Assembly: GCA_029259695.1 (NCBI GenBank)
Contig: JAJDEQ010000056.1
Location: forward strand, 30,746 to 94,745
From: Planctomycetota bacterium
GTDB lineage: Bacteria > Planctomycetota > B15-G4
Length of the DNA stretch: 64,000 bases
Direction: 5' to 3'
Part shown: positions 1 through 64,000 of the stretch, one piece after another
Numbering within the stretch: position 1 is the first letter of the stretch
Layout of the letters: each line of letters starts with the position of its first letter
Position numbers and translations under genes: made by a program
The notes under the pieces: model-generated
Database searches by the model: none
What the model was told of the DNA's origin: nothing
Seen by the model: the letters and a program-made list of their open reading frames with translations, nothing else

Positions 1-2
1 AG

Positions 3-554
3 GCCTACGGGGCCGAACGCGACCCGTCCTACAAGTCGGCCTTCGCCGTCGCACTGGGTCTGCTGGGTGATCGCGCCATGGCGCAGCGGATCCACGACGA
101 CCTCATGGCGAGTCACGATCAGGACTTCCAGGGTTACGCGTGCATCGCCCTGGGACTGCTCGACTACGTGCCTGCCGCGCCCACGCTACGGGCCCTGTGT
201 CGCGACGAGACGATCACGCCGACCCTGCGTCTGCAGACGGCGACGGCCCTCGGCCTGGTCTCGGACCCCGAGGCAGTCGACGTGCTGGTCGAGACGCTGC
301 GTTCGGCCGAGTCTCTCGGCGTCACGGCCGCCGTGGCCCAGGCGCTCGGTCTGATCGGAGACGTGGACTCGATCGCTCCGCTCCAGACGGTGGCTCGGGA
401 CGAGCGACTTCCGGCGTTGTCGCGCGCATTCGCATGCGTCGCACTCGGTCTCGTGGGCGAGCGCACGCGCTACCCCTGGAACACGCCCATCGCCACCGAC
501 AACAACTACGCCGCCAACCTGCCCTCGGTCGCCGAGATCCTCGACATCCTCTGA
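3..554 (+). CDS. HEAT-repeat (PBS-lyase HEAT-like) protein, C-terminal part; 5' end outside the window
   Basis: Frame 3 is open from the window edge to the stop at 552-554; track ORF 78..554 is only the part after the first ATG. Periodic helical repeats of roughly 30 aa carry ALGL-type motifs: ALGLLGD, ALGLLDY, ALGLVSD, ALGLIGD, ALGLVGE. Confidence 0.6.
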   Translation, partial: AYGAERDPSYKSAFAVALGLLGDRAMAQRIHDDLMASHDQDFQGYACIALGLLDYVPAAPTLRALCRDETITPTLRLQTATALGLVSDPEAVDVLVETLRSAESLGVTAAVAQALGLIGDVDSIAPLQTVARDERLPALSRAFACVALGLVGERTRYPWNTPIATDNNYAANLPSVAEILDIL

Positions 555-886
555 GCACGAGGGCGCTCTGCAAGCGACGAGGCGAGCTGCACAGGGCCGG
601 ACTCGTGCAACCTGATGGCGTCATACGGGGCAGCGCCGGTGGCCGGAGGGCTCACCCGACCGGCCCACGCGAGTTTCGTGCAGAGCCGGGCCGAAATCGC
701 GTTCGAATTCGTGCGCCAACTCGCTTGGGTTGATGCAACTCCCTGTTGGTTTCCTGACCACCCGACCACAGGCCCCAGTTCGCGGCAATCACGATGGCGA
801 CGAGTCCCTATGCTCGTCGTTCTCGGGGCCGCGGCCGTTGGGACGGTCGCGGTCCGGCGAGCTGGTGCCCGTCCGGAATCCTCGAC

Positions 887-1762
887 ATGTCCAACGAAGA
901 CCCGTTCCCGGCCCCCGAGCCGGATGACCTGCGCCCGAGCGAGCAGCCCGATCTGCCGCCGAGTTCCGGTCCTTCCGACGCCAGCCCCGGAAGTCCCGAG
1001 GCCGGCGCCGACCCGATGGCGGATGCCGCGTCTTTCGCCGGCAGCCTCGGTCCCTCCAGCGTGGCCCATGTGAAGCGACCCGAGGTCGCGGCGCGTGTGG
1101 CTGCCCTGATCCGGCAGGGGCGCTCGCCGCGCGATGCCGTGCTGTGCATGGTGCACGCCGGGATCGAAGACGACCCCGACGGACTCGGCAACGAGTTCGC
1201 GGACTTCCTCTTCCCGCTGGTCGAACGCCGCGGTGGCAGCGCGCGCACGTTGCGTCGCAAGACACCGCTGCGGCGCATCATGGAGACGAGCGACCTGGCG
1301 AACTCGGTCTTCCTGCGCCTCTGGCCCGAGATCACGTCGTTCGAGTTCCAGACGCTGGACCAGTTCATCGCGCTCTTCGTGCAGCGCATGGAGTATCGGG
1401 CCGGTGATCACGCGCGCCGGGCCATGGCCGAGAAGCGTTCGGAGGACCGGCGTCTGCCGGCCCAGCCGGATGAACTCGGCCAGCAGGAGCTGTCGCGCGT
1501 GGCCGGGCAGACCGCTGCGTCGCCGCTCGAGCAGATGGAGCGCCGAGAGCTGGAGGAGTTGCTCGAGCTCGTGCGCGCCCAGTTGTCCGAGCGCGAGCGC
1601 GAGCTCATCGCCTATCGCCAGCTCGGCTACTCGATGCGCGAGATCGCCGAGCTGATGGGCTTCCCCTCGCCGGACGCGGCGCGCTCGGCGTACGGACGTG
1701 CGCGCAAGCACGCGCGGTCGGAGCTCAGGCGATTGCTTCCGCCCGACGGCCGCGACGAGTAA
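887..1762 (+). CDS. ECF-type RNA polymerase sigma factor (sigma-70 family) with long N-terminal extension
   Basis: C-terminal region-4 HTH 'LSERERELIAYRQLGYSMREIAELMGFPSPDAARSAYGRARKHARSEL'. Region-2-like 'DLANSVFLRLWPEI'. ATG at 887 chosen over ATG 794 because residues 794-886 are R/G/W-rich; start is uncertain. Confidence 0.7.
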   Translation: MSNEDPFPAPEPDDLRPSEQPDLPPSSGPSDASPGSPEAGADPMADAASFAGSLGPSSVAHVKRPEVAARVAALIRQGRSPRDAVLCMVHAGIEDDPDGLGNEFADFLFPLVERRGGSARTLRRKTPLRRIMETSDLANSVFLRLWPEITSFEFQTLDQFIALFVQRMEYRAGDHARRAMAEKRSEDRRLPAQPDELGQQELSRVAGQTAASPLEQMERRELEELLELVRAQLSERERELIAYRQLGYSMREIAELMGFPSPDAARSAYGRARKHARSELRRLLPPDGRDE

Positions 1763-2218
1763 GTCCGGCCTCGCACCCGGTCGAGCGCGTCGGCCTTGGT
1801 GTGCGTGCTCACGTCGCGGGGAGAGCGCTCGATTCGCGGCCAGGCAGTACGCCTGCAACGGCCTGGGTCTTGACCATCACTTCCCTGACCAAACTAGAGA
1901 GAGTCGATCTGGAGAACAGCCACGAATGAGCTCCCCGTGATCCGGAGTCGGAGAGAGGTCGCAAGCTTCGACCGCCTTCGGATCGTGAGGGATCCTACGA
2001 GTCGATGCCGGGTTTGATCAAGTCGCGTTCGAGGTGACGTTCTGTACAGCGCAGGTTCGAGTGCGCTGAGCGTCGCAGCTCGTCACCCCTGAACGGGCGC
2101 TTCGAAGACCTTCGGTGTCGTCGGTGGGAGCGGTCCGCACGCCGGGCCGTTCCTCACCGGCCGCTCGCGGGCGCCCAGCTCACACGTGGTGGCTTCTCCC
2201 TGCAGAGAGAGAGCTTCC

Positions 2219-3751
2219 ATGAGTCTTGCATCGAAGTGCGTTTGTGTCCTGGTCGTCTGGTTCGCGGCCACGGTTCCCGCCCGGGCGCAGATGGTCGAGC
2301 TGGTCGTCGGTCTTCCGGCGCTGCCCGACATGGGGCGCTCGATCGGTGACATCGACAACGATGCTGTCCCCGATCTGGCCGTTGGCCTGCCCCGCGATGA
2401 CACCTTCGGCACGGACGTCGGGCGCGTCCTGCTCTACTCCGGTGACGACCTGTTGTGCTTGTGCGAGCTCCCGGGGAGCAGCGCGGGCGCCGAGTTCGGG
2501 GCGAGCATCACGCGCAGCGTGGACTGGAACGCGGACGGCATCGAGGACTTCGCCGTCGGTGCCCCTGGCCGGGACACGGTGGTGATCCTCTCCGCCTACG
2601 ACGGCACGCCGTTGCACGAGATCACCGGGCCCGTGGGCAGTCGCTTCGGCGAGGCCCTGGATCGTATCGGCGATTGGGACGGGGACGGTGTCGACGACCT
2701 GATCATCGGCGCGCCCCAGGCCGGGGGCGGAGACGGCGCGGCGTATCTGTCGTCCGGCGTCGACGGCAGCACGATCGAAGTCTATCTGGGTGATCCGGGC
2801 TCCGAGCTGGGCTCCGTCGTCGTCGGCGGCGTCGACCTCGTGCCGAACACCGAGCCGGTGCCGATCGTCACCGGTCCGGCGGCCGACTACGCCATGCTGC
2901 TCGTGGCTCTCGAAGAGCCTCCGATCGTGGTGACCGGCGATGCACCGGGCGACCAGTTCGGCCGCGCGGCGACCAACGTCGGTGACGTGGATGGTGACGA
3001 CGTCAGCGACGTCCTGATCGGATCGGACGCGGGCTACGCACGCCTGCTCTCCGGTGCCGATGGCGCCGAGCTGCTGGATCTCGTCGGTGCGACGAGTGGG
3101 ACCGGGTTCGGTCGGCGTGTGGCGGCGGTCGGTGACCTCGACGGGGACGGCGTCCCCGATCTGGCCATCACGGAGTCGGGCGCAGACGACGCGGCGCTCG
3201 ATGCCGGCGCGATCCACGTCCTGAGCGGCGCGGACGGAGCGCTGATCGAGACGGTGTCGGGCCCCGAGGCGGACGCGCGCCTGGGCGATGTCTTCGCTGC
3301 CATGGGCGACGTGGACGGCGACGGTCTCGGCGACCTGCTCATGTCCTCGGCCGTGGGTCCTGAAGTGCGCGTCGTGTCGTTCACGCCGTGGGCGGACGAG
3401 CGCGTGGGTGTCTCCGGAGCCAGCGGCGCGCCGGCGCTCGTGGGGCAAGGCGCCCTGGCCGCGGGAGCCGAGGTGACGCTGGTCCTGCAGGTGGCGCGCG
3501 CGTCACGCAGCGTCGAGCTGGTGATCGGTTCGGCGCTGGAGCACGACGCGCTGCGGGACGTCGACGTCCCGGTGAGCGAGGTCGTGCTCGGCGGGCTGGC
3601 GACGGACGCCGAAGGCCGTCTCGCATACGTCTACACGCTGCCGACGGACCTGCTTCCCGGCGACAAGCTGTACTTCCAGATGTGGATCGACGACGACACG
3701 GCCGAGCACGGTCTCGCGTTGTCGAACGTCATCTCGGGGACGGCGCGCTGA
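2219..3751 (+). CDS. Secreted FG-GAP (integrin-alpha-like / VCBS) repeat protein, 510 aa
   Basis: Signal-peptide-like N-terminus 'MSLASKCVCVLVVWFAATVPARAQ'. Repeated Ca-binding FG-GAP cores: 'DWNADGIEDFAVGAP', 'GDWDGDGVDDLIIGAP', 'GDVDGDDVSDVLIGS', 'GDLDGDGVPDLAITE', 'GDVDGDGLGDLLMSS'. Confidence 0.8.
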   Translation: MSLASKCVCVLVVWFAATVPARAQMVELVVGLPALPDMGRSIGDIDNDAVPDLAVGLPRDDTFGTDVGRVLLYSGDDLLCLCELPGSSAGAEFGASITRSVDWNADGIEDFAVGAPGRDTVVILSAYDGTPLHEITGPVGSRFGEALDRIGDWDGDGVDDLIIGAPQAGGGDGAAYLSSGVDGSTIEVYLGDPGSELGSVVVGGVDLVPNTEPVPIVTGPAADYAMLLVALEEPPIVVTGDAPGDQFGRAATNVGDVDGDDVSDVLIGSDAGYARLLSGADGAELLDLVGATSGTGFGRRVAAVGDLDGDGVPDLAITESGADDAALDAGAIHVLSGADGALIETVSGPEADARLGDVFAAMGDVDGDGLGDLLMSSAVGPEVRVVSFTPWADERVGVSGASGAPALVGQGALAAGAEVTLVLQVARASRSVELVIGSALEHDALRDVDVPVSEVVLGGLATDAEGRLAYVYTLPTDLLPGDKLYFQMWIDDDTAEHGLALSNVISGTAR

Positions 3752-3771
3752 CGGGGCGCACCGGCAACGGG

Positions 3772-6216
3772 TCATGCGTCGTTGCGGCGGCGCATGGCCC
3801 GGGCCCGATCCCGGTCGCCGCGCTGCTCGTGGAGTTCGGCCAGTTCGAGCCGGAGCTCGTTGCAGAACCCTGCGGCACGCCGGCCCTCCGCGACGTAGTC
3901 CTCGAACACGGCGGCGAGCCTCACGAGCGCATCGTCTGCGCGCTCCTGCGCGATCTCGGCGCGGCCCAGGTAGTGCTTCAGGCGAGCCACCACGAGGGGG
4001 TCGGCGCCCTGGGAGAGCCTCGCGTTCTCCAGGGCGTCGAGGGCGCAGCGCTCAGCCTCCGGCGCGCGGTCGCGCTTGAGCAGGTACTGACACAGGTTCG
4101 TCTGCACGCTGACCATGCGGTTGTGCGCGGGGCGCTTCAGCAGCCTGAGTCGTCGGTCGGCTTCCTCGAGCAGGAGGCCGGCCTCGTCGATGCGTTGCTC
4201 CGACATGAGCAGCCCGGCCAGGTTGCTCATGGTCGTGAGCGTGTCCGGGTGATCGCGGCCGAGCACGTTCGTCTGCCGTTCGAGGGTCTGCGCGAGGAGA
4301 TCGGTGTCGCGCAGCATGCCGCCCAGGTCGGTGGCGGTGATCAAGGTCTGTTTGTGGTCGGGTCCGTCGAGGTGCAGCCAGGTCTCGTGGACGGTGCGCA
4401 TGATCTCGAGGGCACGCTCGCCGAAGTCCATCTTGTCCAGCAACTGGGCCAGGCTGTGCATGGTGTTGAGCGTGTCGGGATCGTCGTGTCCGAGGACTTC
4501 CCGCTGGCCGCGGAGTGCGCGCTCGTAGAGTGGGAGGGCCTCTTCGCGGTGTCCGGACTTGTGCAGGGCTTCGGCCAGGAAGAAGGTCGTCAGCATGGTG
4601 TCCTGACGCAGCTCTCCTCCGCGCAGACGGTGTTGGTTCCGGAGCGTGTCGCGCAGCAGTTCGATCGCTGCGGTGTGATCACCCAGGAAGTCGAGCCCGT
4701 GCCCCAGCTCGGTCGCGGCGACGAGCGTCCGTTCGTCCTCGGGGCCGTAGAGTTCGCGGCGTACGTCGTACGCTCGTCGCAGCAACGCGACGCCCTGCTC
4801 GTACGGTGTGAGCCGCAGGTAGATCCTGCCGAGGGCATAGGCGAGATCCGTACCCGGTCGGTCGAGCGGCTCCGGTTCGTCGAGCAGTCGGCTCGCCGCG
4901 CGGTCGAGCAACACGCGCAGATCGACCGTGCGGCCCTGGGCGTTGACGGGGTCGATCGCTTCGAAGGTCGAGATCAGGAAGCGAGCGACCTGGTCACTCT
5001 CCTTCCGGGCCTGGCGCTCCCGACGGCCCAGTTCGCTGGCGTCCTCCAAGTAGTCCCCGAGTGCTTGCGCCAGGCGCCGTGCCGACTGGTGGCGGGCCTC
5101 GGGGGCGGGGGCCAGCGCGGTCTCGCAGATCAGCACGAGTGCCGCCGGAGCACCGGGGTTGAGCATCGTGATCGGCGTGGGGCGCGGAGCGGAGAGTTCC
5201 GGGTCCGGCGTCGACGGCGGCGACTGGGCGGCAATCGGGTCGCAGAAGGGCGCACTGCCGGCGAGCAGCAGGTAGAGCAACGCGCCGAGTGAGTAGATGT
5301 CGGAGCGTTCGTCGGCGGCGCGGCCATCGTCCGTGATCTCGGGGGCCACGAAGGGCAGCACGCCACGCAGCCGCTTCTCGGAGTAGGTCGGGATCCGTTC
5401 GTCCGCCGGGACGAGGTCGTTGCCGCCTTGCTTCCAGAGCAGCGGGCGGAGGATGCGCGCCAGTCCCCAGTCGATGACGAAGGGCTCGGCGTTGGTCTGC
5501 ACGTACACGTTGCGCGGCTGGATGTCGCGGTGGATCACGCCCCGGTCGTGAGCATGGGCGACGGCCTCGCAGATCCGCCTGACGACGCCCACCGCTCGAT
5601 GCAGCGACCAGCCATCGTGCTGCGCGTGGACCTGAGCGGCGATGTCCCCGAACTCCGCGCCCTCGACGAGCTTCATCACGAAGTAGGGCCGCTCCTCGTG
5701 GACCCCGAACTCGTGCACCGGCGGGATGCCGGGGTGGTCGAGGCCGGCGCTGATCACCGCTTCGTGGACGAAGACGTGCTGATCGGCCGCCGAGCGCGGC
5801 GTCTTCCTGGCGAGGATGCGTTGCAGGATCCGGTCGCGGACCCTGTGGACGCGCCCCATACCGCCCTTGCCGAGCTCTTCGAGGACTTCGTAGCGTTGCT
5901 CGAAGTCGTGCCGTGCACCGAGCCGTTCGAGGAGTGCGTCGATGATGCCCGAGGCCTCACCGCGAGCGCCTGCGGCGTGCGGCGGGGAGGCGTCGGCCCG
6001 GGGCGACAGGGGCTGCGTGGATCGGTCCAGCTCACGCAGCATCTCGCGCGCCGTCTTGGCGCCGGTCAGTGCCCGCAGGTTGCGCGCCAGTGCCGGGGAC
6101 GCAGGTTCCAGCTGCCGTCGCTCGACTTCGCTCAACAGACGGCGGGCCAGCCCCGGTGTCCCACCATCCAGTCCCACCGAACGCAGGTAGGCCCTGACTT
6201 CGTGCGGACCGTTCAT
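3772..6216 (-). CDS. Hanks-type Ser/Thr protein kinase with C-terminal TPR repeat array, 814 aa
   Basis: Kinase motifs: G-loop 'LGKGGMGRV', catalytic loop 'HRDIQPRNV', 'DWGLA' (DFG variant), 'FVAPEI'. The C-terminal ~430 aa show TPR_10/12-like periodicity ('HPDTLTTMSNLAGLL', 'DPDTLNTMHSLAQLL'). Confidence 0.85.
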   Translation of the reverse strand: MNGPHEVRAYLRSVGLDGGTPGLARRLLSEVERRQLEPASPALARNLRALTGAKTAREMLRELDRSTQPLSPRADASPPHAAGARGEASGIIDALLERLGARHDFEQRYEVLEELGKGGMGRVHRVRDRILQRILARKTPRSAADQHVFVHEAVISAGLDHPGIPPVHEFGVHEERPYFVMKLVEGAEFGDIAAQVHAQHDGWSLHRAVGVVRRICEAVAHAHDRGVIHRDIQPRNVYVQTNAEPFVIDWGLARILRPLLWKQGGNDLVPADERIPTYSEKRLRGVLPFVAPEITDDGRAADERSDIYSLGALLYLLLAGSAPFCDPIAAQSPPSTPDPELSAPRPTPITMLNPGAPAALVLICETALAPAPEARHQSARRLAQALGDYLEDASELGRRERQARKESDQVARFLISTFEAIDPVNAQGRTVDLRVLLDRAASRLLDEPEPLDRPGTDLAYALGRIYLRLTPYEQGVALLRRAYDVRRELYGPEDERTLVAATELGHGLDFLGDHTAAIELLRDTLRNQHRLRGGELRQDTMLTTFFLAEALHKSGHREEALPLYERALRGQREVLGHDDPDTLNTMHSLAQLLDKMDFGERALEIMRTVHETWLHLDGPDHKQTLITATDLGGMLRDTDLLAQTLERQTNVLGRDHPDTLTTMSNLAGLLMSEQRIDEAGLLLEEADRRLRLLKRPAHNRMVSVQTNLCQYLLKRDRAPEAERCALDALENARLSQGADPLVVARLKHYLGRAEIAQERADDALVRLAAVFEDYVAEGRRAAGFCNELRLELAELHEQRGDRDRARAMRRRNDA

Positions 6217-6238
6217 CGTGGGGCCTCGGCGGGGTGCT

Positions 6239-6574
6239 TCACGAACCCAGCCCCCGCGCCAGCTGATCGTCGTCGTCCTCGACAGCGGGGGGGCGGAGAG
6301 TGGGGCGGCGACCCGACGCCGCCTCGATCAGGCGTTCGAGTTCGCGCCGAGCCATCGCCGGGAGGTTGGCCGCGCTCAGTCCGGGTGGGGGGGACGCGAG
6401 CATGTTCACGACCGCGTCGAAGACGAAGTCATCCGGAGCGCGGCCGCCGATGCGTGCGCATCGGCCGGGCACCCAGCCCATGCGGTGCGCCGCATGGGCC
6501 GTGAGTCCATCGAGGAGTTCGCGCAGGCCCTCGCCCCGAAAGGCGGCCCACGGATCGTCGGGTTGTTGATTCAT
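6239..6574 (-). CDS. Hypothetical 111-aa protein immediately upstream of the TPR kinase
   Basis: This is the C-terminal 111 codons of the long antisense-looking ORF 6239..8188. ATG at 6574-6572. Composition is normal after this ATG ('MNQQPDDPWAAFRGEGLRELLDGL...'). Its stop lies 22 nt before the kinase start, suggesting co-transcription. No recognisable domain. Confidence 0.4.
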   Translation of the reverse strand: MNQQPDDPWAAFRGEGLRELLDGLTAHAAHRMGWVPGRCARIGGRAPDDFVFDAVVNMLASPPPGLSAANLPAMARRELERLIEAASGRRPTLRPPAVEDDDDQLARGLGS

Positions 6575-6877
6575 GGCCAAGGGCCCACCCTGCCCGGCCC
6601 GCGCCTCGCGGCGCTGCTCGTGATGTGGCGCATCTTCCCCCGTGCCCGCGGGCTCCCTCGCTCCCCGGCGCTGGCGGTGATCATAAGCCGATTCGCCACT
6701 CGCGTGGGCGCGTCGGTGGCGCACGCTGCCGCGACCCGCACCAAGTCGGAGCACACCGCGGGGGCGGGTGCCTCTATACTTCGGCTCGTCCTGGGCGAAT
6801 TCCGTCCCTCCCGCCCGAACGTCGGGGGGTGCTCGTCCGGGCTCCGCCGGCAGTGCACTCGACCTCGGGAGGCGAGC

Positions 6878-8479
6878 ATGGGCCCAGTCAGGGGTGACCT
6901 CGGTCCGTTCACACAGAACGGATCCCGCACGCGACGACGTCGGTGGGGGCGACCGGGAAGGCTGGGGCTTGCAAGCGCCCTGGCGTTCGCGCTGCTCGCG
7001 CCGGCCGAACCGGCGGCCCAGCAAGTGGGGACCGACGCGCGTGTCGACACCGGCCCCGCAGGGCTCTCCACCTCGACGGTGCCGCGCATCACGGGCACCG
7101 GCGACGACGCGCTGCACATGGTCTGGCAGGACTACCGCGATCCCGAGTGGGCGATCTACTACCGCCGGGCGCGCAACTTCGGCGCGACGCTGAACACCAG
7201 TGACGTCAAGCTGAGCACGGCGGGCAACGCCTCGGCGCCGGAGATCGCCACCGACGGGATCGCGCATCTCTACGCGGTGTGGCACAAGTTCAACGGCGAC
7301 ACGGAGCGGATCCGGTTCGCGCGCTCGGTCGACGCGGGCACGACATGGAGCGTGCCGGTCACGCTCAACACGCCCTCGGGCTACGCCAGCGAACCCGAGA
7401 TCTGTGCCGATGACGGCGGGCGGGTGTTTGTGGTCTGGGCTCAGAACAACGGCTTGCAGGACCAGGTCTACCTGGTGGCGTCGGCCGACTGGGGAGCGTC
7501 GTTCACGAACCAGATGGTCGTCAACTCCACGCCGCTCGGTCACTCCGAGGGGCCACGTGTGGCCTGTGATGGGACGGGCAAGGCCTACGTCGCGTACCTG
7601 GACCGCCGCTTCGGCGAACACGACGTGTTCACGCGCTCGTGGGTCGCAGGCTTCGGCTTCGGGCCGGACCAACTGATCGAGTCGGTCGACGACCCGGCCA
7701 GTGGTGTGCAGATCGTGGCCGACAAGGCCGGCGGCAGCGGTCTGGTCATGGTGGCCTGGGTCTCCTTCAGCACTTCCGGGTCGGCGCTCGAGACCTGCCT
7801 CTACTCCAACTGGTCGCTCGACCACGGACTCAACTACCAGCCGTCCGAGGTGGCGGTCAGTGGTGCCTGCTCGCCCCCGCCGGGTGGCACGGTGCCGCTC
7901 TTCCTCGAGGTCGATCTCGAGACGACCCACGACGCGAGCACGTCCACGACCCGTGTGCACGCGCTCTACGGACGCGTCGACCTGCCTCCGGCGGCGCTCC
8001 CCACGCCGACCCTCGTGCTCAGCAACGTCTTCACGGCGTCGGCGCTCGGGCAGGCCTGGGGCACCGAGATGCAACTCAGTCAGGGCGGTGCCCCGTACCC
8101 CGAGAAGGGCATCGTGTTCGCGTTGCCGCGCGCGCAGGTCACGGCGGACGTGAACGACCCCGACAAGCTGTTCGCCACGTGGATGCACGCCGATCCGGGC
8201 TTCGGGGTCTGGTTCGACATCCAGGCCTGCTGGTCGGTGGACGCGGGCGCGAACTGGACGTTGCCGGTGAGCATCACCACCAAGCCCGCCGGCCCCGGCA
8301 CGTCACGCTCGGCCTACCCGCAGCTCTGGTCGCGCGAGCGGCGGGCCGCGGTGGTGTGGGATGACCGCCGTTCGTGGACCCTGCCCGAGAACCTCCCGCC
8401 GGGCGATCCCCACGTGGGCCAGGTGCCGATCGGGGCGCCCGACATCTACATGAACGTCATCGACCTGACGCAGCGTTGA
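6878..8479 (+). CDS. Secreted BNR/Asp-box repeat (sialidase-like beta-propeller) protein, 533 aa
   Basis: Asp-box motifs S-x-D-x-G-x-(T/S)-(W/F): 'SVDAGTTWS', 'SADWGASFT', 'SVDAGANWT'. Signal-like 'RLGLASALAFALLAPAEPAAQQ' follows ATG 6878. Track ORF 6218..8479 extends upstream through R/G-rich sequence that overlaps the divergent gene. Confidence 0.7.
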   Translation: MGPVRGDLGPFTQNGSRTRRRRWGRPGRLGLASALAFALLAPAEPAAQQVGTDARVDTGPAGLSTSTVPRITGTGDDALHMVWQDYRDPEWAIYYRRARNFGATLNTSDVKLSTAGNASAPEIATDGIAHLYAVWHKFNGDTERIRFARSVDAGTTWSVPVTLNTPSGYASEPEICADDGGRVFVVWAQNNGLQDQVYLVASADWGASFTNQMVVNSTPLGHSEGPRVACDGTGKAYVAYLDRRFGEHDVFTRSWVAGFGFGPDQLIESVDDPASGVQIVADKAGGSGLVMVAWVSFSTSGSALETCLYSNWSLDHGLNYQPSEVAVSGACSPPPGGTVPLFLEVDLETTHDASTSTTRVHALYGRVDLPPAALPTPTLVLSNVFTASALGQAWGTEMQLSQGGAPYPEKGIVFALPRAQVTADVNDPDKLFATWMHADPGFGVWFDIQACWSVDAGANWTLPVSITTKPAGPGTSRSAYPQLWSRERRAAVVWDDRRSWTLPENLPPGDPHVGQVPIGAPDIYMNVIDLTQR

Positions 8480-8496
8480 GACCTGAGAGCGAACCC

Positions 8497-11328
8497 ATGA
8501 TGATCTCGCCCCGCCCCGCCCGCGCTTGCGTCACGATTCGCCTCGTCGGACTCGCCCTCGCGGCCGCGTGCCTGCTGCCCAGCACGACACACGCGGCGCC
8601 GCAGCTCGAGCCGATCGACATCGGCCGAGACTCGGTCAACCCGGTCGCGGCCCAGACCAAGCTGGAGAACGAGGACCTGGTCTTCGACTTCCGACGCGAC
8701 GGGACGCGCTTCGAACTCGAGTCGATCACGCCCAAGGCCGATCCCGATTCGCCGATCCTCATGGCGACGGGCTCGGGCAGTTGGACGCTGCGCCTGGCCG
8801 CCAAGGGCGTCCAGCCCATGGAGTGGTTCGAGTTCTCCATGGACGGTTCGGTGTGCGACTCGACAGGTTGCGCGAACCCGACATTGGGCAGCCTCGACTC
8901 CCTGTCGCTCGATGCCGTGCGCGTGGTCCAGCCGTCCGCCCGCATCGAAGCCTATTGGTCGGGGCGCATCACGTTCGCCGGCGCATCGGCGGGCTTCCTC
9001 ATCGTCACCGACTGGCGTGTCGCGCCCGGCTACCCCTTCGGTGTCACGCGCCTGTCGTTCCGATTGACTTCGCCCGGCGCGTTGCCGTTCTACGCGACAC
9101 ACGTCACCTACCCCGACATCCGCGTGCAGTCCTTCGACACGGGCAACGACGCGCTCGTGGTGCCGTGGGTCTCGGGCAGCCTGATCACCGAGCCCACGCA
9201 CGTCGATCACCCGTTCCCGACGTGGTTGGATCGCGAGGACAACTATCTGCCGGTCAGCCTCGGCGCCTACTACGACGGCGCCAAGCCCCGCTCGAACTGC
9301 TTCGTCTTCACCGCCGACGTCGGCGACCACTACTGGAAGGACATGATCTTCCGGGTGCAGAACGACTCGACCGCCGGAACTCCCGGGTGGGTCGGATTCG
9401 ACTTCCGGCACGTGCCGGATGACATCTACGACAGCAAGCAGTACACGACGCCCTACGCCGTGCGCCTGGGCGTCATCGAAGGCGACTGGTGGGATGTGGC
9501 CGACGCCTACCGCTTCTTCCTCGACAACGAGGTGTCCTGGTACGACGGCCCCGTGGCGTCGCCCGCCAACCCGATGCTGCCCGGTGTGAAGGACATCGTG
9601 GCCGAGGTCCTGTTCCAGCCCGGCTTCGACGGCGATCACATGGACCTGATCAACCGTCAGATGATGGACATGACGCGCGTGCTCGGCAGCGACGTCAGCA
9701 CGATCTGGTACCAGTGGCACGCGCCGGACACCTTCAGTCACTTCCTGCTGCACGGTTACCTGCCGGCACGTCCGTCGCTGGGGGCGGCTGTGCGCGAAGC
9801 GCAGAAGCAGTTCGATCACCACGTCTCGCTCTACTACAACAGCAGCCAGGGCGCCGACTACACCGCAGCCGAGCCGCCGATCGTCAACCCCACGCCGTTG
9901 CAGCTCGACGTGTTCGACGCGTTCCTCATCGACGAGGACGGGGATCCGATCTTCGGCCCCGAACCCAACGGTCCGCCGCGCATGGGCCTGCTGGACGCCG
10001 GCAACTCGTGGTGGCGTTCCTTCCTTCCGCTGAACCTGCTCGAGATCGCCGAGTTCACGGACATGAACGGCATCTACCTCGACTTCTGGTTGACGGCGCC
10101 GAACTACGGGGACGATGCGAGCAAGCATGCGTTCCCGCCCGGCGGTGGTCGTTACATGTACGACGAGAAGATGGGACAGCTCGCCGACCTGCGCACCGGT
10201 CTCGGCGCGCTCGCTCCGGTGCCGGACGACTTCGTCGTGTCGATGGAGTACGTGGTCGGGCGTTTCAGTGAAGAGGCCGACATCATGCACGTCGACCCGG
10301 CGGGCAATCTCATGTCCGCCAACTACAACCCGGCGCACCCCGACGCCGAGGCGATGTCGAACGCGGTCACGATCCCGTTCTTCCGGGCCATCTACGACAA
10401 CATCAAGATCAGCCGCATCACGACGGCCGTGCCGACGGTCACCGGCCGCCGTGCCTGGTCCGTGGCCAACAACGTGTTCACGTTCGGCAACATCCCGGGG
10501 CTCACGCGGCCGGCGCTGGAGCTGATCCCGATCTTCTCCGACCGCTTCGCCATCGCGCCCTTCTTCGACTTCGCCGGCATCATCAACTCGCTCAACCCGT
10601 TCGACGACGTGGACGACGAGTTCGCCGGCAACTCCCAGGGCGACGTGATCGACCCGGTAGGCACCGGTGCGGGTGACAGCGAGACCGAGGTCCCGCCGAC
10701 CCCGCCGGACGTGCACCTCGGCTTCACGGTGCAGCCCAAGAACATCTTCAACACGCCGTTCTACGAGTACCTGGGCAACATCACCACCGCCCTGCGCGGC
10801 GACCTGCCGACGCTCGGCAACGGCGCGTTCGGCCTGCGCAACTGGCACAACGGGACGATCCGGCGCCTGCCCGCGTACACCATCACCCAGGTCGGCGGAA
10901 CGCCGTTCGACGGGATCCCCGGCGTGGAGATCGAGCCCGATCCGGAGACGCCGTACCTGATGACGCCGGTGTACACGGAGGAGTTCCCGCTGCCGACGCT
11001 GGGCGAGCCCTATCCCAACGCGATCGGGCCGGCACTCGTGCCGGGGATGTTCCAGGCGCCCGAGGACGCGCCGGGCGGCGATGCCAACTCGCTGGCCTTC
11101 GTGGTCACCAACCCGTGGGTCGATCCGACCCAGTCGGGCGTGTTCGAGATCGACTTCAGCATCGATCCGACGCAGTACCCCCGCTGGCACGACGGCCAGA
11201 ACTACACCGTGGTGCGCTACGACGCCGGTGGAGCGGCGCCGCTCTCGCTCGGGGTGCAGACGGGCGTGTTCCAGCACACCGAAGTGGTCACCGCAGGCGA
11301 GATCTCCTGGTTCGTTCTGCGGCAGTGA
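8497..11328 (+). CDS. Secreted 943-aa protein of unrecognised family (possibly glycoside-hydrolase-like)
   Basis: ATG 8497 is followed by signal peptide 'MMISPRPARACVTIRLVGLALAAACLLPSTTHAAPQ'. Non-biased composition across ~940 aa. Segments such as 'NGIYLDFWLTAPNYGDD' and 'IWYQWHAPDTF' are loosely reminiscent of TIM-barrel glycosidases, which is a weak call. Starts 17 nt after the BNR gene. Confidence 0.6.
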   Translation: MMISPRPARACVTIRLVGLALAAACLLPSTTHAAPQLEPIDIGRDSVNPVAAQTKLENEDLVFDFRRDGTRFELESITPKADPDSPILMATGSGSWTLRLAAKGVQPMEWFEFSMDGSVCDSTGCANPTLGSLDSLSLDAVRVVQPSARIEAYWSGRITFAGASAGFLIVTDWRVAPGYPFGVTRLSFRLTSPGALPFYATHVTYPDIRVQSFDTGNDALVVPWVSGSLITEPTHVDHPFPTWLDREDNYLPVSLGAYYDGAKPRSNCFVFTADVGDHYWKDMIFRVQNDSTAGTPGWVGFDFRHVPDDIYDSKQYTTPYAVRLGVIEGDWWDVADAYRFFLDNEVSWYDGPVASPANPMLPGVKDIVAEVLFQPGFDGDHMDLINRQMMDMTRVLGSDVSTIWYQWHAPDTFSHFLLHGYLPARPSLGAAVREAQKQFDHHVSLYYNSSQGADYTAAEPPIVNPTPLQLDVFDAFLIDEDGDPIFGPEPNGPPRMGLLDAGNSWWRSFLPLNLLEIAEFTDMNGIYLDFWLTAPNYGDDASKHAFPPGGGRYMYDEKMGQLADLRTGLGALAPVPDDFVVSMEYVVGRFSEEADIMHVDPAGNLMSANYNPAHPDAEAMSNAVTIPFFRAIYDNIKISRITTAVPTVTGRRAWSVANNVFTFGNIPGLTRPALELIPIFSDRFAIAPFFDFAGIINSLNPFDDVDDEFAGNSQGDVIDPVGTGAGDSETEVPPTPPDVHLGFTVQPKNIFNTPFYEYLGNITTALRGDLPTLGNGAFGLRNWHNGTIRRLPAYTITQVGGTPFDGIPGVEIEPDPETPYLMTPVYTEEFPLPTLGEPYPNAIGPALVPGMFQAPEDAPGGDANSLAFVVTNPWVDPTQSGVFEIDFSIDPTQYPRWHDGQNYTVVRYDAGGAAPLSLGVQTGVFQHTEVVTAGEISWFVLRQ

Positions 11329-11582
11329 GCACCGCCCGAGAGCCGGAGGCGGCCGGCTCGCGGGCCGCTCTCGGCTTCGCCTGGCGGGCGGTCTCCGCTC
11401 GCCGCTCGGTTGCGGCCGCTCGTCCGCTCGGCGGCGAGCGCTCCGACTCGTTTCTCGGCCGGCCCCGCTGCCGGCCCTGAGCCGGCCTCCCAAGTTCCTT
11501 TCAGCCAGTGACTTAGGTTTCCGCCCGGTTGCGCCGAAGGTGGCGGCAAGATCCGGGGTCCGAATGGCCGAAAGGGGTGCTT

Positions 11583-14500
11583 ATGGTTCACGAGAGCAGT
11601 CCGTCTCCTGTCTCCCCGTCCCGTTCCTCCGAGCCGTCTGGCGGCAAGGACGTGAATGCGTGGATGGAGTCTCACGCCCAACGGCGTTCCCTCGACGACC
11701 TCGCCAAGGCCGGCAAGCGGCACGTGCGCGTGGTCTCGAAGGCGAAGATCCTCGAGCTGATCCGCGCCAGTGTGGCCGACGCCGTGGCGCGTCAGTCCTC
11801 GGGTCTGGATGCCGACGAGCGGGCTCGATTGGTCGAGCACGCTCGGCGACGCTTTGGTCGCGTGGCCCGCATGCAGGCCGAGGCGGATGCGGAGATCCGG
11901 CGTCTGAAGGACGCCGTGGCCGAGTACGAAGAGCAGATCGCTCAGTTCGAGGCGAACGAGAGCACGCTGCGCGAGCGCCTCGGGGATCGGGACGACGATG
12001 CTCGGGGTGAGCTCGACGGCATGCGTGAGCGCGCCGACGCGGCCCAGGAACGCATCGGCGAGTTCGAGCAGCGCATCGCCGAACTCATGCAGCAGGTGCG
12101 CCACGCGGAGGGCGTCGAGCGCGAGTTGCAGCAGACCCTCGCGGGCAAGGATGCCGAACTCGACGCAGGTCGTGAGCAGCTCGAGGCCAACCGGCGTGAG
12201 TTGCAGGAGCGCATCGAGGCCATGTCGGCGCGAGACGCCGATGTGGGTGACGACTCCCAGGAGCTGGATGATCTGCGTGTCCGCCTGGAGCAGACCGAGC
12301 GCTCGTTGCAGGAGGCGCAGGCAGAGCTGGGCGCACGCGACGATGCCCTGCGCGGCAAGGACGAGGAACTGCGCGCCATCCACAGCGAGGTGGAGGGCAC
12401 GACGGCCGCGGCACTGGTCGAACTGAAGACCGCGGTCGGGGGCCTGGGTCAGCAGGTGTTCGACGTGACCGCCCTCGACGACATGCTGGACCGTCTGCGT
12501 GGGTGGAGCGAGGAGAACGCCCGCCACGCCGAACTCCGCCTCGAGGAGCGCCTGGCCCAGCTCGCCGAAGCGATCGGTGGCTCGACCGCCGGCTCGATCG
12601 AGAGCGGGGCGGCGTCGCTGGACGCCCTGACCCGCCAGCTGGGCCAGATGGGTGAAGCCGTCGCCAACCTCGGCTCGGCCCCGGACACCGAGGCCCTCAG
12701 TGCGGTGTGGCGCGAGACGTTCGCCCAGGAGCGCCAGGCGGCCAAGGAGCGTGAGGCCGCCACGGCCCGCGCCTTCGCCGAGCAGACCGAGAGCATGAGC
12801 CGCGCGTTCGAAGAGCACCAGGAACGCCTGCGGCAGGAGTGGAACGAGCAGTGGCAGACCCAGTGGGCCGCCCTGCAGGAGCGCACCACGGGCGGCCAGT
12901 CCGAGGTGAACGCGGAGGTGCGCGCGCTCTTCGATGACGTTCGTGCCGAGGTCGAGACGCTGCGCACCCTGTGGGCTTCGCAGTCGACCGACCAGACCTC
13001 CACCGACCAGCTCGACGCCTTCGCGAGCGGCATGCGCGAACAGAGTTCACAGGTCGCGTCGCTGGAGAAGCGCCTGATGAACTGGCTCGGCAGCCGGTTC
13101 GAGGAGTTCGGTGTGGCGTTCGCGGGTGATGCCGAGGCGCGGACCGGCCGGCTCGAGCAGTCGTCCGAGCGCCTGGGCGAAGGCTTGCAGGCCCTGCGCC
13201 AGGACGTCGCCGACCTGCGCTCCGGCGCCGAGGCGCGCGATGAGCAGGCTGCCCAGGACGATTCGCGCAGCCTGCTGAACACGATGCAGGCCACACTCAC
13301 CAAGCTCGAGCAGCGTTCCGACAGCCCCGACACGAGTCTGTCCGAGGCGTTGGAACGCATCCAGACCTCCGTCGCCGAGTGCCGCAGGGCCGTGTCCGAG
13401 AGTCGCGCCCTGATCGAGCAGGATCAGGCGCGTTCCAACGAGAACGATCCGGCCATGCTCTCGTTGCTCGACGATCTGAGCAACGCCCTGAGCACGATGC
13501 AGTCGCGCCACGGCCAGGCAGACGAGGCCCTGACCAACCGGTTCGACGAGTTCGGCAAGGCCCTCGACGGGTTGCAGTCGCGCAACGAAGAGCTGTTGTC
13601 CGACAGGTTCGGCGCGCTCGACGAAGCCTTGCGTGGGCTGCAGGTGGAGCGCGGCCATGTCGAGGAATCGCTGAGCGCCAGGCTCGGTGAGCTCGGCCAG
13701 GCGCTGAGCGCGTTGCAGTCGAGCTCCGGCGGTGCCGAGGAGTCCCTGAACGCGAAGCTCGGCGAGATCAGCCAGGCGCTGAGCGCGTTGCAGTCGAGCT
13801 CCGGCAGCACCGACGACTCCCTGAACGCGAACTTCGGTCGGCTCGAACAGGCCTTCCGCGAGTTGCAGTCGCAGCAGGGGGCGGTGGACGAGACACTGAG
13901 CACGAGATTCGAGGAGCTGCTCGAGGCCTTCAACGCACTCCAGTCGACCAGTGGAACCGCAGGGCAGGCCCTGTCCGCCAAGCTCGACACGCTCACCGAG
14001 CGCAGCGGCGCCACCGACGAGTCGGTCACCCGGACGCTCTCCGAACTGCGCGCGACCCTCGATGCATGGAGCGCCCAGGCTGGCGCTCCCGACCCGTCGC
14101 TCGTCTCGGCGCTCGAGGAACTGCGCGGCATGCTCGCGTCCCGGCCCGCCGACCCCGAGGCCTCGTTCGGCGCGATGCTCGAGGAGATCAAGGTGACGCT
14201 GGGCTCGGTTGCGAGTCAACTCGAACAGCCCTCGCGCAGCGACCCGTCGCTGATCAAGGCCATGGGCGAACTGCGTGCCGCGATCGGTGCGCTGGAAGAG
14301 CAGGGCGGTCAGACCGATCCTGCACTCGCACAGTTGCAGCACGAGGTGCAGGCCGCGTTTGCGCGTCTCGAACAGCGCCCGGCGGGGCCCGACGAAGCGG
14401 CGTGGGGACAGCTCTCGGCCTCGGTCACCAAGCTGCTCGAGCGCCCCTCGGCCTCACCCGACCAACTGACCCAGGTGCTCGAAGAACTCCGCGGGCGCTT

Positions 14501-17396
14501 CGATCAGTGGACGCCGCAGGCCGACCCGCGTGTGCTCGAGGCGCTCGATGGCCTCGGTACTCGCGTCGACGAATGGACACGGCAGGACGCTCAGGGCGAC
14601 GACGCGACGGCAGGTGCTCTCGAGGCCCTGCGCGAGCGGCTCACCGGCTGGGAAGGCCGCTGGGACGATGCTCATCCGGCCGTGCTCTCGGCGTTGTCCG
14701 AACTCCGCGAGGCGATCTCCGCCAAGCGTCAGCCCGACCCGACGCTCGTCGCCGCGCTCGACGACGTACGCGGCACGCTCGCCAATTGGGAAGCCCGTTG
14801 GGATGAGCGCGACCCTCAGATCAGCTCGGCGCTCCAGGCGATCCGGGGCAGCCTGACCGATTGGGAATCCCGCTGGACGGCCTCCGACGGTTCGGTCGTG
14901 TCGGCGCTCGAAGCCGTGACCGGGTCGGTCGAGTCGCTGGCCGCCCGACCCGGCCCGGAAGCCGCGCTCGGGATCCTGAACGATCGCTTCGAGTCGCTGC
15001 GCACGTCGGTGGACTCGCTGGCCGCCCAGCCCGGAGCAGAGGCCGTGTTCGATGGCCTTGAGCAGCGCTTCGAGTCGCTGCGCGCATCGGTGGACGCGCT
15101 GGCTGCCCAGCCCGGCGCCGCCGCGTTGTTCGACGACTTCAACCAACGCTTCGAGTCGCTGCGCACGTCGGTGGACTCGCTGGCCGCCCAGCCCGGCGCC
15201 GCCGCGTTGTTCGACGACTTCAACCAGCGCTTCGAGTCACTGCGCGCGTCGATGGACTCGCTGGCCGCCCAGCCCGGAGCGGAGGCCGTGTTCGATGGCC
15301 TCGAGCAGCGCTTCGAGTCGCTGCGCGCGTCGGTCGACAGCCTGAACGCCCAGCCGGGTGCCGATGCCGTGATCAGCGAACTGGGCGGTCGGCTCGACTC
15401 CCTGTGTTCCGCGGTGGACACGCTGTCCACCAAGCCCGGCGCGGAAGCCGTGTTCGGTGACCTCGAGGCACGCTTCGATTCGCTGCGGAACTCCTTGGCG
15501 GAACTGGCGTCGCAGCCCGGCGCCGACGCACTCGTCGGTGCATTGAGTGAGCGCTTCGATGCGCTCGACTCCACGCTGAGTGCCCTGGCCTCCAAGCCCG
15601 GGGCCGACGCCGTGTTCAGCGACTTCAACGAACGCTTCGAATCGCTGCGCTCGACGCTGGACGGCCTGGCCTCCAGGCCCGGTGCCGAGGCGTTGTCCGG
15701 CGAGTTGGAACAACGCTTCGAGTCGCTGCGCGAGAACCTCGCCGCCCTGCGCGCCGAGGCCGGAGCACCTCAGGCCGAGACGCGCAATGCACTGGCTGAG
15801 CTGCGTGACGCGGTCACGGAGCTCGCGACCCGTCCGGAGGTCAGCGGGACCGAGCCGTTGCAGGGGCAGATGGAGACGCTGGAAGCCGCACTGTCGGGCA
15901 TCCAGGAACGCACCACGGACCAGATCGACTGGTCGCGTCGCACCCTCGGCGGCCTGTTCGAGGAGCTGAAGAACGTGCGCTCCATGGTGGAGAACCCCTC
16001 GGTGCAACCGGACCCGTCCACGCACAGGGCCCTGCGGGACATCCAGGCCACGCTGGCCGCGCTCGAGGAGCGTCAGCCGTCCGATCCCGACGTGTCGATG
16101 CACACGGCGCTGCGGGACATCCAGATGACGCTGGCCAACCTGGAACAGCGTCAGCCGTCCGATCCCGACGCGGCGATGCACGCCGCCCTGCGGGACATCC
16201 AGACCACCCTGGCGCACCTCGAGCAGCGCGAACCGCCCAGCGCCAAGCCCGACCCGTCGCTGCACGCCGCCCTGCGCGACATGCAGATGACGCTGGCCAA
16301 CCTGGAGCAGCGGGAAGCGCCGGCGCCCCAGCCGGACCCGTCGATGCACGCTGCCTTGCGGGACATCCAGATGACGCTGGCCACCCTGGAACAGCGCGAC
16401 CCGACGCAGACCGATGCCTCGCTGAACACGGCGCTGCAGGACATCCAGGCCACCCTGGCCAACCTGGAACAGCGCGAGCCGGCCCAGCCCGATGCCTCGC
16501 TGCACGCCGCCCTGCGCGACATGCAGATGACGCTGGCCAACCTCGAGCAGCGCGAACCGGCCGGGCCCGACGCCTCGGTGCACGCGGCCCTGCGCGACAT
16601 GCAGATGACGCTGGCCAATCTCGAACAGCGCGCACCGGCCGGCCCCGACGCCTCGGTGCACGCGGCCCTGCGCGACATGCAGATGACGCTGGCCAACCTC
16701 GAGCAGCGCGCACAGGCCCAGCCCGACGCCTCGCTGAACGCTGCGTTGCAGAGCATCCAGACGCAGCTTGCGCAACTCGAGCAGCGCTCCGGCTCGCTCG
16801 ACGCGAAGTCGCTGGAGAAGCTGCTGAAGAAGCACGGCAACCGGAGCTCGCTGCAGAGCGACGCCGCGGCCATCGGCCCGCTGCAGGAGATGGTGCAGGA
16901 GAAGCTCGACGCCATGGCGTCGGTCGTCGAGGCCACCCGCGCCGACGACTCGGCGCGTCAGGCCTTCGCCGCCATCGACCGTCTCGACGGTGAGTTGCAG
17001 GCGGTGCGCTCCACGCTCGACGCGATCGCCCAGCGCACCACGGCGGCGCCCGACGAAGGGTCGACGCGCAACGCCCTCGATTCGATCCAGAGCTCGCTCG
17101 AAGCGCTGACCGGACGGAACACGCAGGACACGACCCGGGCGGCTTTCGACGAACTGCGCCACTCGCTCGACACCAAGCTGGCCGAGATGGCGTCGTCTCT
17201 GCGCAGCGGGCCGGCCACCGCCCCGCAGGCGCGCGCGCCCGTGAGGCGGGCCGAGCCGCTGGCGGACATGGGCGGCAACTATCGCGAGATCCGCGTCGAG
17301 GAGCGGCAGAGCGCCGCGGAACTGGACGAGGGCATCGCCCTGCTGCGGTCGGTCGGTGCGGGACAGCTCGTCCCGGCCTGGTCGACGGGCGCGTGA
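11583..17396 (+). CDS. Giant (1937 aa) D/E-rich coiled-coil / tandem-repeat protein
   Basis: ATG 11583 with AAGGGG 7 nt upstream. The N-terminal ~450 aa have heptad-like, E/R/Q/L/A-rich coiled-coil character. The rest is built from 25-, 27- and 26-28-aa tandem repeats (see repeat features). No enzymatic motifs and no signal peptide seen. The stop TGA 17394-17396 overlaps an in-frame GTG (17393) of the next ORF. Confidence 0.85.
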   Translation: MVHESSPSPVSPSRSSEPSGGKDVNAWMESHAQRRSLDDLAKAGKRHVRVVSKAKILELIRASVADAVARQSSGLDADERARLVEHARRRFGRVARMQAEADAEIRRLKDAVAEYEEQIAQFEANESTLRERLGDRDDDARGELDGMRERADAAQERIGEFEQRIAELMQQVRHAEGVERELQQTLAGKDAELDAGREQLEANRRELQERIEAMSARDADVGDDSQELDDLRVRLEQTERSLQEAQAELGARDDALRGKDEELRAIHSEVEGTTAAALVELKTAVGGLGQQVFDVTALDDMLDRLRGWSEENARHAELRLEERLAQLAEAIGGSTAGSIESGAASLDALTRQLGQMGEAVANLGSAPDTEALSAVWRETFAQERQAAKEREAATARAFAEQTESMSRAFEEHQERLRQEWNEQWQTQWAALQERTTGGQSEVNAEVRALFDDVRAEVETLRTLWASQSTDQTSTDQLDAFASGMREQSSQVASLEKRLMNWLGSRFEEFGVAFAGDAEARTGRLEQSSERLGEGLQALRQDVADLRSGAEARDEQAAQDDSRSLLNTMQATLTKLEQRSDSPDTSLSEALERIQTSVAECRRAVSESRALIEQDQARSNENDPAMLSLLDDLSNALSTMQSRHGQADEALTNRFDEFGKALDGLQSRNEELLSDRFGALDEALRGLQVERGHVEESLSARLGELGQALSALQSSSGGAEESLNAKLGEISQALSALQSSSGSTDDSLNANFGRLEQAFRELQSQQGAVDETLSTRFEELLEAFNALQSTSGTAGQALSAKLDTLTERSGATDESVTRTLSELRATLDAWSAQAGAPDPSLVSALEELRGMLASRPADPEASFGAMLEEIKVTLGSVASQLEQPSRSDPSLIKAMGELRAAIGALEEQGGQTDPALAQLQHEVQAAFARLEQRPAGPDEAAWGQLSASVTKLLERPSASPDQLTQVLEELRGRFDQWTPQADPRVLEALDGLGTRVDEWTRQDAQGDDATAGALEALRERLTGWEGRWDDAHPAVLSALSELREAISAKRQPDPTLVAALDDVRGTLANWEARWDERDPQISSALQAIRGSLTDWESRWTASDGSVVSALEAVTGSVESLAARPGPEAALGILNDRFESLRTSVDSLAAQPGAEAVFDGLEQRFESLRASVDALAAQPGAAALFDDFNQRFESLRTSVDSLAAQPGAAALFDDFNQRFESLRASMDSLAAQPGAEAVFDGLEQRFESLRASVDSLNAQPGADAVISELGGRLDSLCSAVDTLSTKPGAEAVFGDLEARFDSLRNSLAELASQPGADALVGALSERFDALDSTLSALASKPGADAVFSDFNERFESLRSTLDGLASRPGAEALSGELEQRFESLRENLAALRAEAGAPQAETRNALAELRDAVTELATRPEVSGTEPLQGQMETLEAALSGIQERTTDQIDWSRRTLGGLFEELKNVRSMVENPSVQPDPSTHRALRDIQATLAALEERQPSDPDVSMHTALRDIQMTLANLEQRQPSDPDAAMHAALRDIQTTLAHLEQREPPSAKPDPSLHAALRDMQMTLANLEQREAPAPQPDPSMHAALRDIQMTLATLEQRDPTQTDASLNTALQDIQATLANLEQREPAQPDASLHAALRDMQMTLANLEQREPAGPDASVHAALRDMQMTLANLEQRAPAGPDASVHAALRDMQMTLANLEQRAQAQPDASLNAALQSIQTQLAQLEQRSGSLDAKSLEKLLKKHGNRSSLQSDAAAIGPLQEMVQEKLDAMASVVEATRADDSARQAFAAIDRLDGELQAVRSTLDAIAQRTTAAPDEGSTRNALDSIQSSLEALTGRNTQDTTRAAFDELRHSLDTKLAEMASSLRSGPATAPQARAPVRRAEPLADMGGNYREIRVEERQSAAELDEGIALLRSVGAGQLVPAWSTGA
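13668..13967 (+). repeat. Four tandem 75-bp (25-aa) coding repeats inside the giant gene
   Basis: Units 'SLSARLGELGQALSALQSSSGGAEE', 'SLNAKLGEISQALSALQSSSGSTDD', 'SLNANFGRLEQAFRELQSQQGAVDE', 'TLSTRFEELLEAFNALQSTSGTAGQ'. The 30-mer gcgctgagcgcgttgcagtcgagctccggc recurs exactly 75 bp apart (13701 and 13776). Looser related units extend on both sides (~13500-14930). Confidence 0.85.
14940..15749 (+). repeat. Ten tandem 81-bp (27-aa) coding repeats inside the giant gene
   Basis: Units of the form 'AAQPGAEAVFDGLEQRFESLRASVDSL'. The central copies ('AAQPGAAALFDDFNQRFESLR(T/A)S(V/M)DSL') are nearly identical at DNA level by eye. Confidence 0.9.
16005..16787 (+). repeat. Ten tandem 72-84-bp (24-28-aa) coding repeats inside the giant gene
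   Basis: Units of the form 'EPA(G/Q)PDAS(L/V)HAALRDMQMTLANLEQR'. Copies 8 and 9 are almost identical over 78 bp (16569 versus 16647). Confidence 0.9.
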
Positions 17397-17422
17397 CGAG
17401 GACGGACCCAGGAGATCCCACG

Positions 17423-18544
17423 ATGAGCGCTGCCATGGACAACACGATTTCTTCCGGTCCCGGCCCGTCCTCGGGCGGAGCCGCCACGATCGGCCGCGAC
17501 GCGCCCGAGACCTACGGCAACCCCGACAACTGGGGCCGCACGGAGGTCGCCACGCGACTCGGCCGCGGGATCGACTTCGGGTCGACCCACGTGCTCGCGG
17601 TCGAGCGCAACGAGGACGGTCACTGCGTGTGCCGTACCGACCGCAACGCCTTCCTCAAGCTGCCGCCGGATGTCTCCATGAAGCCGGCCATGCTGACTCA
17701 GCTCGACGTCCCCTATGCCGAGTGGAAGGATCGCCTGTGGGTCCTGGGCGACGCGTCCTACAACCTGGCCAACCTGTACGTCGGCAACACGGTGCAGCGG
17801 CCGACGGCCAACGGCTTCCTCGACCCGCACGATCGCGACGGTCACACGATGACGCGTTGCCTGATCGAACGGCTCGTGCCCGCTCCCCGCGCGCACGGCG
17901 AGCCCGTGTGCTTCTCGATGCCGTCGACGCCCATCGACCAACGCGTCGATCGCGCTGCGCACCGCGCCATCCTGGCCGACATCTTCTACCGGCTCGGCTA
18001 CAGCGCCTACTCGCTCGACGAGGGCCACGCCGTGGTCTACAGCGAGTTCATGGGGCAGGGCTTCACGGGCATCGGCATCAGCTGCGGTGGCGGCGTGTCC
18101 GACGTGTGCGTCTCCTGGCAGGCACGCCCGGTGACGTCCCATTCGGTGGCTCGCGGCGGCGACTGGATCGACGGTCGCATCGCCGAAGTCCTGGGGATCG
18201 ATCGCGAGCGCGCGCGCGCGCTCAAGCAGGGTGACGTCGACCTGCGCGCCCCCCGCAACCGCGAGGAAGTGGCCATCGCGCTCTGCTACCGCATGTACGT
18301 CGGCTACCTGCTGTCGACCCTGCGCAAGAGCTTCGACGGCGCCGAGAACCTGCCGCGCTTCGACGCGCCGCTGGAGATCGCCGTGGCCGGCGGGGCCAGT
18401 CTGGCCCGGGGCTTCGTGGACCTGATGACCGAGGAGCTGCGCAAGTTCGAGTTCCCGGTGCCCATCGGCAACGTGCGCCTGGCGAGTGATCCGCTCTCGG
18501 CCGTCGCGCGCGGCTGCTTGATGGCGGCTTCGCTGGCCGACTGA
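17423..18544 (+). CDS. Divergent actin-like ATPase (ASKHA fold; ParM/MreB/MamK-like), 373 aa
   Basis: Phosphate-1 'GIDFGSTHV', phosphate-2 'GIGISCGGGVSDV', adenosine motif 'IAVAGGASLARGF', C-terminal 'DPLSAVARGCLMAA'. ATG 17423 has GGAG 9 nt upstream. An in-frame GTG at 17393 overlaps the upstream stop (GTGA). Confidence 0.8.
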   Translation: MSAAMDNTISSGPGPSSGGAATIGRDAPETYGNPDNWGRTEVATRLGRGIDFGSTHVLAVERNEDGHCVCRTDRNAFLKLPPDVSMKPAMLTQLDVPYAEWKDRLWVLGDASYNLANLYVGNTVQRPTANGFLDPHDRDGHTMTRCLIERLVPAPRAHGEPVCFSMPSTPIDQRVDRAAHRAILADIFYRLGYSAYSLDEGHAVVYSEFMGQGFTGIGISCGGGVSDVCVSWQARPVTSHSVARGGDWIDGRIAEVLGIDRERARALKQGDVDLRAPRNREEVAIALCYRMYVGYLLSTLRKSFDGAENLPRFDAPLEIAVAGGASLARGFVDLMTEELRKFEFPVPIGNVRLASDPLSAVARGCLMAASLAD

Positions 18545-18587
18545 GTTCGCGCCGCCGGGCGCACACGGCGCCCGCGATGACGTCGCT

Positions 18588-18607
18588 GTCCGTCGGTCAC
18601 GACGGAC
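18588..18607 (+). other. Perfect 8-bp GC-rich hairpin (gtccgtcg-gtca-cgacggac) between the actin-like gene and the next gene
   Basis: Read directly: 18588-18595 pairs with 18600-18607 around a 4-nt loop. A second 7-bp stem (cgggcgc/gcgcccg) lies at 18556-18574. No T-tract follows, so function is unknown (terminator, attenuator or processing site). Confidence 0.35.
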
Positions 18608-18632
18608 CCGCGTCACAGTCCGTAGACTGTGC

Positions 18633-21248
18633 ATGCGTCGTGGCCATTCGGTCCGCGGAGGGTGCGGCGCGCGGGAGTCGCCGAGGTTGGGCCACGGGAC
18701 GACGCGAAGCCGGGCTTGGGCAGTGGTCGCGTGGGCTGTCGTGGTCGCCTCTCTGGGTGTCTGGTGGTGGCTCGCTCGCGCGCCCGACGCGTCGGTGCGG
18801 TCGCCGTCGGCGCGAGGCGTGCTCGACGGTCGGAAGCGGAGCGCCCCGCAGGTCACGCCGGACGCTGTCGGGTCGCGTCTCGAGGAGCTGTTCAGCGCGC
18901 CGCCGCAGGTCGAGCCGCTGCCGGGTCCCGTTGCGGGGCGGGTCACGACGCGCTTCGTGCAGCGCGATGTGGCCGCTCCGCTGCAGGCCTTCGAACGCAG
19001 CGTGTCCCTCGCCCCCGACGGACGCAGCGTGGTCGCGCAGGTGGTCGACGAGAACGGTCTGCCCGTGCCCGGCGCACGGGTCGTGCTGTACCGCGACATC
19101 TGGGGCCACCACGGGGGGCACGACATCGCGCTGCTCGGCCGGTCGCGCACCGACGGCACGGGCTGGTTCCGGATCCTGGCGACCCGCGGCCGGGTCGACT
19201 TCGACCTGAGCGCGGCCTGGCGGCTCTCGGTGCGCGCGCCCGGGCACGCCCCGTTCCTCGGCCGCGTCGTCGTCGTGGGCGCCGCCGACCGCATCGTGCT
19301 CGACTCGCAGACGGTGTACGGCAAGCTGCGCTTCGACGACGGCACGCCCGTCTCCGGCGCGGCGTTGCGCTTCGCCCACCGTGATTTCGAGGCCACGGGC
19401 CCAGCCGGGGAGCCCGATCGCGCGCTGGTGGAGTCGCAATGGGAACTCGGCATGAGCGCAGAGGATGGGAGCTTCGCGCTGCAGGTGCCGGCGGGCATGG
19501 ATCCGTTGCCCCTGGCGATCGAGCACGAACTCCACGAGAGCACCCGGCTGATCCCGGCCGCCGCCTGGACCGAACACGGCAGCGTGATGCTCGTGCTGCA
19601 GCGAACCGGCAGCTTGACGCTGAGCCTCCGTGACGGGTTCGACGCCTGGCGCGCGCGGGGAGCCGTGCCCTACGTCGTGCTGGACCCGTTGGACGAGCAG
19701 GCCGACGGCAGCTTCGCGCCGCGCCCGGACCCGGACCTGGGCGAACTCTCGTGGCTCGGCGCGGGTGGTGGCAGCGGCTGGTTCCGCGCGGGAGTTCGTG
19801 CTCCGGACGGCGTGGCGCACTTCCCGCGGCTCGACGAGCAGCGAGTGCGCGTGCGCCTCGTGTGTCCCTGGGGCGGAGACGACATCATCTTGTTCGACGA
19901 GGTGCGGATCGAGCCGAAGGGGACGTCGCTGTCCGCCGCGCTCCCGCCGCCGCCGGTCTTCGAGATCGGTGACGAGTGGTCCCTACCCGTGCGGGTGGTG
20001 AACGGCTCGGGTGCCGCGCTCGACAGCGAGGCCTGGAGCAAGCTGTGGCGCACGGCGCTGGTGGTGACCGACGCCGAGGGTGAGCGCGACGAGTATCAAC
20101 TGCCGGGCGATGGAAGCGGGCGCACGCTCGAGTTGGACCTCCTGCCCCCGGTGAGCGTCGCGCTGGAGGGCTTCGCGAGCCTGGCGCGCGTCGACGACCT
20201 GAGCCCGGGCGACACGGCCGTCCTGATCTGGGACGACGAACGCCGCCAGCACGGGGGGGCGCAGGTCCGGCTCGACCTGGACGAGTTCGAGTGGCCGGGC
20301 CACGAACGTGTCCTGTTCTCCCTGCGCCGTGGTGCCCGGGGGGCCTGGACCCGTGTGCCCCCGGTGGTGGAGGGGCTGCCGCCCGGATCGTGGGAGTACC
20401 GCTTCTTGGGTCCGGGGCTGCGCCCGGAGCGTGGGACCTTCGAACTCGAGCCGGGCGACCGGCACGTGATCCCGGTGGAACTCGCGCCGTCGGGGATCGA
20501 TGGCGCGGGCGAGCATGACCCCGAGTTGCAGACGGGACGCGTACGCCTGGTGGGCAGCCCCGATCCCTGGGTCGACGTGCGGACGGTGCGCTTCGTGCCG
20601 GTCTCGGGCGGCGAGGCGCTCGAGGCCGCTCCCCGCAAGGGTGCATTCCGGGCGCGTCTGCCGCCTGGTCGCTACCGCGTCGAGGTGGTGCTGGAGCGAA
20701 CCGTGGCGCCCGAGGTCGCGCACGCCGACAACCACCTCATTGCGCGGGACGAAGGCTGGGCGTTGCCCGTCGACATCGAGCCGTGGGACACCGGGCGCGT
20801 GCTCGACGTCCCCGCGGACACCGACGGGCCGATCGCGTTGGACGTGGACGTGTCGGGGTTGAGTCGCGTCTGGGTCGCTGTACGCATCGGCGAGCATGAG
20901 GCCGCGCTCGACCCTTCGGGCGGGGCCGTGGCGGGACTGCCCCAGGACCTCGCCGAGGAGCCGCTGCGGGTGCGTTTCGCCCATCGCGGACAGGGAGCGA
21001 GCGCTGGCTCCGGCGACGTCGAGCTCTCGGTGTGGCTCCACGATTGGGACACCAAGGCGGCCTCGTTCGTGCTGGCGCCGCGCGCGTGGGTCTGCAGCGT
21101 GAGCCTGGGTGACGATTCGGCCCCGACCCTGGCTCACGTGATCCAACTGCCCGTCGACGGGAACTCCGACGGCAACGTTCAAGGGGATGGCGGCGCCGGA
21201 GACCTCGAACTGACCTTCCACTTCGAGCGGCCCGCCGGGGATCGCTGA
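18633..21248 (+). CDS. N-terminally membrane-anchored 871-aa protein with carboxypeptidase-regulatory-like beta-sandwich domains
   Basis: R-rich N-terminus, then TM helix 'AWAVVAWAVVVASLGVWWWLA'. CarboxypepD_reg-like segments 'VVDENGLPVPGARVVLY...RTDGTGWFRI' and 'GKLRFDDGTPVSGAALRF'. Lies 88 nt downstream of the actin-like gene on the same strand. Confidence 0.6.
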   Translation: MRRGHSVRGGCGARESPRLGHGTTRSRAWAVVAWAVVVASLGVWWWLARAPDASVRSPSARGVLDGRKRSAPQVTPDAVGSRLEELFSAPPQVEPLPGPVAGRVTTRFVQRDVAAPLQAFERSVSLAPDGRSVVAQVVDENGLPVPGARVVLYRDIWGHHGGHDIALLGRSRTDGTGWFRILATRGRVDFDLSAAWRLSVRAPGHAPFLGRVVVVGAADRIVLDSQTVYGKLRFDDGTPVSGAALRFAHRDFEATGPAGEPDRALVESQWELGMSAEDGSFALQVPAGMDPLPLAIEHELHESTRLIPAAAWTEHGSVMLVLQRTGSLTLSLRDGFDAWRARGAVPYVVLDPLDEQADGSFAPRPDPDLGELSWLGAGGGSGWFRAGVRAPDGVAHFPRLDEQRVRVRLVCPWGGDDIILFDEVRIEPKGTSLSAALPPPPVFEIGDEWSLPVRVVNGSGAALDSEAWSKLWRTALVVTDAEGERDEYQLPGDGSGRTLELDLLPPVSVALEGFASLARVDDLSPGDTAVLIWDDERRQHGGAQVRLDLDEFEWPGHERVLFSLRRGARGAWTRVPPVVEGLPPGSWEYRFLGPGLRPERGTFELEPGDRHVIPVELAPSGIDGAGEHDPELQTGRVRLVGSPDPWVDVRTVRFVPVSGGEALEAAPRKGAFRARLPPGRYRVEVVLERTVAPEVAHADNHLIARDEGWALPVDIEPWDTGRVLDVPADTDGPIALDVDVSGLSRVWVAVRIGEHEAALDPSGGAVAGLPQDLAEEPLRVRFAHRGQGASAGSGDVELSVWLHDWDTKAASFVLAPRAWVCSVSLGDDSAPTLAHVIQLPVDGNSDGNVQGDGGAGDLELTFHFERPAGDR

Positions 21249-21795
21249 GCTGCGCGGCGCCGTGCAGGTGATGACGTCACAAGCACGAGCCCGGGCTGCG
21301 GTCACTTCAAGTCACCCCGCGCGCAGGTCGAGAGATCCAATCCACCCGACGTGCCCGCGCGAGAACTTGCTCGGACGGGCGCACCCCCTGGGATCGGAAC
21401 CAGATCGACAGAATTCGCTTAGTTCTTCAGCAAGAACGACTATTCCGAGGGCTGCCCCTGCAGCTCCCCACGCCTTGCATCCGGCGTGCCAGTCGGCGGC
21501 GAATTCCGGCCAGCCAGCGTCCCGCGTCCACTTCGTCGCGAGTCGCGTCACGCACGGCGGTTAGTGCGGGACGAGGCGGGCGTCTACTCGATCCGTGCGG
21601 CGCAGTGATCCATCAACACGGCTCCACACGGACGAGAAACCGGCACGACCCCAGGGGGGACGAGATGTGACGAGGGTGATGAACGGACAAGACGTTTCGA
21701 CCGGGGAAGACGGCGTGATCGTGCGCACTTCGAGAGCGCACGTGCGGGAGTCTCCCCGACCGGACGTCCGCACCATCCTTACCAGGAGTTCTCCC

Positions 21796-22812
21796 ATGAA
21801 GACAGGTGGCGTCCGAGCGCGGCGCGAGAAGGACGAGGAAGAGTTGCGCGTGCGGTACGAGCACGCGATCGACTCGGCCAATCAGTGGATGGACCGGCAG
21901 TACGCCACCAAGACCCGCTTGGCCGACTTCCTGGACGTGAACCGATCGTGCCTCACGCGTTTCCTGAACGGGACGCCCGGCTACCAGCCGGCGCGCACGC
22001 GCCCGAGCATCCTGCGCATCCTCGAGCGGATCGAGGCGCGTTGCTCGGTCTACGACCTGGTGGAGCACCACGACGTGGAGGCTCCGGCGGGAGAGACGTT
22101 CGACGATGCCTACACGTGGTTTCACAGCCACGCCCTGCGCTTGCGGCAGCTCTCCGAGCGCTTCGAGCCCGTGACCGCGCTGGGGCTGGTGGCCGAGTTG
22201 AGCGTCCAGGCGCTGCACGGCCCGCGGGGTTATCGCGCGGCCATGGCCAACAACGTGCTGCACCGTCTCTCCGGGTTGATCGAGCGCGATGAGGTGGCCT
22301 GCGCCACGCCCAAGCTGCTGCGCATGACGGTCGCTCGCGTGCGTTCGCTCGAAGACGTCGCCATGCGTGGTGCGTCGGAGATCGAACGGGAGGACCTGCG
22401 CGCTGCAGCGCCCAACCGGGCCAAGGGCTGGACCGGCCACGTGCTGGGCTTCTGCGCCGTGCACCTGGAGGACGAGCGCCTGCTGGCCGAGGGGCTGCAG
22501 CGGCTGCAGGAGGCGGTGTCGGCCGAACACACCCTCGAGGACGGTCACTGGGCCAACTTGCTCGGCCTGGTGGATGCGATGGCGCGTCGGGATCACGCCG
22601 GGGCCGAGGAGATCGCCGACGAGATCGCCGATCTCGGCCGGGCGGCTCACGACGAGAAGCTCCGCTACACGATCACCACGGCCTCGCTGCCGAGTCTCGT
22701 GCGGCTGTGGCGGACGCGCGCTCCCGACCTGGTCGCGCCGGTTCCCGAAGACGGCCACGCCCTCCGGCGCGAGCGTTCGTTCCACAACGAAGAGGACGCC
22801 GCCGGAGTCTGA
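21796..22812 (+). CDS. Hypothetical 338-aa protein with putative N-terminal HTH
   Basis: ATG 21796 with AGGAG 8 nt upstream. XRE-like HTH candidate 'TKTRLADFLDVNRSCLTRFLNG'. The remainder is helical with unrecognised function. Confidence 0.5.
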   Translation: MKTGGVRARREKDEEELRVRYEHAIDSANQWMDRQYATKTRLADFLDVNRSCLTRFLNGTPGYQPARTRPSILRILERIEARCSVYDLVEHHDVEAPAGETFDDAYTWFHSHALRLRQLSERFEPVTALGLVAELSVQALHGPRGYRAAMANNVLHRLSGLIERDEVACATPKLLRMTVARVRSLEDVAMRGASEIEREDLRAAAPNRAKGWTGHVLGFCAVHLEDERLLAEGLQRLQEAVSAEHTLEDGHWANLLGLVDAMARRDHAGAEEIADEIADLGRAAHDEKLRYTITTASLPSLVRLWRTRAPDLVAPVPEDGHALRRERSFHNEEDAAGV

Positions 22813-22921
22813 CTCCGACGACGTCCTCGTCGTCCGACCGGGCCATCCCGCCGAGGCGGGGCCCGGGTGGGGCGGGGCGGCCTGACCCGTCAGACGGGCA
22901 GGGCGTCCGGCCCCCGGTCGG

Positions 22922-25900
22922 TCACGGCGCCTGCTCGACGTTGAAGCCGATCAGCTCGAACGGCTGGCTGATCGAGTCGGTCGCGAGCACGCGGTCGATC
23001 AGGCGCTGGCTCAGGCCGTCACCGAAGTAGGTGTCGAAGTCCAGCGTGTAGCCCGTGAAGCGCTCGGGCTCGACGCAGAGCTCGTACTCGAGACCCTCGG
23101 CGAACATGGGCACCGCCGTGGCGGGCAGGCTGGTCGTCGTCGTGTCGGCCTCGACGTAGACGAACCACTGCACGAAGTCGAAGCCCAGGCCCGTGCCGTC
23201 CAGGTCCTCGACGACGAAGCACTCGATGCCGTTGCCACCCGGCGTGAAGCCCGAGTCGAAGGTCACCTCGAGCATCTCGGCCTCGGCCAGCGACACGAAC
23301 TCCTGGTCCGTCGGCGCCGTGATCGTGGGGATCGTCGGGATCAGGAAGTCGATTGCCGCCGGCGTCGAACCGAAGAACTCACCCAGCTCGTAGCCGGCGT
23401 CCTCCTCCTCACACAACAGCAGACCGATGCGCCTGCCGTTGAACGCCGTGTCGGTGGCGTCGGGCAGCATGAGCTGGGCCGGCAGCGGACTGTCGTTCTC
23501 GAAGAAGAAGAAGCCGATGAAGCCCAGCTCCTCGGAGGTCGTGCTGTCCATGATGCACAGGTCCATGTACCGCTCGCCCTGGTTGGCCTCGAGGTTGGTG
23601 TAGGTGAGGTCCACCGGCTGGTCGAACTCGAACGAGTCGTCGCCGTCGAAGTCCATGTTCACCACGAGCGTCTGGGCCGGGTTGGCCGGGCCCATGCCGG
23701 TGGTCAGGATGCCGGTGAAGTTGCTGATCGTCGTGACCCCGTCGGGGATCGTGCGGTGCAGCGTGGTCCCGTGCAGGGTGGCACCGGAGGGGATGGCCAT
23801 CGTGTAGAAGCCGCCCCCGTCGACCAGCGCGAACCCGTTGAACTCCGAACCGTTGATGTCGAAGCCGAACACGTTGAGCACGACCTCTTCGCCGATGCCG
23901 ACGATCGGCATGTTGGCGATCGTGCCCTCGAGCGTGGCGTCGAGGGTGGCACCGAGTTCCGACTCGAACTCGATCGGGATGCTGATCACGCCATCCTGCG
24001 GGCTCACGCCCACGATCGTGGCGGCCGAACGCACGGCTTCCGGACCGGGGATGACCGTGTCGAACTGGGCCGTCACGGTGTACGGACCGTCCACGCTGTT
24101 GAAGCTGGCCTCGCCCTGGGCGTTGGTCGTGGCGATCACACCGCCCGCCGACGCCGGATCGGTGCCGATCAGCAGCACCTGGGCGCCACTGGCGGGAACC
24201 AGCGGGGTCCAGGTGTAGTCGTCGTCGGTGAACACCTTGACGGTGATGTCCTCGCCACCTTCACCCACGCAACGCTGCAGGTTGATCGTGGTGATCCGAT
24301 TGGGCTCGATGGAGAAGCCCACGACGGTGGCCTCCTCGGCGCCGGCGAAGGTGAAGGCCGCGGTGTAGTTGCCGGGGCTGAAGCCGGTGGAGAAGAAGCT
24401 GCCGTTGGTGTCGGAGGTGATGCTGCTCTGGTCCGGGCCCTCGATCGTCACGGTACCCGGGGCGCCGGCACCGTTGTCGGTGACACGGCCGGCCAGGTCG
24501 CCGGTGGTGGGGATCACGATCATCGTCTCACCGACGTCGGTCGTGCCGCCGGCCACCACGCTGCCGGGGGCGACGGACACGCCCGCCCGCACCGCGCCGT
24601 AGGCCACGGGCGTGATGCAGTCGATGTCGATCGCGCTGGGCGGAGCGTTGCACGCGGGGAGCGTGAGCGCGTCGTAACCGGGCACCGACGGGATCGAGTA
24701 CATGCCGTTCTCGTCGGTCAGGGCCACGTTGCCGTAGCTCGTGGTGATCGACACGCCGGGGATCGGCGTGCCGTCGCCGTCGACGACGGTGCCGGTGAGC
24801 GTCGTGGCGCAGGTGGCATCCACGGTGACCGCGGGAGCGTGCCAGCCGCCCTCGGTGATCACGCCGTCGGCCTCGATCTGCGTCAGACCGCCGCCGAGAT
24901 CCACGACGATGCCCTGGTTGCCGGTCTCGTCCGAACGGTTGACCCAGTCACCGACGTCGTGGTCGAACGACCAGACGTCGACCATGGTGCCGATGGGGAA
25001 GTCGCGCAGGTTGGGCAGCACGATGTCGATGCCCGTGCCGCCACCGGCGTCGAAGGCCGAGTTGGTCGGGTTGATCGAGACGAACGACGAGGGGTCCAGC
25101 GTGCCCGGCAGGGGCATGGGGATCTCGTTGGCCGGCACCGGGGTCACGTTGATGTCCACCGCGCCCACGGCGGCGGCTCCATCGATGGTGATGGTCGTGC
25201 CGATGGGGGCCTCGAGCTGGATGTTCGGGTCGTTGCCCGTGGCCATCAGCTCCTCGGTGGTGGTGCCCGCGCCGTCGACGGCCACGTTGTCGAGGGCGGC
25301 GTCGGCGTTGTTGAGGTCGGGCAGCGTGATCGACTGGGGCATGATCGTCGCACCGGTGGCCGCGATGTCCGCTTCCACGTCGAGTGTCTTGTACACGCCT
25401 GCGCCGAGGGCGGCGGTGCCGTCGATGCGCACGTCCACGTCGCCGACCGGCGGGTCGAAGATGACGAAGTTGCCGTTGGCGTCGGTGGTGGCCGAGGGAC
25501 CGTTTTCACCGGCGGTGACCAGCACGCCGGCCAGTCCGGCGCCGGTGTCCGAGGCCAGGATCGAGCCGGACAGCGAACGGGCCGCCGACTCACCGGTGAC
25601 GATCTCGGGCTCGCGGAACAGGCCCTTCTTGAACTTCTCGCGCTTGAGCTTGGCCGTGATGCGGATGGCGCCGTCGGCGCCGTCGTTGTCGGTGGCCAGG
25701 GTGTAGGTGCCCAGCGTGTCGAGCGGCACCTGCTTGAGCACGTAGCCGGTCTTCTTCTGGGTCGAGAGGTCGGTCAGGTCCACCGGGTCGTCGGACGCGT
25801 TGGGGTCGTCCAGGGTGGGCTCGCTCACCGTCGCCTCGGACTTCTTGTCGGGCTTCACGCTGGCGTTGAGCAGCAGGCCCGGGCGGGCGTCGAAGGTCAC

Positions 25901-26362
25901 CTCGAGCGTGGCCGCCGCGGCGGTCTCCTCGCTCACCAGGATCTTGGTGACCTCCTTGCCGAGCTTCTCCTTGGTGCGCACCTTGTAGTCACCGATCGTG
26001 TCGCCGCTGCCGGAGATGCGGATCTCGTAGGGACCCGTGGTCGGCAGCAGCAGGCTCTTCACGGCGGACTTCTTCTTGCCCGAAGCCTCCGTGATCAGCG
26101 ACGTGTCGCCGAGGATGTCGAAGACCTCGATCTGCGGCAGGATCTCCTGCTTCTTGCCGGCGGCCACCGTCACGGTGAGCAAGGTTCCGGCGACGGCATC
26201 GAAGCGCAGGATGTCGACGTCGGGGAAGGCACCACTGTCGTCCACGGTGCCTTCGAAGCGATCACCGAGGCGGATGTCGGCGTCGACCACCTGGGCCGGC
26301 GCGTTGGAGACGAGGAGGGCAAGGCAGGTGAACAGACTGAGCACTGCGTGGGTGCTGCGCAT
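22922..26362 (-). CDS. Secreted 1146-aa protein with pre-peptidase-C-terminal-like and carboxypeptidase-regulatory-like domains
   Basis: ATG at 26362 gives signal peptide 'MRSTHAVLSLFTCLALLVSNAPAQ'. PPC-like 'DVDILRFDAVAGTLLTVTV...YEIRISG'. CarboxypepD_reg-like 'GVLVTAGENGPSATTDANGNFVIFDPPVGDVDVRIDG' and 'TGTVVDGDGTPIPGVSITT...TDENGMYSI'. The 111 codons upstream in the track ORF (to 26695) cover the 13-bp repeat region and look non-coding. Confidence 0.75.
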   Translation of the reverse strand: MRSTHAVLSLFTCLALLVSNAPAQVVDADIRLGDRFEGTVDDSGAFPDVDILRFDAVAGTLLTVTVAAGKKQEILPQIEVFDILGDTSLITEASGKKKSAVKSLLLPTTGPYEIRISGSGDTIGDYKVRTKEKLGKEVTKILVSEETAAAATLEVTFDARPGLLLNASVKPDKKSEATVSEPTLDDPNASDDPVDLTDLSTQKKTGYVLKQVPLDTLGTYTLATDNDGADGAIRITAKLKREKFKKGLFREPEIVTGESAARSLSGSILASDTGAGLAGVLVTAGENGPSATTDANGNFVIFDPPVGDVDVRIDGTAALGAGVYKTLDVEADIAATGATIMPQSITLPDLNNADAALDNVAVDGAGTTTEELMATGNDPNIQLEAPIGTTITIDGAAAVGAVDINVTPVPANEIPMPLPGTLDPSSFVSINPTNSAFDAGGGTGIDIVLPNLRDFPIGTMVDVWSFDHDVGDWVNRSDETGNQGIVVDLGGGLTQIEADGVITEGGWHAPAVTVDATCATTLTGTVVDGDGTPIPGVSITTSYGNVALTDENGMYSIPSVPGYDALTLPACNAPPSAIDIDCITPVAYGAVRAGVSVAPGSVVAGGTTDVGETMIVIPTTGDLAGRVTDNGAGAPGTVTIEGPDQSSITSDTNGSFFSTGFSPGNYTAAFTFAGAEEATVVGFSIEPNRITTINLQRCVGEGGEDITVKVFTDDDYTWTPLVPASGAQVLLIGTDPASAGGVIATTNAQGEASFNSVDGPYTVTAQFDTVIPGPEAVRSAATIVGVSPQDGVISIPIEFESELGATLDATLEGTIANMPIVGIGEEVVLNVFGFDINGSEFNGFALVDGGGFYTMAIPSGATLHGTTLHRTIPDGVTTISNFTGILTTGMGPANPAQTLVVNMDFDGDDSFEFDQPVDLTYTNLEANQGERYMDLCIMDSTTSEELGFIGFFFFENDSPLPAQLMLPDATDTAFNGRRIGLLLCEEEDAGYELGEFFGSTPAAIDFLIPTIPTITAPTDQEFVSLAEAEMLEVTFDSGFTPGGNGIECFVVEDLDGTGLGFDFVQWFVYVEADTTTTSLPATAVPMFAEGLEYELCVEPERFTGYTLDFDTYFGDGLSQRLIDRVLATDSISQPFELIGFNVEQAP

Positions 26363-26642
26363 GGGAACGCTTCTCTCTTCCAGGGACGAAGGGGCCGTGT
26401 CCGCGCGTCGGAGGGGCAATCGGTGGGGACGTCGCGCGAGCCTCGCGATGCCAGAGGAGGCCGAGGCAGAATCTGTCTGCTTTCGCCCGCTCTCTGCCGC
26501 ATCGAAGCACGCCTTCATCGACAGCTGGCAGCGGGCGCTGTAGCTCGCCGCGCCGTCGATCGCGGGCAGGGAACGCGTCTTCGCATCCCACATCGAACGA
26601 TGTCGATATAGCGCGTCGGGTGTCGACGAGTGCACGTCGCTC

Positions 26643-26710
26643 GGGGGGTGTCGCGCGGGGGTGTCGCGCGGGGGTGTCGCACGGGGGTGTCGCACGGGGG
26701 GCGTCGCGCG
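26643..26710. repeat. Intergenic 13-bp tandem repeat, 5 copies, consensus GGGGGTGTCGC(G/A)C
   Basis: Read directly: copies at 26644-26656, 26657-26669, 26670-26682, 26683-26695 and 26696-26708 (last copy degenerate, GGGGGGCGTCGCG). Lies 17-84 nt downstream of the kinase stop (26727) and ~280-350 nt upstream of the secreted-protein start (26362), both on the - strand. Confidence 0.9.
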
Positions 26711-26726
26711 GCTCCCCGGACCCCGT

Positions 26727-29363
26727 TCAGTCCTCGTCGAGTGCGCTCAGCATCGACTGGCAGGACGAGATCAGCGCGCGCTGGCCGGTCGTGCGCTCGC
26801 AGTCGCTGCCGAGACGAGCCGCGTCGGTTCGGATCGCCCGTTCGAGCAGGTCGCGCGCGCGCGCTCCCGCTGCGGGATCGTCCTTTCGCCGGGAGAGCGT
26901 CACGAGTCCCTGGGCCGCGTCGTGCAGCACGGCCGTCTGGCTGCCGTTGAGTTCGATCGCGCGGACCATGGGGACCAGGTAGGCGTCGATGTCATCGCTG
27001 CTGAGACTCTGCGGTGATCCGCGCAAGGCGACCTGCTCGCCACGCAGCGCTCGTCCCAGGGCGAAGGCGGCGCGCCAGCAGTGCGGGTCGAGGTCGATGG
27101 CGGCCTGGGCGTGTTCGGCCGCTTGACGCAGGAGCGCGCCGGGGTCATCGGCCCTCGCCGCGAGTCGGCGTGACGCCCGGGCCAGACCCAGCTGCCCCAG
27201 CAAGGGCGCGGCGTTCGGTTGGATCAGCCGCTCGAAGCAGTCTCGTCCGTACTCGTACCAGTCCAGGGCGTCGGCCCGGGCCTGGTCGGCGGCGGCGGAC
27301 TCGCCCCCGGCCGACAGTCGCTGCGCATCGGCCTCGAACTGCTCTCCGGCCTGCAGCGCCCGCGTGCCGCACCAGGCGACGACCTGGGGCGGGGTCGAGT
27401 CGTCGAAGTCGCGACGGCGGTGGGCCACGAGGGCTTGGGGCGCGCCGCGCAACTGCAGGTAGCGGTCGCGCAGGTCGAGCACGCGGCCCGTCTGCGCCGG
27501 ATCGTCGTCGGCCACGTCGAGGGCGCGCTCGGCGATGGCCCAACGGCCGGCCTCGCGGGCGATGACGTGCAGCGCCAGATTGGCGTCGGCGTCGTCCGGC
27601 TTCCATTTGATGAAGTCGTCGAGGTAGTCCTGCGCCTCGGTGAAGCGGCACTGCTGGACCAGCAGCTGGGCCAACTCGAGGTTGAGCTGGTCGCGGTCCG
27701 CGTCGGGCAGACGCCCGGCGGCGACGAAGGCCGCGCGGGCGTCGTCGGCCCGGCCCAGGTCCCGATACAGGTCGCCGATCAGGCGCCAGTCGGCCCAGCC
27801 GGCGTCGGCGCTCGAACGTTCCAGGTCGGCAGCGGCCCGGCGGGCTTCGTCTTCGCGCCCGAGGGTCACGTGGATCGCCAGACGCAGCGCGTCGTGCACG
27901 GCCCGCTGGTCGCCGGCGTCGGTCTCGTCGGCCGCGCGGGTCCAGCTCTCGGCGACCGTCGGTCGCTCTCGCTTGAGGTAGGCGTAGGCCAGCAGCATCC
28001 GGTCCTCGAGACCGAAGCGCTCGCCCCACGCGGTCTCGTAACCCACCAGATCGCCCACGTCGATGCGGTCGCCCACCGACTCGCGTCGGACGGCGGTGGT
28101 CAGCGCGCCGCGGTCGGTGCTGTGGAGTTGGGCCGTCTTCTGTTCGTGGATCCCGAGCACGGCGACCGCGCCCAGGCCCAGGGCCAGCCCCCACGCGGGC
28201 AGGGCGCCCCAGCGTCGCGCGCGGGCCAGGCGCACGCCCAGCAGCGAGAGCGGCCAGGCGAGCAGCAGGGCGCTCGCGGCGGCGAGCCCCAGGCGCAGAT
28301 CGTGGGTGTTCACGTCGCTGGCCGCGCGGCCCGAGAGCCAGAAGTCCAGTGCGAACCAGGCGGTGGGGACCAGCAGCGCCACGACCGCCAGGGTGGAGGT
28401 CGCCAGCAGCTTGAGCGAGCGGAACGAGCGTCCCACCACGCTGAGGGGACGGGCCTCGGTGGACTCGCCCGCCAGGAAGCGCCCCAGGTCGGCGGCGAAA
28501 TCCGCCGCGCTGGCGTAGCGGTCGTCGGGGGACTTCTCCAGCGCCTTGAGGCAGACGGCCTCGAGGTCGGCGTGCACACCCGGCTGGATCTTGCGCGGCG
28601 GCTTGGGCGCGCGGGTGAGGATGTCCAGGAACATGGACTGCATGCTGTCGCTGGCGAAGGGGACCCGGTTGGTGAGCAGGCGATAGAGCAGCGCGCCCAG
28701 GCTGTAGACGTCGGTGCGCGCGTCGACCCCGTCGGGCTTGGCCTGGATCTGCTCGGGGCTCATGTAGTGCGGTGTGCCCATGACCGCACCCGTGCGCGAC
28801 AGCCCCAGCTTGTCCTCCAGCCGCGCCAGGCCGAAGTCGGAGATCTTGGGGATTCCCGTCTGCGTCATGAGCACGTTGGCCGGCTTCATGTCGCGGTGGA
28901 TGATCTTGTGCTCGTGGGCGTGCTGCAGGCCGTCGGCGAGTTGACGCACGATGCCGGCCGACCACGAGCAGTGGTTGATGTCGGTCTGCTGCACGGCCAG
29001 CCGGCGCTGCTCGCAGATGTCCTCCAGGCTGCCGCCGTCCACGAACTCCTGCAGCAGCAGGTGGTGTCCGTGGGCCTCCTCCAGGCCGAACGCAGCCACG
29101 ATGTTCTGGTGGCTCAGGCGTGCGGCGGCCTCGGCCTCGCGGTGGAAACGGTCGACCTGTTCCTGGGTGAAGGCGACCTCCCGTGGCAGCACCTTGACCG
29201 CCACGCGGCGGTCGATCGACACCTGGTGGCCCGCGAACACCACGCCCTGCGCGCCCCGGCCGATCTCGTCGCCGAGCACCAGGTCGCCGAATCGCGCTCC
29301 GGTCTCGAGCGCCGGCGCCGCGGGGGTGCTCTGGTCCTCGTCCTGCCCGGTTTCCTCACTCAC
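26727..29363 (-). CDS. Membrane-spanning Hanks-type Ser/Thr kinase with C-terminal TPR-like domain (paralog A)
   Basis: 'IGRGAQGVV', 'VAVKVL', 'HRDMKPANVL', 'DFGLA', 'YMSPEQ'. Three hydrophobic segments follow the kinase domain ('LATSTLAVVALLVPTAWFALDFWL', 'LGLAAASALLLAWPLSLLGV', 'ALPAWGLALGLGAVAVLGI'). Start is uncertain: GTG 29363 was chosen for N-terminal length parity with paralog B, and the track ORF extends to 29525 through C/W/H-rich codons. Confidence 0.85.
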   Translation of the reverse strand: MSEETGQDEDQSTPAAPALETGARFGDLVLGDEIGRGAQGVVFAGHQVSIDRRVAVKVLPREVAFTQEQVDRFHREAEAAARLSHQNIVAAFGLEEAHGHHLLLQEFVDGGSLEDICEQRRLAVQQTDINHCSWSAGIVRQLADGLQHAHEHKIIHRDMKPANVLMTQTGIPKISDFGLARLEDKLGLSRTGAVMGTPHYMSPEQIQAKPDGVDARTDVYSLGALLYRLLTNRVPFASDSMQSMFLDILTRAPKPPRKIQPGVHADLEAVCLKALEKSPDDRYASAADFAADLGRFLAGESTEARPLSVVGRSFRSLKLLATSTLAVVALLVPTAWFALDFWLSGRAASDVNTHDLRLGLAAASALLLAWPLSLLGVRLARARRWGALPAWGLALGLGAVAVLGIHEQKTAQLHSTDRGALTTAVRRESVGDRIDVGDLVGYETAWGERFGLEDRMLLAYAYLKRERPTVAESWTRAADETDAGDQRAVHDALRLAIHVTLGREDEARRAAADLERSSADAGWADWRLIGDLYRDLGRADDARAAFVAAGRLPDADRDQLNLELAQLLVQQCRFTEAQDYLDDFIKWKPDDADANLALHVIAREAGRWAIAERALDVADDDPAQTGRVLDLRDRYLQLRGAPQALVAHRRRDFDDSTPPQVVAWCGTRALQAGEQFEADAQRLSAGGESAAADQARADALDWYEYGRDCFERLIQPNAAPLLGQLGLARASRRLAARADDPGALLRQAAEHAQAAIDLDPHCWRAAFALGRALRGEQVALRGSPQSLSSDDIDAYLVPMVRAIELNGSQTAVLHDAAQGLVTLSRRKDDPAAGARARDLLERAIRTDAARLGSDCERTTGQRALISSCQSMLSALDED

Positions 29364-29755
29364 GGCGGCATGATAGACGAGCAGCGGCCGCCTCCGGCGC
29401 CCGCCCCACCCGGCTTCCGATCCCGGGGTACACTGCCAGGTGTCGCGATCCGAGTGGGAGGTCGGGCCGCGGCAGTGGAAGAAGACGTCAGGAGAAGAGT
29501 GCATGCCGTTCGCGCCCGCCCCCACGGGTCGCGCCGCCGGGTCATGGGATGCCCCGGGCGGTCCTCCGTACCTGCGCCCGCCGTGGTCGGGTGCGGAGTC
29601 CGGTGACGCTTCTGTCTCGCCTCGTTTTCGGCCTTCGTCCCCCCGCGCGCTGCCCTTGATCAGAAGGTGAGAGCCTTGGATCCAGGTCGGCGCACTCCGA
29701 AACGCGGCATCCGGCAGCGCGGTCGCGCTGCCGCCGCCGGAAGGATCACGTCGCG

Positions 29756-32700
29756 ATGAACCGCCCCCGCCCCCGTGTCTTGCAGTGTCTGGTGGCTCCG
29801 TCCCCCGGCGCGCCCGTCCCCCCGCCCCGGCTCGAGAGTGCTCGGGGAGCGGACGGGCTGCCGCGGCGCCCCGACCGTGGCGCCCCGTGGCTGCGGGCGG
29901 CGACGACGGCTCTGGCGCTGTGCCTGCTGACGACGGTCGGAACGGCCCAGCTGTCCGGTGAGGTCGCCGGGCAGCAGAAGCTCGGACCGTTCGACGGCTT
30001 CAGCGGTGCCGTGCTGTGCAACGCCGATCGCCTGGGTGGCGCCGTGGCCAACGTCGGTGACGTGAACGGTGACGGCGTGGTCGACCTGGCCCTGGGCATG
30101 CCCGGCGACAACGGACAGGGTGCGCCGGACTTCGCTGATCGGGGCGCGCTCTGGGTCGCCTTCATGCGCGCCGACGGCGGGCTGTCCGGCCGCCGACTGG
30201 TCGCGGACGAACTGGGCGGCTTCGGGCCCGGGCTCGACGACGGCGACGAATTCGGCGCGGCCCTCGCCGGCCTGGGCGACCTCGACGGCGACGGTGTGCC
30301 CGACGTCGCGGTGGGCGCTCCCGGCGACGATGACGGCGGCGTCGACCAGGGCGCGCTGTGGGTGCTGTTGCTCGAGGTCGACGGCAGCGTCAAGTCGCGC
30401 TCCAAGATCTCGGCCACCGCCGGCGGACCGGCGTTCCCCGCGCTCGCGCCGGGCGACGGGTTCGGCACCGCGCTCACGGCCGTGGGTGACGTCAACGGCG
30501 ACGGGGTGGTGGACCTCGTGGTCGGCGCGCCGGGCGACGACGTCGCCGCCGCGGGCGCAGGCGCCGTGCACCTGTTGTTCCTGGACGCCGGCGGAGGCGT
30601 GGTCGCCGCCCAACGCATCACCGCGGGCGAAGGTGGGTTCGTCGGTCCGCTGGGATCGGGCGCCCGCTTCGGATCGTCGGCCGCCGAGCTCGGGGACGTG
30701 GACGGGAACGGCACGGGCGAAGTGGCCGTGGGCGCCGTGGGTGACGGCGTGACCGACACCGGCGCGGTGTGGGTGCTCTCGCTGGATGTCTTCGGCAACG
30801 TGGTGGACGAACACCGCATCGCGGCGGGCGAGGGCGGTTTCGGCGGCGCGCTGGCCGCGGGCGATCGGTTCGGCGCCGCGCTGGCGGCCACCGGTGACCT
30901 GAGCGGTGACGGCTTCACCGAACTGGCCGTGGGCGCGCCGGGCGACGGCACGTCGGGTCCCGGTCGCTCCGGCGCGGTGTGGGTGGCCCTGCTCGCCGCG
31001 GACGCCCAGGTGAAGTCCGAGGTCAAGATCGCGGCGGGCCAGGGGGGCTTCGACGGCAGCCAGACCATCGCCACCGGCAACCCGCTCGAGTTCGGCGCGG
31101 CCCTCGCGCCCCTGGGCGACCTGGACGGTGACCAGGTGGTGGACCTCGTGATCGGCACGCCCTGGGACGAGTTCCTGCTGGGCCCGCAGACCCAGTTGGG
31201 CGCCGCGTGGGTGGTGTTCATGGAAGGCGTGCCGCCCCAGACCCCGTACTCGCCGCCCAACGTGGGCGGCCCGATCCCGGGGCGCGCGGGGCGCAGCGCG
31301 CTCGTGCTGCCGCCCGCGCTGCCCGATGACGGGAGCACGCCCGACGACCTGATCGAGGAGCCGATCGTCGTCACGCCGCGCAACGACGGCGGCAGCCTCA
31401 CGACCCAGGGCATCAGCGCCCTGGCCGGAGGGGAACTGGCGGTCACGCTCACGGGCGAGTTCAGCACGGGCGTGAACCCCAGCATGGCGGCGACGGCCGA
31501 CTTCGACGGAGACGGAGCCCCGGACGTCGTGGCGGCCAACCAGGGTTCGGACAGCTTCACCGCCCTGATCGGCAACCCCGACCAGGGTCCGATCTTCGAG
31601 TCGATGGGTGAGACGGCCGTGCAGGACTCCGAACCCCTGGCCATCGTGGCCGGCACGCTCGGTGCGGCCGGCGCCGCGGGTGTGGCGCTGGTGGCGGAGA
31701 AGGGCGTGTCGACCTTCAGCTTCGACCCCGGGGCGCCGACCTCGTTCAGCTTCTCGTCCTTCACCGCGGTCGACGACGGGCTCGACCTCGACCTGGGCGA
31801 CGTGACCGGTGACGGGCTGGCCGACATCGTCACCGCCACGGGCGCTGTGGCCGTGGGTGGCGTGGAGAGCGGCGCCGCGGTCGTGCTGCAGGGCGAGCCG
31901 GGCGGTGGTTTCACCGAGATCGGCTCGTTCGCCGAGGGTCACGCGGTGGCGTCGGTGCGCCTCTCGGACTGGAACAACGACGGCAACCTCGACGCGCTGA
32001 TCGCGGTGCACGAAGCAACCGGCGGCCCCGTAGGCGAACCGCAGGGCCTGGTGCAACTGCACCTGGGCGACGGTGCCGGCGGCTTCCAGCTCTCCGCCGA
32101 GGTCGCCTTCCCCAGCCGCGACGGCACCCATCCCACCTTCGCCGACGTGGAGGACGTGAACCGCGACGGCTTCGTGGACGCTGTCTTCACCCAGTCCGAC
32201 AACCGCGCCTTCCCCGTGGATGCGTTCGCCGACGAACAGCCACCGATTGCCGTCGTCGTGCTGATCAACGACCAGGCCGGGGGCTTCCTGCAGGAGAGCG
32301 TGATCGCCACGGCCTACGTGGGCAAGGGCGTCACCCCGTTGCTGGGCAACGTGGTCGATTTCCAGGACGGCGCCGGCACGGTCGACCTGGTCGTGGTCTT
32401 CTACAACGACACGAGCGCCGGGGGCGGCATGCCGTCGGGTGGCGGGACGACGTTCCAGTCGTTCGTGGTCGTGCTGCAAGGCGACGGCATGGGCAACTTC
32501 GTCGATCCCAACCCGATCCCGGCCGGCGACGGACCGGGCAACGGCGACGTGGGCGAGCTGGGCGAAGTGGGCGCCGACGGGGGCGGGGCGGGGAACGCAC
32601 CGGACCTGTTGTTCCCCGACGGGCCCGGCAACCAGGTGATCGTGCTGCTCGGCAACGGCGACGGCACCTTCCGCGACGACGTGCCCCCCGTTCCCAACGT

Positions 32701-34138
32701 CGATGAACTCGACGCCGAACAGCTCGGGCCGGACTGGGTCGGCGGCCCCCGCGCGTTGCGGCTCGACGCCCTCGACGACGACGGCATCTCCGACCTCGTC
32801 GTGCTCAACCAGTGGGACGAGGTCGTGCCCGGGCCTCCGGGCCTGGTCGGTGCGGGCAGCCAGCAGGTGCTGGCCAGCCTCACGCTGTTCCTCGGCGCCG
32901 GCGAGGGCGAGTTCGTGCGCACGCAGTACGTCCCGCTGGAGCAGAGCGGTGAGTTCGCCCTGGGCGACGTCACCGGCGACGGCCTCACCGACGTGGTGGT
33001 GACCCAGCGCATCGGTGCGGGCGGCGCCCGGGTCGTGCTCGTGTTCCCGGGCGACGGCACCGGGCGTGTGGGTGACCCGACCGAACTGCGCCTGCCCCTC
33101 AGCAAGCAGCTCAGCGGGGGCCTGGCCCTGTCCGACGTGGACGACGACGGCGACCTGGACGTGATCACCTCGTGCACCTTCCAGTCCGGTTTCCTGGCAC
33201 TGGGCGACGGGGGCGCCGACGGGGCGCTGGCCGTCTTCGAAAACGAAGGTGACGGGTTCGTCGTGCGCACGTTCGTGATGGGCGCCGCATGGAGCGAAGT
33301 GCGCAGCCTGGAACTGGCGGACGCCGACGGCGACGCCGCGCCCGACGTGTTCATGGGCGAGCTCGAGGGACGCTTGTTCGTCGCGCTGGCCGACGGCTCG
33401 GGCGGTTTCGAGCCGGCCGTGCTCGACGGCGTGTCGGCCGACGTGGGCGGCGGCGCCCTGGGCGTGGGCGACCTCAACGGCGACGGGTTGACCGACGTCG
33501 TGTCGGTCCAGGACGCGACCAACGGCGAACTCGACCAGGCCTTCGTGCGCACGCTGCTGGCCCAGGGTGAGGGGCGCTTCGCGGTGGGCCAGGTGCCGGG
33601 CTTGCAGGCCACGGGCCTGAGCGGCTCGCTGCGTCCGCTGCTGGCCGACCTGGACGACGACGGCGCCAACGACATCGTGCTCGTGCACGGCGACGCCGGT
33701 TCGGTCTCGGTGCTGCTCAACGAACTCAACACGTTCGAGGAGTTCGGCCCGGGCAAGCCGGGGTCGGGCGGTTTCGTGCCGCGCATCGCGGGCCGCGGGT
33801 ACACCACCCTCGGCGGCCGGGTCGAGATCGAGATCAGCGACGTGCTGGGTGGCGCCACCGCGCTGTTGTGCGTGGGCATCGGCCGGGCCGACCTGCCCGA
33901 AGAGCCCTACCTGGCGATCGGCTCGCTGGCCTTCGACTCGTCGCTGCAGGTCAGCGGCCCGAAGGGTGTGCCGGGTGCCGGCGGCCTGACCTTCGACGGC
34001 ACCGTGCGCGACGTGCCCGGCTTCCTGGGCGTCGAGATCGTGCTGCAGGTCGTCGTGTTCGACCCGGGCGCCGACACGTTGCCCGGTCCGCCCGGCCTGG
34101 CCCTGAGCAACGGGTTGTCCGTGACCATCGTGCAGTGA
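29756..34138 (+). CDS. Giant (1460 aa) FG-GAP / VCBS (integrin-alpha-like) repeat surface protein
   Basis: GGAAGGA lies 10 nt upstream of ATG 29756. Hydrophobic signal-like 'AATTALALCLLTTVGTAQ'. More than 15 FG-GAP cores, for example 'GDVNGDGVVDLALGMPGD', 'GDLDGDGVPDVAVGAPGDD', 'GDVNGDGVVDLVVGAPGDD', 'GDLSGDGFTELAVGAPGDG', 'DFDGDGAPDVVAAN', 'DVDDDGDLDVIT'. Confidence 0.85.
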   Translation: MNRPRPRVLQCLVAPSPGAPVPPPRLESARGADGLPRRPDRGAPWLRAATTALALCLLTTVGTAQLSGEVAGQQKLGPFDGFSGAVLCNADRLGGAVANVGDVNGDGVVDLALGMPGDNGQGAPDFADRGALWVAFMRADGGLSGRRLVADELGGFGPGLDDGDEFGAALAGLGDLDGDGVPDVAVGAPGDDDGGVDQGALWVLLLEVDGSVKSRSKISATAGGPAFPALAPGDGFGTALTAVGDVNGDGVVDLVVGAPGDDVAAAGAGAVHLLFLDAGGGVVAAQRITAGEGGFVGPLGSGARFGSSAAELGDVDGNGTGEVAVGAVGDGVTDTGAVWVLSLDVFGNVVDEHRIAAGEGGFGGALAAGDRFGAALAATGDLSGDGFTELAVGAPGDGTSGPGRSGAVWVALLAADAQVKSEVKIAAGQGGFDGSQTIATGNPLEFGAALAPLGDLDGDQVVDLVIGTPWDEFLLGPQTQLGAAWVVFMEGVPPQTPYSPPNVGGPIPGRAGRSALVLPPALPDDGSTPDDLIEEPIVVTPRNDGGSLTTQGISALAGGELAVTLTGEFSTGVNPSMAATADFDGDGAPDVVAANQGSDSFTALIGNPDQGPIFESMGETAVQDSEPLAIVAGTLGAAGAAGVALVAEKGVSTFSFDPGAPTSFSFSSFTAVDDGLDLDLGDVTGDGLADIVTATGAVAVGGVESGAAVVLQGEPGGGFTEIGSFAEGHAVASVRLSDWNNDGNLDALIAVHEATGGPVGEPQGLVQLHLGDGAGGFQLSAEVAFPSRDGTHPTFADVEDVNRDGFVDAVFTQSDNRAFPVDAFADEQPPIAVVVLINDQAGGFLQESVIATAYVGKGVTPLLGNVVDFQDGAGTVDLVVVFYNDTSAGGGMPSGGGTTFQSFVVVLQGDGMGNFVDPNPIPAGDGPGNGDVGELGEVGADGGGAGNAPDLLFPDGPGNQVIVLLGNGDGTFRDDVPPVPNVDELDAEQLGPDWVGGPRALRLDALDDDGISDLVVLNQWDEVVPGPPGLVGAGSQQVLASLTLFLGAGEGEFVRTQYVPLEQSGEFALGDVTGDGLTDVVVTQRIGAGGARVVLVFPGDGTGRVGDPTELRLPLSKQLSGGLALSDVDDDGDLDVITSCTFQSGFLALGDGGADGALAVFENEGDGFVVRTFVMGAAWSEVRSLELADADGDAAPDVFMGELEGRLFVALADGSGGFEPAVLDGVSADVGGGALGVGDLNGDGLTDVVSVQDATNGELDQAFVRTLLAQGEGRFAVGQVPGLQATGLSGSLRPLLADLDDDGANDIVLVHGDAGSVSVLLNELNTFEEFGPGKPGSGGFVPRIAGRGYTTLGGRVEIEISDVLGGATALLCVGIGRADLPEEPYLAIGSLAFDSSLQVSGPKGVPGAGGLTFDGTVRDVPGFLGVEIVLQVVVFDPGADTLPGPPGLALSNGLSVTIVQ

Positions 34139-34151
34139 GGAGCGACTCGCC

Positions 34152-35963
34152 GTGACCACCGACGCACACCCCTTCCCGGCCGCCGTGAGCGAACGCTTCG
34201 ACGTGCGCGAGGAGCTGGTGCGCACGGAGCTCGAGGTGCTCGCGCGGGCACAGGATCGCACCCTGGGGCGCGAGGTCGTGCTCAAGGCCCTGGGGCCCGC
34301 GGCCGTCGAGGCGCTCGCGTCCCGTGAGGATCGCGAGCGGGCGTTGCGCGAGGCGCGCGCCCTGGCGCGGATCGATGGCGACGGCGTGGTGCGCCTGCTG
34401 GACGTGCTCGAGACGGAGCGCGGCCCGGTGCTGGTGCTCGAGCCCTTCGCGGGGGAGAGCCTGGCCGAGCGGCTCGCGCGGCACGCGGGTGAACCGATGG
34501 ACCCGGCCGACGTGCGTCGCCTGGCGTTCGACCTGGCCACGGCCCTGGAGAGCGTGCACCGCGCCGGCGTGGTCCACCGCGGGCTGTCGACGGGCAGTGT
34601 GCTGCTGAGCGCGGCGGGTCGACCGCGGCTCACGGGCTTCAGCTTCGCCCGCTGGGATCGCGCCACCGGCATGACCTCGATCGACTACGGTCGCGCGTCG
34701 TCGGATGCGGCCGGCAGCGAGGCCGTCGTGCTGCGACCGACGCACCCGGCCCCGGAGCAGGTGGCCGGCCAGCCGGCCGACGCGCGTTCCGATGTCTTCG
34801 CCCTGGGCTGCGTGCTGTACGAGTGCCTCACGGCGCGCAACCCGTTCCCCGCCGAGGACCCCGTCGATCGCGTCGCACCGCCGCCGGCGCACAAGCTGGT
34901 GCGGGACGTGCCCCGCGACCTGTCCGAACTGGTGGAGCGCTGCCTGGCGCGCAACCCGCTCAACCGGCCCCAGTCCGCGGGGGAGGTCGCGACCCAGTTG
35001 GCTGCGTTCGCCGACGAGTCACCCGCTGAGGCCGGCGAACGCCGTCATGCCTGGTGGCGCCCCGACGTGATGCAGTTGGCGCTGGCAGGCGCCGCCCTGT
35101 TCGCCGTGTGGGTGTTCGCCTTGCGCGGTGACGGAGAGGACGGCGAGCGTGGCGTCCAGCTGCTCGACCAAGACGCAGCCAGCGCAACCGTCGGGAGGAG
35201 CGGTGCGCCTGCCCTGCAAGCGTCCTACGTCGCCTCCCACGCGTTGCTGATCGGCATCGGCGAGGTGTACGCCGACCAGCGCTTCCCCGCACTCAGCAAC
35301 GCCGAGGCCGACGTCGCCGCGCTCGCTGCAAGGCTCGACGAGATGACCTGGGAGAACTGGCAGACGACCACGCTCACCGGAGCGGCGGCCACGCGCCAGG
35401 GCATCCTCAGCGCGCTGCGCGACGTGGAGCATCGTGCCGGGCCCGACGACCGGGTGTTCATCTACTACGCGGGGCACGGTGAGCCCCACGAACGGGCCAG
35501 CGAGAGCGGCTGGATCATCCCCGCGGGCGCTCGCCGCCAGGCGGAGGATCCCAGTCGCGCCGACTGGATCCGCTTCGACGAGTTCAGTCGCTTCTTCGAC
35601 GAGTCGGAGGCCAAGCACATCCTGGTGGCCATGGACTGTTGCTACAGCGGGCGCCTGGCCGCGCCCCGCTCCGCCACGTCCACGCGCTACAGCGAACGCT
35701 TCCTGCGCAGCAAGGCCCACGTCGTGATCACCTCCGGGCGTCGCTTCGAGGTGGTGTCGGACGGTGTGGCCGGCGCCCACTCGCCCTTCACCCGCGCCTT
35801 CCTCGACGCGCTGTCGCGCACCGACACCGAGGCCATGACCTCCAGTGCGCTGTACAGCGAGATCGCGGACGCGTTCGTCCAGGAGGGCATCGGCCAGACG
35901 CCGCAGTTCGCCTACCCGCCACGGCAGTCCCTGGGTCAGTTCGTCTTCTTCCTGCAGCCGTGA
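34152..35963 (+). CDS. Pseudokinase - TM helix - caspase-like (peptidase C14) fusion protein, 603 aa
   Basis: The N-terminal protein-kinase fold has degenerate catalytic motifs: no G-loop glycines, 'HRGLSTGS' in place of HRDLKPxN, and 'GFS' in place of DFG, while 'VVLKAL' and 'APE' are retained. TM helix 'VMQLALAGAALFAVWVFAL'. The C-terminal caspase domain keeps the His/Cys dyad ('FIYYAGHGE', 'VAMDCCYSG'). GTG start lies 13 nt after the FG-GAP stop. Confidence 0.8.
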   Translation: MTTDAHPFPAAVSERFDVREELVRTELEVLARAQDRTLGREVVLKALGPAAVEALASREDRERALREARALARIDGDGVVRLLDVLETERGPVLVLEPFAGESLAERLARHAGEPMDPADVRRLAFDLATALESVHRAGVVHRGLSTGSVLLSAAGRPRLTGFSFARWDRATGMTSIDYGRASSDAAGSEAVVLRPTHPAPEQVAGQPADARSDVFALGCVLYECLTARNPFPAEDPVDRVAPPPAHKLVRDVPRDLSELVERCLARNPLNRPQSAGEVATQLAAFADESPAEAGERRHAWWRPDVMQLALAGAALFAVWVFALRGDGEDGERGVQLLDQDAASATVGRSGAPALQASYVASHALLIGIGEVYADQRFPALSNAEADVAALAARLDEMTWENWQTTTLTGAAATRQGILSALRDVEHRAGPDDRVFIYYAGHGEPHERASESGWIIPAGARRQAEDPSRADWIRFDEFSRFFDESEAKHILVAMDCCYSGRLAAPRSATSTRYSERFLRSKAHVVITSGRRFEVVSDGVAGAHSPFTRAFLDALSRTDTEAMTSSALYSEIADAFVQEGIGQTPQFAYPPRQSLGQFVFFLQP

Positions 35964-36024
35964 CAGGCTCGGCAATGGCGCGGCCACGTGCATCGCACCG
36001 TCGTCGGCGGCTTCGATCTCGTCG

Positions 36025-38817
36025 CTACTGCCCCGAAGCGAGTTCGCGCAACTCGTTCACCGTCTGGACGCGGGCGGCGTAGCGGGCGTCGTCTTCGTGC
36101 AGGACGTCGAGAGCGGCGGTGGCGTGGAGCAGGGCCGCTTCGTAGTCGCTGGTCTTGAGGTGCAGGCTGGCGAGGGTGTCGAGGGTGGCGGAGAGGCGGT
36201 TGCGGTCGGCGGCCGAGGGGGGCGGGGCGCCTTCGGGCCGCTCCCACAGGCGTTCGAGCAGGCGCACGGCCTGGCGGGCGAAGGCCAGGGCTTCGTCGAG
36301 GGTGGCGCGGTCGCCGGTGTCGTCGTAGATCAGGCCCAGCGTGTACGCGGCGTTGTTGAGGGCCTCGATACTCGTGCCGTTCATGCGCAGGGCGTCGCGC
36401 AGGTGGCCGGCGTAGATCTGCAGGGCGTCGAGCGGGAAGTCGCCGATGTCGCCGTGTTGTCGTTTGAGTTGCTTGAGGCGGGCCAGGCCCAGGTTGAAGT
36501 GGCCTTCGAAGTACTCCGGGTCGAGGGCCACGGCGCGCTCGGCGCAGGCGACCGCTTCGGCGAGCAGCTCGTCGTCGCGCTCGGGTTGCAGTTCGGCTTG
36601 TTGCACCCGTACCGAGCTCAGCCCGATCTGGCCCAGGAGGGGGAGCCGCTCGGGTGCGGTGAGGGAGCCGTAGAGTTCGCCGGCCAGGTCGAGCCAGGGG
36701 GTGGCCTTGTCGCGGTAGCGGGCGGCCTCGTCGTCGTAGCCTGCGTCGCGGTAGGCCACGGCGTAGCGCGCCGGTGACGTGCTCTTGCCGTAGGCCTCGT
36801 GGGCGCACCAGGCCACGACCTGGTCGTCGTCGGCGTGTTCGCGACTGGCGCTGGCGAGCCAGGCGGCGGCTTCCTGCTCCAGGCCCTGGACGTCGAGCAG
36901 TTCGTAGCGCGCGCGCACGGCCATTTCGGTGGGCGTGTCGGGTTCCGCTTCGAGCGCCGCCAGTGCGTCGGACGCCTCGTCCCAGTGCCCCCGAGCGGCG
37001 GCGATGCGGAAGGCGAGCCACAGGCTCTGCAGGGTGTCGGTCTTGAACTCGCGGTAGTTGTCGAGGCGTCGGTCGGCGAGTTCGAGGTCGCGTAGCTCGA
37101 ACGAGATGCGCGCGAGCACGTAGTTGAGCTGGTCCCGGTCGGCGTCGGGCTGCCGCGCGGCGCGCTCGAAGGCGCTGTGGGCCTCGTTGTCCCAGCCCGC
37201 CTCGTCGTACACGAAGCCGAGACGCATCCAGTCCTCCCAGGACAGGTCGTCGGCGAGCGTCTCCAGGCGGGCGGTGGCGTCCTGCACGGTAGCCTCGTCG
37301 CCCAGGGCGTCGGCGGTGGCGGAGCGCAGGGCCTGGTACAGGGCCTCGGCGTCGGGGTCGCGGGCCAGGCGTTCGGTCCAGTCCCGGGCGAGCAGCGGGC
37401 GGCCGCGCACCAGGTAGGCGCCGGCGATGGCGGCGATATCGTCCTGGTCCAGGTGGTCGCCCCAGTTGGCGACGAAGGCCTCGATGTCGGCCAGGTCGCG
37501 GCGGTCCTCGGTGATGGAGAGCACCATGGCCTCGCTGGCCTTCTCGGCCAGGGACGTGCGGCGTTGGTCGAGCACGTGACGGGTGCCGAGCGCGCCGAGC
37601 CCGAGGGCCACGACGACGGCCGCCGGCGCGGCCCACGCCCGGCCCCGGGACAGGCGTCCCCCCAGGACCGTGAGCGGCCACGCGACGAGCAGGGTGGCCG
37701 CGACGATCGCGCCCAGGCGCGCGGTCTCCCCCGCTTGCGAAGGCCCGGCCCAGGGTGCGAGCAGCGCCAGGTCGAACGCGAACCAGGCCACGGCCACCAG
37801 CAGCGCGGTGAGCGCCAGCGACGACGTGGCCAACCGGCGCATGGAGCGCACGGCGCGGCCGACCATGCTCACGGGGCGCGCCAGGGTGGGCTGCTGGTGC
37901 AGGTAGCGCTGCAGGTCCGCGGCGAACGCCTCGGCGTCGGCGTAGCGGTCGTCGGGGGACTTCTCCAGCGCCTTGAGGCAGACCGCTTCGAGGTCGGCGT
38001 TCACGCCCGGTTGCAGCTTGCGCGGTGAGGCGGGTGCGCGGGTGAGGATGTCGATGAACACGCCCTGGGCCGTCTTGGCGGTGAACGGCACGCGGTGCGT
38101 GAGCATGCGGTAGAGCACCGCGCCCAGGCTGTACACGTCGGTGCGCGCGTCGAGAGTGCCGCGGGCCGGGTCGACCTGCTCGGGGCTCAGGTAGTGCGGC
38201 GTGCCCATCAGCGCACCGGTGCGTGACAGGCCGAGCTTGTCCTCGACCTTGGCCAGGCCGAAGTCGGTCAGCTTGGGTTCACCCGTCTCGGTGAGCAGCA
38301 CGTTGGCGGGTTTCACGTCCCGGTGGATCACGTTGTGCACGTGGGCGTGGGCCAGCGCATCGGCGAGGCGCGCGGTGACGGACGCCGACCATTCGCAGTG
38401 CGTCGCGTCGGTGCGCTCTTCCTTCCAGCGCCGCTCCTCGAGTTCGTCCTCCAGGCTGCCGCCGGTGACGTACTCCTGCACGATGGCGTGGTGACCGCCC
38501 AGCTCCATCAGGCCGTGGACGGACACGATGCTCGGGTGAGCCAGGCGTCCGGCCGCTTCGGCCTCGCGCTTGAAGCGCTCCACCTGTTCGCCCGTGAAGG
38601 TGATCTCGGCCGGCAGGATCTTCACGGCCACCTGGCGGTCGAGCGACTCCTGGTGCGCCTCGAAGACCACGCCTTGGGCGCCCCGGCCCAACTCGCGCAC
38701 CAGGGTGAAGTCGCCCCAGCGCGCGCCGGGCTCGATGCGCGTGCCGGGATCGCCTGCGGCTTCGGCCGCCAGCGTGGGTTCCCGTTCCCCGTCCCGCGTT
38801 GGATCCACCTCGGTCAT
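36025..38817 (-). CDS. Membrane-spanning Hanks-type Ser/Thr kinase with C-terminal TPR-like domain (paralog B), 930 aa
   Basis: 'LGRGAQGVV', 'VAVKIL', 'HRDVKPANVLL', 'DFGLA', 'YLSPEQ'. Three TM-like segments follow the kinase domain. Long stretches are near-identical to paralog A at DNA level (for example 37940-37985 versus 28512-28557). Confidence 0.9.
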   Translation of the reverse strand: MTEVDPTRDGEREPTLAAEAAGDPGTRIEPGARWGDFTLVRELGRGAQGVVFEAHQESLDRQVAVKILPAEITFTGEQVERFKREAEAAGRLAHPSIVSVHGLMELGGHHAIVQEYVTGGSLEDELEERRWKEERTDATHCEWSASVTARLADALAHAHVHNVIHRDVKPANVLLTETGEPKLTDFGLAKVEDKLGLSRTGALMGTPHYLSPEQVDPARGTLDARTDVYSLGAVLYRMLTHRVPFTAKTAQGVFIDILTRAPASPRKLQPGVNADLEAVCLKALEKSPDDRYADAEAFAADLQRYLHQQPTLARPVSMVGRAVRSMRRLATSSLALTALLVAVAWFAFDLALLAPWAGPSQAGETARLGAIVAATLLVAWPLTVLGGRLSRGRAWAAPAAVVVALGLGALGTRHVLDQRRTSLAEKASEAMVLSITEDRRDLADIEAFVANWGDHLDQDDIAAIAGAYLVRGRPLLARDWTERLARDPDAEALYQALRSATADALGDEATVQDATARLETLADDLSWEDWMRLGFVYDEAGWDNEAHSAFERAARQPDADRDQLNYVLARISFELRDLELADRRLDNYREFKTDTLQSLWLAFRIAAARGHWDEASDALAALEAEPDTPTEMAVRARYELLDVQGLEQEAAAWLASASREHADDDQVVAWCAHEAYGKSTSPARYAVAYRDAGYDDEAARYRDKATPWLDLAGELYGSLTAPERLPLLGQIGLSSVRVQQAELQPERDDELLAEAVACAERAVALDPEYFEGHFNLGLARLKQLKRQHGDIGDFPLDALQIYAGHLRDALRMNGTSIEALNNAAYTLGLIYDDTGDRATLDEALAFARQAVRLLERLWERPEGAPPPSAADRNRLSATLDTLASLHLKTSDYEAALLHATAALDVLHEDDARYAARVQTVNELRELASGQ

Positions 38818-38847
38818 CGACCGGGATCTTAAACTAGCCGGGTCTCT

Positions 38848-41800
38848 TCAGCGCTCGGGCTCGACGGTCACGTCGTCGATCCACACCGAACCGCTGTGGA
38901 CGTCGAAGAACAGCCAGGACTGCAGGGGCTCGCCGGCCGCATCCACGGCTGCGAGCACGCCCACCGGGACCACGAACTCGACCGTCTCCCAGGTCTCGAA
39001 GCCGTCCGAACGGGCGTCGCCCAGTTCGGTGAGGGCCGCCGCGCCGAAACGAGCGGCGCCGAGGCTCATGCGCAGCTTCGCGCCGGGGCCCGCCCAGACC
39101 CGCGCGCGCACTCGCAGCGGGACGTCCACCGGCAGGGGCTCCGACACGAGCGTGTAGGCCTGCCTGGCCGTGGCCGAGGGGTTGTCGATGCGCAGGGAGC
39201 GCTGGCCGGCGTAGGCCCAGGTGTCGTCGAGGGTCACGAGACCGAGCTCGGCCACGCCGAAGTGGGGCGGCACCTGGCGCCAGTCGTTGCCCGCGGCGAG
39301 TTCGGCCGGCAGGGGGGCCGCCTCGAACGTGCCCTGGCTGAGCAGGTCGTGGATCAGCATGTCGCGGCGCGAGCGCAGTCGCAGGGCGTCGACGCGCAGC
39401 TTCGGTTCACCGTTCACCAGCGAGATCGCCACGCGCAGGCCGGCCTGCGCGTCCTGTGGCGTGAGTTCGAACTCCGCGCTGGTGGTCTCCCAGCCGAACA
39501 GTCCCGTGGGCCGGAGCGAGGCGAGCACGTCGCCGTCGTGCAGGGATTCGACGCGCACTTCCGAGCCCGTGGGCGACGTGCTGCGCAGCCAGGTCGAGAG
39601 CAGGTAGGGGCCGGGCGCGAGGTCGGTCAGCTCCTGCCACAGGACGACGTCGCCGCGGCGCGAGTCGAGTTGCAGCGAGCTGTCGCCGGCGGCCGGGTCG
39701 TCGCCCAGCAGCTTGGCGCCGCCGAGGCCGTCCTTGGTCCAGGCCTCCAGGTCGTGCTCGAAGGCCCCGCCGAGCGGCAGGGAAGCGCGCAGGGGGGACG
39801 GCGCGCGCAGCGGCAGCACGCTGGCTGCGTTGAGCGTGACCTGGCCGCCGCCCTCGATGTCGACGCGCAGGGCGAAGGTCGCCAGCGAGCCGCCGTCGGT
39901 GTCGCGCGCCTCGAAGCTGAAGTCCTTCGCGCGAGCCGAGTCCAGCTCCAACGCCCCGGCCACGTTGCCCGTGAGTTCGTTGACGAACAGCAGGCGTCCG
40001 GGCGTGGAGGCGGCCGCGGTGCCCATCACGAGCAGGCGTTCACCGCCCGGCGTCGCGCCGAAGCGCGCCACCACGGTGCCGTCGGACGCGGGCGACGTGT
40101 CGAGCACCAGGTTCGGCAGCAGCCGCGCGTCCCACGCGCTGCCGGCGATCACCTCGACGTTGTCGACGGTCAAGGCGCCCCCTCCGTTGCTGCGGATCTC
40201 GAGCAGCCCGTCCACGTTCGCACCGGACGGGACCGTGCCGCTGGCGGTGGCGTAACCGCCGGGGCCGTCGCGCAGCGGCGTCTTGGCGACGGTCTGAGCC
40301 GTGCCCGCTACGGAGAGTCGGAGCTGGGCGGTGCCGACGCCGGACGTCGTGTCGTGCACGAGCAGGTGGTAGCGCTCGCCGGCCACCAGCGGGCCGATCG
40401 TCTGCTCGACGCGACTCGCGCCGCCCGCGGGCAGCCGCAGCGCGGCCCGGCCGGAGACGGCGTCGGTGCTGTGCTCGACGTCGCCCACGACCTGCCAGCC
40501 GACCGGGAGGTCGTCCTCCCAGCGCTCGAACCCGGCGTGCTCGGCCAGGTTGTCGCTGGGCGTGGAGAGCAGCTCGAGCACGTTGGCCGTGGCCACCTCA
40601 CCGTCCTCGAAGGGCACGGGCAGGTCGAAGAAGATCGGCCACTGCATGCTGCCGGCGTTGAGCACCGTGCCGAAGTCGTGGTGTGACGAGATCGCGGTGA
40701 ACCCGTCGCGCGCCGGCGCGTCGGCCAGCACCATCAGGTTGCCGGGGACGCCGGCCGTCGTGTTGGGGCTGCGGCGCCCGTCCACGAGCTCCATGTGGGC
40801 CCCGTCGACCTCGCCGCCGACGATCGTCATCCACCCGCTCACGGACGTGCCGCCCACGTCGACCGTGGCGTGCTTGATGCCGAACAGGTCGCCGCCCTGC
40901 AGGCCGAGTCCGGCGAACAGCGGGTGCTCGGGTTGCAGCACGCGGTAGTAGCCGTAGCGGTCGGCGTACTTGTAACAGGCCGTGATGCCGCCGTAGATGT
41001 ACTCGTGGCAGAAGTTCGTGAGCAGCGTGCTCCAGCCCGCGTTGCGCCAACCCAGCCCCAGCGTGCGGTCGGGCGGGTCGAGCACCGGCGGTCCGGCCCA
41101 GAGCGTGGTCACCAGCGCGCGCTCCTCGGCGTCGGTGCTGTCGAACAGCGGGTCGGAGGTGGGCTGCTTGTGACAGCGGATGGCGTTGTCGCCGTCCTCG
41201 AAGCGCACCTGCCAGTAGCAGGAGTTGCCGGCCATCACGAACACCGCGCCCCCGTTGCCGATGAAGGCGTCGACGGCGTCGCGCATGCTGCGCGACCAGT
41301 ACTCGTGGTGGCCGAACAGCACGAGCAGGCGGTAGGGGTCGAGCAGGCCCGGGTCGAGGTGCAGGTCCACGTCGCTCGCGTACTCGACCCCGTAGCCGGC
41401 CTGGTCGAACCAGTCGATCAGGTGCGGGTACCACTGGCCCGCCGGGGACGTGGGATCGATCGGGCGCGCCCACGACACGATCGGTTCGCGCGGCCCGTAG
41501 GCGCTCGCGTACAGGCTGGCGCCGCCCCAGGCGTTGTAGGCGGTGATGGTGCAGTCGGGTCGCAGCGAGATGATCGAGGTCGTGCTGCCGGGTTCGTCCT
41601 CGCGCACGATGAACGGGATGTCGAACAGGTCGGGTTCGGCCCGCGGTCCCGCGCGCAGCCGGGCGACGTACAGGCCCGACTTCCAGTCGCTCGGCACGTC
41701 GTGTTCGTAGCTGGTGGCCCAGCCCGCGCCGACGGCCCACGCTTCGGGTGGGATCGGCTGGGTGCCGCCTGGCAGGCCGGTGACCTGCCCCACGTGGGTC

Positions 41801-42183
41801 TCGCCGGCGCCGATGCGCAGGAAGTCGATCGCGTAGGTCGGGTGGGTGGTGGAGACCGCGAAGCCGATGCGCTCGCCCTGGGCGACGCTGAGACGGTCGG
41901 GGTGTCCCTCGAGCGGTCCGGGTGCGAACGAACCGTCACCGGCCGGGCCGGACTCCTCGAGCGCTGCGTCGCCGGCGAGGAACACGTCGAGCACCTGCTG
42001 CGGGCTCGGTGTGTGAGCCTGCGCCTGCATGCGCAGCCCTTCGGCGAAGCGCAGCGGGTCGTCCACCGTGACGGCGCGTTCGGCGGCCGGGAGCAGCGGA
42101 CGGACTTCGTCCCCGGAGGTCGTACGGCAGCCTGCACCCGTCAAGGCGAACGCACACAGCGTCAGCCCGACGCCGAGGCCCAC
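38848..42183 (-). CDS. Lipoprotein (1111 aa) with N,N-dimethylformamidase-beta-subunit-like domain and three C-terminal carbohydrate-binding-module-like domains
   Basis: Lipobox 'LTGAGC' after a GTG start. 'TAYNAWGGASLYAS' and 'GHHEYWSRSMRDAVDAFIGNGGAVFVMAGNSCYWQVRFE' match my recollection of the DMFase large-subunit-like family (not verified). Three ~150-aa modules end 'VDNVEVI', 'LRVDALRL' and 'VWIDDVTVEP', typical of CBM4/9- or galactose-binding-like folds. Confidence 0.75.
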   Translation of the reverse strand: MGLGVGLTLCAFALTGAGCRTTSGDEVRPLLPAAERAVTVDDPLRFAEGLRMQAQAHTPSPQQVLDVFLAGDAALEESGPAGDGSFAPGPLEGHPDRLSVAQGERIGFAVSTTHPTYAIDFLRIGAGETHVGQVTGLPGGTQPIPPEAWAVGAGWATSYEHDVPSDWKSGLYVARLRAGPRAEPDLFDIPFIVREDEPGSTTSIISLRPDCTITAYNAWGGASLYASAYGPREPIVSWARPIDPTSPAGQWYPHLIDWFDQAGYGVEYASDVDLHLDPGLLDPYRLLVLFGHHEYWSRSMRDAVDAFIGNGGAVFVMAGNSCYWQVRFEDGDNAIRCHKQPTSDPLFDSTDAEERALVTTLWAGPPVLDPPDRTLGLGWRNAGWSTLLTNFCHEYIYGGITACYKYADRYGYYRVLQPEHPLFAGLGLQGGDLFGIKHATVDVGGTSVSGWMTIVGGEVDGAHMELVDGRRSPNTTAGVPGNLMVLADAPARDGFTAISSHHDFGTVLNAGSMQWPIFFDLPVPFEDGEVATANVLELLSTPSDNLAEHAGFERWEDDLPVGWQVVGDVEHSTDAVSGRAALRLPAGGASRVEQTIGPLVAGERYHLLVHDTTSGVGTAQLRLSVAGTAQTVAKTPLRDGPGGYATASGTVPSGANVDGLLEIRSNGGGALTVDNVEVIAGSAWDARLLPNLVLDTSPASDGTVVARFGATPGGERLLVMGTAAASTPGRLLFVNELTGNVAGALELDSARAKDFSFEARDTDGGSLATFALRVDIEGGGQVTLNAASVLPLRAPSPLRASLPLGGAFEHDLEAWTKDGLGGAKLLGDDPAAGDSSLQLDSRRGDVVLWQELTDLAPGPYLLSTWLRSTSPTGSEVRVESLHDGDVLASLRPTGLFGWETTSAEFELTPQDAQAGLRVAISLVNGEPKLRVDALRLRSRRDMLIHDLLSQGTFEAAPLPAELAAGNDWRQVPPHFGVAELGLVTLDDTWAYAGQRSLRIDNPSATARQAYTLVSEPLPVDVPLRVRARVWAGPGAKLRMSLGAARFGAAALTELGDARSDGFETWETVEFVVPVGVLAAVDAAGEPLQSWLFFDVHSGSVWIDDVTVEPER

Positions 42184-42292
42184 TTTCGAACGCGTGAGAA
42201 CCGTGGGAGGTTCCTTCGGGGAGCGTGTTCGTGTCGAGGTGGTCGAGTCACAAGAGCATACCCGACCCCTCTGGGAGCGGCTCCCGGATCGC

Positions 42293-43336
42293 TCAGGAGA
42301 ACTTCTCCCAGTGCTCCTCCGGCATGTCCTGGGCGATCTTCAGGGCCCCGTTGCAGCCGGCAAACAGGGGCTCCTCGCACTTCGTGACGCGGCCGCCGCC
42401 GAGCTCGTCCATGGCCCGCTCGATGGCCCGGTCGAGGCCGCGGATCATGGAGCCGCCGCCGCCCAGCAGCACGTTCTCGCGCAAGCGGTGCTGGAAGTCC
42501 GGCTCGAACGAACCGATCAGGCGCGCCATGGCCTCGGCGATCGGCTTGGCGATCGAGGCGCAGGCCTCGACCACGTCCTTGGTCACGTCGAACTCCTGGG
42601 GACGGCCGTCCACCGGGAGCGTCACCTTGATCGGCGTGCCGGTGTCCTCGACGGTCGCGAAGCGCTCCTTCAGGTCCTTGACCATGTGGATGCTGAACTG
42701 GGCGCCCTTGCACGACGTCTTCATGCGATCCAGGAGGGCCCGGTCCACGAAGTCGCCGGCCGTGTCGAGCGTGAGCTGGTCGTCCACCGTGGGCAGCACG
42801 CCGTGCATGCGGCACAGGTCCACGGTCCCGGCGCCGATGTCGATCACCAGCGTCTCGTCGAGCCGGTCGAGCCCGTAGGCCACCGCGAAGGGTTCCGAGC
42901 AGATCAGCACCGAGTCGACCAGACCCTTGACCGACTCGATGATCAGGCGCTTGTTCTCGCTCGATGCGAGCGCCGGTGCGCCGATCACGCAGTACGTCAG
43001 GTCACCCTGGCGCGGCCGGGCCAGCTCCAGTGCGTGGCGCACGATGTCCTTCGCCGCCTCGAACTCGGTGTTGGCCTCGCCCTCCGAGATGCCCTCACTC
43101 TTGATCACGCCCTCGGCGAGGGGCTGGTGGAAGTCCAGCGACGTGCGGCGCTCGAGTGCTTCGGCGCCGTAGATCGCCTTGCGGTTCCCGAACAGCTTGC
43201 GGGAGACGACATCCTTCGGGTAGCCGACGCACGTCGCCATCGACTCGCGCACGCCGTTGCTGGCGGCCACGGCCGTGCGGCTCGTTCCCAGGTCCATCCC
43301 GATGTAGAGGATGCCTTCGTCTTTCTTCTTGGTCAC
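42293..43336 (-). CDS. MamK-family actin-like protein, 347 aa
   Basis: GTG start with GGGAG 4-5 nt upstream. 'IGMDLGTSRTAV' (phosphate-1), 'GYPKDVV', 'SEPFAVAYGL', 'VIDIGAGTVDLC' (phosphate-2), 'LLGGGGSMIRGLDRAI' (adenosine), 'EPLFAGCNGALKIA'. By recollection it is collinear along its length with Magnetospirillum MamK ('GYPKDVI', 'IVDIGAGTTDIC', 'FAGGGSRIRGL'). Confidence 0.85.
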   Translation of the reverse strand: MTKKKDEGILYIGMDLGTSRTAVAASNGVRESMATCVGYPKDVVSRKLFGNRKAIYGAEALERRTSLDFHQPLAEGVIKSEGISEGEANTEFEAAKDIVRHALELARPRQGDLTYCVIGAPALASSENKRLIIESVKGLVDSVLICSEPFAVAYGLDRLDETLVIDIGAGTVDLCRMHGVLPTVDDQLTLDTAGDFVDRALLDRMKTSCKGAQFSIHMVKDLKERFATVEDTGTPIKVTLPVDGRPQEFDVTKDVVEACASIAKPIAEAMARLIGSFEPDFQHRLRENVLLGGGGSMIRGLDRAIERAMDELGGGRVTKCEEPLFAGCNGALKIAQDMPEEHWEKFS

Positions 43337-43420
43337 GTCGCTCCCGTCTTCATGTGTGGGTCGCGTGCGCCGATCGATCGGCGCGGACGACCCGTCGTTC
43401 GCTGGCGGTGGAGATCGAGG

Positions 43421-43996
43421 TCACGAGGGGTCGCTGGACTCCCTCAGCGCCAGGTTCTCCTCCACGATCTTGGTCAGCAGCGAGATCTTCTTGCGGTCGT
43501 GCTGCGCGTCCACGGCGCCGCCGGCCAGCGGCGAGTCACTCCAGGTCGTCGCCAGTCCCTCGATCGGCAGGCTCTCGAGCTGGAGGCGCAGCGTGGCGAC
43601 GTCGGACTCGCTCGACTCGAGGTCGCGGGCCATCGCCTTGAGGCGCCGCCGCAGGAACTGGATCTCCTCGGCCTGGTCCACGTCGAGTCCCGCGACGAAC
43701 GGGCGCGGCCCGAAGGGTCTGGGGGACCCCGCCGGGTCGACCTCCGTCGCCGTGTCCGCGTCGGCCACGGGCCGTCGGGTCAGGGGGTCGGCCGCGCGGC
43801 GGCGCAGGGCCGATCGCGAGAAGCCCGAGCTGCTGACAAGCCCGTCGGATCGACGCCACGCGGCGGCGTCTCGGGTGCCCAGCTTGTGCCACATGGGTCT
43901 CGGCTCGTCGGGCTCACGCCCGGGGGGGATTCGCTGCGGGTGGATCCCGCCCGTGAATTGATCGGTATTTCCCCACTCCGAATCAAGGCAACTCAT
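43421..43996 (-). CDS. Hypothetical protein with C-terminal coiled-coil, immediately upstream of the MamK-like gene
   Basis: The C-terminal ~90 aa 'QAEEIQFLRRRLKAMARDLESSESDVATLRLQLESL...LLTKIVEENLALRE' are heptad-like. The N-terminal half is P/R/G-rich and disordered-looking. Start is uncertain (ATG 43996 or ATG 43894). Stop lies 84 nt before the MamK-like start. Confidence 0.5.
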   Translation of the reverse strand: MSCLDSEWGNTDQFTGGIHPQRIPPGREPDEPRPMWHKLGTRDAAAWRRSDGLVSSSGFSRSALRRRAADPLTRRPVADADTATEVDPAGSPRPFGPRPFVAGLDVDQAEEIQFLRRRLKAMARDLESSESDVATLRLQLESLPIEGLATTWSDSPLAGGAVDAQHDRKKISLLTKIVEENLALRESSDPS

Positions 43997-44232
43997 CGTC
44001 AGTGTCCGCGGCGGCCGGCTGCCGAGGCATGGGGGAACATGCCCCTGGCGCTATACTGCGCGTCTCAGCGCGGAAACGGACCGCCCCGGACGAATCGCCG
44101 GGACGTCGCCGATGCCGGGCGGAGGGGAGCCATGCGAGGTGGGTCCCCGGGTCGCGAGACCCCAGGTCGAAGAGGCAGTCGGGCAGGCAGTCGGGCAAGC
44201 CCTGGCGGGCGGCAGGATCGGAGGCGAGGGGC

Positions 44233-44721
44233 ATGGCGGTCGTGACCCGCAGGCGGCTCGATGGGGCACGCCTGCCCTCCCGGCGTCTGGCCCGGGCCCT
44301 GCCGTTGCTGGAGGCGAGCATGCCGCGGCTGCACGCAGCCCACGGGGGCTTTCGCATCGAGGGACACGTGCCCGAGCTCTCGCGGGCCTTCCAGGACCTG
44401 GTGGACCTGCTGTCGGGGCAGTTCGGGGTGGGGACCAAGCGCGTCGTGCTGCGCGATCGCCCGCGTCCGCACCGTCGCCGGGGCGGACGCATCGTCTACG
44501 AGCTGCACGGGAGTTGCGAGCAGGAGGGGACGGTCGAGGTCTACCTGCGCACGGCGGCGCGGGCCCAGCCCGTGGCGCTGCCCACGTTGCTCAACACGGT
44601 GCTGCACGAGTGGATGCACCACTGGGACTTCGAGACCTTCGGCACGTCGATCCACTGCCGCGGCTTCTACGAGCGACTGCGCCAGGTGTACCGCCCGCTG
44701 CGCGTCCGGCTCTCCGCGTGA
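44233..44721 (+). CDS. Putative zinc metallopeptidase (HExxH; SprT/YgjP-like), 162 aa
   Basis: ATG 44233 preceded by GGAGGCGAGGGG. 'TLLNTVLHEWMHHWDFETFG' contains HExxH, followed by 'HCRGFYERL'. The family call is weak. Confidence 0.5.
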   Translation: MAVVTRRRLDGARLPSRRLARALPLLEASMPRLHAAHGGFRIEGHVPELSRAFQDLVDLLSGQFGVGTKRVVLRDRPRPHRRRGGRIVYELHGSCEQEGTVEVYLRTAARAQPVALPTLLNTVLHEWMHHWDFETFGTSIHCRGFYERLRQVYRPLRVRLSA

Positions 44722-44938
44722 TCGCGAACGGGGCCGGCTCCCGGGCGCAGCCTCCCGCGCCGGGGCGGTCACGGGGCCGACACAACGGCGCCACCTGGGT
44801 CCGGCAGGTCGGCGCTACGATGGGCGACGCTGGATCGGACGCGCCCGGCGCGCCTTCCCTCCTTCCGACGAGCGGCACCCTGCACGTGCCCCGTCCCTCA
44901 GACTGCCCCCGATACCCAGTGCCCTTGGAGCGACGACC

Positions 44939-46759
44939 ATGAAACGGATTCCCCTCTGCCTGTCGTTGGTCGGTGCCCTGTGGGCCGGCAGCACGGCGAT
45001 CGCCGCCGATGGCGACGACTCGGATGCTCCTCGGGTGAAGGTGGTCGAGCTGCGCATCTCCTCGAACGCGGCCGAAGATCCCGCGCCGGCCAACCCGCTG
45101 GGCGGCACCCGCCGCAACTTCCGCAGCAAGCTGGCCCTGCTGCGGCGCATCGCCTCCGACCCCGCCGTGGCCGGCGTCAAGCTGGAAGTGAGCGGGGCCC
45201 CGGACTTCGCCCGGGCGCTCGATCTGCTCGAGCAACTCAACGAGCTCAAGACGGCCGGCAAGAAGATCGTCTGCTACACCGAGCAGCTCACCCAGGGCCA
45301 GCTGCACATGGCCTCGTGCGCCGACCTGCTGGTCGTGCCGCCGTCGGGGATGATCATCCTCGAGGGGCTCGCGGCCGAAGTGATGTACATGAAGGACCTG
45401 CTGGCGAAGCTCGACGTGCGCGTCGAACTGCTCACCATGGGTGACCACAAGACCGCCTACGAGCAGCTCGGGCGCAGCGACATGAGCGCGGCACAGCGCG
45501 TGATGCTCGAGCAGATGCTCGACGAGTACTACGGCCAGATGATCGCCACCATCGCGCGCAACCGCGGGATCGCCCCGGCCGCGGTCGAGGCCTTGTTCGG
45601 TCAGTTGATCGTCGATCCGCAGCTGGCCGCCGAGGGCGGGCTGATCGATGCGGCCGTCTACCACGACGGGTTCGAACAGCGCGTGGAGACGCTCTTCGGC
45701 GGTGAGGTCGAGTACGTCGACGACTACGGCGACGACGAGATGCAGGACATCGAGGCACTCATGAGCAACCCCTTCGCGCTCATGGCCAACCTGGAGTCGA
45801 TCCTCAACCCGCCGCCGCCCAAGGCCCCGGCCGAGCCGCACGTCGCGATCGTGTACTGCAGCGGCGCGATCATCAGCGGCAAGAGCCAGGTGGACATGCA
45901 GGGCAATGTCGCGAGCATGGGCAGCGACACGATCGTGGCCGCGCTCGAGAAGGTCCGCAAGGACGACAACTGCAAGGCCGTCGTGCTGCGCGTGAACAGC
46001 CCGGGCGGCAGCGCCCTGGCGAGCGACATGATCTGGCGCGCGATCGAGCGGGTGCGCGAGAAGAAGCCCGTGATCTCGTCGATGGGCTACGTCGCAGCGT
46101 CCGGTGGTTATTGGATCTCCATGGGCTGCGACGCGATCATGGCCCAGCCCAGCACGATCACCGGGTCGATCGGCGTGGTCTCCATGCTGCCCGACGTGTC
46201 GAGCATGGTGAAGGATCTCGGTATCAACGTGGAGGTCGTCGCCCGCGGACCCATGGGCGACAAGCTGAGCCTGCTGCGCAACGGGCCGTCGGAAGAACTC
46301 AAGCAGATCATGCGCGGCTGGATGGAGAACGTGTACGACGAGTTCATCCACAAGGTCGCCACGGGCCGACGCATGCAGCCCGATGCGGTGCGCGCCATCG
46401 CCGGCGGTCGCGTGTGGACCGGGCGCAAGGCCGAGGAGCTGGGCCTGGTCGACGTGCTGGGCGGCCTGGATGACGCCATCGCCCTGGCCTGCACCATGGG
46501 CGGCAGCCTCGATCCGGAGCAGACGCCGGTGGCCGAGTACCCGCACCCGGCCAACTTCTTCGAGCAGCTCGAAGAGTCGATGAACGAGATGGCGATGGCG
46601 CCCGACATGGCGCTGGGAGACCTGGCGCTGGACGCCATGCTGCGTCGCTTCGGGGTAGAGGCGTACCGCCCGCTGGTCGACGACGTGCTGTCGTCGCCGG
46701 CGCACATGAACGCGTCCCGGGTGCAGTGCATCCTGCCGTGGAGCATTCGCCTGCGCTGA
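44939..46759 (+). CDS. sppA: Signal peptide peptidase SppA, 67K (two-domain) type, 606 aa
   Basis: Signal peptide 'MKRIPLCLSLVGALWAGSTAIAADG'. Duplicated ClpP/crotonase-like halves. C-terminal half carries 'VVLRVNSPGGSALASDMIW' and the catalytic-Ser context 'MGYVAASGGYWIS' ... 'ITGSIGVV'. Confidence 0.85.
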   Translation: MKRIPLCLSLVGALWAGSTAIAADGDDSDAPRVKVVELRISSNAAEDPAPANPLGGTRRNFRSKLALLRRIASDPAVAGVKLEVSGAPDFARALDLLEQLNELKTAGKKIVCYTEQLTQGQLHMASCADLLVVPPSGMIILEGLAAEVMYMKDLLAKLDVRVELLTMGDHKTAYEQLGRSDMSAAQRVMLEQMLDEYYGQMIATIARNRGIAPAAVEALFGQLIVDPQLAAEGGLIDAAVYHDGFEQRVETLFGGEVEYVDDYGDDEMQDIEALMSNPFALMANLESILNPPPPKAPAEPHVAIVYCSGAIISGKSQVDMQGNVASMGSDTIVAALEKVRKDDNCKAVVLRVNSPGGSALASDMIWRAIERVREKKPVISSMGYVAASGGYWISMGCDAIMAQPSTITGSIGVVSMLPDVSSMVKDLGINVEVVARGPMGDKLSLLRNGPSEELKQIMRGWMENVYDEFIHKVATGRRMQPDAVRAIAGGRVWTGRKAEELGLVDVLGGLDDAIALACTMGGSLDPEQTPVAEYPHPANFFEQLEESMNEMAMAPDMALGDLALDAMLRRFGVEAYRPLVDDVLSSPAHMNASRVQCILPWSIRLR

Positions 46760-46797
46760 TCGGACGGGAGGGGACGTGGGGCGCCGCCGTGGCCGGC

Positions 46798-47589
46798 TCA
46801 GCCGGTGGTTCGTCGCAGCGTGAGTCGCATCCCCGTCGTGCCCGTGTTCTCGAGCGTGTGCTTCGCGCCCAGCAGGGCGGCGTGATCGTGCAGGATCTCG
46901 TGCGCCAGCGCGTTCCCTCCGGGGAGCGGGCCGGCGCGCTCGTCCTCCAACACGAGTTCCAGGCGGCCGGGGCCGGCGCTGAGTTCGAGGCGCACGAGCT
47001 CGGCGGCCGTTCCGCGCGAGACGGCCTCGAGCGCCTCCTGGGCCAGACGCGTGACGCTCAGCTTCTCGGTGGCCGGGGTGCCTTCGGCGAGGTCCAGTGC
47101 CGGCTCCACGCGCACTCCCGCCGAGCGCTCGAAGTCGCCCACGACGCCCTCGACCGCATCGACGAAGGAGCGCTCCTCCACCGCCGGGGCACGCAGCCGT
47201 GACGAGAGACTGCGCACCTGGTCGACGACGGTCTGGCAGTGCGGCAGGGTCTCTTGGATCACCTGCCGCCGGGCGGCGTCGTCGTCGAGGCGTGCGGCCC
47301 GCTGGAGCATCAGGAAGACGGCCGTGAGCGACTGACCCAGTTCGTCGTGGAGCTCGAGCGACAGGCGTCGCCGCTCGTGCTCCAGGGTGCGCTCGGCCGC
47401 GGCCACGAGCGCGCGTCGTTGCGCGGCGTCCCGCGCCGCGCGACGTCGCTGTCGCACGGCCAGCACGACCGTCGAGCTGACGCCGACGGCGGCGAGACCG
47501 ATGAGGGCCAGTTGCAGGCCTGTAGTCGGCGCCAGGAGCACGGCCGCATGATGGCAAACCCGGGCGGCGTGTTCGCCTGTGCGGTGCAC
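46798..47589 (-). CDS. Small membrane-anchored HisKA_3-type sensor histidine kinase with degenerate ATPase domain, 263 aa
   Basis: TM segment 'LQLALIGLAAVGVSSTVVLAV'. H-box 'LSLELHDELGQSLTAV'. The N-box-like region 'RLAQEALEAVSRG' lacks the usual Asn/His. No response regulator gene is adjacent. Confidence 0.6.
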   Translation of the reverse strand: MHRTGEHAARVCHHAAVLLAPTTGLQLALIGLAAVGVSSTVVLAVRQRRRAARDAAQRRALVAAAERTLEHERRRLSLELHDELGQSLTAVFLMLQRAARLDDDAARRQVIQETLPHCQTVVDQVRSLSSRLRAPAVEERSFVDAVEGVVGDFERSAGVRVEPALDLAEGTPATEKLSVTRLAQEALEAVSRGTAAELVRLELSAGPGRLELVLEDERAGPLPGGNALAHEILHDHAALLGAKHTLENTGTTGMRLTLRRTTG

Positions 47590-47613
47590 GCGGCGTCGGG
47601 CCCTTCGTCGCGC

Positions 47614-48933
47614 TCAGGTGGGTTGGGCGAGCAGCTTCCGCAGATTGGATGCGTAGTGCCGCTGGGGGATGCCGCCCAGGGCGTCCCGGTAACCGGTGCC
47701 GTCCTTGATCACTTCCACCAGCGCGTCCTGGTCCAGCAGTCCGGGCTGGTCCACCACGTCGCCGCGGCACACCAGCAGGTCGGCTCGCTGCCCCGGCGCC
47801 AGCGTGCCCGCGTCGTCCTGGCCGATCTCCCGGGCTGCCAGCCCGGTGCCCGCGTACCACGCCGCCAGCGGCGACAGCCCCTCGTGGATCAACGCCACGA
47901 GTTCCATGTAGTTGCGTCCGTGCATCCCCGGCAGCACCGGGTCGGTGCCCGCCAGGACCTTGAGGCCCCCCTGGTGCGCGTGCGCCGTGGCGCGCGCGTG
48001 GGCCTCGCCCACCCGACGTACCTTCTCCATCACGAAGTCGCTCAGCCCGTCCGCGGTCTGCAGCGCTTCCATGATCCAGGAGGTGGGGGTGACGGTGCAG
48101 CCCTTCTCGTGGGCCTTCTCCACCAGCTCCTCGTTCATGAAGGAGATGTGCTGGATGTCGTGCACGCCGTGCTCGATGGCGAGCGCGATGCCGCCCTGGC
48201 TGTGCGCGTGGGCGGCGACGCGCAGGCCGCGACCCGCCGCCTCGTCGCAGATGGCCTCGATCTCGGGCGGCGTGAACTCGCGGTGCTCGAGGTGATCGGA
48301 GGGGGAGGCCACGCCGGGGCTGCTGCAGATCTTGATCACGTCCGCGCCGCAGGCGGCGATCTCGCGCACGCGTTGACGACACTCCCAGGGACCGTCGACG
48401 ATGCTCGACGGTCGTCCGGGCGCCTGAGGCCAGAGCTTGCTGAGTTCGCCGTGGCAGCGGTCCGGGCCGCGGAAGTCGGCGTGACCGCCGGTGGTCGACA
48501 ACATGCAGATGGCGATCTTGAGCCGGGGTCCCACCATGACGTCCTGGTCGACGAGGCGCTTCATCAGGTCGGTGGCGCCGCCGATGTCGCGCATCGTGGT
48601 GACGCCGCCGTCGACCAGCGTCGTGTGCAGGATCTTCTCGACCCACACGAGCGCGGCATCGGTGTGCATCAGCTCCATCTCGTCGCGACGCAGGCCGAGC
48701 ACGGTGATGTGGCCGTGGCAGTCCACCAGACCCGGTGTGACGGTGTACTCCGAACAGTCCACCGCCCGGTCGCCGGCCCGCTGGGCCCGGGCCGCGTCAT
48801 GGGCTTCGATGGCTGCGATGCGGGTGCCGTCGAGCAGCACGTCGACGTCGGTGTGGAGGGCGCTCTCGGTCGGACCCGTTCCGTCGTAGAGGCGCTGGAC
48901 GTTGGCGAGGATCAGCGGTTCTTGCTTGGGCAT
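47614..48933 (-). CDS. Metal-dependent amidohydrolase family protein, 439 aa
   Basis: 'VTPGLVDCHGHI' (HxH metal motif), 'AAHAHS', 'HDIQH', 'AGTDP' (conserved Asp). Typical amidohydrolase_1 / imidazolonepropionase-like layout. Confidence 0.8.
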   Translation of the reverse strand: MPKQEPLILANVQRLYDGTGPTESALHTDVDVLLDGTRIAAIEAHDAARAQRAGDRAVDCSEYTVTPGLVDCHGHITVLGLRRDEMELMHTDAALVWVEKILHTTLVDGGVTTMRDIGGATDLMKRLVDQDVMVGPRLKIAICMLSTTGGHADFRGPDRCHGELSKLWPQAPGRPSSIVDGPWECRQRVREIAACGADVIKICSSPGVASPSDHLEHREFTPPEIEAICDEAAGRGLRVAAHAHSQGGIALAIEHGVHDIQHISFMNEELVEKAHEKGCTVTPTSWIMEALQTADGLSDFVMEKVRRVGEAHARATAHAHQGGLKVLAGTDPVLPGMHGRNYMELVALIHEGLSPLAAWYAGTGLAAREIGQDDAGTLAPGQRADLLVCRGDVVDQPGLLDQDALVEVIKDGTGYRDALGGIPQRHYASNLRKLLAQPT

Positions 48934-49038
48934 GGGCGGAGTGTAGCGAAGCCCGTGCTGCGGTGGGCGCGGTGGGCGCGGCGGACCGGCGACCGGTCGC
49001 GCTCTCGGCGCGCCGGCACGGGAGCTCCCGCGGAACGA

Positions 49039-49077
49039 AGGAAGGCGAGCCTGCGCTGGGCGCGGGCTCGCCTTCCT
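49039..49077 (-). terminator. Candidate intrinsic terminator hairpin downstream of the Rad50/YhaN-like gene
   Basis: A perfect 13-bp stem (49039-49051 aggaaggcgagcc pairs with 49065-49077 ggctcgccttcct) with a 13-nt loop, 38 nt past the stop at 49115. On the - strand it is followed by TCGTTCC, only a weak T-tract. Confidence 0.45.
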
Positions 49078-49114
49078 CGTGGGGGGGCGCGCTGGTCTGG
49101 GTTCGCGATCCCGG

Positions 49115-52100
49115 TCAGGTGCCGGCGGTCACCTGGTTGGTGGAGGTCGTCGTCTGGGGCACCGGACGCGGCGGGTGCACCAGGCGTGCACCGGCCTGTT
49201 CGCTCAGCATCAGTGCGACCTCCGGGTCAGAGGTGAACACGACGAGCTGCCGCTGTTCGCTGAGCTGCTCCATCAACGCGAGGCTCTGCTGCAGGCGCTC
49301 GCTGTCCCAGCGCACGAAGACCTCGTCGAGCAGCAACGGCATGGCTTCGTCGCCTTCCATCTCCTCGGCCAGGGCCATGCGCAGCGCCAGGTGGATCTGG
49401 TCGCGGGTCGCGTGGCTGAGCGGGTGGGCCAGGGGCCGCGGGTAGGGGTCGTCGGCGGACTTCGCCATGAGCGTCCAGCGCCCGTTGCGCTGCTCGGCCG
49501 TGATGCGTTCGTAGCGACCGCCGGTGATGGAGTGCAGGTGACGGGACGCGGTGGCCAGCACCTCGGGCTGGTGACGTTCGCGCCAGCGCTGGGCCGCCTC
49601 GCCCACGACGGCCGAGGCCAGCGCCAGGCGGTCGCGTTGACGCAGCATGTGGCGCTGACGTTCGTGCAGGGCCTCGATCGCACCGTCGATGTCCGACAGA
49701 CCGGCGTCGTCCATGAGCCGGTTCTGCTCCTCGCGGAGCCGACCCTTCTCCTCGGCGAGTCCGGCCAGCGTCTGCTGGAGCTGGTCGATCTGCTGGCGCA
49801 GGTCCACCTTGTCTTCCGTCGGCAGATCGAGGTCCAGCCCCTCGCTGCGCGCGAGCCGCGCTTCGGCGCCGCGCTCGGACCAGTCGGGCCAGGTCTCGTG
49901 CAGGCTGGCCTCGAGCGTCTCGGCCTGGGTGCGCCAGGTGCGCGCCCGTTCCAGGAGCTTGAGGCCTTCGCGAGCGTCCTGTTCCTTGATGTCCACCGCG
50001 GCCAGTCGCGCCGTGAGCGTCTCGAGATCACGGCGGTCGGCGGTCAGCTTCTTCTCGGTCTCGGTGCGACGACTGCGCAGCTTGGGCAGCTGGCGTTCGG
50101 CGTCTTCCGAGCGCCGGCGGGCCATGAGTGCCTGGTGCAGGCGGTCCTGCCACAGCGGCACCGAGTCCATGGGCTGGGTCTGCGGGACCATGTCGAGCAA
50201 CTCGGCGAGGTGATTCGCGCGCGACTCGCGCTCCTCGGCCCGGCCGGCGATGGCGCCGCGCTCACCCTGCATGCGGGCGATGTCGCGCAGCGTGTTGCGC
50301 ATGCTCTCGATGTCGGCCACGAGGTCGTAGCCCGGGTTCTCCAGGCGCTTCTCGGACAGCCCCGCGTCGGAGAGGTATTCGGCGATGGACTGACGAGCGC
50401 GCTCGAGGTCCTTGCCCGCACTCTCCTGGCGGTCGAGGGCTTCCTTCTCCCGACGACGGGCGTTGACCAGGCGTCGTTCGAGGGTGGGCCGGGCGGCCGA
50501 CACCGTGAGGATCTGGTGCGCGTCCTTGAGGTGCGGCTCCACGGCCTCGTACTCGTGCAGGTCGAGTTCCTTGCGCAGCTTGCTGCACTCGCGCGTGAGG
50601 ATCTTGAAGCGGGCCTCGTCCGGGCCGGGGGCGTCGTTGCCCTTGCGGCGCAGGACGACGATGCCGCCCGCGGTCAGCATGACCGCCAGCGTGCCCAGCA
50701 GACCCGACTCGGTCGTGCCGCCGCCCATGATCACGAAGCCGAGCAGCAGTCCCAGGCCCAGCAGCCCGAGGCCGATCAGCTTCTTGTCCTTGTCGAGCTC
50801 GACCGACACGGGTTCCGCCGTGCCCTCGAGTTCCTGCTTCATCACGGCGAGGACGGCCTCACGCGACTGGAGCGTCTGCAGCGACTCGGCACGCTTCTGC
50901 AGCATGCGCTCGTCGTCGGCGGGGGGCAGCTCCTCCAGGTCGTGCTGCGCGACCGAGACGGCCTCGCGGGCACGGTTGACCAGGTCGCCGGTGAGTTCGG
51001 GGCTGCGCTTGGCCTCCTCGAAGTCCTTCACGCGGCTCTGGAGTTCGTTGAGGTTGAGACGCGAGAGGCTCTCGCGCACGCCCTCGTCGATCTTGCCCGA
51101 GAGCACCACGCTGGCGCGCTCGGCGAGCAGCGCCTCGTTGGCGTCGCGTGTGCGGTCGAGGTCGTTCAGGTGCACCTTGTCCTGGTGGTGCACGGCGGCG
51201 TCGTTCACCAGCGTGCGCACCTCGTCCTCGACCTGCAGGATGTCCTTCTCGTCCTGGGTCAGCTGGCCGTGCTGCTCGTGGTGCTCGATGTCGTTCTCGA
51301 GCCGGTCGACCTCCTTGGTGTGCTCCTCGATGCGGTTGTCGAGGCGGTCGAGCATGCGCCGGGGGTCGTCGGGGAAGTCGTCGGTGGGCAGGCGCTCGTC
51401 GGCGCGCGCGCGCAGCTCGTCGATCTCCTCGATCGTGCGCAGGACGGGCAGGAGCGTCTCGGAGCGTTCGAGCCGGCTCTGCATCTCGTGCAGCTGCTCG
51501 GTGACCTGGGACATCTTCCAGCCCTGGCCCGAGATCAGCGTGCGCAGCTCGAGCGCGCGCTGGGAGCGCTCGGCTGCCTGCTCGCGTTGGCGGTGAAGCA
51601 GGCGCAACTCCGCGGCGACGCGCCGGTGCGTGGTGCCGCTGTCGTTGCTGGCCTGCCAGATGGACGCCGCGGCCTCGTCGAGCTGCTCGCGCGCTTCGCC
51701 CGCCGAGTTCAGGAACGGGAACGAGCTGCCGGCGAGCAGGCGTTCCTCGAGTTGCTTCCAGACGTCTCCACCGAACTTCTGCAGCTCGTCGAGGCTGACC
51801 GCGTGGAGTGCCGAGTACATCTCACGGGAGAGCGGACCGGTCCACGGCAGGGGGCGGTTGCCGAGGGCCTGTTCGCCCTCGTCGCTCACCAGCGTGCCCT
51901 CGGGACCGCTGCCCAGGCGACGGGTGATGCTCGCGCGCGATCCGTTGGACAGCACCAGGCCGGCGCTGCCCTCGGCCGACGCACCGTTCCAGGGCGCGTA
52001 CGGGTGGCTCTGACCGCGGGCGGGCCGGAAGCCGTAGAGCATCGTCACGAAGAACTGCATGAGCGTCGACTTGCCGCTCTCGTTGTCTCCTTGCACGACG

Positions 52101-52183
52101 ATCAGCGGGTGGTTGGCCAGTCCCTCGACCGTGAAGTCGGAGAGGGCGCCGAAGGCGCGGATGTCCCAGCTGTCGAGTCTCAT
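49115..52183 (-). CDS. Rad50/SbcC-like ATPase of the YhaN/AAA_27 type with central transmembrane hairpin, 1022 aa
   Basis: ATG 52183 'MRLDSWDIRAFGA'. Walker A 'GDNESGKST'. Long coiled-coil arms. Two adjacent hydrophobic helices 'LIGLGLLGLGLLLGFVIMGGG' and 'GLLGTLAVMLTAGGIVVL' (DNA ~50650-50786). Signature-like 'LSHATRDQ'. Walker B 'PLLLDEVF'. The start overlaps the upstream stop (ATGA, 52180-52183). Confidence 0.8.
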   Translation of the reverse strand: MRLDSWDIRAFGALSDFTVEGLANHPLIVVQGDNESGKSTLMQFFVTMLYGFRPARGQSHPYAPWNGASAEGSAGLVLSNGSRASITRRLGSGPEGTLVSDEGEQALGNRPLPWTGPLSREMYSALHAVSLDELQKFGGDVWKQLEERLLAGSSFPFLNSAGEAREQLDEAAASIWQASNDSGTTHRRVAAELRLLHRQREQAAERSQRALELRTLISGQGWKMSQVTEQLHEMQSRLERSETLLPVLRTIEEIDELRARADERLPTDDFPDDPRRMLDRLDNRIEEHTKEVDRLENDIEHHEQHGQLTQDEKDILQVEDEVRTLVNDAAVHHQDKVHLNDLDRTRDANEALLAERASVVLSGKIDEGVRESLSRLNLNELQSRVKDFEEAKRSPELTGDLVNRAREAVSVAQHDLEELPPADDERMLQKRAESLQTLQSREAVLAVMKQELEGTAEPVSVELDKDKKLIGLGLLGLGLLLGFVIMGGGTTESGLLGTLAVMLTAGGIVVLRRKGNDAPGPDEARFKILTRECSKLRKELDLHEYEAVEPHLKDAHQILTVSAARPTLERRLVNARRREKEALDRQESAGKDLERARQSIAEYLSDAGLSEKRLENPGYDLVADIESMRNTLRDIARMQGERGAIAGRAEERESRANHLAELLDMVPQTQPMDSVPLWQDRLHQALMARRRSEDAERQLPKLRSRRTETEKKLTADRRDLETLTARLAAVDIKEQDAREGLKLLERARTWRTQAETLEASLHETWPDWSERGAEARLARSEGLDLDLPTEDKVDLRQQIDQLQQTLAGLAEEKGRLREEQNRLMDDAGLSDIDGAIEALHERQRHMLRQRDRLALASAVVGEAAQRWRERHQPEVLATASRHLHSITGGRYERITAEQRNGRWTLMAKSADDPYPRPLAHPLSHATRDQIHLALRMALAEEMEGDEAMPLLLDEVFVRWDSERLQQSLALMEQLSEQRQLVVFTSDPEVALMLSEQAGARLVHPPRPVPQTTTSTNQVTAGT

Positions 52184-53445
52184 CGGTGGTTCTCGCGGAG
52201 GAGTGCCTGGGCGGTCAGTCGGTCGGTGTCCTGCAGCAGGGCGCGCAGGTAGGCGTGGCGCTCGTCGGGCTGCCCGGTGGGGCAACCGGCCAGCGATTCG
52301 GGGGCGAGGTTCGCCAGCAGGTCGTTGTCGGTCGCGGCCTCGTCGAGGATCTCGAGGGCCAGGCCCAGCGCGTGCGGCTGGCCGATGTGTTCGGCCAGGT
52401 CGACGGGGCGCGTGAGCTCGTCGTGCATGATCTCGACCGCCAGCAGTTCGTCGTCGGCGGCATCGAGCTGCTGCGCGAGATCCTGGATGGCGTCTTCGTC
52501 GGCCAGCGCCGCGGTGGCGGGGCACTCCCCGCGCAGCGCGACGCGCAACATCCAGTGCTGGTCGGCGCGCGCGTCGAGGCCGGCGCGCAGGCCGGCCCAC
52601 GCGTCGGCGATGACGCCGGCGAGTTCGGCCGGGTCGGCGACGGTCTGGAGCTCGTCGAGTTCGAGCGTCTCCCAGCGCACGCGCGCCAGGGGCTTGAAGC
52701 TCACCTGCGGCATGCCGGAGGCCGGCAGCTCGACCAGCAGCGCACCCATGGCGCCGCACTCACCGAAGTTGTGGCTCAGCAGCGAACCCGGGTAGTGGGC
52801 CGCCGGGCGATCGAGGACCTGCTGGCGGCGGTGCACGTGGCCCAGCGCCCAGTAGCGGTAACCCTTGTCGGCCAACTGGTCGGTGCGGCAGCCGGCGACC
52901 GTGTCGTGCTCCTGCGCGCCGAGGGCGTCGGTGACCGTCGCGTGCAACATGGCCACGGCCGGCTCGGGGCCGCTGGGGTGGGGGAAGGCCGACACGAGGT
53001 TCTCGCGGTCGTGGGCGCCGGTGAGGCCCGCGCCGACGACGCGCGCCAGGGGGGCGCCGTCCTCGCCGTGGATCACGACTTCGCGGGGCTCGTGGGAGCC
53101 GATCCAGTGGAAGCGCTCGGGCCAGGCCATGGTCGCGGCGCGCAGGCCGGGTGCGCCGGGGTCCTCGTTGCCGCTGCAGGCGACGACGGTGATACCCGCG
53201 TTCGTCAGCCGCTCGAGTTGCGCCAGCATGAACTCCTCGGTGCGCAGGGCGAGGCGCTCGCCGTCGAACAGGTCGCCGGCCACGAGCAGCGCGTGCACCT
53301 GCTCGCTGATGCACAGGTCGACCAGGTCGGAGAAGGTGTCGCGCGCGGAGTTGGCGAGCTGCTGGCGGGCACTTCGACTGGTGGTGCGGAACGGCTTGTC
53401 GAAGTGCACGTCGGCACAGTGGACGAATCGGAACATCGCGGTCAT
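52180..53445 (-). CDS. SbcD/Mre11-like (YhaO-like) metallophosphoesterase, 421 aa
   Basis: 'FRFVHCADVHFD' (motif I), 'LLVAGDLFD' (motif II), 'ACSGNEDP' (motif III, with E where GNHD usually has H), 'AMLHATV', 'WALGHVH'. Translationally coupled to the ATPase gene. Confidence 0.8.
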   Translation of the reverse strand: MTAMFRFVHCADVHFDKPFRTTSRSARQQLANSARDTFSDLVDLCISEQVHALLVAGDLFDGERLALRTEEFMLAQLERLTNAGITVVACSGNEDPGAPGLRAATMAWPERFHWIGSHEPREVVIHGEDGAPLARVVGAGLTGAHDRENLVSAFPHPSGPEPAVAMLHATVTDALGAQEHDTVAGCRTDQLADKGYRYWALGHVHRRQQVLDRPAAHYPGSLLSHNFGECGAMGALLVELPASGMPQVSFKPLARVRWETLELDELQTVADPAELAGVIADAWAGLRAGLDARADQHWMLRVALRGECPATAALADEDAIQDLAQQLDAADDELLAVEIMHDELTRPVDLAEHIGQPHALGLALEILDEAATDNDLLANLAPESLAGCPTGQPDERHAYLRALLQDTDRLTAQALLRENHR

Positions 53446-53823
53446 GGCGGAGCCCAGGGGTGTCGCGTGGTGGCGGTGTCCGCATACCCACCCCGGCCCC
53501 ACGGGTGGTTCCGTGTGGCAGGCGGTGACGGACGATCGTCAGTTCCTATCGGCTCGGGGTGGGACACGGCTTGATGCGGGCCTCTCCGCGCTGCAGCGGA
53601 AGCTCCGCCGGGACCCGGCGGCCTGGCCCGGCGGCCTGGCCCGGCGGGTGCTCGCGGGACGAAAGGGGGGGCCTGGTCCGTCGAAGGGCTGGCAAGGCCC
53701 CGGGACCGGCCGGTCGTCGCCGCCGGGCTACAATGCAGCCCTTCACAGCCCGCTGGATCCGGGCCTCCTGGCTGTCCTCAGGGGGGTGCCGGGCCTCGCT
53801 GGTGCCCTGTCTCGGAGAGCAGC

Positions 53824-56007
53824 ATGCCGCATGTCGACCGCCGCGCGACCGCCGCCGTGAGCCCATGGACGCTCGCCGTCGCCCTCGTGCTGGCGATCAG
53901 CGCATGTGCCGCCCCGAGCGGGCCGCGGGCCGACCCGGTGACGATTCGAGCGGCCGTGGACCAGCTCTCGGAGGCGTTCGCCGACCTGGCCCAGGAGGCC
54001 GGGGGTGACGGGCGGCGGCTGGCGGTGGGCGTGCTCGACTTCTCGTCGGCCGAGGGCCCGAGTGCGCTCGGGTACCTGCTGGCCCACGAGCTGTCCAGTT
54101 CGCTGGCGCAGGAGTTCCGGGGACGCGAACTCGACAACATCTCGGTCATCACGCGGCTGCACGTCGAGGACCTGCTGCTCGAGCAGGGGCTGTCGCTCAC
54201 GGACATGTTCGCCACCGACGAGAGCCCCAGCGTGGGTCAGTTGCTCGGCGCCGACTACCTGGTCACCGGTCTGCTCACCTCGACGCCGTACGGCGTGCGC
54301 GTGTCGACCCAGTTCCTGAGCGTGAACGACGGCGTGACCCTCGGCGGCGAGACCCTCGCCATCGCACCGAACGAGACCCGCGGCGGCCTCGCGGCTCCGC
54401 CCGCGACCGAGACGGCCCGGCGCAGCTCCTCCTCGAAGGGGACCACGTCGGGTGAGACACCGTGGCCCACCGCCTCGACGCGTGATTGGAGCGCATCGAC
54501 GCCGACGACGCGAGCCGACCCGCGCTTCTCCGCTCGCCGGGCGATCGGCTCCTCCAACCGCGAGCTGCGCGCCCTGGCCGCCGGGACGGTCGATGCGTCG
54601 GGTCTGGCCGACGGCGCCTCGTCGGAGCCGGGCAGGCAGCCGCCGCTGCTCGCCGTCGCGCGCACGCACGAGGCGTTGCTGGTGGGCGACGACGGCCACG
54701 CGGTCACCGATGTGGGCGTGTTCGTGACCGTGGGCAGCGCCCGCGCGGCGCCTGCCCTGCCGGCCCGCGTGCGTCGCAGCGATGGGCGCGACGGCAACCG
54801 GCCGATCCACGTCTGCCTGGCGGTCGACACGAGCGGCTCGATGTCCGAGTACGGGCGCCTGGAGTTCGCCCGCACCGCGGCCGAGGAGGTCCTGGCCGAC
54901 CTCGACGACGACGACACGGTGACGCTGATCACCTTCTCGGACCGCTCGCGCGTGACGGTGCGCCCGCTGTACGCCACCCCGCAGGCCAAGAACATCATCG
55001 TGGCCGCCATGGCGCGACTCGTCGCCGGCGGCAAGACGAATTTCGAGTCGGCCCTGTCGGAGGCGCGGCGCTGTTTCCGCATGACGCGCGATCGGCACGA
55101 CGTCGGCTACATGGTGCTGCTGTCGGACGGGATCCCGACCATGGGCGCGCTCGATCCGCTCACGCTGGGCGACGTGGCTCGCGACATGGCGCTGCTCGGC
55201 GTGTCGGTGGACACCGTGGGCGTGGGGCGTGAGATCAACATCCAGGCCATGGAGACGATCGCGCTCAAGGGGAACGGTCGCTTCCGCGCCGTCACCGACG
55301 ACCGCATGCTGGTCGACGCCGTGCGTGGGTCGGTGGCCGGGGCCGTCGACCGGCAGGCGGAGGCGGCGCAGCTCGTGTTCCGACCCGCCCAGGGCGTCGT
55401 TGCGGACGACGTCGTGGGGACCTGGAACTCCGGGGCCGACGGCACGCTCACCGCGGACCTGGGCCTCATCCGTCGCGGGGAGGATCGCACGCGCCAGCTG
55501 CACCTCGTGCCGGCGGCTCCCCTGGTCACGGGCGCCCGGGTGGCCCTGGGCCGGTTCGAGCTCACCTACCGCGATCCGTACGGTGACGATCACGTCGAGA
55601 CCCACGAGGTCGTGGCCGGCGTCGTGAACGATCGCAGCGGCTGGGACCTGGCGCTGAACCGCTCGGTCGTCTTCGAACTGCACCGCACCGAGTTGCAGAC
55701 CGTGCTGGGCCAGGCCTACGACATGGCCGTGGCCGGTCGCCTCGAGGCGGCCGCGGACGTGATCGCCGCCGCGGTGCAACGTCACGAGGCGTTCGTCGCC
55801 CTGGCTGCATCCCCGCTGCCGGGCAAGCTGCCCGGCGACGAGGGCGCGGCGGCGGCTCCCGGCGCGCAGCCGGCAGCCTGGGAGGAGCTGGTGGCGCTGA
55901 TCGAGCGGGCCCGGGCCACGAGCACGACGCTCTCCTCCGGGCGTTTTCCCCAGGAGCTGCGCTCGAGCCTCTACCGCGATGCCGTGGGGGCTTCGGGCGG
56001 CAACTGA
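53824..56007 (+). CDS. Lipoprotein with LpoB/FlgO/CsgG-like N-terminal domain and von Willebrand factor type A domain, 727 aa
   Basis: Lipobox 'LAISAC'. N-domain 'RRLAVGVLDFSS...LGADYLVTGLL...VRVSTQFLSV'. vWA MIDAS 'CLAVDTSGSMS', 'LVAGGKTNFESAL', 'MVLLSDGIPT'. Confidence 0.75.
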   Translation: MPHVDRRATAAVSPWTLAVALVLAISACAAPSGPRADPVTIRAAVDQLSEAFADLAQEAGGDGRRLAVGVLDFSSAEGPSALGYLLAHELSSSLAQEFRGRELDNISVITRLHVEDLLLEQGLSLTDMFATDESPSVGQLLGADYLVTGLLTSTPYGVRVSTQFLSVNDGVTLGGETLAIAPNETRGGLAAPPATETARRSSSSKGTTSGETPWPTASTRDWSASTPTTRADPRFSARRAIGSSNRELRALAAGTVDASGLADGASSEPGRQPPLLAVARTHEALLVGDDGHAVTDVGVFVTVGSARAAPALPARVRRSDGRDGNRPIHVCLAVDTSGSMSEYGRLEFARTAAEEVLADLDDDDTVTLITFSDRSRVTVRPLYATPQAKNIIVAAMARLVAGGKTNFESALSEARRCFRMTRDRHDVGYMVLLSDGIPTMGALDPLTLGDVARDMALLGVSVDTVGVGREINIQAMETIALKGNGRFRAVTDDRMLVDAVRGSVAGAVDRQAEAAQLVFRPAQGVVADDVVGTWNSGADGTLTADLGLIRRGEDRTRQLHLVPAAPLVTGARVALGRFELTYRDPYGDDHVETHEVVAGVVNDRSGWDLALNRSVVFELHRTELQTVLGQAYDMAVAGRLEAAADVIAAAVQRHEAFVALAASPLPGKLPGDEGAAAAPGAQPAAWEELVALIERARATSTTLSSGRFPQELRSSLYRDAVGASGGN

Positions 56008-56171
56008 CTTTCTCGTCGGGGCACCCGACCGGGTCGCGAACTGCCGGCGCGGCGATGGTCTAATCGGCGCCTCGTCCGGCCGCGCGCCGCGCAGCAGCGC
56101 TTTGGCGTCCGGCTGTGGCCCGCGCGTCACGCTCCTGTCCGTCATCCCATCGCCCCGCACGACGTCGCCCC

Positions 56172-57647
56172 GTGAGCAACACACCCGTCACTCGCAAGCT
56201 CGGTCGTGACGACGTGGGCCGTGTGCGCGAACTGTTCACCGGTCGCGGGCACGACCTGCGCAAGAACCCGAAGAACCAGTACATCGCCTTCGAGGTCCGT
56301 ACGGACGGGCGTTCGATCTTCACCCTGTACACCTCGGGCAAGCTCGTCAGCACGGTGCGCGAGGGGGACGCGGAGGGTTTCCTGATCGAGCAGACGCTGA
56401 TCGACCAGGGGCTCGGGGACGTCGGTCCCCGCGCGCCGCCCAAGCGCGCGCTGGAGGGGCGGGCCGCACACGCCGACGTGGCCTGGCTCGCCGGCGCCGA
56501 CGAGACCGGCACCGGCGAGCTGATCGGCAGGGCGATTCTCGGCGCCGCGTTGCACACGGCCGCGCTCGCTCCGAGCGTCTCGGCCATCGCCGGCGCCGTG
56601 GAGACGAAGTCGTCCCGGGCGGCATCGGGCTGGGACTCCCTGGCCCAGGCGCTGCGCGGACTGCGCTCCGACGGCCTCGTGCTCGCGACGATCGGTGTGC
56701 CCAACGCGCTGTTCGACGTCTACTCGAAGAACGCGCTGCTCGACCTGGCCTACCTGCGGCTGGTCACCGATCTGTTCGCGGCGTCCGAGTTCGGGGCCGC
56801 GAGCGCCGCCGGCGCCGAGGGCGTGTTGCGCGGAGTCGAGCTCGTCATCGACGACTACGGTGTCGGGCCGTTGCTGCACGCCGCTGCGGAGTGTTGGCGC
56901 GCCCGCGGTCTGCGCGTGCTGTTCGAGACGAAGGCCGACGACAACCACCTGGCGGCCCGCGCCGCGTCGGTCTATGCCCGGGCCCAGCGCTCGCGGGAGA
57001 TGGCGGGCCTGCGCGCGGATACGGACGAGCCGCTGGGTACCGGGAATGCAGGCGATCGCACCACGCTGACATGGCTGCGTCGCAACACACCGGCCGATGG
57101 CTGCTGGCCGGCCTTCGTCAAGGGCTCGTTCCGCACGGCCCGGGACATGTTGGGGCTGCCGGCCGTGACCAAACGACGCCTCCCGGCACTGGACGACCTG
57201 CTCGATGCCGACTCCGCTCAGGCGCTCCGGGACGGACGGGTGGATGCCGAGGCGCTGCGCGTGATCGGCCCGGGCGGACGTCGTCGACGGAGCCTCGCCA
57301 CCAACGTGCTGGGCGAGCCGCTCGACGGAGAGTGCGCCGCGTGGTCCTTCCTGCCCTTGCTGTGCGGCGGGCTGGTGCTGGCCGACGACGTCTGGCGTCT
57401 CGATGCGGTGGAGGCCATGACCGCCCGCGACGTCGGTCTGCTCTCGGGCTGGCGCGTGCTCGTGGGCCCGCAGCACGACGGGGACGACCCGGTGCTGGTC
57501 GCGTTGTCACGCGCCCATCGCGCCGGCGTGATCGACGTCGTGCCGACCGACGTCGTCGAGCCGATGGCGCGCGCCCGTCACTTCGGGGCGGCGTTGGTCA
57601 GCGGCCGGACGCGCTCCCCGGTGTTCTCGCTGCGACTCCGGGACTGA
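56172..57647 (+). CDS. RNase HIII-like (type 2 RNase H fold) protein with ~180-aa unrecognised C-terminal extension
   Basis: N-domain like the RNase HIII N-terminal domain, 'KNPKNQYIAFEVRTDGRSIFTLYTSGKLV'. Catalytic-type motifs 'GADETGTGELIGRAILGAA' (D-E), 'ELVIDDYG' (D), 'ETKADDNHLAARAASVYARAQR' (D plus AAAS helix). Start uncertain (GTG 56172 or GTG 56115). Confidence 0.6.
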   Translation: MSNTPVTRKLGRDDVGRVRELFTGRGHDLRKNPKNQYIAFEVRTDGRSIFTLYTSGKLVSTVREGDAEGFLIEQTLIDQGLGDVGPRAPPKRALEGRAAHADVAWLAGADETGTGELIGRAILGAALHTAALAPSVSAIAGAVETKSSRAASGWDSLAQALRGLRSDGLVLATIGVPNALFDVYSKNALLDLAYLRLVTDLFAASEFGAASAAGAEGVLRGVELVIDDYGVGPLLHAAAECWRARGLRVLFETKADDNHLAARAASVYARAQRSREMAGLRADTDEPLGTGNAGDRTTLTWLRRNTPADGCWPAFVKGSFRTARDMLGLPAVTKRRLPALDDLLDADSAQALRDGRVDAEALRVIGPGGRRRRSLATNVLGEPLDGECAAWSFLPLLCGGLVLADDVWRLDAVEAMTARDVGLLSGWRVLVGPQHDGDDPVLVALSRAHRAGVIDVVPTDVVEPMARARHFGAALVSGRTRSPVFSLRLRD

Positions 57648-57706
57648 CCCGGCGGTTCACCGGGTGGGTGCGCGCGGCAAGCGGGGGCCGCACGGCGACG
57701 AGTCGC

Positions 57707-58474
57707 TCACCAGCCCTCGATCAGGCGCTGGCCCAGCGGGTCGGGCAACTCCGGCGTCTCGAAGATGCTCTGGGCGGCCGCCTCGACGTCGTAGCGCACG
57801 CGGCGCCAGTGCACCGTCCGACCGTCGAACAGCGCGTACGACGCGCGCGTGTCGCCGTCGCGCGGCTGTCCCACCGAACCGACGTTGACGATGCAGCGAC
57901 CGTCGGGGTTCGACTCGGTGTCGTAGTCACCGTTCACGTCCTCGGGGGCGGTCCAGGTCATGTCGAGGTTGATCGCGCCGGGGACGTGCGTGTGCCCGAT
58001 GAAGCAGGGCCGATCGACCTTGCGGAAGCACTGGGCGAGCTTGGGGCTGAAGTCGCGGTTGCGCGGCAGGTGGTCCAGCGTCTCCTCGCGGAAGAGGTAC
58101 TCCTCGACCGGGTGGTTGGGTGAGCCGTGCACCAGGATCGCGCTGTCGTCGTCGTGACGCCGGGGCAGCTCGCGCAACACGTTGAGGTGGTTGCCGTTGG
58201 CCTCGAGGCGGGCACGGGTCCAGCGGATGGCGGCGGCCGCGAGCGGATTGAAGCCGTAGGGTTCGTCCAGCACGGCCTGCTCGTGGTTGCCCATGATGAT
58301 CACCGCCTCGGCATCGAGCAGTCGCTCGAGGCACTCGATCGGCTGGGCGCCGTAGCCGACCACGTCGCCCAGGCACCAGACGTCGCTGACGCCGTTGGCG
58401 CGAGCGTCGTCCAGCACGGCTTCCAGGGCAGGGAGATTGCCATGGATATCGCTGACGATGGCCTTCGATCCCAT
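57707..58474 (-). CDS. Calcineurin-like metallophosphoesterase (Metallophos_2 / YfcE-ApaH-like), 255 aa
   Basis: ATG 58474 'MGSKAIVSDIHGN' (DxH), 'WCLGDVVGYG' (GD), 'IMGNHEQ' (GNHE), 'LVHGSP', 'FIGHTHV' (GHxH). Confidence 0.8.
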   Translation of the reverse strand: MGSKAIVSDIHGNLPALEAVLDDARANGVSDVWCLGDVVGYGAQPIECLERLLDAEAVIIMGNHEQAVLDEPYGFNPLAAAAIRWTRARLEANGNHLNVLRELPRRHDDDSAILVHGSPNHPVEEYLFREETLDHLPRNRDFSPKLAQCFRKVDRPCFIGHTHVPGAINLDMTWTAPEDVNGDYDTESNPDGRCIVNVGSVGQPRDGDTRASYALFDGRTVHWRRVRYDVEAAAQSIFETPELPDPLGQRLIEGW

Positions 58475-58536
58475 GCGAACAGCATGACGGGTCGCTGGGA
58501 ATCGATCAACGCGCGAAGTCGACAGGAACGACTTCG

Positions 58537-59409
58537 TCAGTCGTTCGAGGGTTGCCGGGCGAGGGCCTGCAGTCGATCCACGGCGAGCCGGGCGATGCGA
58601 TCGGCCACGTCCAGGCCCGTGGCTGCCTGGATTCCCTTGAGGCCCGGGCACGCGTTGACTTCCAGCACGAGATCCGTGCCGGTTTCGCTCAACAGGTCGA
58701 CGCCGGCGATGTCGAGGCCCAGCAACTCGGTCGAACGCAGGGCCAGGGCGATCTGGTGCGGCGACGGATTCCATGGCCGGGCCGTGCCGCCGTAGGCCAG
58801 GCTGGCCCTTGCGCCCTCGGTCGTCGGACGCCGCTCCATCGCCGCGACGACCTCACCCGCGACGATGAACAGGCGCCGGTCGGCCCCGTCCCCCAGCCGC
58901 GGTTGCACGAGCGCCGGTCCGGAGGCCTCGGCGAAGGCCTCGGCGCAGCGGATGGCGTGCTCCCGCGAGAGTCCCATGGTCACGCCCCGGCCGGCGGCGC
59001 CGGTGAGCGGCTTGACCACGAAGCGCTCACCGGAGAGAGCGTCGAGATCGGCGCGTGCGTCTCGCGTCTCACTGACGGTGGGTGGCTCGGGCTCGCCGTG
59101 CGCCCGGTGCTGAGCGAGCGCCTCCCACTTGTCGTGCTCCCGGCGCAGCGCCGTCGGCCGGTTGATGAACGCCTGTCCCTCGTGCTCGCGTCCCGCGAGC
59201 ATCGACAGCGTGCTGCCGGGAGTCCCCGACGGCAACCGGCACAAGGCCAATGTCGGGGCGTCCTGGCCGCCGCGCGGCGGCACGGCGTGTGCGCGGCAGG
59301 CGTGCGTGTGCAGCCCGCGCCCACGACAGGCGGCCACCAGCAGGGCACACGCCTCGGACTGGGGTCGCTGCGCAACCACGACCAGATCTCTTGGTATCTT
59401 GGACATCAT
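58537..59409 (-). CDS. RimK-like ATP-grasp ligase, 290 aa
   Basis: This is the C-terminal 290 codons of track ORF 58537..61812, starting at ATG 59409 ('MMSKIPRD'). 'ERFVVKPLTGAAGRGV', 'ALVQPRL...DRRLFIVAGEVVAAMER', 'GLDIAGVDLLSETGTDLVLEVNACPGLKGI'. The upstream part of the track ORF is R/P/A-rich antisense of real + strand genes. Confidence 0.75.
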   Translation of the reverse strand: MMSKIPRDLVVVAQRPQSEACALLVAACRGRGLHTHACRAHAVPPRGGQDAPTLALCRLPSGTPGSTLSMLAGREHEGQAFINRPTALRREHDKWEALAQHRAHGEPEPPTVSETRDARADLDALSGERFVVKPLTGAAGRGVTMGLSREHAIRCAEAFAEASGPALVQPRLGDGADRRLFIVAGEVVAAMERRPTTEGARASLAYGGTARPWNPSPHQIALALRSTELLGLDIAGVDLLSETGTDLVLEVNACPGLKGIQAATGLDVADRIARLAVDRLQALARQPSND

Positions 59410-59432
59410 GCCCCCGGGAGCGCTGTCGCCCG

Positions 59433-60191
59433 ATGGTCCTACGCCTTCTGCTTCGAAGCCAGTGGCCCGTGCGGCTGGCGCTGACCTGTCTCGCGGCCGC
59501 CGGGCTCGGCGGCTGTTCGTCACCGGCCGAGCGCGGCTATTACAGCCCCTGCGGGCAGCCGCTGCGACGTGCGATCGGGAGCCATCGCGAACAGGCCCGG
59601 CGCGTGGCCCTGGAGGTCCGCTGCCAGGGTGTCTACGTGAACGAGGTGGAAGGCGACGAGCTGCGCACGGTGCACCTGCAGCTCGAGCTGGTTGCGGTGA
59701 GTTCGCGCGACGTCGTGCTCGAGCGCGACCGCCTCGTGGTCGACCTGCACGGGCTGGCGCCCGGCGGCGACGACGAGCCCCCTGCGGTGCGCGTGTCCAG
59801 CCTGGCGCTGGCGGAGGCCTGGGCGGGCAAGGAGCGGCAGCGCGAGGACCTGGTGGCACCGGGATTCGGGCGCCGCGCCTTCGACCTGTTCTTCGACATG
59901 CCGGATACGCTCGGACGGCCGTTGCCCGTGGCCGTCCTGTTCCGCTGGGGCGGCGCGAGCGGCGAGATGCCGATCGTCGGACAGGCGCGCTTCGTGCGCA
60001 TCCCCCCCGGCGACCCCCTGGAGCCCGCGGCCGAGATGGTGGGCGACCCCTCGTTCGGCATGCGCGACGGGTACTACCTGCCCGGCCACGTCGATCTCGG
60101 CCAGCGGCAACTCGTGCCTTCCGAGGAGCAGCGCCTGCACTACCTGTTTCATCGCTTGCGCACCTGGCCTTGGACCTGGATGCCGTGGTGA
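59433..60191 (+). CDS. Hypothetical lipoprotein, 252 aa
   Basis: ATG 59433 gives 'MVLRLLLRSQWPVRLALTCLAAAGLGGCSS' (lipobox LGGC). No recognised domain. Its start is only 23 bp from the divergent rimK-like start. Confidence 0.5.
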   Translation: MVLRLLLRSQWPVRLALTCLAAAGLGGCSSPAERGYYSPCGQPLRRAIGSHREQARRVALEVRCQGVYVNEVEGDELRTVHLQLELVAVSSRDVVLERDRLVVDLHGLAPGGDDEPPAVRVSSLALAEAWAGKERQREDLVAPGFGRRAFDLFFDMPDTLGRPLPVAVLFRWGGASGEMPIVGQARFVRIPPGDPLEPAAEMVGDPSFGMRDGYYLPGHVDLGQRQLVPSEEQRLHYLFHRLRTWPWTWMPW

Positions 60192-60249
60192 GCGCGGAAC
60201 ACGTGCTGTTCGCGGCCGAGTCGCGACACGCCTGGGCGGGGGAGCTGCG

Positions 60250-62100
60250 GTGATCCTGCGCATGCTCGCCTACCTCAGCGCCAGCTGCACCCTGGGTCTC
60301 GTGCTGGTCTGGATCGCCGCGGACCTGCTCGCGTCGGACCTGCTGCGCGCCGAACTCGAACAGCTCGAAGCCAACCGCCTGCTGTCCTTCGACGAGGCGG
60401 GGCTCGAGTTGCCGGATCTCGCCCGCGTGACCGGGATCACCCTGCGACACCCCGAGACCCGTGAGCCCGTGGCCTACGTCGAGGAGCTCGACGTCGAGTT
60501 CGGCCTGGCGCAGGACGGAGCGGGTTGGCAGCTCGTGCCCCGCTCGGTGCGCGGTCGCGGCGTGCGTGTCGTGTTGTCGCGCGACGACGGTGCACCGATG
60601 TCCGGCCTGCTGCGCGCCATCACCGAACTGGTCGCGTCGGTGGGTGGCGGCCCCGCGGGCGGTGGTCACCGTCCCTCCTGCGAGATGCGCGACGTCGAGA
60701 TCGCGATCCGCCATCCGGGCCTGCCCCTGCAGGTCTTGTCGGACTGCACGTTGTGGGTGCTGTGTCCGGACGTCGGTCCGATCCGGATCGAGCTCGGGTT
60801 GGGTTCCGGCGGGCTGGCGATGCTCGACCTCGCCGACGACGGGGGCCTGCGCGAGGTGACGCTGCGCGACCTGCCGGTGCTGCCCACCACGCTGGCCATG
60901 ATCTCGCCTGCGCTGGAGGAGTTTGGCCACGACCTGGGCCCGTCCGGGATGCTCGACATCGACCTCTCGCTCGAGGACGGCCAACTGGTGCACGCCATGG
61001 GGCGGCTGGAGCAGGCCACGCTGCGACTGAGCGGCACGCCCTTTCCGCTGGAGGACGCCGACGTCCCGTTCCGTTACGTCGATGGACGCTGGATCGTGGA
61101 GCAGGTCCACGTGCGCGTGGCGGGCGGCACGATGACGGGCACCCTCGAGTACGGGGAGAACGGCTTCACGGCCACCGGCGACCTGCGTGATGCCGAGTTC
61201 CGGCGCGAGTTCCTGGATCTGCTGCCGGAGGGCATGGACGTCGCCTGGCTCGAGGTGGAGGACGGGGGCACCGTCGACCTGCGTCTGGCGTACGAGGAAC
61301 GCCCGGGCGAGTTGCACCCGCTGGTGATCGGTCGCGGCGGTCTGCACGCCGAGCGCATGCGCATCGGCGAGGCGCGTCTGTTGGTGGAGGACACGGTGGC
61401 GCGCTTCTCGATCGGGGACGGCGTGCTGGAGGTGGAGGAAGCCAGCGGGCGGTTGCTGTCGGGTGTCGTGTCGCTGGTCGGCAGCTTCGACCTGATCGAC
61501 CTGGACTACGACTTCCGCGCGGCGTGCGCCGACGTGGACCTGAGTCGTCTGGACGAGATGGAGGGCATGGAGTCGTCGGCCCGCTTCGCGACGGACATCG
61601 GCGGCTGGCTGCAGGGCGATCTCCAACTCCGCGGGCGCTTCGGAGACATCGCGCGCAACGAGGGCAGCGGGCAGTTCGCGGTGCGGGCGGCAAACCTCTG
61701 GCGCCTGGGCCTGTTCGACGCCCTGGCCGTCGCCTTGCGACCCGGCCAGGTGCAGCCCACCGAACGCCAGCGCCTGACCTGCCGCTACCGCGTCGCGCGG
61801 CATCGCATGCACGTCGAGATGGCGCGCCTGGAGTCGTCATTCCTGCCGCTCGTGAGCAACAAGGGCAAGGTCTCGTTCCGTCCGGACGGCATCGAACTCG
61901 ACATCGAGATCGTGCCCATCGACGTCCCCTTCGGGCCCATCGGCGACCTGCTCAAGTACATCCAGAAGCAGCTCATCCGGGTCCAGGTGGAAGGCCCCCT
62001 GGCCGCACCCAGCGTGCGCGTGATCGCCGTGAAGGCAGTCACCAAGCCCGTGGGCAACTTCTTCGATTGGTTCTCCGGCCTGTTCGGCGGAGGTGACTGA
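60250..62100 (+). CDS. AsmA/TamB-like membrane-anchored protein, 616 aa
   Basis: GTG start. N-terminal TM 'LAYLSASCTLGLVLVWIAADLLA'. Long beta-rich body. The C-terminal region ('GQFAVRAANLW...RVQVEGPLAAPSVRV') resembles AsmA-like C-terminal domains. Call rests on architecture only. Confidence 0.5.
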   Translation: MILRMLAYLSASCTLGLVLVWIAADLLASDLLRAELEQLEANRLLSFDEAGLELPDLARVTGITLRHPETREPVAYVEELDVEFGLAQDGAGWQLVPRSVRGRGVRVVLSRDDGAPMSGLLRAITELVASVGGGPAGGGHRPSCEMRDVEIAIRHPGLPLQVLSDCTLWVLCPDVGPIRIELGLGSGGLAMLDLADDGGLREVTLRDLPVLPTTLAMISPALEEFGHDLGPSGMLDIDLSLEDGQLVHAMGRLEQATLRLSGTPFPLEDADVPFRYVDGRWIVEQVHVRVAGGTMTGTLEYGENGFTATGDLRDAEFRREFLDLLPEGMDVAWLEVEDGGTVDLRLAYEERPGELHPLVIGRGGLHAERMRIGEARLLVEDTVARFSIGDGVLEVEEASGRLLSGVVSLVGSFDLIDLDYDFRAACADVDLSRLDEMEGMESSARFATDIGGWLQGDLQLRGRFGDIARNEGSGQFAVRAANLWRLGLFDALAVALRPGQVQPTERQRLTCRYRVARHRMHVEMARLESSFLPLVSNKGKVSFRPDGIELDIEIVPIDVPFGPIGDLLKYIQKQLIRVQVEGPLAAPSVRVIAVKAVTKPVGNFFDWFSGLFGGGD

Positions 62101-62242
62101 GCCGGGCCGGGTCGCGATGCGCGGCCGCGCCGGGGGTGATCGAGGGGGCTAGGCAGGGCCGGCAGGTCGCGGATCACGGGGCGGGGGCCCCGCTTCCTCG
62201 GCGCCTCTCTCGTCGGCTCGGTGGCGCCGAGAATGCCGTTTT

Positions 62243-62263
62243 CCTAGAATGCTGTGTTCTAGG
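62243..62263. promoter_or_regulatory. Perfect 7-bp inverted repeat CCTAGAA-N7-TTCTAGG, candidate operator upstream of the ArsC/LMW-PTP-like gene
   Basis: Read directly at 62243-62249 and 62257-62263, in a locally AT-richer stretch 76 nt upstream of ATG 62339. Confidence 0.35.
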
Positions 62264-62338
62264 GCCCTGTGGCATCCGTGACCTCGGGGTACCCCTCGGT
62301 GAGGGTCTGCCAGAGCCACCGGGTCCGCAGGAGTCAAC

Positions 62339-62755
62339 ATGGCCAAACCCCGCAATTTCCTGTTCGTGTGCAAGGGAAACGACGCCCGCAGCCAGATGGC
62401 CGAGGGTTTCGCCCGCGCCCTGGCAGGTCCGTCGGTCAACGTCTACAGCGCGGGGGCCGAACCGCGGATTCTCAATCCCTTCGCCGTGGCCGTGATGGAG
62501 GAGATCGGCATCGACATCTCCGACCAGGCCCCCAAGAACTTCGACAAGATCCCGGTCACCAAGATCGACACGGTGATCACCCTGAGTTCGGACGCCGACC
62601 CGCTGCCGAAGCTCAAGAAGCGCAAGGTGACCCAGATCCACTGGCCGCTCACCGATCCGGCTGCGGCCGCGGGGAACGACGCCGAGGTGAAGAAGGCCTT
62701 CCGCGCCGTCCGGGACGAGATCAAGAACCGCGTTCAGGTCCTGCTCGTCGGCTGA
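62339..62755 (+). CDS. ArsC-type low-molecular-weight phosphatase family protein, 138 aa
   Basis: P-loop 'FVCKGNDARSQMAEG' (CX5R-S). Collinear, by recollection, with S. aureus pI258 ArsC ('YFICTGNSCRSQMAEG', 'VYSAG', 'TLCSDAD', 'VRDEIK'). Confidence 0.8.
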   Translation: MAKPRNFLFVCKGNDARSQMAEGFARALAGPSVNVYSAGAEPRILNPFAVAVMEEIGIDISDQAPKNFDKIPVTKIDTVITLSSDADPLPKLKKRKVTQIHWPLTDPAAAAGNDAEVKKAFRAVRDEIKNRVQVLLVG

Positions 62756-63522
62756 TCGCCGTCGTCGGGTGCCGTGTCGTCGCGTGCGGGGTCGTCGGGA
62801 GTGCCGTCGGTCGCCGGGAACTCGTCACCGGCCAGGGCCGCCCGGGCGGCCCTGAGGTCTTGCGGCGTGTCGAGGTCGCGCACGAGCCAGGGGCGTTCCA
62901 TGACCACGTGCACGATGCGCGCGTCGTTGCGCCGCACGATCCGGTGGGCCGGTTCGTCGTCGCCCAGTCCCCGGAACTCGTCGGCGACCTCCGGGGCGAA
63001 CACGAGCGGGTGACCGCGTCGGCCCGAGACGCTGGGGACCACCAGGGCCGTGCCCGGTGCGCGGGCATCGAAGGCCGCCAGCAGCGTGCGCACGTCGTCC
63101 GCGCTGACCAGCGGATGGTCGACGGTGTGCAGCAGCAGTGCCCGGTGCGCACCCGTGTCGTCGGCGAGAGCGAGTTTGAGCGAGGAGGTCTGCCCCCGTT
63201 CGGGGTGCGCCTGAGGCACGAGGGTCACGGCCACGTCGGCCCGGGCGGCGACCTCGGCGGCGCGCGTGTCGTCCGGGTGCAGCACCAGACGCACGCGGTC
63301 CACGCCGGCACCGGCGAGTGCGTCGAGGCAGCGGGCGAGCGCGCTGCGTCCGGCGAGTTCGAGGTGGGCCTTGGGTGCGCCCATGCGGCGACCGCGCCCG
63401 GCGGCGAGCAGGATGGCGAGGGTCAGGGTCGGCTCCGGCGCGCGCGGCCCGCCGTCCGCGGCGGCGCGGCGAGGGGCGAGGCTCTCGGCCCGCGGCGTCG
63501 GCCCCGGGCCCGTCGCGCCCAT
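62734..63522 (-). CDS. MocA/MobA-like nucleotidyltransferase (NTP_transf_3), 262 aa
   Basis: 'ILLAAGRGRRMGAPKAHLEL' (LAAGxSxRMG-type motif), 'LLLHTVDHPLV', 'GRRGHPLVF'. N-terminal start uncertain. The 3' end overlaps the convergent ArsC-like gene by 22 nt. Confidence 0.7.
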   Translation of the reverse strand: MGATGPGPTPRAESLAPRRAAADGGPRAPEPTLTLAILLAAGRGRRMGAPKAHLELAGRSALARCLDALAGAGVDRVRLVLHPDDTRAAEVAARADVAVTLVPQAHPERGQTSSLKLALADDTGAHRALLLHTVDHPLVSADDVRTLLAAFDARAPGTALVVPSVSGRRGHPLVFAPEVADEFRGLGDDEPAHRIVRRNDARIVHVVMERPWLVRDLDTPQDLRAARAALAGDEFPATDGTPDDPARDDTAPDDGDQPTSRT

Positions 63523-63545
63523 CGTAGCGCGCGGGGCGAGCGGCG

Positions 63546-64000
63546 ATGAGCCTGTCGCGACGAGTCGGGCGCAACGCCGCCGGACAGCTCTCGGGCCGCC
63601 TGGTGACGTCGGCGCTGGCCTTCGTGATCACGGCGCTGCTGTTGCCGCGGCAGCTGGGCGAGGCCGACTTCGGCGTGTTCGCCTTCTACCTGACCCTCTA
63701 CCAGTTGCTGAACAACGTGCTCGACTTCGGGGCCGGCACGATCGTGGTGCGCGAGGCGAGCCGCGATCGCGCGGCGGCTGGGCGCTTGATCGGCATGCTG
63801 ATCCGGCTCAAGGCGCGCTTCGCCGCCGTGGGCTTCGTGGTGCTGGTGGCCGTCGCGTTCGCGTTCGAAGGCGCCGGATCGCGAACCGGGTTGCTGGTCA
63901 TCGCGGCGCTGCACCTGCTGTTCCACGCACCGGCCGGCGCCGCGGCGATCTTCGCTGTGGACATGGCCTTCGCGCGTTCCGTGCTGGCGGGTGTGGCGGG
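63546..64000 (+). CDS. Polysaccharide-biosynthesis / Wzx-like flippase (MOP superfamily), N-terminal part; 3' end outside the window
   Basis: ATG 63546; the frame stays open to the window end and is not in the ORF track because there is no stop. Successive hydrophobic helices 'LVTSALAFVITALLL', 'FGVFAFYLTLYQLL', 'FAAVGFVVLVAVAFAF', 'LLVIAALHLLF'. The family call is tentative. Confidence 0.45.
   Translation, partial: MSLSRRVGRNAAGQLSGRLVTSALAFVITALLLPRQLGEADFGVFAFYLTLYQLLNNVLDFGAGTIVVREASRDRAAAGRLIGMLIRLKARFAAVGFVVLVAVAFAFEGAGSRTGLLVIAALHLLFHAPAGAAAIFAVDMAFARSVLAGVA

Follow-up and report, generated by a model that had tools for sequence, protein, structure and literature searches.

A volactin-family actin gene and its giant repeat-filled coiled-coil neighbour in a Planctomycetota bacterium

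Three open reading frames follow one another on the forward strand of a 64,000-nucleotide stretch of a contig assigned to a Planctomycetota bacterium, hereafter called the window (Table 1). Their limits are those proposed in an earlier note drawn from the letters of this DNA, with which the ORF calls agree, and their GC3 values (0.88-0.91 in all three) are typical of coding sequence in a window of 70% G+C. They encode a giant protein, an actin-like protein and a membrane protein, in this order. A Shine-Dalgarno-like AAAGGGG (11571-11577) stands 5 nt ahead of the ATG of the giant gene at 11583, and an alternative TTG start is present at 11529. A sigma-70 consensus was looked for in the intergenic region upstream of this gene and was not found, and the surrounding sequence (11250-11700) contains GC-rich inverted repeats only. 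The stop codon of the giant gene and the ATG of the actin gene are separated by 26 nt that include the ribosome-binding site, an operon-like junction in which no terminator-like site is predicted. The neighbours of this pair in the window are housekeeping and signalling genes. As the earlier note had stated, no ParR/parC-like, cell-wall synthesis or magnetosome genes are present among the neighbours scanned. A separate, truly MamK-like gene is carried by the same window at 42293-43336. Primers published for saltatorellin, tried as a test for Saltatorellus ferox Poly30, match nowhere in the window.

Table 1. Features of the locus, with positions counted from the first nucleotide of the window.
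Feature	Position	Strand	Basis
Intergenic region upstream of the giant gene, 254 nt; likely operon promoter region	11329..11582	+	sequence read
Giant partner, 1937 aa; extreme member of an unannotated coiled-coil family	11583..17396	+	ORF, family search
Conserved N-terminal domain, aa ~22-110 (...RRSLDDLAKAGKRHVRVVSKAKILELIRASVADAV...)	11646..11912	+	tblastn, iterative HMM, alignment
Heptad-periodic coiled coil, aa ~120-620	11940..13442	+	lag-7 autocorrelation
~19 degenerate 25-aa repeats, aa ~620-1110	13440..14912	+	lag-25 autocorrelation, TRF, blastp
10 tandem 27-aa repeats, aa 1123-1389, consensus PGAEAVFDGLEQRFESLRASVDSLAAQ	14949..15749	+	TRF, repeat HMM
10 tandem 26-aa repeats, aa 1476-1738, consensus PDASLHAALRDMQMTLANLEQREPAG	16008..16796	+	TRF, repeat HMM
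C-terminal region, aa 1739-1937, rich in helix-favouring residues	16797..17393	+	sequence
AGGAGA ribosome-binding site, 7 nt ahead of the actin start codon	17410..17415	+	sequence
Volactin-family actin-like ATPase, 373 aa	17423..18544	+	Pfam PF25216, fold prediction, family alignment
Orphan membrane protein, 871 aa; adjoins the actin gene, not shown to belong to the module	18633..21248	+	ORF, Pfam, hydropathy

The actin-like protein begins with a disordered G/S/P-rich extension of about 45 aa. It matches the Pfam model PF25216 "Volactin" over profile positions 3-321 of 321 with 229.9 bits (cut-off 35, E 7e-68), and its membership is read from this model, which is named after HVO_2015. The motifs GIDFGST, GISCGGG and AVAGGAS, singled out in the earlier note as nucleotide-binding, are all there, in columns that do not vary across the family alignment; the 63 invariant columns of this alignment are all kept in the window protein. 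Residues D51, G53, G216-G224 and G323-G324 are invariant in the 22 family members aligned, the window protein included. The protein had been described as distinct from MreB, FtsA and MamK; indeed, all scores against these family models lie under cut-off, with 18.7 bits for MreB_Mbl (cut-off 27), 13.1 for the NCBIfam MreB model (293), 23.4 for FtsA (31.8) and 16.5 for the MamK family NF040964 of NCBIfam (400). Its AF2 model (pLDDT 86.3, pTM 0.84) retrieves MreB, MamK and actin as the top PDB matches in Foldseek (E 1e-16 to 1e-12; for MreB, E 2e-16 and TM 0.60-0.74), followed by BeeR, so that the leading matches are polymerising actins, and EutJ is first met at rank 37. The PF25216 match and the best structural matches place the protein among cytoskeletal-type actins and not with kinases, Hsp70, EutJ or PilM. 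Judged from its profile match and predicted model, it is a cytoskeletal-type actin of the volactin family with an actin fold, and it would be expected to polymerise into filaments. It does not found a novel family, as it belongs to Pfam Volactin, which had gone unrecognised.

More than 1300 homologues of the window actin were found, mostly in Planctomycetota MAGs. PF25216 is the precomputed Pfam domain on all homologues listed, and some planctomycetal ones are already named 'disk-shape morphogenesis protein volactin' by NCBI. A volactin-type actin was matched in about 540 species-level genomes in one scan and is widespread across Planctomycetota; in a crude NJ tree, the window copy stands on a long branch. 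For the family namesake, Haloferax volactin, dynamic, nucleotide-dependent polymerisation is on record, and the tips of its filaments touch the membrane (PMC10869688). No study of the function of any bacterial volactin was found in the literature searched.

The giant protein has the D/E/Q/A/L/R-rich composition announced in the earlier note (A 15.4, L 11.9, E 10.0, S 8.9, R 8.8, D 7.4 and Q 7.1%), with 337 D+E for 199 K+R, and is devoid of any hydrophobic or TM segment (maximum KD19 1.05). No curated Pfam or NCBIfam family recognises it beyond coiled-coil noise. A Baculo_PEP_C match (Pfam, 44 bits, barely over cut-off) was attributed to helical-repeat/coiled-coil composition instead of homology, and sub-threshold matches to the NCBIfam models ASRP, SMC and Rad50 likewise to coiled-coil composition. 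PADLOC returned only coiled-coil noise from the stalks of LmuB, ZorA and JetC, and a defence-system identity was rejected.

Behind the N-terminal domain, a continuous helix is predicted by AF2 at aa 77-149 (pLDDT >90), and heptad periodicity extends over aa 120-620, where the lag-7 autocorrelation (0.05) is above all shuffles (maximum -0.21), in agreement with the coiled-coil N-terminal third recognised earlier. Three blocks of short repeats come next. The 25-aa unit of the first consists of a P/G/S-rich linker and an amphipathic helix of about 18 aa; the lag-25 autocorrelation of this block reaches 0.97 versus a shuffle maximum of -0.32, and TRF detects a 75-bp period at 13661-13871. The 27-aa repeats correspond to an 81-bp TRF period in 10.0 copies with 73% matches, an HMM spacing of exactly 27 aa and a lag-27 autocorrelation of 2.84, and the 26-aa repeats to a 78-bp period in 9.6 copies with 79% matches and a lag-26 autocorrelation of 2.58. 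Repeat HMM and autocorrelation analysis give the units of 25, 26 and 27 aa a common core, P-[DG]-x-x-hydrophobic...L-R. About 40 repeats were found on this MAG contig, in which the copy numbers could be mis-assembled, and the previous count of at least 30 tandem units of 24-28 aa proves correct and, if anything, conservative.

The N-terminal domain of the giant protein connects it to a family that extends well beyond the window. Frame-aware and six-frame HMM searches of 80 Planctomycetota (GTDB) loci detected this domain directly upstream of the volactin-like gene and in the same orientation in at least 74 of them, four of the other six being interrupted by a contig end. The linkage of the giant protein to the actin, suspected from their proximity, is thus borne out by at least 74 of 80 related loci. 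The same arrangement recurs in five further, independently gene-called contigs, and in one pair from the database the two locus tags, RL885_28820 and RL885_28825, are consecutive. In tblastn, the domain of the giant protein matched upstream ORFs in 30 of the 80 loci, with E-values down to 2e-17, and an iterative HMM partly built from the window protein recognises its first domain with an E-value of 2.3e-65. An exhaustive search of 1.84 billion proteins gave 341 cluster representatives; among the best 150 of these matches, which are 50-824 aa long, the domain lies at the N-terminus in almost all. A word-prefiltered profile search of a database of 5.8 billion clusters returned 16 short fragments.

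Among syntenic partners the median length is 282 aa, and the longest reaches 709 aa. The family plan opens with the N-terminal domain (about 90 aa) and continues with a coiled coil, most members also having a basic motif at the C-terminus. The window copy displays the N-domain, the upstream same-strand position and the coiled-coil stalk of the family, and is enlarged by a heptad coiled coil of about 500 aa and by the 25-27-aa repeats. By these sequence features, it is the largest member found of an unannotated family encoded directly upstream of volactin-like genes. The partner at locus L081, 850 aa long, also has 25-aa repeats, which match the repeat region of the giant protein in blastp (E 1e-7), so the window copy would represent the extreme of an existing trend and not a chimera. 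Conserved adjacency, partner homology and repeat architecture are firm at the level of sequence comparison. In a large clade, the partner-volactin operon is arranged tail-to-tail with a gene for a GerMN/Golvesin/Amidase_3 peptidoglycan hydrolase of about 1000 aa.

The N-domain itself is predicted by AF2 to be helical, with low to moderate confidence (pLDDT 55-84), and neither fold and sequence searches of the PDB nor Pfam gave a meaningful match; with 26 N-domains and E-values allowed up to 1, Pfam returned scattered sub-threshold matches only. The conserved basic residues of its head (GK-R/K-x-VR-V/L in the family alignment), together with the small N-terminal head and coiled-coil tail encoded beside an actin gene, bring to mind the pairs ParM-ParR, AlfA-AlfB and Alp7A-Alp7R, in which genes for an actin-like ATPase and a small-headed adaptor are also adjacent. 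The N-domain would then bind DNA in the manner of ParR, AlfB or KfrA, and the actin would move chromosomal or plasmid DNA in a ParMRC-like fashion. One family member does give very weak matches to RHH_6 (E 0.016) and KfrA_N (E 0.031), but these are sub-threshold and confined to that one of 26 members, and the PDB and Pfam searches provided no supported RHH/HTH or other DNA-binding fold in the domain. No iteron or parC-like, centromere-like array occurs in 11250-11700. Unlike type II partition pairs, the pair is chromosomal and conserved across the phylum, related Planctomycetota loci lying on chromosomal contigs as large as 7.19 Mb and the window pair among housekeeping and signalling genes instead of plasmid or mobile-element surroundings. 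The adaptor is encoded first, in an order unlike that of parMR and alfAB. Haloferax volactin HVO_2015 is moreover tied to cell shape and shape transition, not to DNA partitioning (PMC10869688). A segregation role is accordingly regarded as very improbable.

At a position matching aa 1739-1937 of the giant protein, relatives carry a conserved C-terminal motif, ...ESNldnl.V....GGIAANLARLKKLKGG (also written ...ESN....V....GIaanLaRLKkL...). The motif HMM gives 52-66 bits in five relatives but -3.6 for the giant protein, a score that shuffled windows also reach, and does not detect the motif in the window copy; a resemblance judged by eye was rejected on this noise-level score. The net charge of the C-terminal segment is -2 in the giant protein versus a family median of +4. 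The hydrophobic moment of the motif is modest, in the low range of two MinD targeting peptides and well under that of FtsA, and its charge and leucine spacing suggest that it perhaps binds membranes. If the motif is a functional attachment end, the giant protein may have another mode of action or be in decay.

The composition of the stalk itself suggests other functions for the giant protein. It could be a self-assembling scaffold of the intermediate-filament type, comparable to crescentin, FilP and Scy, which likewise have a long heptad coiled coil, with the actin only positioning or regulating it. Its 500 aa or so of heptad periodicity and helical prediction, its sub-threshold similarity to the SMC, ASRP and Rad50 coiled coils and its acidic, repeat-rich composition are consistent with such an assembly. 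However, what the family conserves is its globular N-domain, whereas the rod varies in length from about 100 to 1800 aa; short members hold too little coiled coil for an intermediate-filament-like polymer, and proline/glycine breaks every 25-27 aa speak against a long continuous rod. There is also no sequence relationship to crescentin, FilP, Scy or nebulin, from which the partner family differs by its conserved globular N-domain and its usual length of about 280 aa. This scaffold is considered unlikely.

The repeats can also be read as a ruler. The subunit rise of MreB, ParM and actin is about 4.9-5.5 nm, and a unit of 25-27 aa, of which about 18-20 aa form a helix and 6-8 aa a linker, would cover about 5 nm, close to one protofilament subunit. 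About 40 such units could then lie along the side of a volactin-like filament, as in nebulin, either stabilising it or fixing its length at about 200 nm. The regularity of the three periods around their common core, the genetic coupling of the repeat protein to an actin and the presence of the same repeat type in the L081 relative argue for this geometry. Like nebulin, whose tie to actin is functional, the giant protein is built of short tandem helical repeats, but those of nebulin measure 35 aa. Most family members, at about 280 aa, contain no repeats at all, so side-binding cannot be the core function of the family, and the 3-4 spacing of hydrophobic residues suits coiled-coil self-association equally well. 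A side-binding ruler of this geometry is thus held to be rather improbable.

The gene following the actin had been proposed as the third component of the system and as its envelope anchor. Its product does have the R-rich N-terminus and the single hydrophobic segment previously described (aa 30-48, KD19 1.95), and a CarboxypepD_reg domain was confirmed at 133-218, this one alone being significant where several had been announced. Proteins with CarboxypepD_reg domains are common in the window, as at 22922-26695, and the adjacency to the actin may therefore be due to chance. A system of three components, with the 871-aa protein as a lineage-specific envelope anchor beside the actin and the giant adaptor, would accommodate the same orientation of the genes, the gap of 88 nt after the actin stop without a predicted terminator, and the cytoplasmic R-rich tail followed by one TM segment. 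The Haloferax volactin gene is itself flanked by a gene for a membrane protein, the 4-TM CdpA-like protein (PMC12126565), as well as by one for a small zinc-finger protein. In principle, a new anchor could take over from the missing C-terminal motif of the giant protein. On the other side, no Shine-Dalgarno-like site precedes the ATG of the third gene, and its product has no homologue at the 80 related loci or anywhere else searched (all 85 related loci included), the database of 5.8 billion protein clusters returning the protein itself only. The genes downstream of the actin vary between genomes. Since it has no homologue elsewhere and is missing from all related loci, the third gene is not a conserved component: by these searches it is an orphan and a lineage-specific neighbour of the pair. 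Neither the three-gene system nor the anchor finds comparative support, and the three-component reading is judged quite unlikely. A check of gene-neighbourhood conservation thus upholds the pair formed by the giant family and the actin and leaves the third gene without counterpart; the earlier view of the locus stands for the type of actin and its linkage to the giant protein, not for a new family or a three-gene system.

The giant and actin genes probably form an operon of two genes that encodes a planctomycetal cytoskeletal module, an actin plus its adaptor, with the giant protein as a long tether. The volactin-family actin would presumably polymerise into filaments, and the N-domain of the partner, the signature of its family, would engage the actin or a shared cellular target, while the coiled coil would serve as a dimerising stalk. 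In most relatives, the basic, amphipathic C-terminal motif may be the distal attachment end, perhaps to the membrane. In the window version, the stalk would have grown from about 150 to about 1800 aa through the gain of the heptad coiled coil and of some 40 proline/glycine-punctuated helical repeats, the C-terminal motif having diverged beyond detection. The giant protein would thereby link volactin-like filaments to the structures that they position, as a tether or spacer of great length, segmented and flexible. Polymerisation of the actin, its direct binding by the partner, the role of the partner as a tether and any connection with cell shape or division are put forward here as working assumptions.

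The logic of this module recalls MamK-MamJ, where an actin-like filament and an acidic tandem-repeat partner are encoded near each other; the window actin scores far under the MamK cut-off, its partner is unrelated in sequence and no magnetosome genes lie near the pair. Closer is volactin itself (VolA, HVO_2015, Haloferax volcanii), with which the window actin shares its family through a full-length PF25216 match (230 bits) and an MreB-resembling fold outside the MreB, MamK and FtsA models. The hosts differ, one being bacterial (Planctomycetota) and the other haloarchaeal, and the upstream coiled-coil partner has not been reported for the Haloferax gene. Because Haloferax volactin has another neighbour, the 4-TM CdpA-like protein, the partner is not a universal companion of volactins. 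What is known here is the volactin family; what is new is its unannotated upstream partner family and the giant, repeat-filled version found in the window.

Planctomycetota lack FtsZ and many of them lack MreB too (review PMC12673574), and the module may bear on the ways in which such cells take shape and divide. The adjacency conserved in nearly every related genome points to an unstudied two-protein cytoskeletal module in these FtsZ-less bacteria, where the actin is nearly always paired with a dedicated, so far unannotated coiled-coil partner. A bolder and rather unlikely picture is that of a phylum-wide partner-volactin system acting in FtsZ-independent morphogenesis or division, the partner tethering filaments to the envelope and the window copy measuring or stabilising filaments of about 200 nm with some 40 nebulin-like units of about 5 nm each; if so, the giant protein would be the first bacterial actin 'ruler'. 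The pair offers two defined genes for experiments, and some members of the phylum are genetically tractable; since partners in nature run from about 200 to 1937 aa, they form a series in which the role of stalk length can be examined. Volactin was characterised only in an archaeon, in 2024, and bacterial counterparts with another partner broaden the biology of the family.

The volactin-family actin of the window and the giant protein encoded just before it form a tightly conserved operon-like pair, in which the actin is associated with a head-stalk(-tail) coiled-coil protein. The earlier note had described three consecutive ORFs accurately, and their coordinates, repeats, motifs and TM segment were all re-found (Table). 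Their GC3 of 0.88-0.91 is that expected for real genes at the G+C content of the window (~70%). A Shine-Dalgarno-like AAAGGGG precedes ATG 11583 of the giant gene, from which its length of 1937 aa is counted. For the actin-like ORF, ATG 17423 is the most likely start, with AGGAGA 7 nt upstream of it. This start lies 26 nt past the stop of the giant gene, and no terminator-like site was found in the gap between them.

Features of the window and of related loci (aa, residues of the giant protein)
Feature	Position	Strand	Remark
Giant ORF	11529/11583-17396	+	alternative starts 11529 and 11583
Heptad periodicity	aa 120-620		lag-7 autocorrelation above every shuffle
~19 degenerate 25-aa repeats	aa 620-1110		lag-25 autocorrelation 0.97, shuffle maximum -0.32
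10 exact-register 27-aa repeats	aa 1123-1389
10 repeats of 26 aa	aa 1476-1738
Actin-like ORF	17393/17423-18544	+	alternative starts 17393 and 17423
Third ORF	18633-21248	+	same strand as giant and actin ORFs
ECF sigma factor	794-1762
FG-GAP repeat proteins (large)	2186-3751; 29756-34138
Ser/Thr protein kinases	3772-6216; 26727-29525; 34152-35963; 36025-38817	-; -; +; -
Second CarboxypepD_reg protein	22922-26695
Second actin-like gene	42293-43336	-	347 aa
AAA_27 + AAA_23 protein	49115-52759	-	1214 aa
Repeat-bearing partner, locus L081	3346-5898	+	850 aa
GerMN/Golvesin_C/Amidase_3 gene, example in locus L038	11107-14088	-	found in L023, L028, L031, L033, L035, L037-L042, L048-L050, L054-L056, L059, L062, L064, L065, L070-L072, L074, L076, L077

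By its sequence, the actin-like protein belongs to a known family rather than to a new one, as it gives a full-length match to Pfam PF25216 (Volactin) at 229.9 bits (cut-off 35; E 7e-68); its scores on the MreB, FtsA and MamK models are all under their cut-offs. Volactin (HVO_2015) is an actin homologue of Haloferax volcanii described in 2024, forming dynamic filaments whose tips touch the membrane and promoting the rod-to-disk transition (PMC10869688). The database search returned more than 1300 homologues of the window protein, the best being 45-50% identical; the named ones come nearly all from Planctomycetota MAGs, and some are labelled "disk-shape morphogenesis protein volactin" by NCBI. 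The 63 invariant columns of a 22-sequence family alignment, which include the phosphate-1, phosphate-2 and adenosine motifs, are all retained in the window actin. Its phosphate-2 motif (aa 216-224) reads G-I-S-C-G-G-G, with a serine (S220) invariant in the family. MreB, ParM, FtsA and actin carry an aspartate at this position (D-x-G-G-G/T), and the serine may be characteristic of the family and bear on nucleotide hydrolysis.

The AlphaFold2 model of the actin is confident (pLDDT 86.3, pTM 0.84), except for a disordered N-terminal extension of ~45 aa. Its nearest Foldseek matches are MreB (E 2e-16, TM 0.60-0.74), MamK, eukaryotic actin and BeeR, with EutJ at rank 37; the clustering with kinases, EutJ/Hsp70 or PilM against which the earlier note had warned was not found. 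A sequence search of the PDB gave MreB and MamK as best matches (E ~1e-6) and no volactin structure. The product of a second actin-like gene in the window falls below the NCBIfam MamK cut-off of 400 with 385.4 bits, and reaches 196.6 bits for BeeR; it resembles the MamK-like "saltatorellin" of Saltatorellota, for which a preprint reports only MreB and this protein in the strains concerned. Counting this gene, no fewer than two distinct actin-like proteins are encoded within a span of 25 kb of the genome.

To follow the linkage, the genomic surroundings of volactin-like genes were retrieved from species-representative genomes, giving 80 loci; nearly all are from Planctomycetota, Phycisphaerae and Brocadiaceae/Kuenenia among them. 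In tblastn, the giant protein matched a single place, in 30 of the 80 loci, where its N-terminal 100-300 residues aligned with a same-strand ORF ending just before the actin gene. After iterative HMM and six-frame checks, the N-terminal domain was present at 74/80 loci; the six others comprise one with the C-terminal motif of the family but no N-domain match (L022), four truncated at a contig end and an ambiguous one from Omnitrophica. On 5 further contigs with gene calls made independently, the gene immediately upstream of that for volactin codes for 519-850 aa, has no Pfam match and carries the N-domain at residues ~4-93 (E ~1e-28).

Members of this partner family, named "hypothetical protein" in the sources, have a head of ~90 aa (consensus ...ALSArSrTaTLDELrseGrkrVRlIRaehvaqmI.eAV..Aie.SGl...e...LveKSR.EF...) followed by a coiled coil of variable length, and most end with a motif closing on a basic leucine-rich helix (...ESNmdni.VKqk..GGIAANLARLKKLKGG). 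For the family, neither Pfam nor NCBIfam has a model. An exhaustive profile search recovered 341 cluster representatives with the domain among 1.84 billion; among the best 150 of these 341, which are 50-824 aa long, the domain is N-terminal in almost all. It is predicted to be helical, in a model of modest confidence, and no structural or sequence relative was found in the PDB.

The giant protein is acidic and abundant in A, L, E, S, R, D and Q, and no hydrophobic segment was found in it. Its repeat unit consists of a P/G-rich linker and an amphipathic helix of ~18-20 aa; the tabulated repeat numbers may be imprecise because the sequence is a MAG. Syntenic members reach 709 aa at most, with a median of 282 aa; the window protein has 1923 aa from the domain start, and its stalk is ~12 times longer than in typical members and segmented by P/G breaks. 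Its score on the C-terminal motif HMM is at noise level (relatives, 52-66 bits), and its tail motif is diverged at the sequence level.

The partner of locus L081 adjoins P0003, one of the closest actin homologues (50% identity). With N-domain and C-motif both intact, it carries ~7 tandem P-punctuated 25-aa repeats (PGVAPDEFARSVAALRDEIAANAPR...). The window's expansion has a precedent there, since these repeats match the repeat region of the giant protein (blastp E 1e-7). From the sequences, the L081 partner looks like an intermediate stage, and the giant protein is the extreme of the same trend. A self-assembling IF-like scaffold is a rival reading of such a protein. A second rival, a nebulin-like ruler binding along the side of the actin filament, is attractive in that each repeat could cover roughly one protomer, but most members of the family have no repeats.

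From the genes, we rather infer an adaptor or tether for putative actin filaments. Its conserved head would contact the actin or some shared target, its coiled coil would serve for dimerisation and fix a distance, and the basic helix at the C-terminus of typical partners would be an attachment end, possibly to the membrane. Attachment there is weakly suggested by the net charge of +4 and the leucine spacing of the motif, whose hydrophobic moment is modest. A ParMRC-like DNA segregation system would be another role for an actin and its partner, but no centromere-like array and no supported DNA-binding fold were found, and the location is chromosomal.

Six MAGs contain two partner-volactin modules each (L002/L073, L004/L016, L006/L021, L010/L011, L007/L013 and L017/L019). 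In four (OFTM272, PLA2, MAG.302 and SMAG_U1411), the actin tree places the two copies in separate sister clades, whose partners measure ~450-800 aa and ~320-400 aa, respectively; for Dive100 and Phycisphaeraceae ab2f, a single clade holds both copies. The window actin branches outside both sister clades, on a long branch of this crude NJ tree. At 27/80 loci, a convergent gene follows the volactin-like gene downstream at a distance of 26-1634 bp; its product of ~1000 aa combines the domains Germane (GerMN), Golvesin_C and Amidase_3 (N-acetylmuramoyl-L-alanine amidase). The arrangement hints at a link to peptidoglycan remodelling; no counterpart was found in the window.

The earlier note had united all three genes in one cytoskeletal system. 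The giant/actin pair stands as a conserved module, whereas the third protein matched nothing in the 80 loci (tblastn) and only itself in a database of 5.8 billion clusters. Its N-terminus is rich in arginine, and it has a single TM-like segment (aa 30-48) and a single CarboxypepD_reg domain, a type common locally, as another such protein is encoded a few kb off. Its gene is coding-like (GC3 0.88), and may be co-transcribed with the actin gene given the 88-nt gap without predicted terminator. Genes 3' of the actin vary between genomes, and these comparisons make the third gene an orphan next to the conserved system, not a part of it. Elsewhere in the window, three of the four Ser/Thr kinases contain TPR regions, and one carries a fused caspase domain (Peptidase_C14). 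The AAA_27 + AAA_23 protein has an ATPase head of SMC/RecF type, probably along with a long coiled coil, and has no relation to the actin-partner finding.

The likeness to MamJ/MamK drawn in the earlier note holds in logic and in nothing beyond it. In Haloferax, volactin adjoins HVO_2016, a CdpA-like protein with four TM segments suggested by the authors of that study as a cytoskeleton-associated anchor (PMC12126565). In the bacterial module, the actin is thus of that family while the gene beside it is of another kind. The literature search found no paper on volactin-family proteins or their partner in Planctomycetota. What is new here is an undescribed partner family, together with its extreme repeat-expanded form in the window.

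Follow-up and report, generated by a model that had tools for sequence, protein, structure and literature searches.

A recurrent planctomycetal protein family joining a predicted pseudokinase, a membrane helix and a caspase homologue

Planctomycetota are noted for eukaryote-like signalling complexity. To our knowledge, little is understood of either the pseudokinases or the caspase homologues of bacteria, and a function has been demonstrated for hardly any of them. Orthocaspases and metacaspases (Microcystis MaOC1; GSU0716, 3BIJ; Yca1, 4F6O; TbMCA2, 4AF8) combine a caspase-hemoglobinase fold with a His-Cys dyad, carried by the motifs SGHG and D-x-C-x-x-G, and two acidic S1-pocket residues. The protein described here, which is encoded in a stretch of 64,000 nucleotides from a Planctomycetota bacterium (the whole of which we call the window), appears to share all of these features, at only 14-20% sequence identity to the solved metacaspases; it differs in that its N-terminal partner is a pseudokinase, split from the protease by a transmembrane (TM) helix. 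That bacterial C14 domains can be membrane-anchored is on record in PMC3501461, whose main text does not contain the term "Pkinase" and mentions kinases only in contexts unrelated to domain fusions. The same layout of kinase, TM helix and extracytoplasmic domain is known from PknB-type receptor Ser/Thr kinases, and PknB and PknA are the closest matches of the N-terminal half; here, however, the kinase is predicted to be dead family-wide, and the putative external domain is a protease instead of a PASTA or other binding domain.

Pseudokinase families of bacteria are described in the STK atlas (bioRxiv 10.1101/2025.01.12.632604), whose main text covers ActPs1-3 (including MviN/MurJ-linked members), CP1, DYD, DLHK and GLW. 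They resemble the present family in the loss of VAIK-Lys, HRD-Asp and/or DFG-Asp, in the Hanks fold and in attachment to membrane proteins, and active kinases are likewise presumed to regulate them. Nowhere in its main text does the atlas use the word "caspase" or describe a caspase-linked family; judged by that main text, the present proteins may belong to an atlas family such as CP1. The searchable literature, which included the main text of the atlas, yielded no description of a pseudokinase-TM-caspase family, and the family is apparently undescribed.

The gene and its family

34152..35963, + strand: whole gene, pseudokinase - TM helix - peptidase C14, 603 aa, GTG start (open reading frame list, GC3 0.90, Pfam, 111 full-length homologues)
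34139..34142, + strand: GGAG, Shine-Dalgarno-like motif read from the sequence, 9 nt 5' of the GTG and directly 3' of the FG-GAP stop codon (34136-34138)
29756..34138, + strand: giant FG-GAP/VCBS-repeat protein, 1460 aa as listed, start uncertain; co-directional, upstream (Pfam FG-GAP_3 and FG-GAP)

The third-position GC of the 603-aa reading frame is typical for coding DNA in a window of 71% GC. An HMM scan, which the first-pass annotation had proposed as a check, detects both expected domains above their curated Pfam cut-offs: Pkinase spans aa 37-274 with E 6.2e-25, Peptidase_C14 aa 363-586 with E 3.4e-11. In the AlphaFold2 model of the whole protein (mean pLDDT 86.9), both domains lie mostly above 90 and are joined by a helix at aa 306-324 and a disordered linker at aa 326-350. 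The GGAG motif abuts the stop codon of the FG-GAP gene just ahead of the GTG, which suggests that the two genes are translationally coupled; the giant FG-GAP protein itself begins with a hydrophobic, signal-like segment.

Could the three-part architecture be an accident of one genome? A profile search found at least 111 full-length relatives built in the same way, and the architecture is therefore real, not a chance fusion. Every member with a named source and every recovered genome locus comes from a Planctomycetota MAG, and the database labels read only "caspase family protein" or "protein kinase". The protein had been introduced as an unusual transmembrane-regulated orthocaspase; no paper describing such a protein was found, which leaves "unusual" standing, but it is not unique, being one member of a recurrent planctomycetal family. 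A search with the caspase domain alone brought up mainly fragments and generic C14 proteins of lesser length, none longer than ~510 aa among the matches listed, and revealed no alternative N-terminal partners; these emerged from an exhaustive profile search.

Several relatives carry a second, canonical kinase. P0263 reads kinase + pseudokinase + TM + caspase; P0055, P0316 and P0317 join a canonical kinase to a family-type pseudokinase, and P0286 has a pseudokinase followed by a canonical kinase. These five fusions imply a kinase-pseudokinase partnership. P0055, which ends in a tail-anchor TM helix, is a kinase-pseudokinase-TM protein without a caspase; a split system was considered for it and rejected, as no separate caspase gene adjoins P0055. 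The fusions are similar to the tandem kinase-pseudokinases of eukaryotes (JAK JH1-JH2, plant tandem-kinase immune receptors), from which the window differs in having the kinase and pseudokinase in separate genes and, as output, a predicted extracytoplasmic protease; nothing points to a shared ancestry with the eukaryotic proteins.

The kinase-like domain

34185..35036, + strand: pseudokinase domain, Hanks/PknB-like fold, aa 12-295 (PknB alignment, Foldseek, pLDDT mostly >90)
34575..34598, + strand: degenerate catalytic loop HRGLSTGS, aa 142-149, with Asp, Lys and Asn all substituted (alignment against HRDVKPAN)
34635..34643, + strand: GFS in place of the Mg-binding DFG, aa 162-164 (alignments)
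34674..34688, + strand: activation-loop motif T175-S176-I-D-Y179, candidate phospho-acceptor site (family consensus [ST][ST]-hydrophobic-x-Y)

HMMER aligns aa 8-295 with M. tuberculosis PknB (E 4e-25), and the best Foldseek matches of the whole-protein model are PknB and PknA (target-normalised TM ~0.78). The motifs, read from an alignment with the two flanking kinases and M. tuberculosis PknB, are degenerate in just the way that the first-pass annotation had listed. The Gly-rich loop GxGxxGxV is absent, LVRTELEVL, which has no glycine at all, aligning with LGRGAQGVV; the catalytic loop and the DFG have lost the residues given above; and beta3 Lys45 (VVLKAL), alphaC Glu67 and APE (200-202) are retained. 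Catalytic Asp, Lys or Asn residues that are present but shifted were sought in alignments to the flanking kinases, PknB and 110 relatives, and none was found.

The family tells the same story in greater relief. Position 144, the HRD-Asp, is G in 65, D in 21 and A in 18 of 111 members; the DFG-Asp is gone in 107, and the four that keep it have no HRD-Asp; the catalytic-loop Asn is kept in 53. Despite this loss, the 111 have held on to APE-Glu, to the HR dipeptide and to the core of the fold, and we conclude that the domain is a pseudokinase, predicted to be inactive both in the window protein and family-wide. Might it still perform a non-canonical reaction that regulates the protease? CASK carries out Mg-independent phosphotransfer and SelO AMPylation, and the candidate remnants are there: the window protein keeps Lys45 and Glu67, as do 63 and 94 of the 111 members, respectively, some members retain the HRD- or the DFG-Asp, and P0309 has a near-canonical kinase on the same TM-caspase chassis. 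Yet the triad of Lys, HRD-Asp and DFG-Asp is complete in 0/111, E, V, S or Q stands in for the beta3 Lys in 44/111, and the residues listed at position 146 do not include Lys. The Gly-loop consensus is absent from a 50-member alignment, with Gly at some loop positions in a minority, and no alternative conserved catalytic constellation is apparent; we regard a live kinase-like domain as very improbable.

What, then, does a dead kinase keep? In an otherwise variable activation loop, position 175 is S/T in 104 and position 176 in 110 of 111 members, with Tyr179 in 70, and this [ST][ST] pair is a candidate phospho-acceptor. In PknB, R10/L33/D76 belong to the N-lobe back-to-back dimer interface. 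Of their putative equivalents in the sequence alignment, R15 is kept in 107 and L38 in 103 of the 111, and D84 is D in 68 and E in 30, so that the residues of a PknB-type interface appear to be conserved in the family.

Membrane topology and the protease

35067..35123, + strand: single TM helix, aa 306-324, VMQLALAGAALFAVWVFAL (hydropathy, AF2 helix, all 111 members, K/R-rich N-terminal side)
35148..35153, + strand: Arg333-Gly334 in the disordered juxtamembrane linker, candidate self-cleavage (shedding/prodomain-removal) site (conserved; pLDDT <50)
35235..35951, + strand: peptidase C14 (metacaspase/orthocaspase-like) domain, aa 362-600 (Pfam, profile against PDB, AF2, Foldseek)
35310..35312, + strand: Asp387, acidic residue of the putative S1 pocket (matched to the Asp of yeast metacaspase "GCIND"; D in 104, E in 7 of 111)
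35475..35477, + strand: catalytic His442 of YYAGHG (aligns with metacaspase "SGHG"; 111/111)
35634..35642, + strand: Asp495-Cys496-Cys497 of DCCYSG, with Asp495 in the putative S1 pocket and Cys497 catalytic (matched to "DSC" in the metacaspase motif DSCHSG)
35667..35672, + strand: Arg506-Ser507 in a flexible loop past the catalytic Cys, candidate maturation (p20/p10-type) site (conserved; local pLDDT dip)

In the window protein there is a single hydrophobic 19-mer, at aa 306-324 with a Kyte-Doolittle mean of 2.17, and this bears out the lone TM helix placed at 35068-35125 in the earlier annotation. Which way does it point? On average in the family, K+R residues number 3.2 before the helix and 1.8 after it, and the net charge is +2.3 versus -0.2; this concentration of positive charge on the N-terminal side favours an N-in/C-out protein, with a cytoplasmic pseudokinase and a periplasmic or external protease predicted, on opposite sides of the membrane as the first reading had them. 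An N-terminal signal peptide is lacking, which should leave the kinase fold in the cytoplasm. As the topology is derived from hydropathy and the positive-inside rule, and as K/R are commoner after the helix in 12/111 members and tied in 22/111, one may ask whether the segment fails to span the membrane, or is reversed, leaving both domains in one compartment. A hydrophobic 19-mer in 111/111 members (mean Kyte-Doolittle 2.08), modelled by AF2 as a helix between disordered linkers, the missing signal peptide and a charge bias consistent family-wide make a shared compartment extremely improbable.

The protease half is recognised by profile searches against PDB, which match Yca1, CgMCA1, AtMC4, TbMCA2, GSU0716 and MALT1. 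Because Foldseek with the whole-protein model returned kinases only, the C-terminal part was re-modelled alone (AF2 pLDDT 88.5, pTM 0.86); this model retrieves MALT1, AtMC9, GSU0716, CgMCA1 and TbMCA2 with E values of 1e-9 to 5e-12, and its predicted fold is that of the caspase-hemoglobinase group. Alignment with "DSCHSG" of Yca1 makes the second Cys of DCCYSG, Cys497, the catalytic one. It is present in 111/111 members, as is His442; the "YYAGHG" His and "DCCYSG" Cys, which had been read as canonical, thus form an invariant dyad, and the protease is predicted to be catalytically competent. Across the 111 members the pattern of selection is one of kinases always dead and proteases always intact, each as predicted from sequence.

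Classical caspases have an Arg/Gln S1 pocket and cleave after Asp, whereas metacaspases cleave after Arg/Lys. Asp387 and Asp495 (the latter in 110/111) presumably form the S1 pocket, as in metacaspase structures, and with the metacaspase/paracaspase-like fold these residues lead us to expect that the enzyme would cut after Arg/Lys, not after Asp. Two conserved Arg residues are placed like metacaspase autoprocessing sites. Arg333-Gly334 lies a median of 13 residues past the TM helix in the family; of the 111 members, 85 have this R (2 more have K) and 95 this G, in a linker that is variable elsewhere. At position 506, 88 members have R and 2 have K, and the next residue is S, G or A in 85/111. 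Both are candidate sites of self-cleavage. Counting against the mechanism proposed below, the AlphaFold2 model does not confidently place the linker in contact with the active site. The best Foldseek match of the C14 model, MALT1 (E ~5e-12, ~15% identity), offers a parallel: it is Arg-specific and, like the window protein, has a non-catalytic N-terminal module that could drive proximity, although MALT1 is cytosolic and carries death and Ig domains.

Candidate partner kinases and the possible direction of signalling

36025..38817, - strand: canonical Ser/Thr kinase, 930 aa, three hydrophobic segments, TPR-containing C-terminal region; downstream, convergent (Pfam, motifs, hydropathy)
26727..29525, - strand: paralogous Ser/Thr kinase, 932 aa as listed, start uncertain, three hydrophobic segments, TPR; upstream of the FG-GAP gene (Pfam, motifs, hydropathy)

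The two flanking kinases are 45% identical to each other and have canonical motifs. A fourth kinase-like gene lies in the window at 3772-6216, which indicates that kinases are common in the source genome. Does proximity then mean anything? In a distant relative, L007, the trio of FG-GAP, pseudokinase-caspase and kinase-TPR genes recurs, with a full-length FG-GAP orthologue (38% identity) beside the family member and a full-length kinase-TPR orthologue (43% identity) in the position of the downstream kinase of the window. At L004, L005 and L006, family genes sit in tight same-strand clusters with kinase-FGE-sulfatase and FG-GAP genes; analogous giant FG-GAP genes occur at L005 and L006 and shorter ones at L013 and L014, the giant gene of L005 occupying the same position without being orthologous to that of the window. 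A strictly conserved operon can be rejected: neighbourhoods differ widely, and only L007, the closest relative, shares orthologous neighbours. No kinase lies within 10 kb at L010, L013-L015, L017 or L024, where the neighbours are housekeeping genes. Counted generously, a kinase neighbours 11/17 family loci versus 3/12 in the background, a small Planctomycetota sample (one-sided Fisher p ~0.04); a strict tblastn count gives 9/17 family loci (one-sided Fisher p 0.13), and the enrichment is weak to marginal. The earlier proposal that the flanking kinases control the pseudokinase-caspase is supported indirectly, by the L007 trio, the L004-L006 clusters and the kinase-pseudokinase fusions, and family members probably work with ordinary active kinases.

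We hold with moderate confidence, arguing from these several lines, that the protein is bitopic, with a dead cytoplasmic Hanks pseudokinase that docks partner kinases and an extracytoplasmic orthocaspase that cuts after Arg/Lys. The pseudokinase would be the part of the protein to which active Hanks kinases dock and with which they dimerise, whether they come from neighbouring genes or, in some relatives, belong to the same chain; a partner kinase could phosphorylate the activation-loop Ser/Thr motif, and the PknB-type N-lobe interface would mediate pairing. Cytoplasmic pairing or phosphorylation would bring two chains together, so that the external protease dimerises and becomes active; it could then process itself at Arg333-Gly334 (release from the anchor) and at Arg506-Ser507 (maturation). 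It would also cut exported partners, the obvious candidates being the FG-GAP giant encoded by the apparently coupled upstream gene and, in partner kinases, the external regions with TPR or FGE-sulfatase. Initiator caspases and the MALT1 paracaspase are activated by dimerisation; metacaspases are often monomeric and Ca-activated, and activation by dimerisation is therefore only an analogy here. Signal flow from inside out or from outside in would fit the data equally.

In its full inside-out form, the proposal is a relay from kinase to caspase: Hanks kinases pair with or phosphorylate the pseudokinase, the dimerised helix activates an external Arg-specific protease, and self-shedding at Arg333 and remodelling of FG-GAP or other exported proteins follow. 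We consider this chain of events possible but doubtful. If true, it would be a case of inside-out proteolytic signalling and a new role for a bacterial pseudokinase; we know of no description of signalling of this type in bacteria.

The same parts can be read in reverse, with the external C14 domain as the input: it would sense a ligand by binding or cleaving it, and the pseudokinase would allosterically activate a cytoplasmic Hanks kinase, as HER3-type and KSR-type pseudokinases activate their partner kinases. Such a receptor would have the layout of PknB-type receptor kinases, conserved N-lobe residues of the kind that PknB uses for allosteric activation, and partners at hand in the canonical kinases fused to the pseudokinase in P0055, P0316, P0317, P0263 and P0286, while P0055, lacking the caspase, implies that the pseudokinase module has a protease-independent role. 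The invariant dyad and near-invariant S1 Asp in the 111 members favour catalysis over mere binding, although catalysis could itself be the means of sensing; we rate this outside-in receptor as unlikely.

A further alternative is an effector of suicide or defence aimed at the envelope, in which a cytoplasmic trigger leads to degradation of periplasmic or envelope proteins in a cell-death, anti-phage or anti-competitor response. Bacterial C14 proteases are widely proposed as effectors of cell death or conflict (PMC3501461), and the C14 domain matches the "caspase" model of PADLOC (E 1e-15) and, below threshold, NCBIfam NF047832, the EACC1-associated caspase (90.1 bits against a cut-off of 140); extra C14 genes stand beside family members at L007, L008 and L016, and DUF4384 genes at L006 and L007. 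On the other side, neither an EACC1 nor a STAND NTPase partner was seen in the neighbourhood. Nor does PADLOC-DB 2.0 recognise a known anti-phage system: the matches to PD-T4-6, mad6 and PglW cover the kinase fold only and score higher for the ordinary flanking kinases than for the pseudokinase protein, and no partner genes of the PADLOC systems were found nearby. (NCBIfam NF033483, the PknB/Stk1 PASTA kinase, is likewise rejected, with 135 bits against a cut-off of 450 over the kinase region only.) The neighbours are not mobile-element or defence-island genes, each genome locus holds about one conserved family gene, and many members sit amid housekeeping genes, all of which makes a suicide or defence role decidedly unlikely.

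The preferred reading of a docking pseudokinase tied to an extracytoplasmic protease singles out residues whose function can be probed: R15/L38/D84, T175/S176, R333, R506 and C497. By joining a pseudokinase and a caspase homologue across the membrane, with natural fusions to live kinases, the family offers testable hypotheses on how a bacterial pseudokinase may act as a docking or allosteric module and how an extracytoplasmic orthocaspase may be controlled. With it, the bacterial repertoire thought to be ancestral to parts of eukaryotic cell-death and immune signalling gains a kinase-pseudokinase-caspase module.

Domain architecture of the target protein

The genes and elements around the pseudokinase-caspase gene are as follows.

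Features of the window at and around the target gene
26727-29525, -, flanking Ser/Thr kinase with canonical motifs, three hydrophobic segments after the kinase domain, TPR
29756-34138, +, giant FG-GAP/VCBS-repeat gene, 1460 aa, hydrophobic signal-like N-terminus, SD-coupled to the target gene
34136-34138, +, TGA of the FG-GAP gene
34139-34142, +, GGAG motif directly after that TGA, 9 nt before the target GTG
34152-35963, +, target gene, 603 aa, GTG start
35067-35123, +, TM helix (aa 306-324), the sole hydrophobic 19-mer in the target protein
36025-38817, -, flanking Ser/Thr kinase with canonical motifs, three hydrophobic segments after the kinase domain, TPR

In a window of ~71% GC throughout, the third-position GC of the target ORF (0.90) matches the coding signature of its genome. 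The position of the GGAG motif, between the upstream TGA and the GTG, suggests that the FG-GAP and target genes are probably co-transcribed and translationally coupled. The pseudokinase-TM-C14 architecture proposed in the first-pass annotation, a reading of the sequence alone, is confirmed by Pfam domains, motif alignments, the single hydrophobic 19-mer and an AlphaFold2 model. Pkinase (aa 37-274, E 6.2e-25) and Peptidase_C14 (aa 363-586, E 3.4e-11) both score above their curated cut-offs; the model, built from 50 homologues, has a mean pLDDT of 86.9, with both domains mostly above 90, and is helical at 306-324 and disordered at 326-350. Computation shows a bitopic protein: a dead kinase fold, a TM helix and, on the other side, an intact Arg/Lys-type C14 protease.

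Alignment with the two flanking kinases and M. tuberculosis PknB bears out the degeneration that had been read from the motifs: the Gly-rich loop is lost (LVRTELEVL vs LGRGAQGVV), the catalytic loop is HRGLSTGS vs HRDVKPAN, and GFS replaces DFG. The β3 context VVLKAL (Lys45) and the APE motif are retained, as had also been described, and so is Glu67.

Is this simply a decaying gene? A word-indexed search finds ~54 full-length relatives (35-50% identity) carrying the same two Pfam domains; those with a named source are each a “caspase family protein” or “protein kinase” from Planctomycetota MAGs. Searching 1.84 billion cluster representatives exhaustively by HMM brought in further relatives, and the family of 111 comprises the proteins spanning the whole profile after re-alignment to the family HMM; the full-length genome loci recovered from GTDB species representatives are all Planctomycetota MAGs. 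Lys, HRD-Asp and DFG-Asp are kept together in 0/111 members: the first DFG position is Gly in 93, Ser in 6, Ala in 5 and Asp in 4; the third HRD position is Gly in 65, Asp in 21 and Ala in 18; the catalytic-loop Lys is absent from the residues listed at position 146 across the 111; and the β3 Lys is kept in 63. The protease dyad, correctly called intact at first pass, consists of His442 (YYAGHG) and Cys497 (DCCYSG), each present in 111/111; Asp495 is found in 110, and the Asp387 position is Asp in 104 and Glu in 7. This family-wide pattern is not as expected of decay; it bears the mark of selection for a kinase fold that is non-catalytic, joined to a catalytic protease.

What kind of protease is it? 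Against solved structures, the C-terminal profile matches, in order, yeast and Candida metacaspase-1, Arabidopsis metacaspase-4 and -9, Geobacter GSU0716, T. brucei MCA2 and MALT1. In these alignments the family LPNAERD faces LRGCIND, with Asp387 at the metacaspase Asp; YYAGHG faces HYSGHG; and DCCYGG faces DSCHSG, with Asp495 at the metacaspase Asp and Cys497 at the catalytic Cys. We take the equivalents of Asp387 and Asp495 to line the metacaspase S1 pocket and make it specific for Arg/Lys. Modelled separately with AF2, aa 326-603 (pLDDT 88.5, pTM 0.86) has as its best Foldseek matches MALT1 paracaspase, AtMC9, GSU0716 (an uncharacterised structural-genomics protein) and fungal and trypanosome metacaspases (E 5e-12 to 1e-9); to our knowledge, characterised proteases of the MALT1/metacaspase group cleave after basic residues. 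On these alignments and structural matches, the name orthocaspase or metacaspase-like protease, with predicted Arg/Lys cleavage, suits the enzyme best, “caspase-like” describing the fold only. The target protein is not a member of the EACC1-associated caspase family, whose NCBIfam model gives 90 bits vs a cut-off of 140.

Topology and candidate regulatory sites

The placement of the two domains on opposite sides of the membrane, also claimed at first pass, is borne out as a prediction. All 111 family members have a hydrophobic segment (mean Kyte-Doolittle 2.08). The 15 residues before it average 3.2 K+R (net charge +2.3) and the 15 after it 1.8 (net charge -0.2); K/R are richer before the segment in 77 members, tied in 22 and poorer in 12. 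By the positive-inside rule, and because the target protein has no N-terminal signal peptide, the pseudokinase is predicted to be cytoplasmic and the protease outside.

Since the protease is predicted to cut after Arg, two conserved sites are natural candidates for self-processing. Arg333-Gly334 is kept within a variable, disordered juxtamembrane linker (Arg in 85 and Lys in 2 of 111; Gly in 95), a median of 13 residues after the TM helix; Arg506, in the loop after the catalytic Cys, is Arg in 88 and Lys in 2 of 111, has S, G or A as the next residue in 85, and lies in a loop that coincides with a pLDDT dip. The two are placed like the prodomain-removal and inter-subunit sites of metacaspases/caspases.

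The pseudokinase keeps sites of its own. In a HMMER alignment, target R15, L38 and D84 correspond to PknB R10, L33 and D76, which we take to be central to the back-to-back dimer of N-lobes that serves allosteric activation; R15 is kept in 107/111 members, L38 in 103, and D84 as 68 Asp and 30 Glu. The activation loop varies in length and sequence except for [ST][ST]-hydrophobic-x-Y (T175-S176-I-D-Y179 in the target; S/T at position 175 in 104 and at 176 in 110 of 111), an obvious candidate for phosphorylation in trans.

Links to active kinases

An exhaustive HMM search with the family profile retrieved fusions of kinase and pseudokinase.

Kinase-pseudokinase fusions and related proteins
P0263, 957 aa: near-canonical kinase (LGAGGFGRV, VAIK, HLDIHTSN, DFG), family-type pseudokinase (HRGISAES, GFT), TM, caspase
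P0055, P0316, P0317, 674-695 aa: canonical kinase (HRDLKxxN, DFG), family-type pseudokinase
P0286, 600 aa: pseudokinase, canonical kinase
P0309, 641 aa: near-canonical kinase (IGWGRACTV, VVIK, HRD...N, “DWS”) with the same TM-caspase arrangement
P0325, P0339, 1188 and 1130 aa: two kinase-like domains, TM, more distant C14 domain

Against the family profile the pseudokinase halves of P0055, P0316 and P0317 reach 280-295 bits; the gene of P0055 is complete and encodes a C-terminal tail-anchor TM helix and no caspase, and the first kinase-like domain of P0339 has HQD in place of HRD. As Rosetta-stone fusions, these proteins argue that the family pseudokinase type partners an active Hanks kinase, the strongest of the kinase links. 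The sequences also suggest that the family derives from a kinase-TM-caspase ancestor, and P0055, P0316, P0317, P0286 and P0263 may form a bacterial tandem kinase-pseudokinase family of their own, likewise undescribed.

The two flanking kinases are paralogues (45% identity) bracketing the FG-GAP and pseudokinase-caspase pair; because three hydrophobic segments follow the kinase domain, their TPR-containing C-terminal regions (roughly 500 aa) probably lie on the protease's side of the membrane. The closest relative, P0002 at locus L007 (48-50% identity), is flanked on one side by a full-length FG-GAP orthologue (38% identity over about 1460 aa) and on the other by a likewise convergent kinase-TPR orthologue (43% over 908 aa), the counterpart, in the same relative position, of one of the two flanking kinases. 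Synteny that outlasts such divergence suggests that FG-GAP, pseudokinase-caspase and kinase-TPR form a functional trio.

Arrangements at other family loci
L004: kinase-FGE-sulfatase gene 46 bp downstream of the family gene, same strand
L005: same-strand array of kinase-FGE-sulfatase, hypothetical, giant FG-GAP and family genes, gaps 13-76 bp
L006: same-strand array of family gene, DUF4384, hypothetical, giant FG-GAP and kinase-FGE-sulfatase genes
L007, L008, L016: extra C14 genes adjoining the family member

FG-GAP neighbours are giant in L005, L006 and L007 and about 750-790 aa in L013 and L014; those of L005 and L006 are mutually related, and the L007 copy alone is orthologous to the window's. 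Several loci have, close to the family gene, a large Ser/Thr kinase that carries an FGE-sulfatase domain at its C-terminus (L004 9834-12779, L005 1-1832, L006 17229-17791, L009 253-3657, L001 19446-21797), and DUF4384 proteins likewise recur (L006, L007); according to published surveys, both domains often accompany bacterial C14 proteases and kinases. At L010, L013-L015, L017 and L024 the more distant members lie among housekeeping genes, with no kinase inside 10 kb. A kinase gene of any kind lies within 10 kb at 11/17 family loci vs 3/12 control loci, each centred on an unrelated Planctomycetota kinase (one-sided Fisher p 0.04); a tblastn-only count gives 9/17 (p 0.13). Kinases are abundant in the source genome, since the window holds a fourth kinase-like gene (3772-6216, -; tblastn match at 5023-5892 to the kinase domain of the 36025-38817 gene), which weakens chance-free readings of kinase adjacency. 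The neighbourhood evidence for a kinase link is suggestive, not strong.

Other genes of the window
11529-17396, +, 1955-aa ORF; its sole Pfam signal, a short Baculo_PEP_C match (E 4.5e-11, aa 649-742), is perhaps a repeat or coiled-coil region
18633-21248, +, and 22922-26695, -, two large CarboxypepD_reg-like-domain proteins upstream of the 26727-29525 kinase; another lies at the edge of the L007 cluster
38848-42183, -, 1111 aa, immediately downstream of the 36025-38817 kinase on the same strand; N-terminal hydrophobic segment, N,N-dimethylformamidase beta-subunit-like C-terminal domain (DMFA2_C, E 2e-60)
42293-43336, -, divergent MreB/actin-like protein, 347 aa (MreB_Mbl E 6e-15; the “Salactin” model also matches)

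Novelty and a proposed model of signalling

The protein is closest to two known kinds, bacterial orthocaspases/metacaspases and PknB-type receptor kinases. Families of pseudokinases in bacteria were recently catalogued (bioRxiv 10.1101/2025.01.12.632604), in a main text that does not mention caspase; a survey of caspase homologues in prokaryotes (PMC3501461) lists TM-anchored and multi-domain metacaspases, and in its main text the Pfam name “Pkinase” is absent and the two mentions of “kinase” concern other topics. With these main texts silent and no description of a pseudokinase-TM-caspase architecture found in the searchable literature, we rate this as a conserved family with a new architecture, from Planctomycetota wherever the source is named and annotated only generically in databases.

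Which way would a signal cross the membrane? In the reverse direction, ranked second, the protease domain would do the sensing and the pseudokinase would switch on a partner kinase allosterically. An effector of death or defence aimed at the envelope would fit both directions; nothing specific supports it, PADLOC giving only generic domain matches. In the favoured, outward direction, the pseudokinase would serve partner Hanks kinases as a module for docking or dimerisation or as a phospho-acceptor, and its pairing state in the cytoplasm would set the proximity, and through it the activity, of the external protease. The protease could then process itself at R333 and/or R506, and among its substrates may be exported partner proteins, for instance the co-translated FG-GAP protein or the ectodomains of the flanking kinases.

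Follow-up and report, generated by a model that had tools for sequence, protein, structure and literature searches.

The MamK-like actin gene in the planctomycete DNA examined here (a stretch of 64,000 nucleotides, called the window) probably forms, with the gene of a small partner protein just upstream, a two-gene cytoskeletal module that is typical of Planctomycetota and that lies here beside two unrelated neighbors. We regard these neighbors, a DMFase-like secreted protein and a membrane kinase, as lineage-specific and possibly co-transcribed with the pair, but not functionally coupled to it. All four open reading frames are present on the - strand at the positions given in the first-pass annotation, whose gaps of 84 nt (43337-43420), 109 nt (42184-42292), and 30 nt (38818-38847) are exact. 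In the order of transcription, the features are as follows.

43421-43894, - strand: partner gene, 157 aa (exact product on an NCBI record; profile match)
43424-43702, - strand: C-terminal domain shared by the partner family, residues 65-157 (AF2 model, family alignments)
43337-43420, - strand: partner-actin spacer, 84 nt, with a near-palindrome at 43358-43393
42293-43336, - strand: MamK-like ("saltatorellin-type") actin-fold ATPase, 347 aa (NCBIfam, PDB, motifs, neighbor-joining tree)
42184-42292, - strand: spacer 3' of the actin stop codon, 109 nt; weak hairpin of 5 bp, T-run absent
38848-42183, - strand: DMFA2_C-domain protein, 1,111 aa (Pfam PF20254)
36025-38817, - strand: Ser/Thr kinase (kinase B), 930 aa (Pfam Pkinase, TPR-like C-terminal region)

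Identity and distribution of the MamK-like actin

Judged from its sequence, the product of 42293-43336 is a genuine actin-fold ATPase, and MamK is its closest characterized family. It aligns end to end with MamK of M. magneticum (PDB 5ljw/5jyg; E value, 1.5e-72), while the corresponding PDB matches to BeeR and MreB have E values of 2.3e-35 and 2e-10. The NCBIfam MamK model NF040964 covers residues 10 to 346 of 347 with 385.4 bits (E value, 2e-115), a borderline score that narrowly misses the curated cutoff of 400 bits. The collinearity with MamK and the motifs that had been cited in its support (VGYPKDV, DIGAGTVDLC, GGGGSMIRGL, and AGCNGAL) were all found in the product. Its nucleotide-binding motifs are intact (D15-L-G-T-S, E148, D166-I-G-A-G-T, and G293-G-G-S); in alignment with MamK, the phosphate-1, phosphate-2, adenosine, and catalytic Glu motifs of the ASKHA fold are represented by DLGTS, SEPF, DIGAGT, and GGGS. 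E148, in the SEPF motif, is the equivalent of MamK E143, and the motif residues are invariant in a 36-sequence alignment of the clade. The gene starts with GTG, with GGGAG 5 nt upstream. An identity as MreB was rejected (NF010539, 57.2 bits versus a cutoff of 293; TIGR00904, 50 versus 365.75; 25% identity to MreB of C. crescentus), as was an identity as BeeR (NCBIfam BeeR, 196.6 bits versus a cutoff of 530).

Phylogeny had been proposed as a check on the assignment to MamK rather than MreB, and it places the window actin in a clade sister to magnetosome MamK, with MreB outside. In neighbor-joining trees computed from simple distances with just two outgroups, the planctomycetal MamK-like clade that includes the window actin received 95% bootstrap support (80 sequences; 89% in a second tree), and MamK of magnetotactic bacteria (MTB) formed a clade with 72% support, BeeR and MreB falling outside; the grouping of MamK with the planctomycete sequences against BeeR received only 51%. 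The window actin is 56 to 72% identical to 40 sampled clade members and 30 to 40% identical to MTB MamK, and it forms a subclade with P0002, P0003, P0005, and P0009 (support, 98.5%).

The window gene is no oddity but belongs to a large family of MamK-like actins, nearly all of which come from Planctomycetota, nonmagnetic ones included. More than 4,343 homologues were found at an E value of ≤1e-10, a count that takes in MamK-superfamily members from outside the planctomycetal clade; the best 120 of these are all at least 55% identical to the window actin, and all organism-named sequences among those 120 are from Planctomycetota. By title, 69 of 80 genome loci are from planctomycete lineages, several of them on chromosomes of 5.8 to 8 Mb. 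The earlier remark that a MamK-type filament tied to an envelope lipoprotein and a kinase has no described function is partly out of date: many clade members, including ones about 57% identical, already carry the NCBI label "MamK family actin-like protein."

Saltatorellin, the MamK-like actin of Saltatorellus, comes from a planctomycete-related, nonmagnetotactic bacterium; it is reported to branch beside MamK and to form filaments in Escherichia coli and in mamK-deficient M. gryphiswaldense (bioRxiv 10.1101/817700). The primers given there for S. ferox Poly30 encode the termini MTDITTD... and ...YWEQLK, and the latter C terminus occurs in 11 members of the window actin's clade. Compared by these primer-encoded termini, saltatorellin would belong to the same clade. 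The preprint passages on saltatorellin mention no partner gene and describe it as a specialty of Saltatorellota (bioRxiv 10.1101/817700); the clade, in contrast, extends across Planctomycetota.

BeeR, a three-stranded tubular actin of Verrucomicrobiota (PDB 8r2n), is likewise MamK related and from nonmagnetotactic PVC bacteria, and it is the second-best structural and NCBIfam match of the window actin. It differs in its low identity (29%; 126 bits), in its position outside the grouping of MamK and planctomycete sequences, and in its N terminus: the disordered domain of about 35 residues that is the hallmark of BeeR is absent from the window actin, where about 8 residues lie ahead of the first conserved strand.

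It is also conceivable, though rather unlikely, that the protein serves as a housekeeping actin for cell shape or division, standing in for MreB or FtsA in a phylum without FtsZ, and that the partner merely regulates its expression or assembly. The clade is nearly phylum-wide, FtsZ is absent from Planctomycetota (PMC11032199), and the preprint passages propose a role in shape change for saltatorellin (bioRxiv 10.1101/817700). However, the window actin is no MreB ortholog, the same passages credit Saltatorellus with an MreB as well, and the neighborhoods contain no cell-wall or division genes; some contain polysaccharide export genes. Such a role concerns what the filament does for the cell and is compatible with the mechanism of a two-gene module.

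The partner family and its N-terminal variants

The partner is the only neighbor conserved across loci in all-against-all clustering. With an independent HMM, a homologue was found upstream on the same strand, ending within 400 nt of the actin gene, at 77 of 84 loci, a detectable partner being missing at 7; only 3 further matches, partner paralogs away from an actin gene, turned up in 1.42 Mb of six-frame sequence. A jackhmmer search seeded by the window partner alone recovered upstream same-strand homologues at about 78 loci. The spacer between the two genes, 84 nt in the window, has a family median of 86 nt. The association of the small upstream protein with the actin, as first proposed, is borne out by this conservation of the pair.

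The family is unannotated and undescribed, and its members share a C-terminal helix-loop-helix domain. It comprises 997 representative clusters (50% identity) matching at an E value of ≤1e-3, all with names that are either "hypothetical" or evidently spurious automatic labels, and the domain falls outside every Pfam family. The domain is always C-terminal in the open reading frames of the loci and extends to the C terminus in nearly all of the 150 best library matches. Its terminal helix carries the motif K[KR][EA]LMxxIFxANLxL[QRK]K, whose N occurs in every one of the 76 open reading frames where the motif search anchored on it.

In the window, the longest open reading frame of the partner spans 43421-43996, but the start is most likely at 43894: the exact 157-aa product from that position is recorded at NCBI, and its N terminus, MWHKLG, resembles the MWKRLG of the closest homologue. 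Residues 1 to about 64 are rich in Pro and Arg, have low-confidence predictions, and probably lack order. The AF2 model has pLDDT values of >90 across most of the first helix of the C-terminal domain (residues 65 to 108, bearing the motif RRRLKAMARDLESSESD) and across the terminal helix (residues 130 to 154, KKISLLTKIVEENLALR), the two being separated by a loop. The C-terminal coiled coil ascribed to this protein at first reading has only indirect support, from this long helix of the model and from weak matches of the domain profile to coiled-coil chains.

The window partner is a weak member of its family (22.8 bits with the independent profile), and it matched no family in Pfam, NCBIfam, or PHROG. 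A profile built without the window sequence and that of its closest relative, L081, retrieved it as the sole match among the 707 six-frame open reading frames of the window (E value, 2.5e-6), and phmmer aligns it with the L081 partner at an E value of 1.4e-11. The most conserved loop motif of the family, central and nearly invariant (GxxSxYRxVQGL, or more narrowly GxxSIYRxVQGL), is degenerate in the window partner (EGLATTWSDSPLAGG); the L081 partner has GELPAGGAFPAGL at this position. Because this motif is lost, the window partner may work differently or be decaying.

The N termini of the family vary. At 22 of 79 loci, the partner begins with a GGDEF domain that is degenerate but in most cases retains its I-site, and Pfam GGDEF was detected in 45 of 124 family members. 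A profile of this N terminus matches PDB GGDEF domains at an E value of 2e-21, and Foldseek aligns its AF2 model with 3ign at a TM score of 0.84. Among 48 such partners examined, GG[DE]EF is kept in none, RxxD in 35, and the first metal Asp in all 48. Loss of the GG[DE]EF active site with retention of the RxxD I-site is a signature of c-di-GMP effector domains, PopA being a degenerate GGDEF receptor of this kind. By these sequence features, the GGDEF N termini are candidate c-di-GMP sensors without catalytic activity. The resemblance to PopA (a GGDEF fold, GG[DE]EF lost and RxxD kept) extends to about a quarter to a third of the lineages; the difference is that the domain occurs in the partners of relatives and is absent from the window partner, which matches neither Pfam PF00990 nor TIGR00254, and c-di-GMP binding is putative. 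In the literature searched, we found no description of a GGDEF domain fused to an actin-linked C-terminal domain.

At 23 other loci, a gene for a tyrosine autokinase-like (BY-kinase) ATPase lies directly upstream of the partner on the same strand (TIGR01007, 132.7 bits, above the cutoff of 108), and in at least 9 of these 23 the partner has a different N-terminal domain of about 55 aa. The BY-kinase gene never co-occurs with GGDEF-type partners. In the window subclade, the partners have only a short N-terminal stretch, so the window, where that stretch is probably disordered, carries a minimal version.

The partner is likely a filament adaptor or regulator. If it behaves like MamK and the Saltatorellus homologue, the window actin would polymerize with ATP into cytoplasmic filaments. 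The long first helix of the partner domain would dimerize as a coiled coil, and the C-terminal domain, above all its last helix (K[KR]xLMxxIFxANLxL), may dock on the actin, a proposal drawn solely from gene linkage, conservation, and analogy with ParR-ParM and MamJ-MamK. The N terminus, whether GGDEF, the ~55-aa domain, or a short stretch, would then be an exchangeable input or anchor. The C-terminal helix of ParR docks into a cleft of ParM, and this docking served as the model for the role proposed for the terminal helix of the partner.

The downstream neighbors

The 1,111-aa protein had been described as a DMFase-like lipoprotein. Its DMFA2_C domain is clear (Pfam PF20254, residues 125 to 517; E value, 2.1e-60; 205.6 bits versus a cutoff of 27), and by inspection its N terminus, MGLGVGLTLCAFALTGAGC, resembles a signal peptide; as a lipoprotein it is not established, the box being noncanonical before either Cys. 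A metagenome scan returned no relatives of this protein. The 930-aa protein has Pfam Pkinase (E value, 4.6e-45) and TPR matches, and its hydrophobic segments at residues 328 to 360 and 366 to 385 fit the proposed membrane kinase. Over 813 aa, it shares 45% identity with the kinase encoded at 26727-29999 (kinase A), so its designation as paralog B holds.

It had been suggested that a filament is tied here to an envelope lipoprotein and a kinase. That the four genes form one operon and one system, a kinase-regulated filament coupled to an envelope lipoprotein with the partner included, is quite improbable. The genes do lie on one strand, 84, 109, and 30 nt apart, and their GC3 values are similar (0.88 to 0.93). 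Neither a canonical terminator nor a sigma-70 promoter was detected among them; the weak 5-bp hairpin noted earlier after the actin stop codon is present (GGGAG-CCG-CTCCC), and the RNA fold of the 109-nt spacer has a z score of -1.21. With no terminator between the actin and DMFase-like genes, the downstream genes may be co-transcribed with the pair, but by itself this would not imply a common function. Against a single system, none of 80 related loci (actins 49 to 59% identical) has a DMFase-like neighbor, and kinase-domain matches occur in 6 of the 80, kilobases away (5 to 7 kb upstream of the actin gene in four). The seven closer loci, L081 to L087 (59 to 69% identity; L081, 69%; L086, 68%; L082 to L085, 64 to 66%), each have other downstream genes, with no DMFase and no kinase. 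Moreover, with four Ser/Thr kinases encoded in the window, having one as a neighbor is no more than chance would predict, and kinase A is not beside any MamK-like gene. Since a nonconserved neighborhood had been named beforehand as speaking against the idea, its operon part fails, while the upstream pair passes. We place the end of the conserved two-gene module at the 109-nt spacer.

Comparison with partition and magnetosome systems

The logic of an actin gene beside a gene for a small adaptor recalls the type II partition systems ParM-ParR and AlfA-AlfB, and a DNA segregation actin of the ParM/Alp type, with the small protein as a centromere-binding adaptor, would account for the adjacent partner gene, a weak match to a PHROG "partition protein" (E value, 2.9e-4), and the palindrome in the spacer (36 nt, 43358-43393, core CGCCGATCGATCGGCG). 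We consider this very unlikely. In the known systems, which are plasmid borne, the adaptor gene lies downstream and its product binds centromere repeats located upstream; here, the partner gene lies upstream, no iterated centromere-like repeat array is present, and the locus is chromosomal, as are its relatives on 5.8- to 8-Mb chromosomes. The partner has no recognizable DNA-binding domain but in many lineages a GGDEF domain instead, and no homology to the partition systems was detected, the NCBIfam ParM/Alp models giving nothing except weak, far-sub-cutoff matches to PRTRC protein D and FtsA. The 84-nt spacer folds as RNA no better than shuffled sequence (z score, -0.78).

The two-gene module also resembles magnetosome systems, in which MamK works with nonenzymatic partners: MamJ and, in deep-branching magnetotactic bacteria, coiled-coil Mad proteins (PMC12748827). 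MamK (PDB 5ljw, 5jyg, and 5ljv) is collinear with the window actin over 337 residues, has the same nucleotide-binding and catalytic motifs including the E143 equivalent, and supplies its nearest solved structure and its best NCBIfam model. In keeping with the first-pass annotation, no magnetosome genes were recognized in the 64 kb: a Pfam scan of 32 window proteins or stop-to-stop open reading frames gave no Cation_efflux, MamI, MamF/MmsF, Trypsin/PDZ/MCR, TauE, or LemA, a scan that very small genes (mamI, mamL) could escape. In a real magnetosome cluster that served as a positive control (L089/L090), where mamK sits within the mamAB genes, all of these Pfam families were flagged near mamK. 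The mam families were also absent nearby in seven related loci with precomputed Pfam listings. Although MamK is the closest characterized family and metagenomics has suggested magnetosome genes in some Planctomycetes (PMC12748827), it is extremely improbable that the window gene encodes a genuine magnetosome MamK, from a magnetotactic planctomycete whose cluster lies beyond the window, given the separate clade, the setting outside mamAB, and a distribution in Planctomycetota far too wide for every carrier to be magnetotactic. The partner profile matched neither of two MamK-clade loci, and the acidic repeat protein encoded upstream of mamK in L090 is not related to the window partner.

The MamK-like actin and its clade

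The window has a G+C content of ~70%, and its MamK-like actin gene lies within four consecutive minus-strand ORFs with GC3 values of 0.88 to 0.93.

ORFs of the actin locus
43421-43894, minus strand: partner (small protein; stop at 43421, likely start at 43894), 157 aa, no Pfam match
42293-43336, minus strand: MamK-like actin, 347 aa, Pfam MreB_Mbl/Salactin/Actin
38848-42183, minus strand: DMFase-like protein, 1111 aa, Pfam DMFA2_C (2.1e-60)
36025-38817, minus strand: kinase B, 930 aa, Pfam Pkinase and TPR

The first-pass annotation had described the same ORFs, the same intergenic gaps (84, 109, and 30 nt), and a set of MamK motifs; the ORFs and gaps were reproduced here, and every one of the motifs was found in the alignment of the window actin with MamK. 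The start of the partner is most likely at 43894, because the exact 157-aa product is on the NCBI record and its N terminus agrees with that of the closest homologue.

Among NCBIfam models, the window actin scores highest against MamK (385.4 bits; cutoff, 400), followed by BeeR (196.6; cutoff, 530) and MreB (57; cutoff, 293), an order identical to that obtained against solved structures (MamK, 1.5e-72; BeeR, 2.3e-35; MreB, about 1e-10). Residues 9 to 345 are collinear with MamK, and E148 aligns with the catalytic residue of MamK, E143. The actin motif residues, including E148, are invariant across 36 aligned close homologues. These scores, the collinear alignment, and the invariant motifs place the window actin in the MamK lineage rather than among MreB proteins, as an actin-fold ATPase that looks functional from its sequence.

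A search of 5.8 billion proteins found >4,343 homologues of the window actin at an E value of ≤1e-10, a count that extends to the MamK superfamily as a whole. The top 120 of these are all at least 55% identical, every organism-named one among them is from Planctomycetota, and several carry the NCBI label "MamK family actin-like protein." Scanning species-representative genomes yielded 80 loci at 49 to 59% identity to the window actin, several of them on chromosomes of 5.8 to 8 Mb; by title, 69 of the 80 belong to planctomycete lineages (including Phycisphaerales, Brocadiaceae, and Kuenenia), 9 are unlabeled, and Myxococcota and Omnitrophota contribute 1 each. A metagenome scan with the window actin gave no confirmed relative. 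In an 80-sequence neighbor-joining tree (41 members of this group, 37 drawn from the best matches of Magnetospirillum magneticum MamK, BeeR, and Caulobacter crescentus MreB), the planctomycetal MamK-like group is monophyletic (bootstrap, 95%), and its sister group is the magnetotactic MamK clade (72%), with BeeR and MreB outside both. The window actin is 56 to 72% identical to members of its own clade and 30 to 40% identical to magnetosome MamK.

The window actin is thus an ordinary member of a large planctomycetal clade that has already been noticed. According to a preprint (bioRxiv 10.1101/817700; cited in PMC11032199), Saltatorellus has such an actin, saltatorellin, whose branch lies next to MamK and which assembles into filaments in Escherichia coli and in mamK-deleted Magnetospirillum gryphiswaldense; this is the sole description of such a protein that we found in the literature. 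The sequence YWEQLK is common to 11 clade members and to the primer-encoded C terminus of saltatorellin, the only portion of that protein compared. BeeR provides a second precedent, as a MamK relative in nonmagnetotactic PVC bacteria (PMC11929497).

No Cation_efflux, MamI, MamF_MmsF, Trypsin/PDZ/MCR, TauE, or LemA domain was detected by Pfam among 32 window proteins or stop-to-stop ORFs. The same families were recovered in classical mamAB order at the MamK-clade gene of a Mariprofundus metagenome-assembled genome (MAG), which served as the positive control. The earlier proposal of a MamK-lineage actin outside a magnetosome context therefore holds for the window, and a "MamK family" label in Planctomycetota should not be read as a sign of magnetosomes, which corrects an annotation habit. 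A further nonmagnetosome context, here for a gene of the MamK-proper clade, was observed in a deltaproteobacterial MAG (L088:2243-4968), in which two MamK-type actins flank a 162-aa TM-plus-coiled-coil protein and no mam genes occur within 11 kb.

A conserved partner encoded upstream of the actin

In all relatives examined with gene calls, the actin is preceded by a same-strand gene that has no Pfam match, encodes 186 to 251 aa, and ends 33 to 94 nt upstream of it. The window partner matches these upstream genes by phmmer (E values, 1.4e-11 to 1.3e-7), and jackhmmer started from the window partner alone recovered homologues upstream of the actin and on its strand in about 78 loci. With an HMM built from 29 C-terminal domains, a match ending ≤400 nt upstream of the actin was found in 77 of the 84 loci that have enough upstream sequence, the window included; the median spacer was 86 nt, and only three matches fell elsewhere in 1.42 Mb of six-frame sequence. 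When the window sequence and that of L081, a close relative, were left out of the profile, the window partner was still the only match among 707 window ORFs (E value, 2.5e-6). All-against-all ORF clustering identified the partner as the sole neighbor conserved across loci. The suggestion that the small upstream protein belongs with the MamK-like actin is thus supported by this linkage. Extra copies of the partner lie 1 to 7 kb from the actin-linked copy in three related loci (L039:10388-11563, L063:16890-17930, and L005:7089-8267); no second actin follows them, so partner paralogs can exist alone.

The conserved domain is always at the C terminus of the partner ORF and consists of a long helix (consensus, LERRIAKLTxxLxxTEEEL), a loop with a nearly invariant GxxSIYRxVQGL, and a terminal helix, K[KR][EA]LMxxIFxANLxL[QRK]K, whose N is present in 76 of the 76 ORFs in which the motif search was anchored on it. 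A profile search of 1.84 billion representatives matched 997 clusters at an E value of ≤1e-3 and 825 at ≤1e-10; in nearly all of the best 150 of the 997 matches, the domain reaches the C terminus. Source names within the family are all "hypothetical" or evidently spurious automatic labels, the domain is not represented in Pfam, NCBIfam, or PHROG, and its profile matched only weak, generic coiled-coil chains in the PDB. In the AF2 model of the window partner, residues 1 to 64 have low confidence and two confident helices (65 to 108 and 130 to 154) are joined by a loop; a Foldseek search with this model gave no match. The window partner and its nearest relative, that of L081, both have a degenerate central loop motif, and the window partner is a minimal, divergent member of the family. 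Searches of the accessible literature turned up no account of the partner, and what is new here is this conserved unannotated family together with its GGDEF and BY-kinase variants.

The variable N termini of the partners in related loci suggest what the role of the partner is. A Pfam GGDEF domain is present in 45 of 124 partner-family representatives; a profile of 48 GGDEF-type partners matches solved GGDEF domains with an E value of 2e-21, and the AF2 model of one such partner (pLDDT, 80) has a TM score of 0.84 to 3ign. None of the 48 keeps GG[DE]EF, the site reading xDDR[LI], while the RxxD I-site five residues upstream is kept in 35 and the first metal-binding Asp in all 48. Loss of GG[DE]EF with retention of RxxD is characteristic of c-di-GMP receptor domains, PopA being an example. 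In a second variant, a 233-aa BY-kinase-like P-loop ATPase is encoded on the same strand immediately upstream of the partner-actin pair in 23 loci (L087:8427-9128 and 22 others, e.g., L003, L008, L013, L016, and L031) and divergently in 5 more; it passes the NCBIfam model for polysaccharide biosynthesis tyrosine autokinase (TIGR01007, 132.7 bits; cutoff, 108). Partners in the ATPase-linked loci have no GGDEF domain, and by motif recognition at least 9 of the 23 carry a different N-terminal domain of ~55 aa. The GGDEF-type partner and the ATPase never co-occur (22 of 22 GGDEF-type loci are without the ATPase), and the remaining loci have, like the window, short partners.

A link of the pair to exopolysaccharide machinery is possible. 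In L081, L084, and L085, the pair is surrounded by genes for polysaccharide export and glycosyltransferases. The window itself encodes a low-molecular-weight phosphotyrosine phosphatase (62303-62755) and a Polysacc_synt protein (63528-63998) about 19 kb from the pair.

At the 5' edge of the classical magnetosome cluster of the Mariprofundus sp. MAG (L090:1729-3085; JAUZRH010000020.1) there is a second actin (335 aa) that resembles the planctomycetal clade more than it does MamK (identity to the window, 42% against 36%) and is sister to that clade with 79% bootstrap support. The gene that precedes it by 22 nt encodes a 108-aa single-TM protein, whose C terminus, KGEMFKDILSENMELRAA, fits the terminal-helix motif of the partner. 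The partner-family HMM gave no significant match to this protein, and the likeness, at motif level only, is a hint that fits the proposed binding of the partner family to actins.

The DMFase-like and kinase neighbors

The proposed four-gene operon failed as a unit when its conservation was examined by tblastn: DMFase-like relatives occur in 0 of 80 related loci, and kinase domains occur in 6 of 80, several kilobases away (in four of the six, 5 to 7 kb upstream on the same strand). Among the closest relatives with usable contigs (L081, 69% identity; L086, 68%; L082 to L085, 64 to 66%; L087, 59%), of which L081 falls in the same subclade as the window (98.5% bootstrap), the genes downstream of the actin differ in each, and none encodes a DMFA2_C or Pkinase protein. 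A metagenome scan with the DMFase-like protein gave no confirmed relative. Since the 64-kb window contains four Ser/Thr kinases, finding one within a few kilobases of the actin is no surprise. Kinase A (26727-29999), which shares 45% identity with kinase B over 813 aa, has no MamK-like gene beside it. The earlier interpretation was therefore half right: a MamK-lineage actin outside a magnetosome context with a small upstream neighbor stands, and the DMFase-like "lipoprotein" and the kinase are incidental neighbors. Cotranscription of the partner-actin pair with these two genes is possible, and nothing indicates a shared function.

Scans of the region found no sigma-70-like promoters and no canonical terminators, Rfam returned no families over 35500-44800, and RNA folds of both spacers were no better than those of shuffled sequence. 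The 84-nt partner-actin spacer contains a 36-nt near-palindrome at 43358-43393 (core, CGCCGATCGATCGGCG) with a 14-bp interrupted stem, which could be an operator or processing site; the fold energy of the spacer is not unusual for its G+C content. Divergent from the partner is an ORF at ~44300-44721 on the plus strand with an HExxH motif (LHEWMHH) and no Pfam or NCBIfam match, upstream of a gene for an SppA-type S49 peptidase (about 44900-46759).

A same-strand "downstream cluster" of 57 loci from the all-against-all clustering was rejected, as it consisted mostly of alternative-frame ORFs of GC-rich actin genes. Its real part is a gene of about 900 to 1300 aa without a Pfam match in roughly 10 to 12 related loci, which has no counterpart in the window.

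Kinases A and B are paralogous large membrane kinase-TPR proteins, both on the minus strand, each adjoining a presumably secreted protein of >1100 aa.

Neighbors of the paralogous kinases
22922-26746: neighbor of kinase A, CarboxypepD_reg-rich
38848-42183, minus strand: neighbor of kinase B, DMFA2_C protein

Such a pairing of a kinase with a large secreted protein may be the actual recurring unit in the window. A plus-strand gene (34152-35963), whose stop codon lies about 60 nt from that of kinase B in convergent orientation, encodes a Ser/Thr kinase fused to a caspase (Peptidase_C14; NCBIfam match to the "EACC1-associated" caspase type), an architecture that resembles that of a defense or programmed-cell-death protein.

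A possible signal-gated module and a second actin pair

An actin-fold ATPase with intact motifs, its clade membership, a tight phylum-wide linkage to the partner, and the domain architecture of the partner family make up the observed system. The C-terminal helix of ParR sits in the cleft of ParM. By analogy with that pair, and with the MamJ or Mad coiled-coil proteins that work with MamK (PMC12748827), the partner would bind the actin through its conserved C-terminal domain; it may dimerize via its long helix, and its N-terminal module would supply regulation or anchoring, leaving the window pair as a probable stripped-down version. Filament formation by a planctomycete-related MamK-like actin has been shown by others (bioRxiv 10.1101/817700).

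It is conceivable, though rather unlikely, that the Planctomycetota, which have no FtsZ, use the pair as a signal-gated cytoskeletal module in which C-terminal helices dock on a MamK-like filament and interchangeable N-terminal modules couple filament assembly or anchoring to c-di-GMP (dead GGDEF, live I-site), to phosphotyrosine signaling (the BY-kinase-like ATPase), or to membranes (the TM-anchored mini-partner by the second actin that borders the Mariprofundus magnetosome cluster). If so, this would be the first bacterial actin under second-messenger control, and it would point to an older, more widespread adaptor-plus-actin system as the source from which magnetosome MamK was co-opted. FtsZ plays no part in the division and shape changes of planctomycetes, and little is known of their cytoskeleton; a MamK-like actin that spans the phylum and has a fixed partner, which carries a c-di-GMP-receptor-like domain in some lineages and has a tyrosine-kinase-like ATPase alongside in others, is a concrete, testable candidate cytoskeletal system. 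For the window, the practical message is more modest: an ordinary clade actin with incidental DMFase-like and kinase neighbors.

The window has a second actin-like gene, of the Volactin family (PF25216, 1.7e-67; likely 17420-18544, plus strand), which starts 24 nt after a plus-strand ORF (11517-17396) for a 1959-aa Ala/Leu/Glu-rich protein with coiled-coil-type Pfam matches. The window therefore contains two pairs of an upstream helical protein and an actin, the actins being of different families. An HMM of the ~55-aa N-terminal domain, built from partners in some ATPase-linked loci (consensus, TSVDxLKKxGVxxVxVLGxDRIxxLIExAVHRSL), had as its only match among the 707 window ORFs residues 54 to 109 of this 1959-aa protein (11676-11843, plus strand; E value, 6e-6), and the domain may be common to partners of two actin families.
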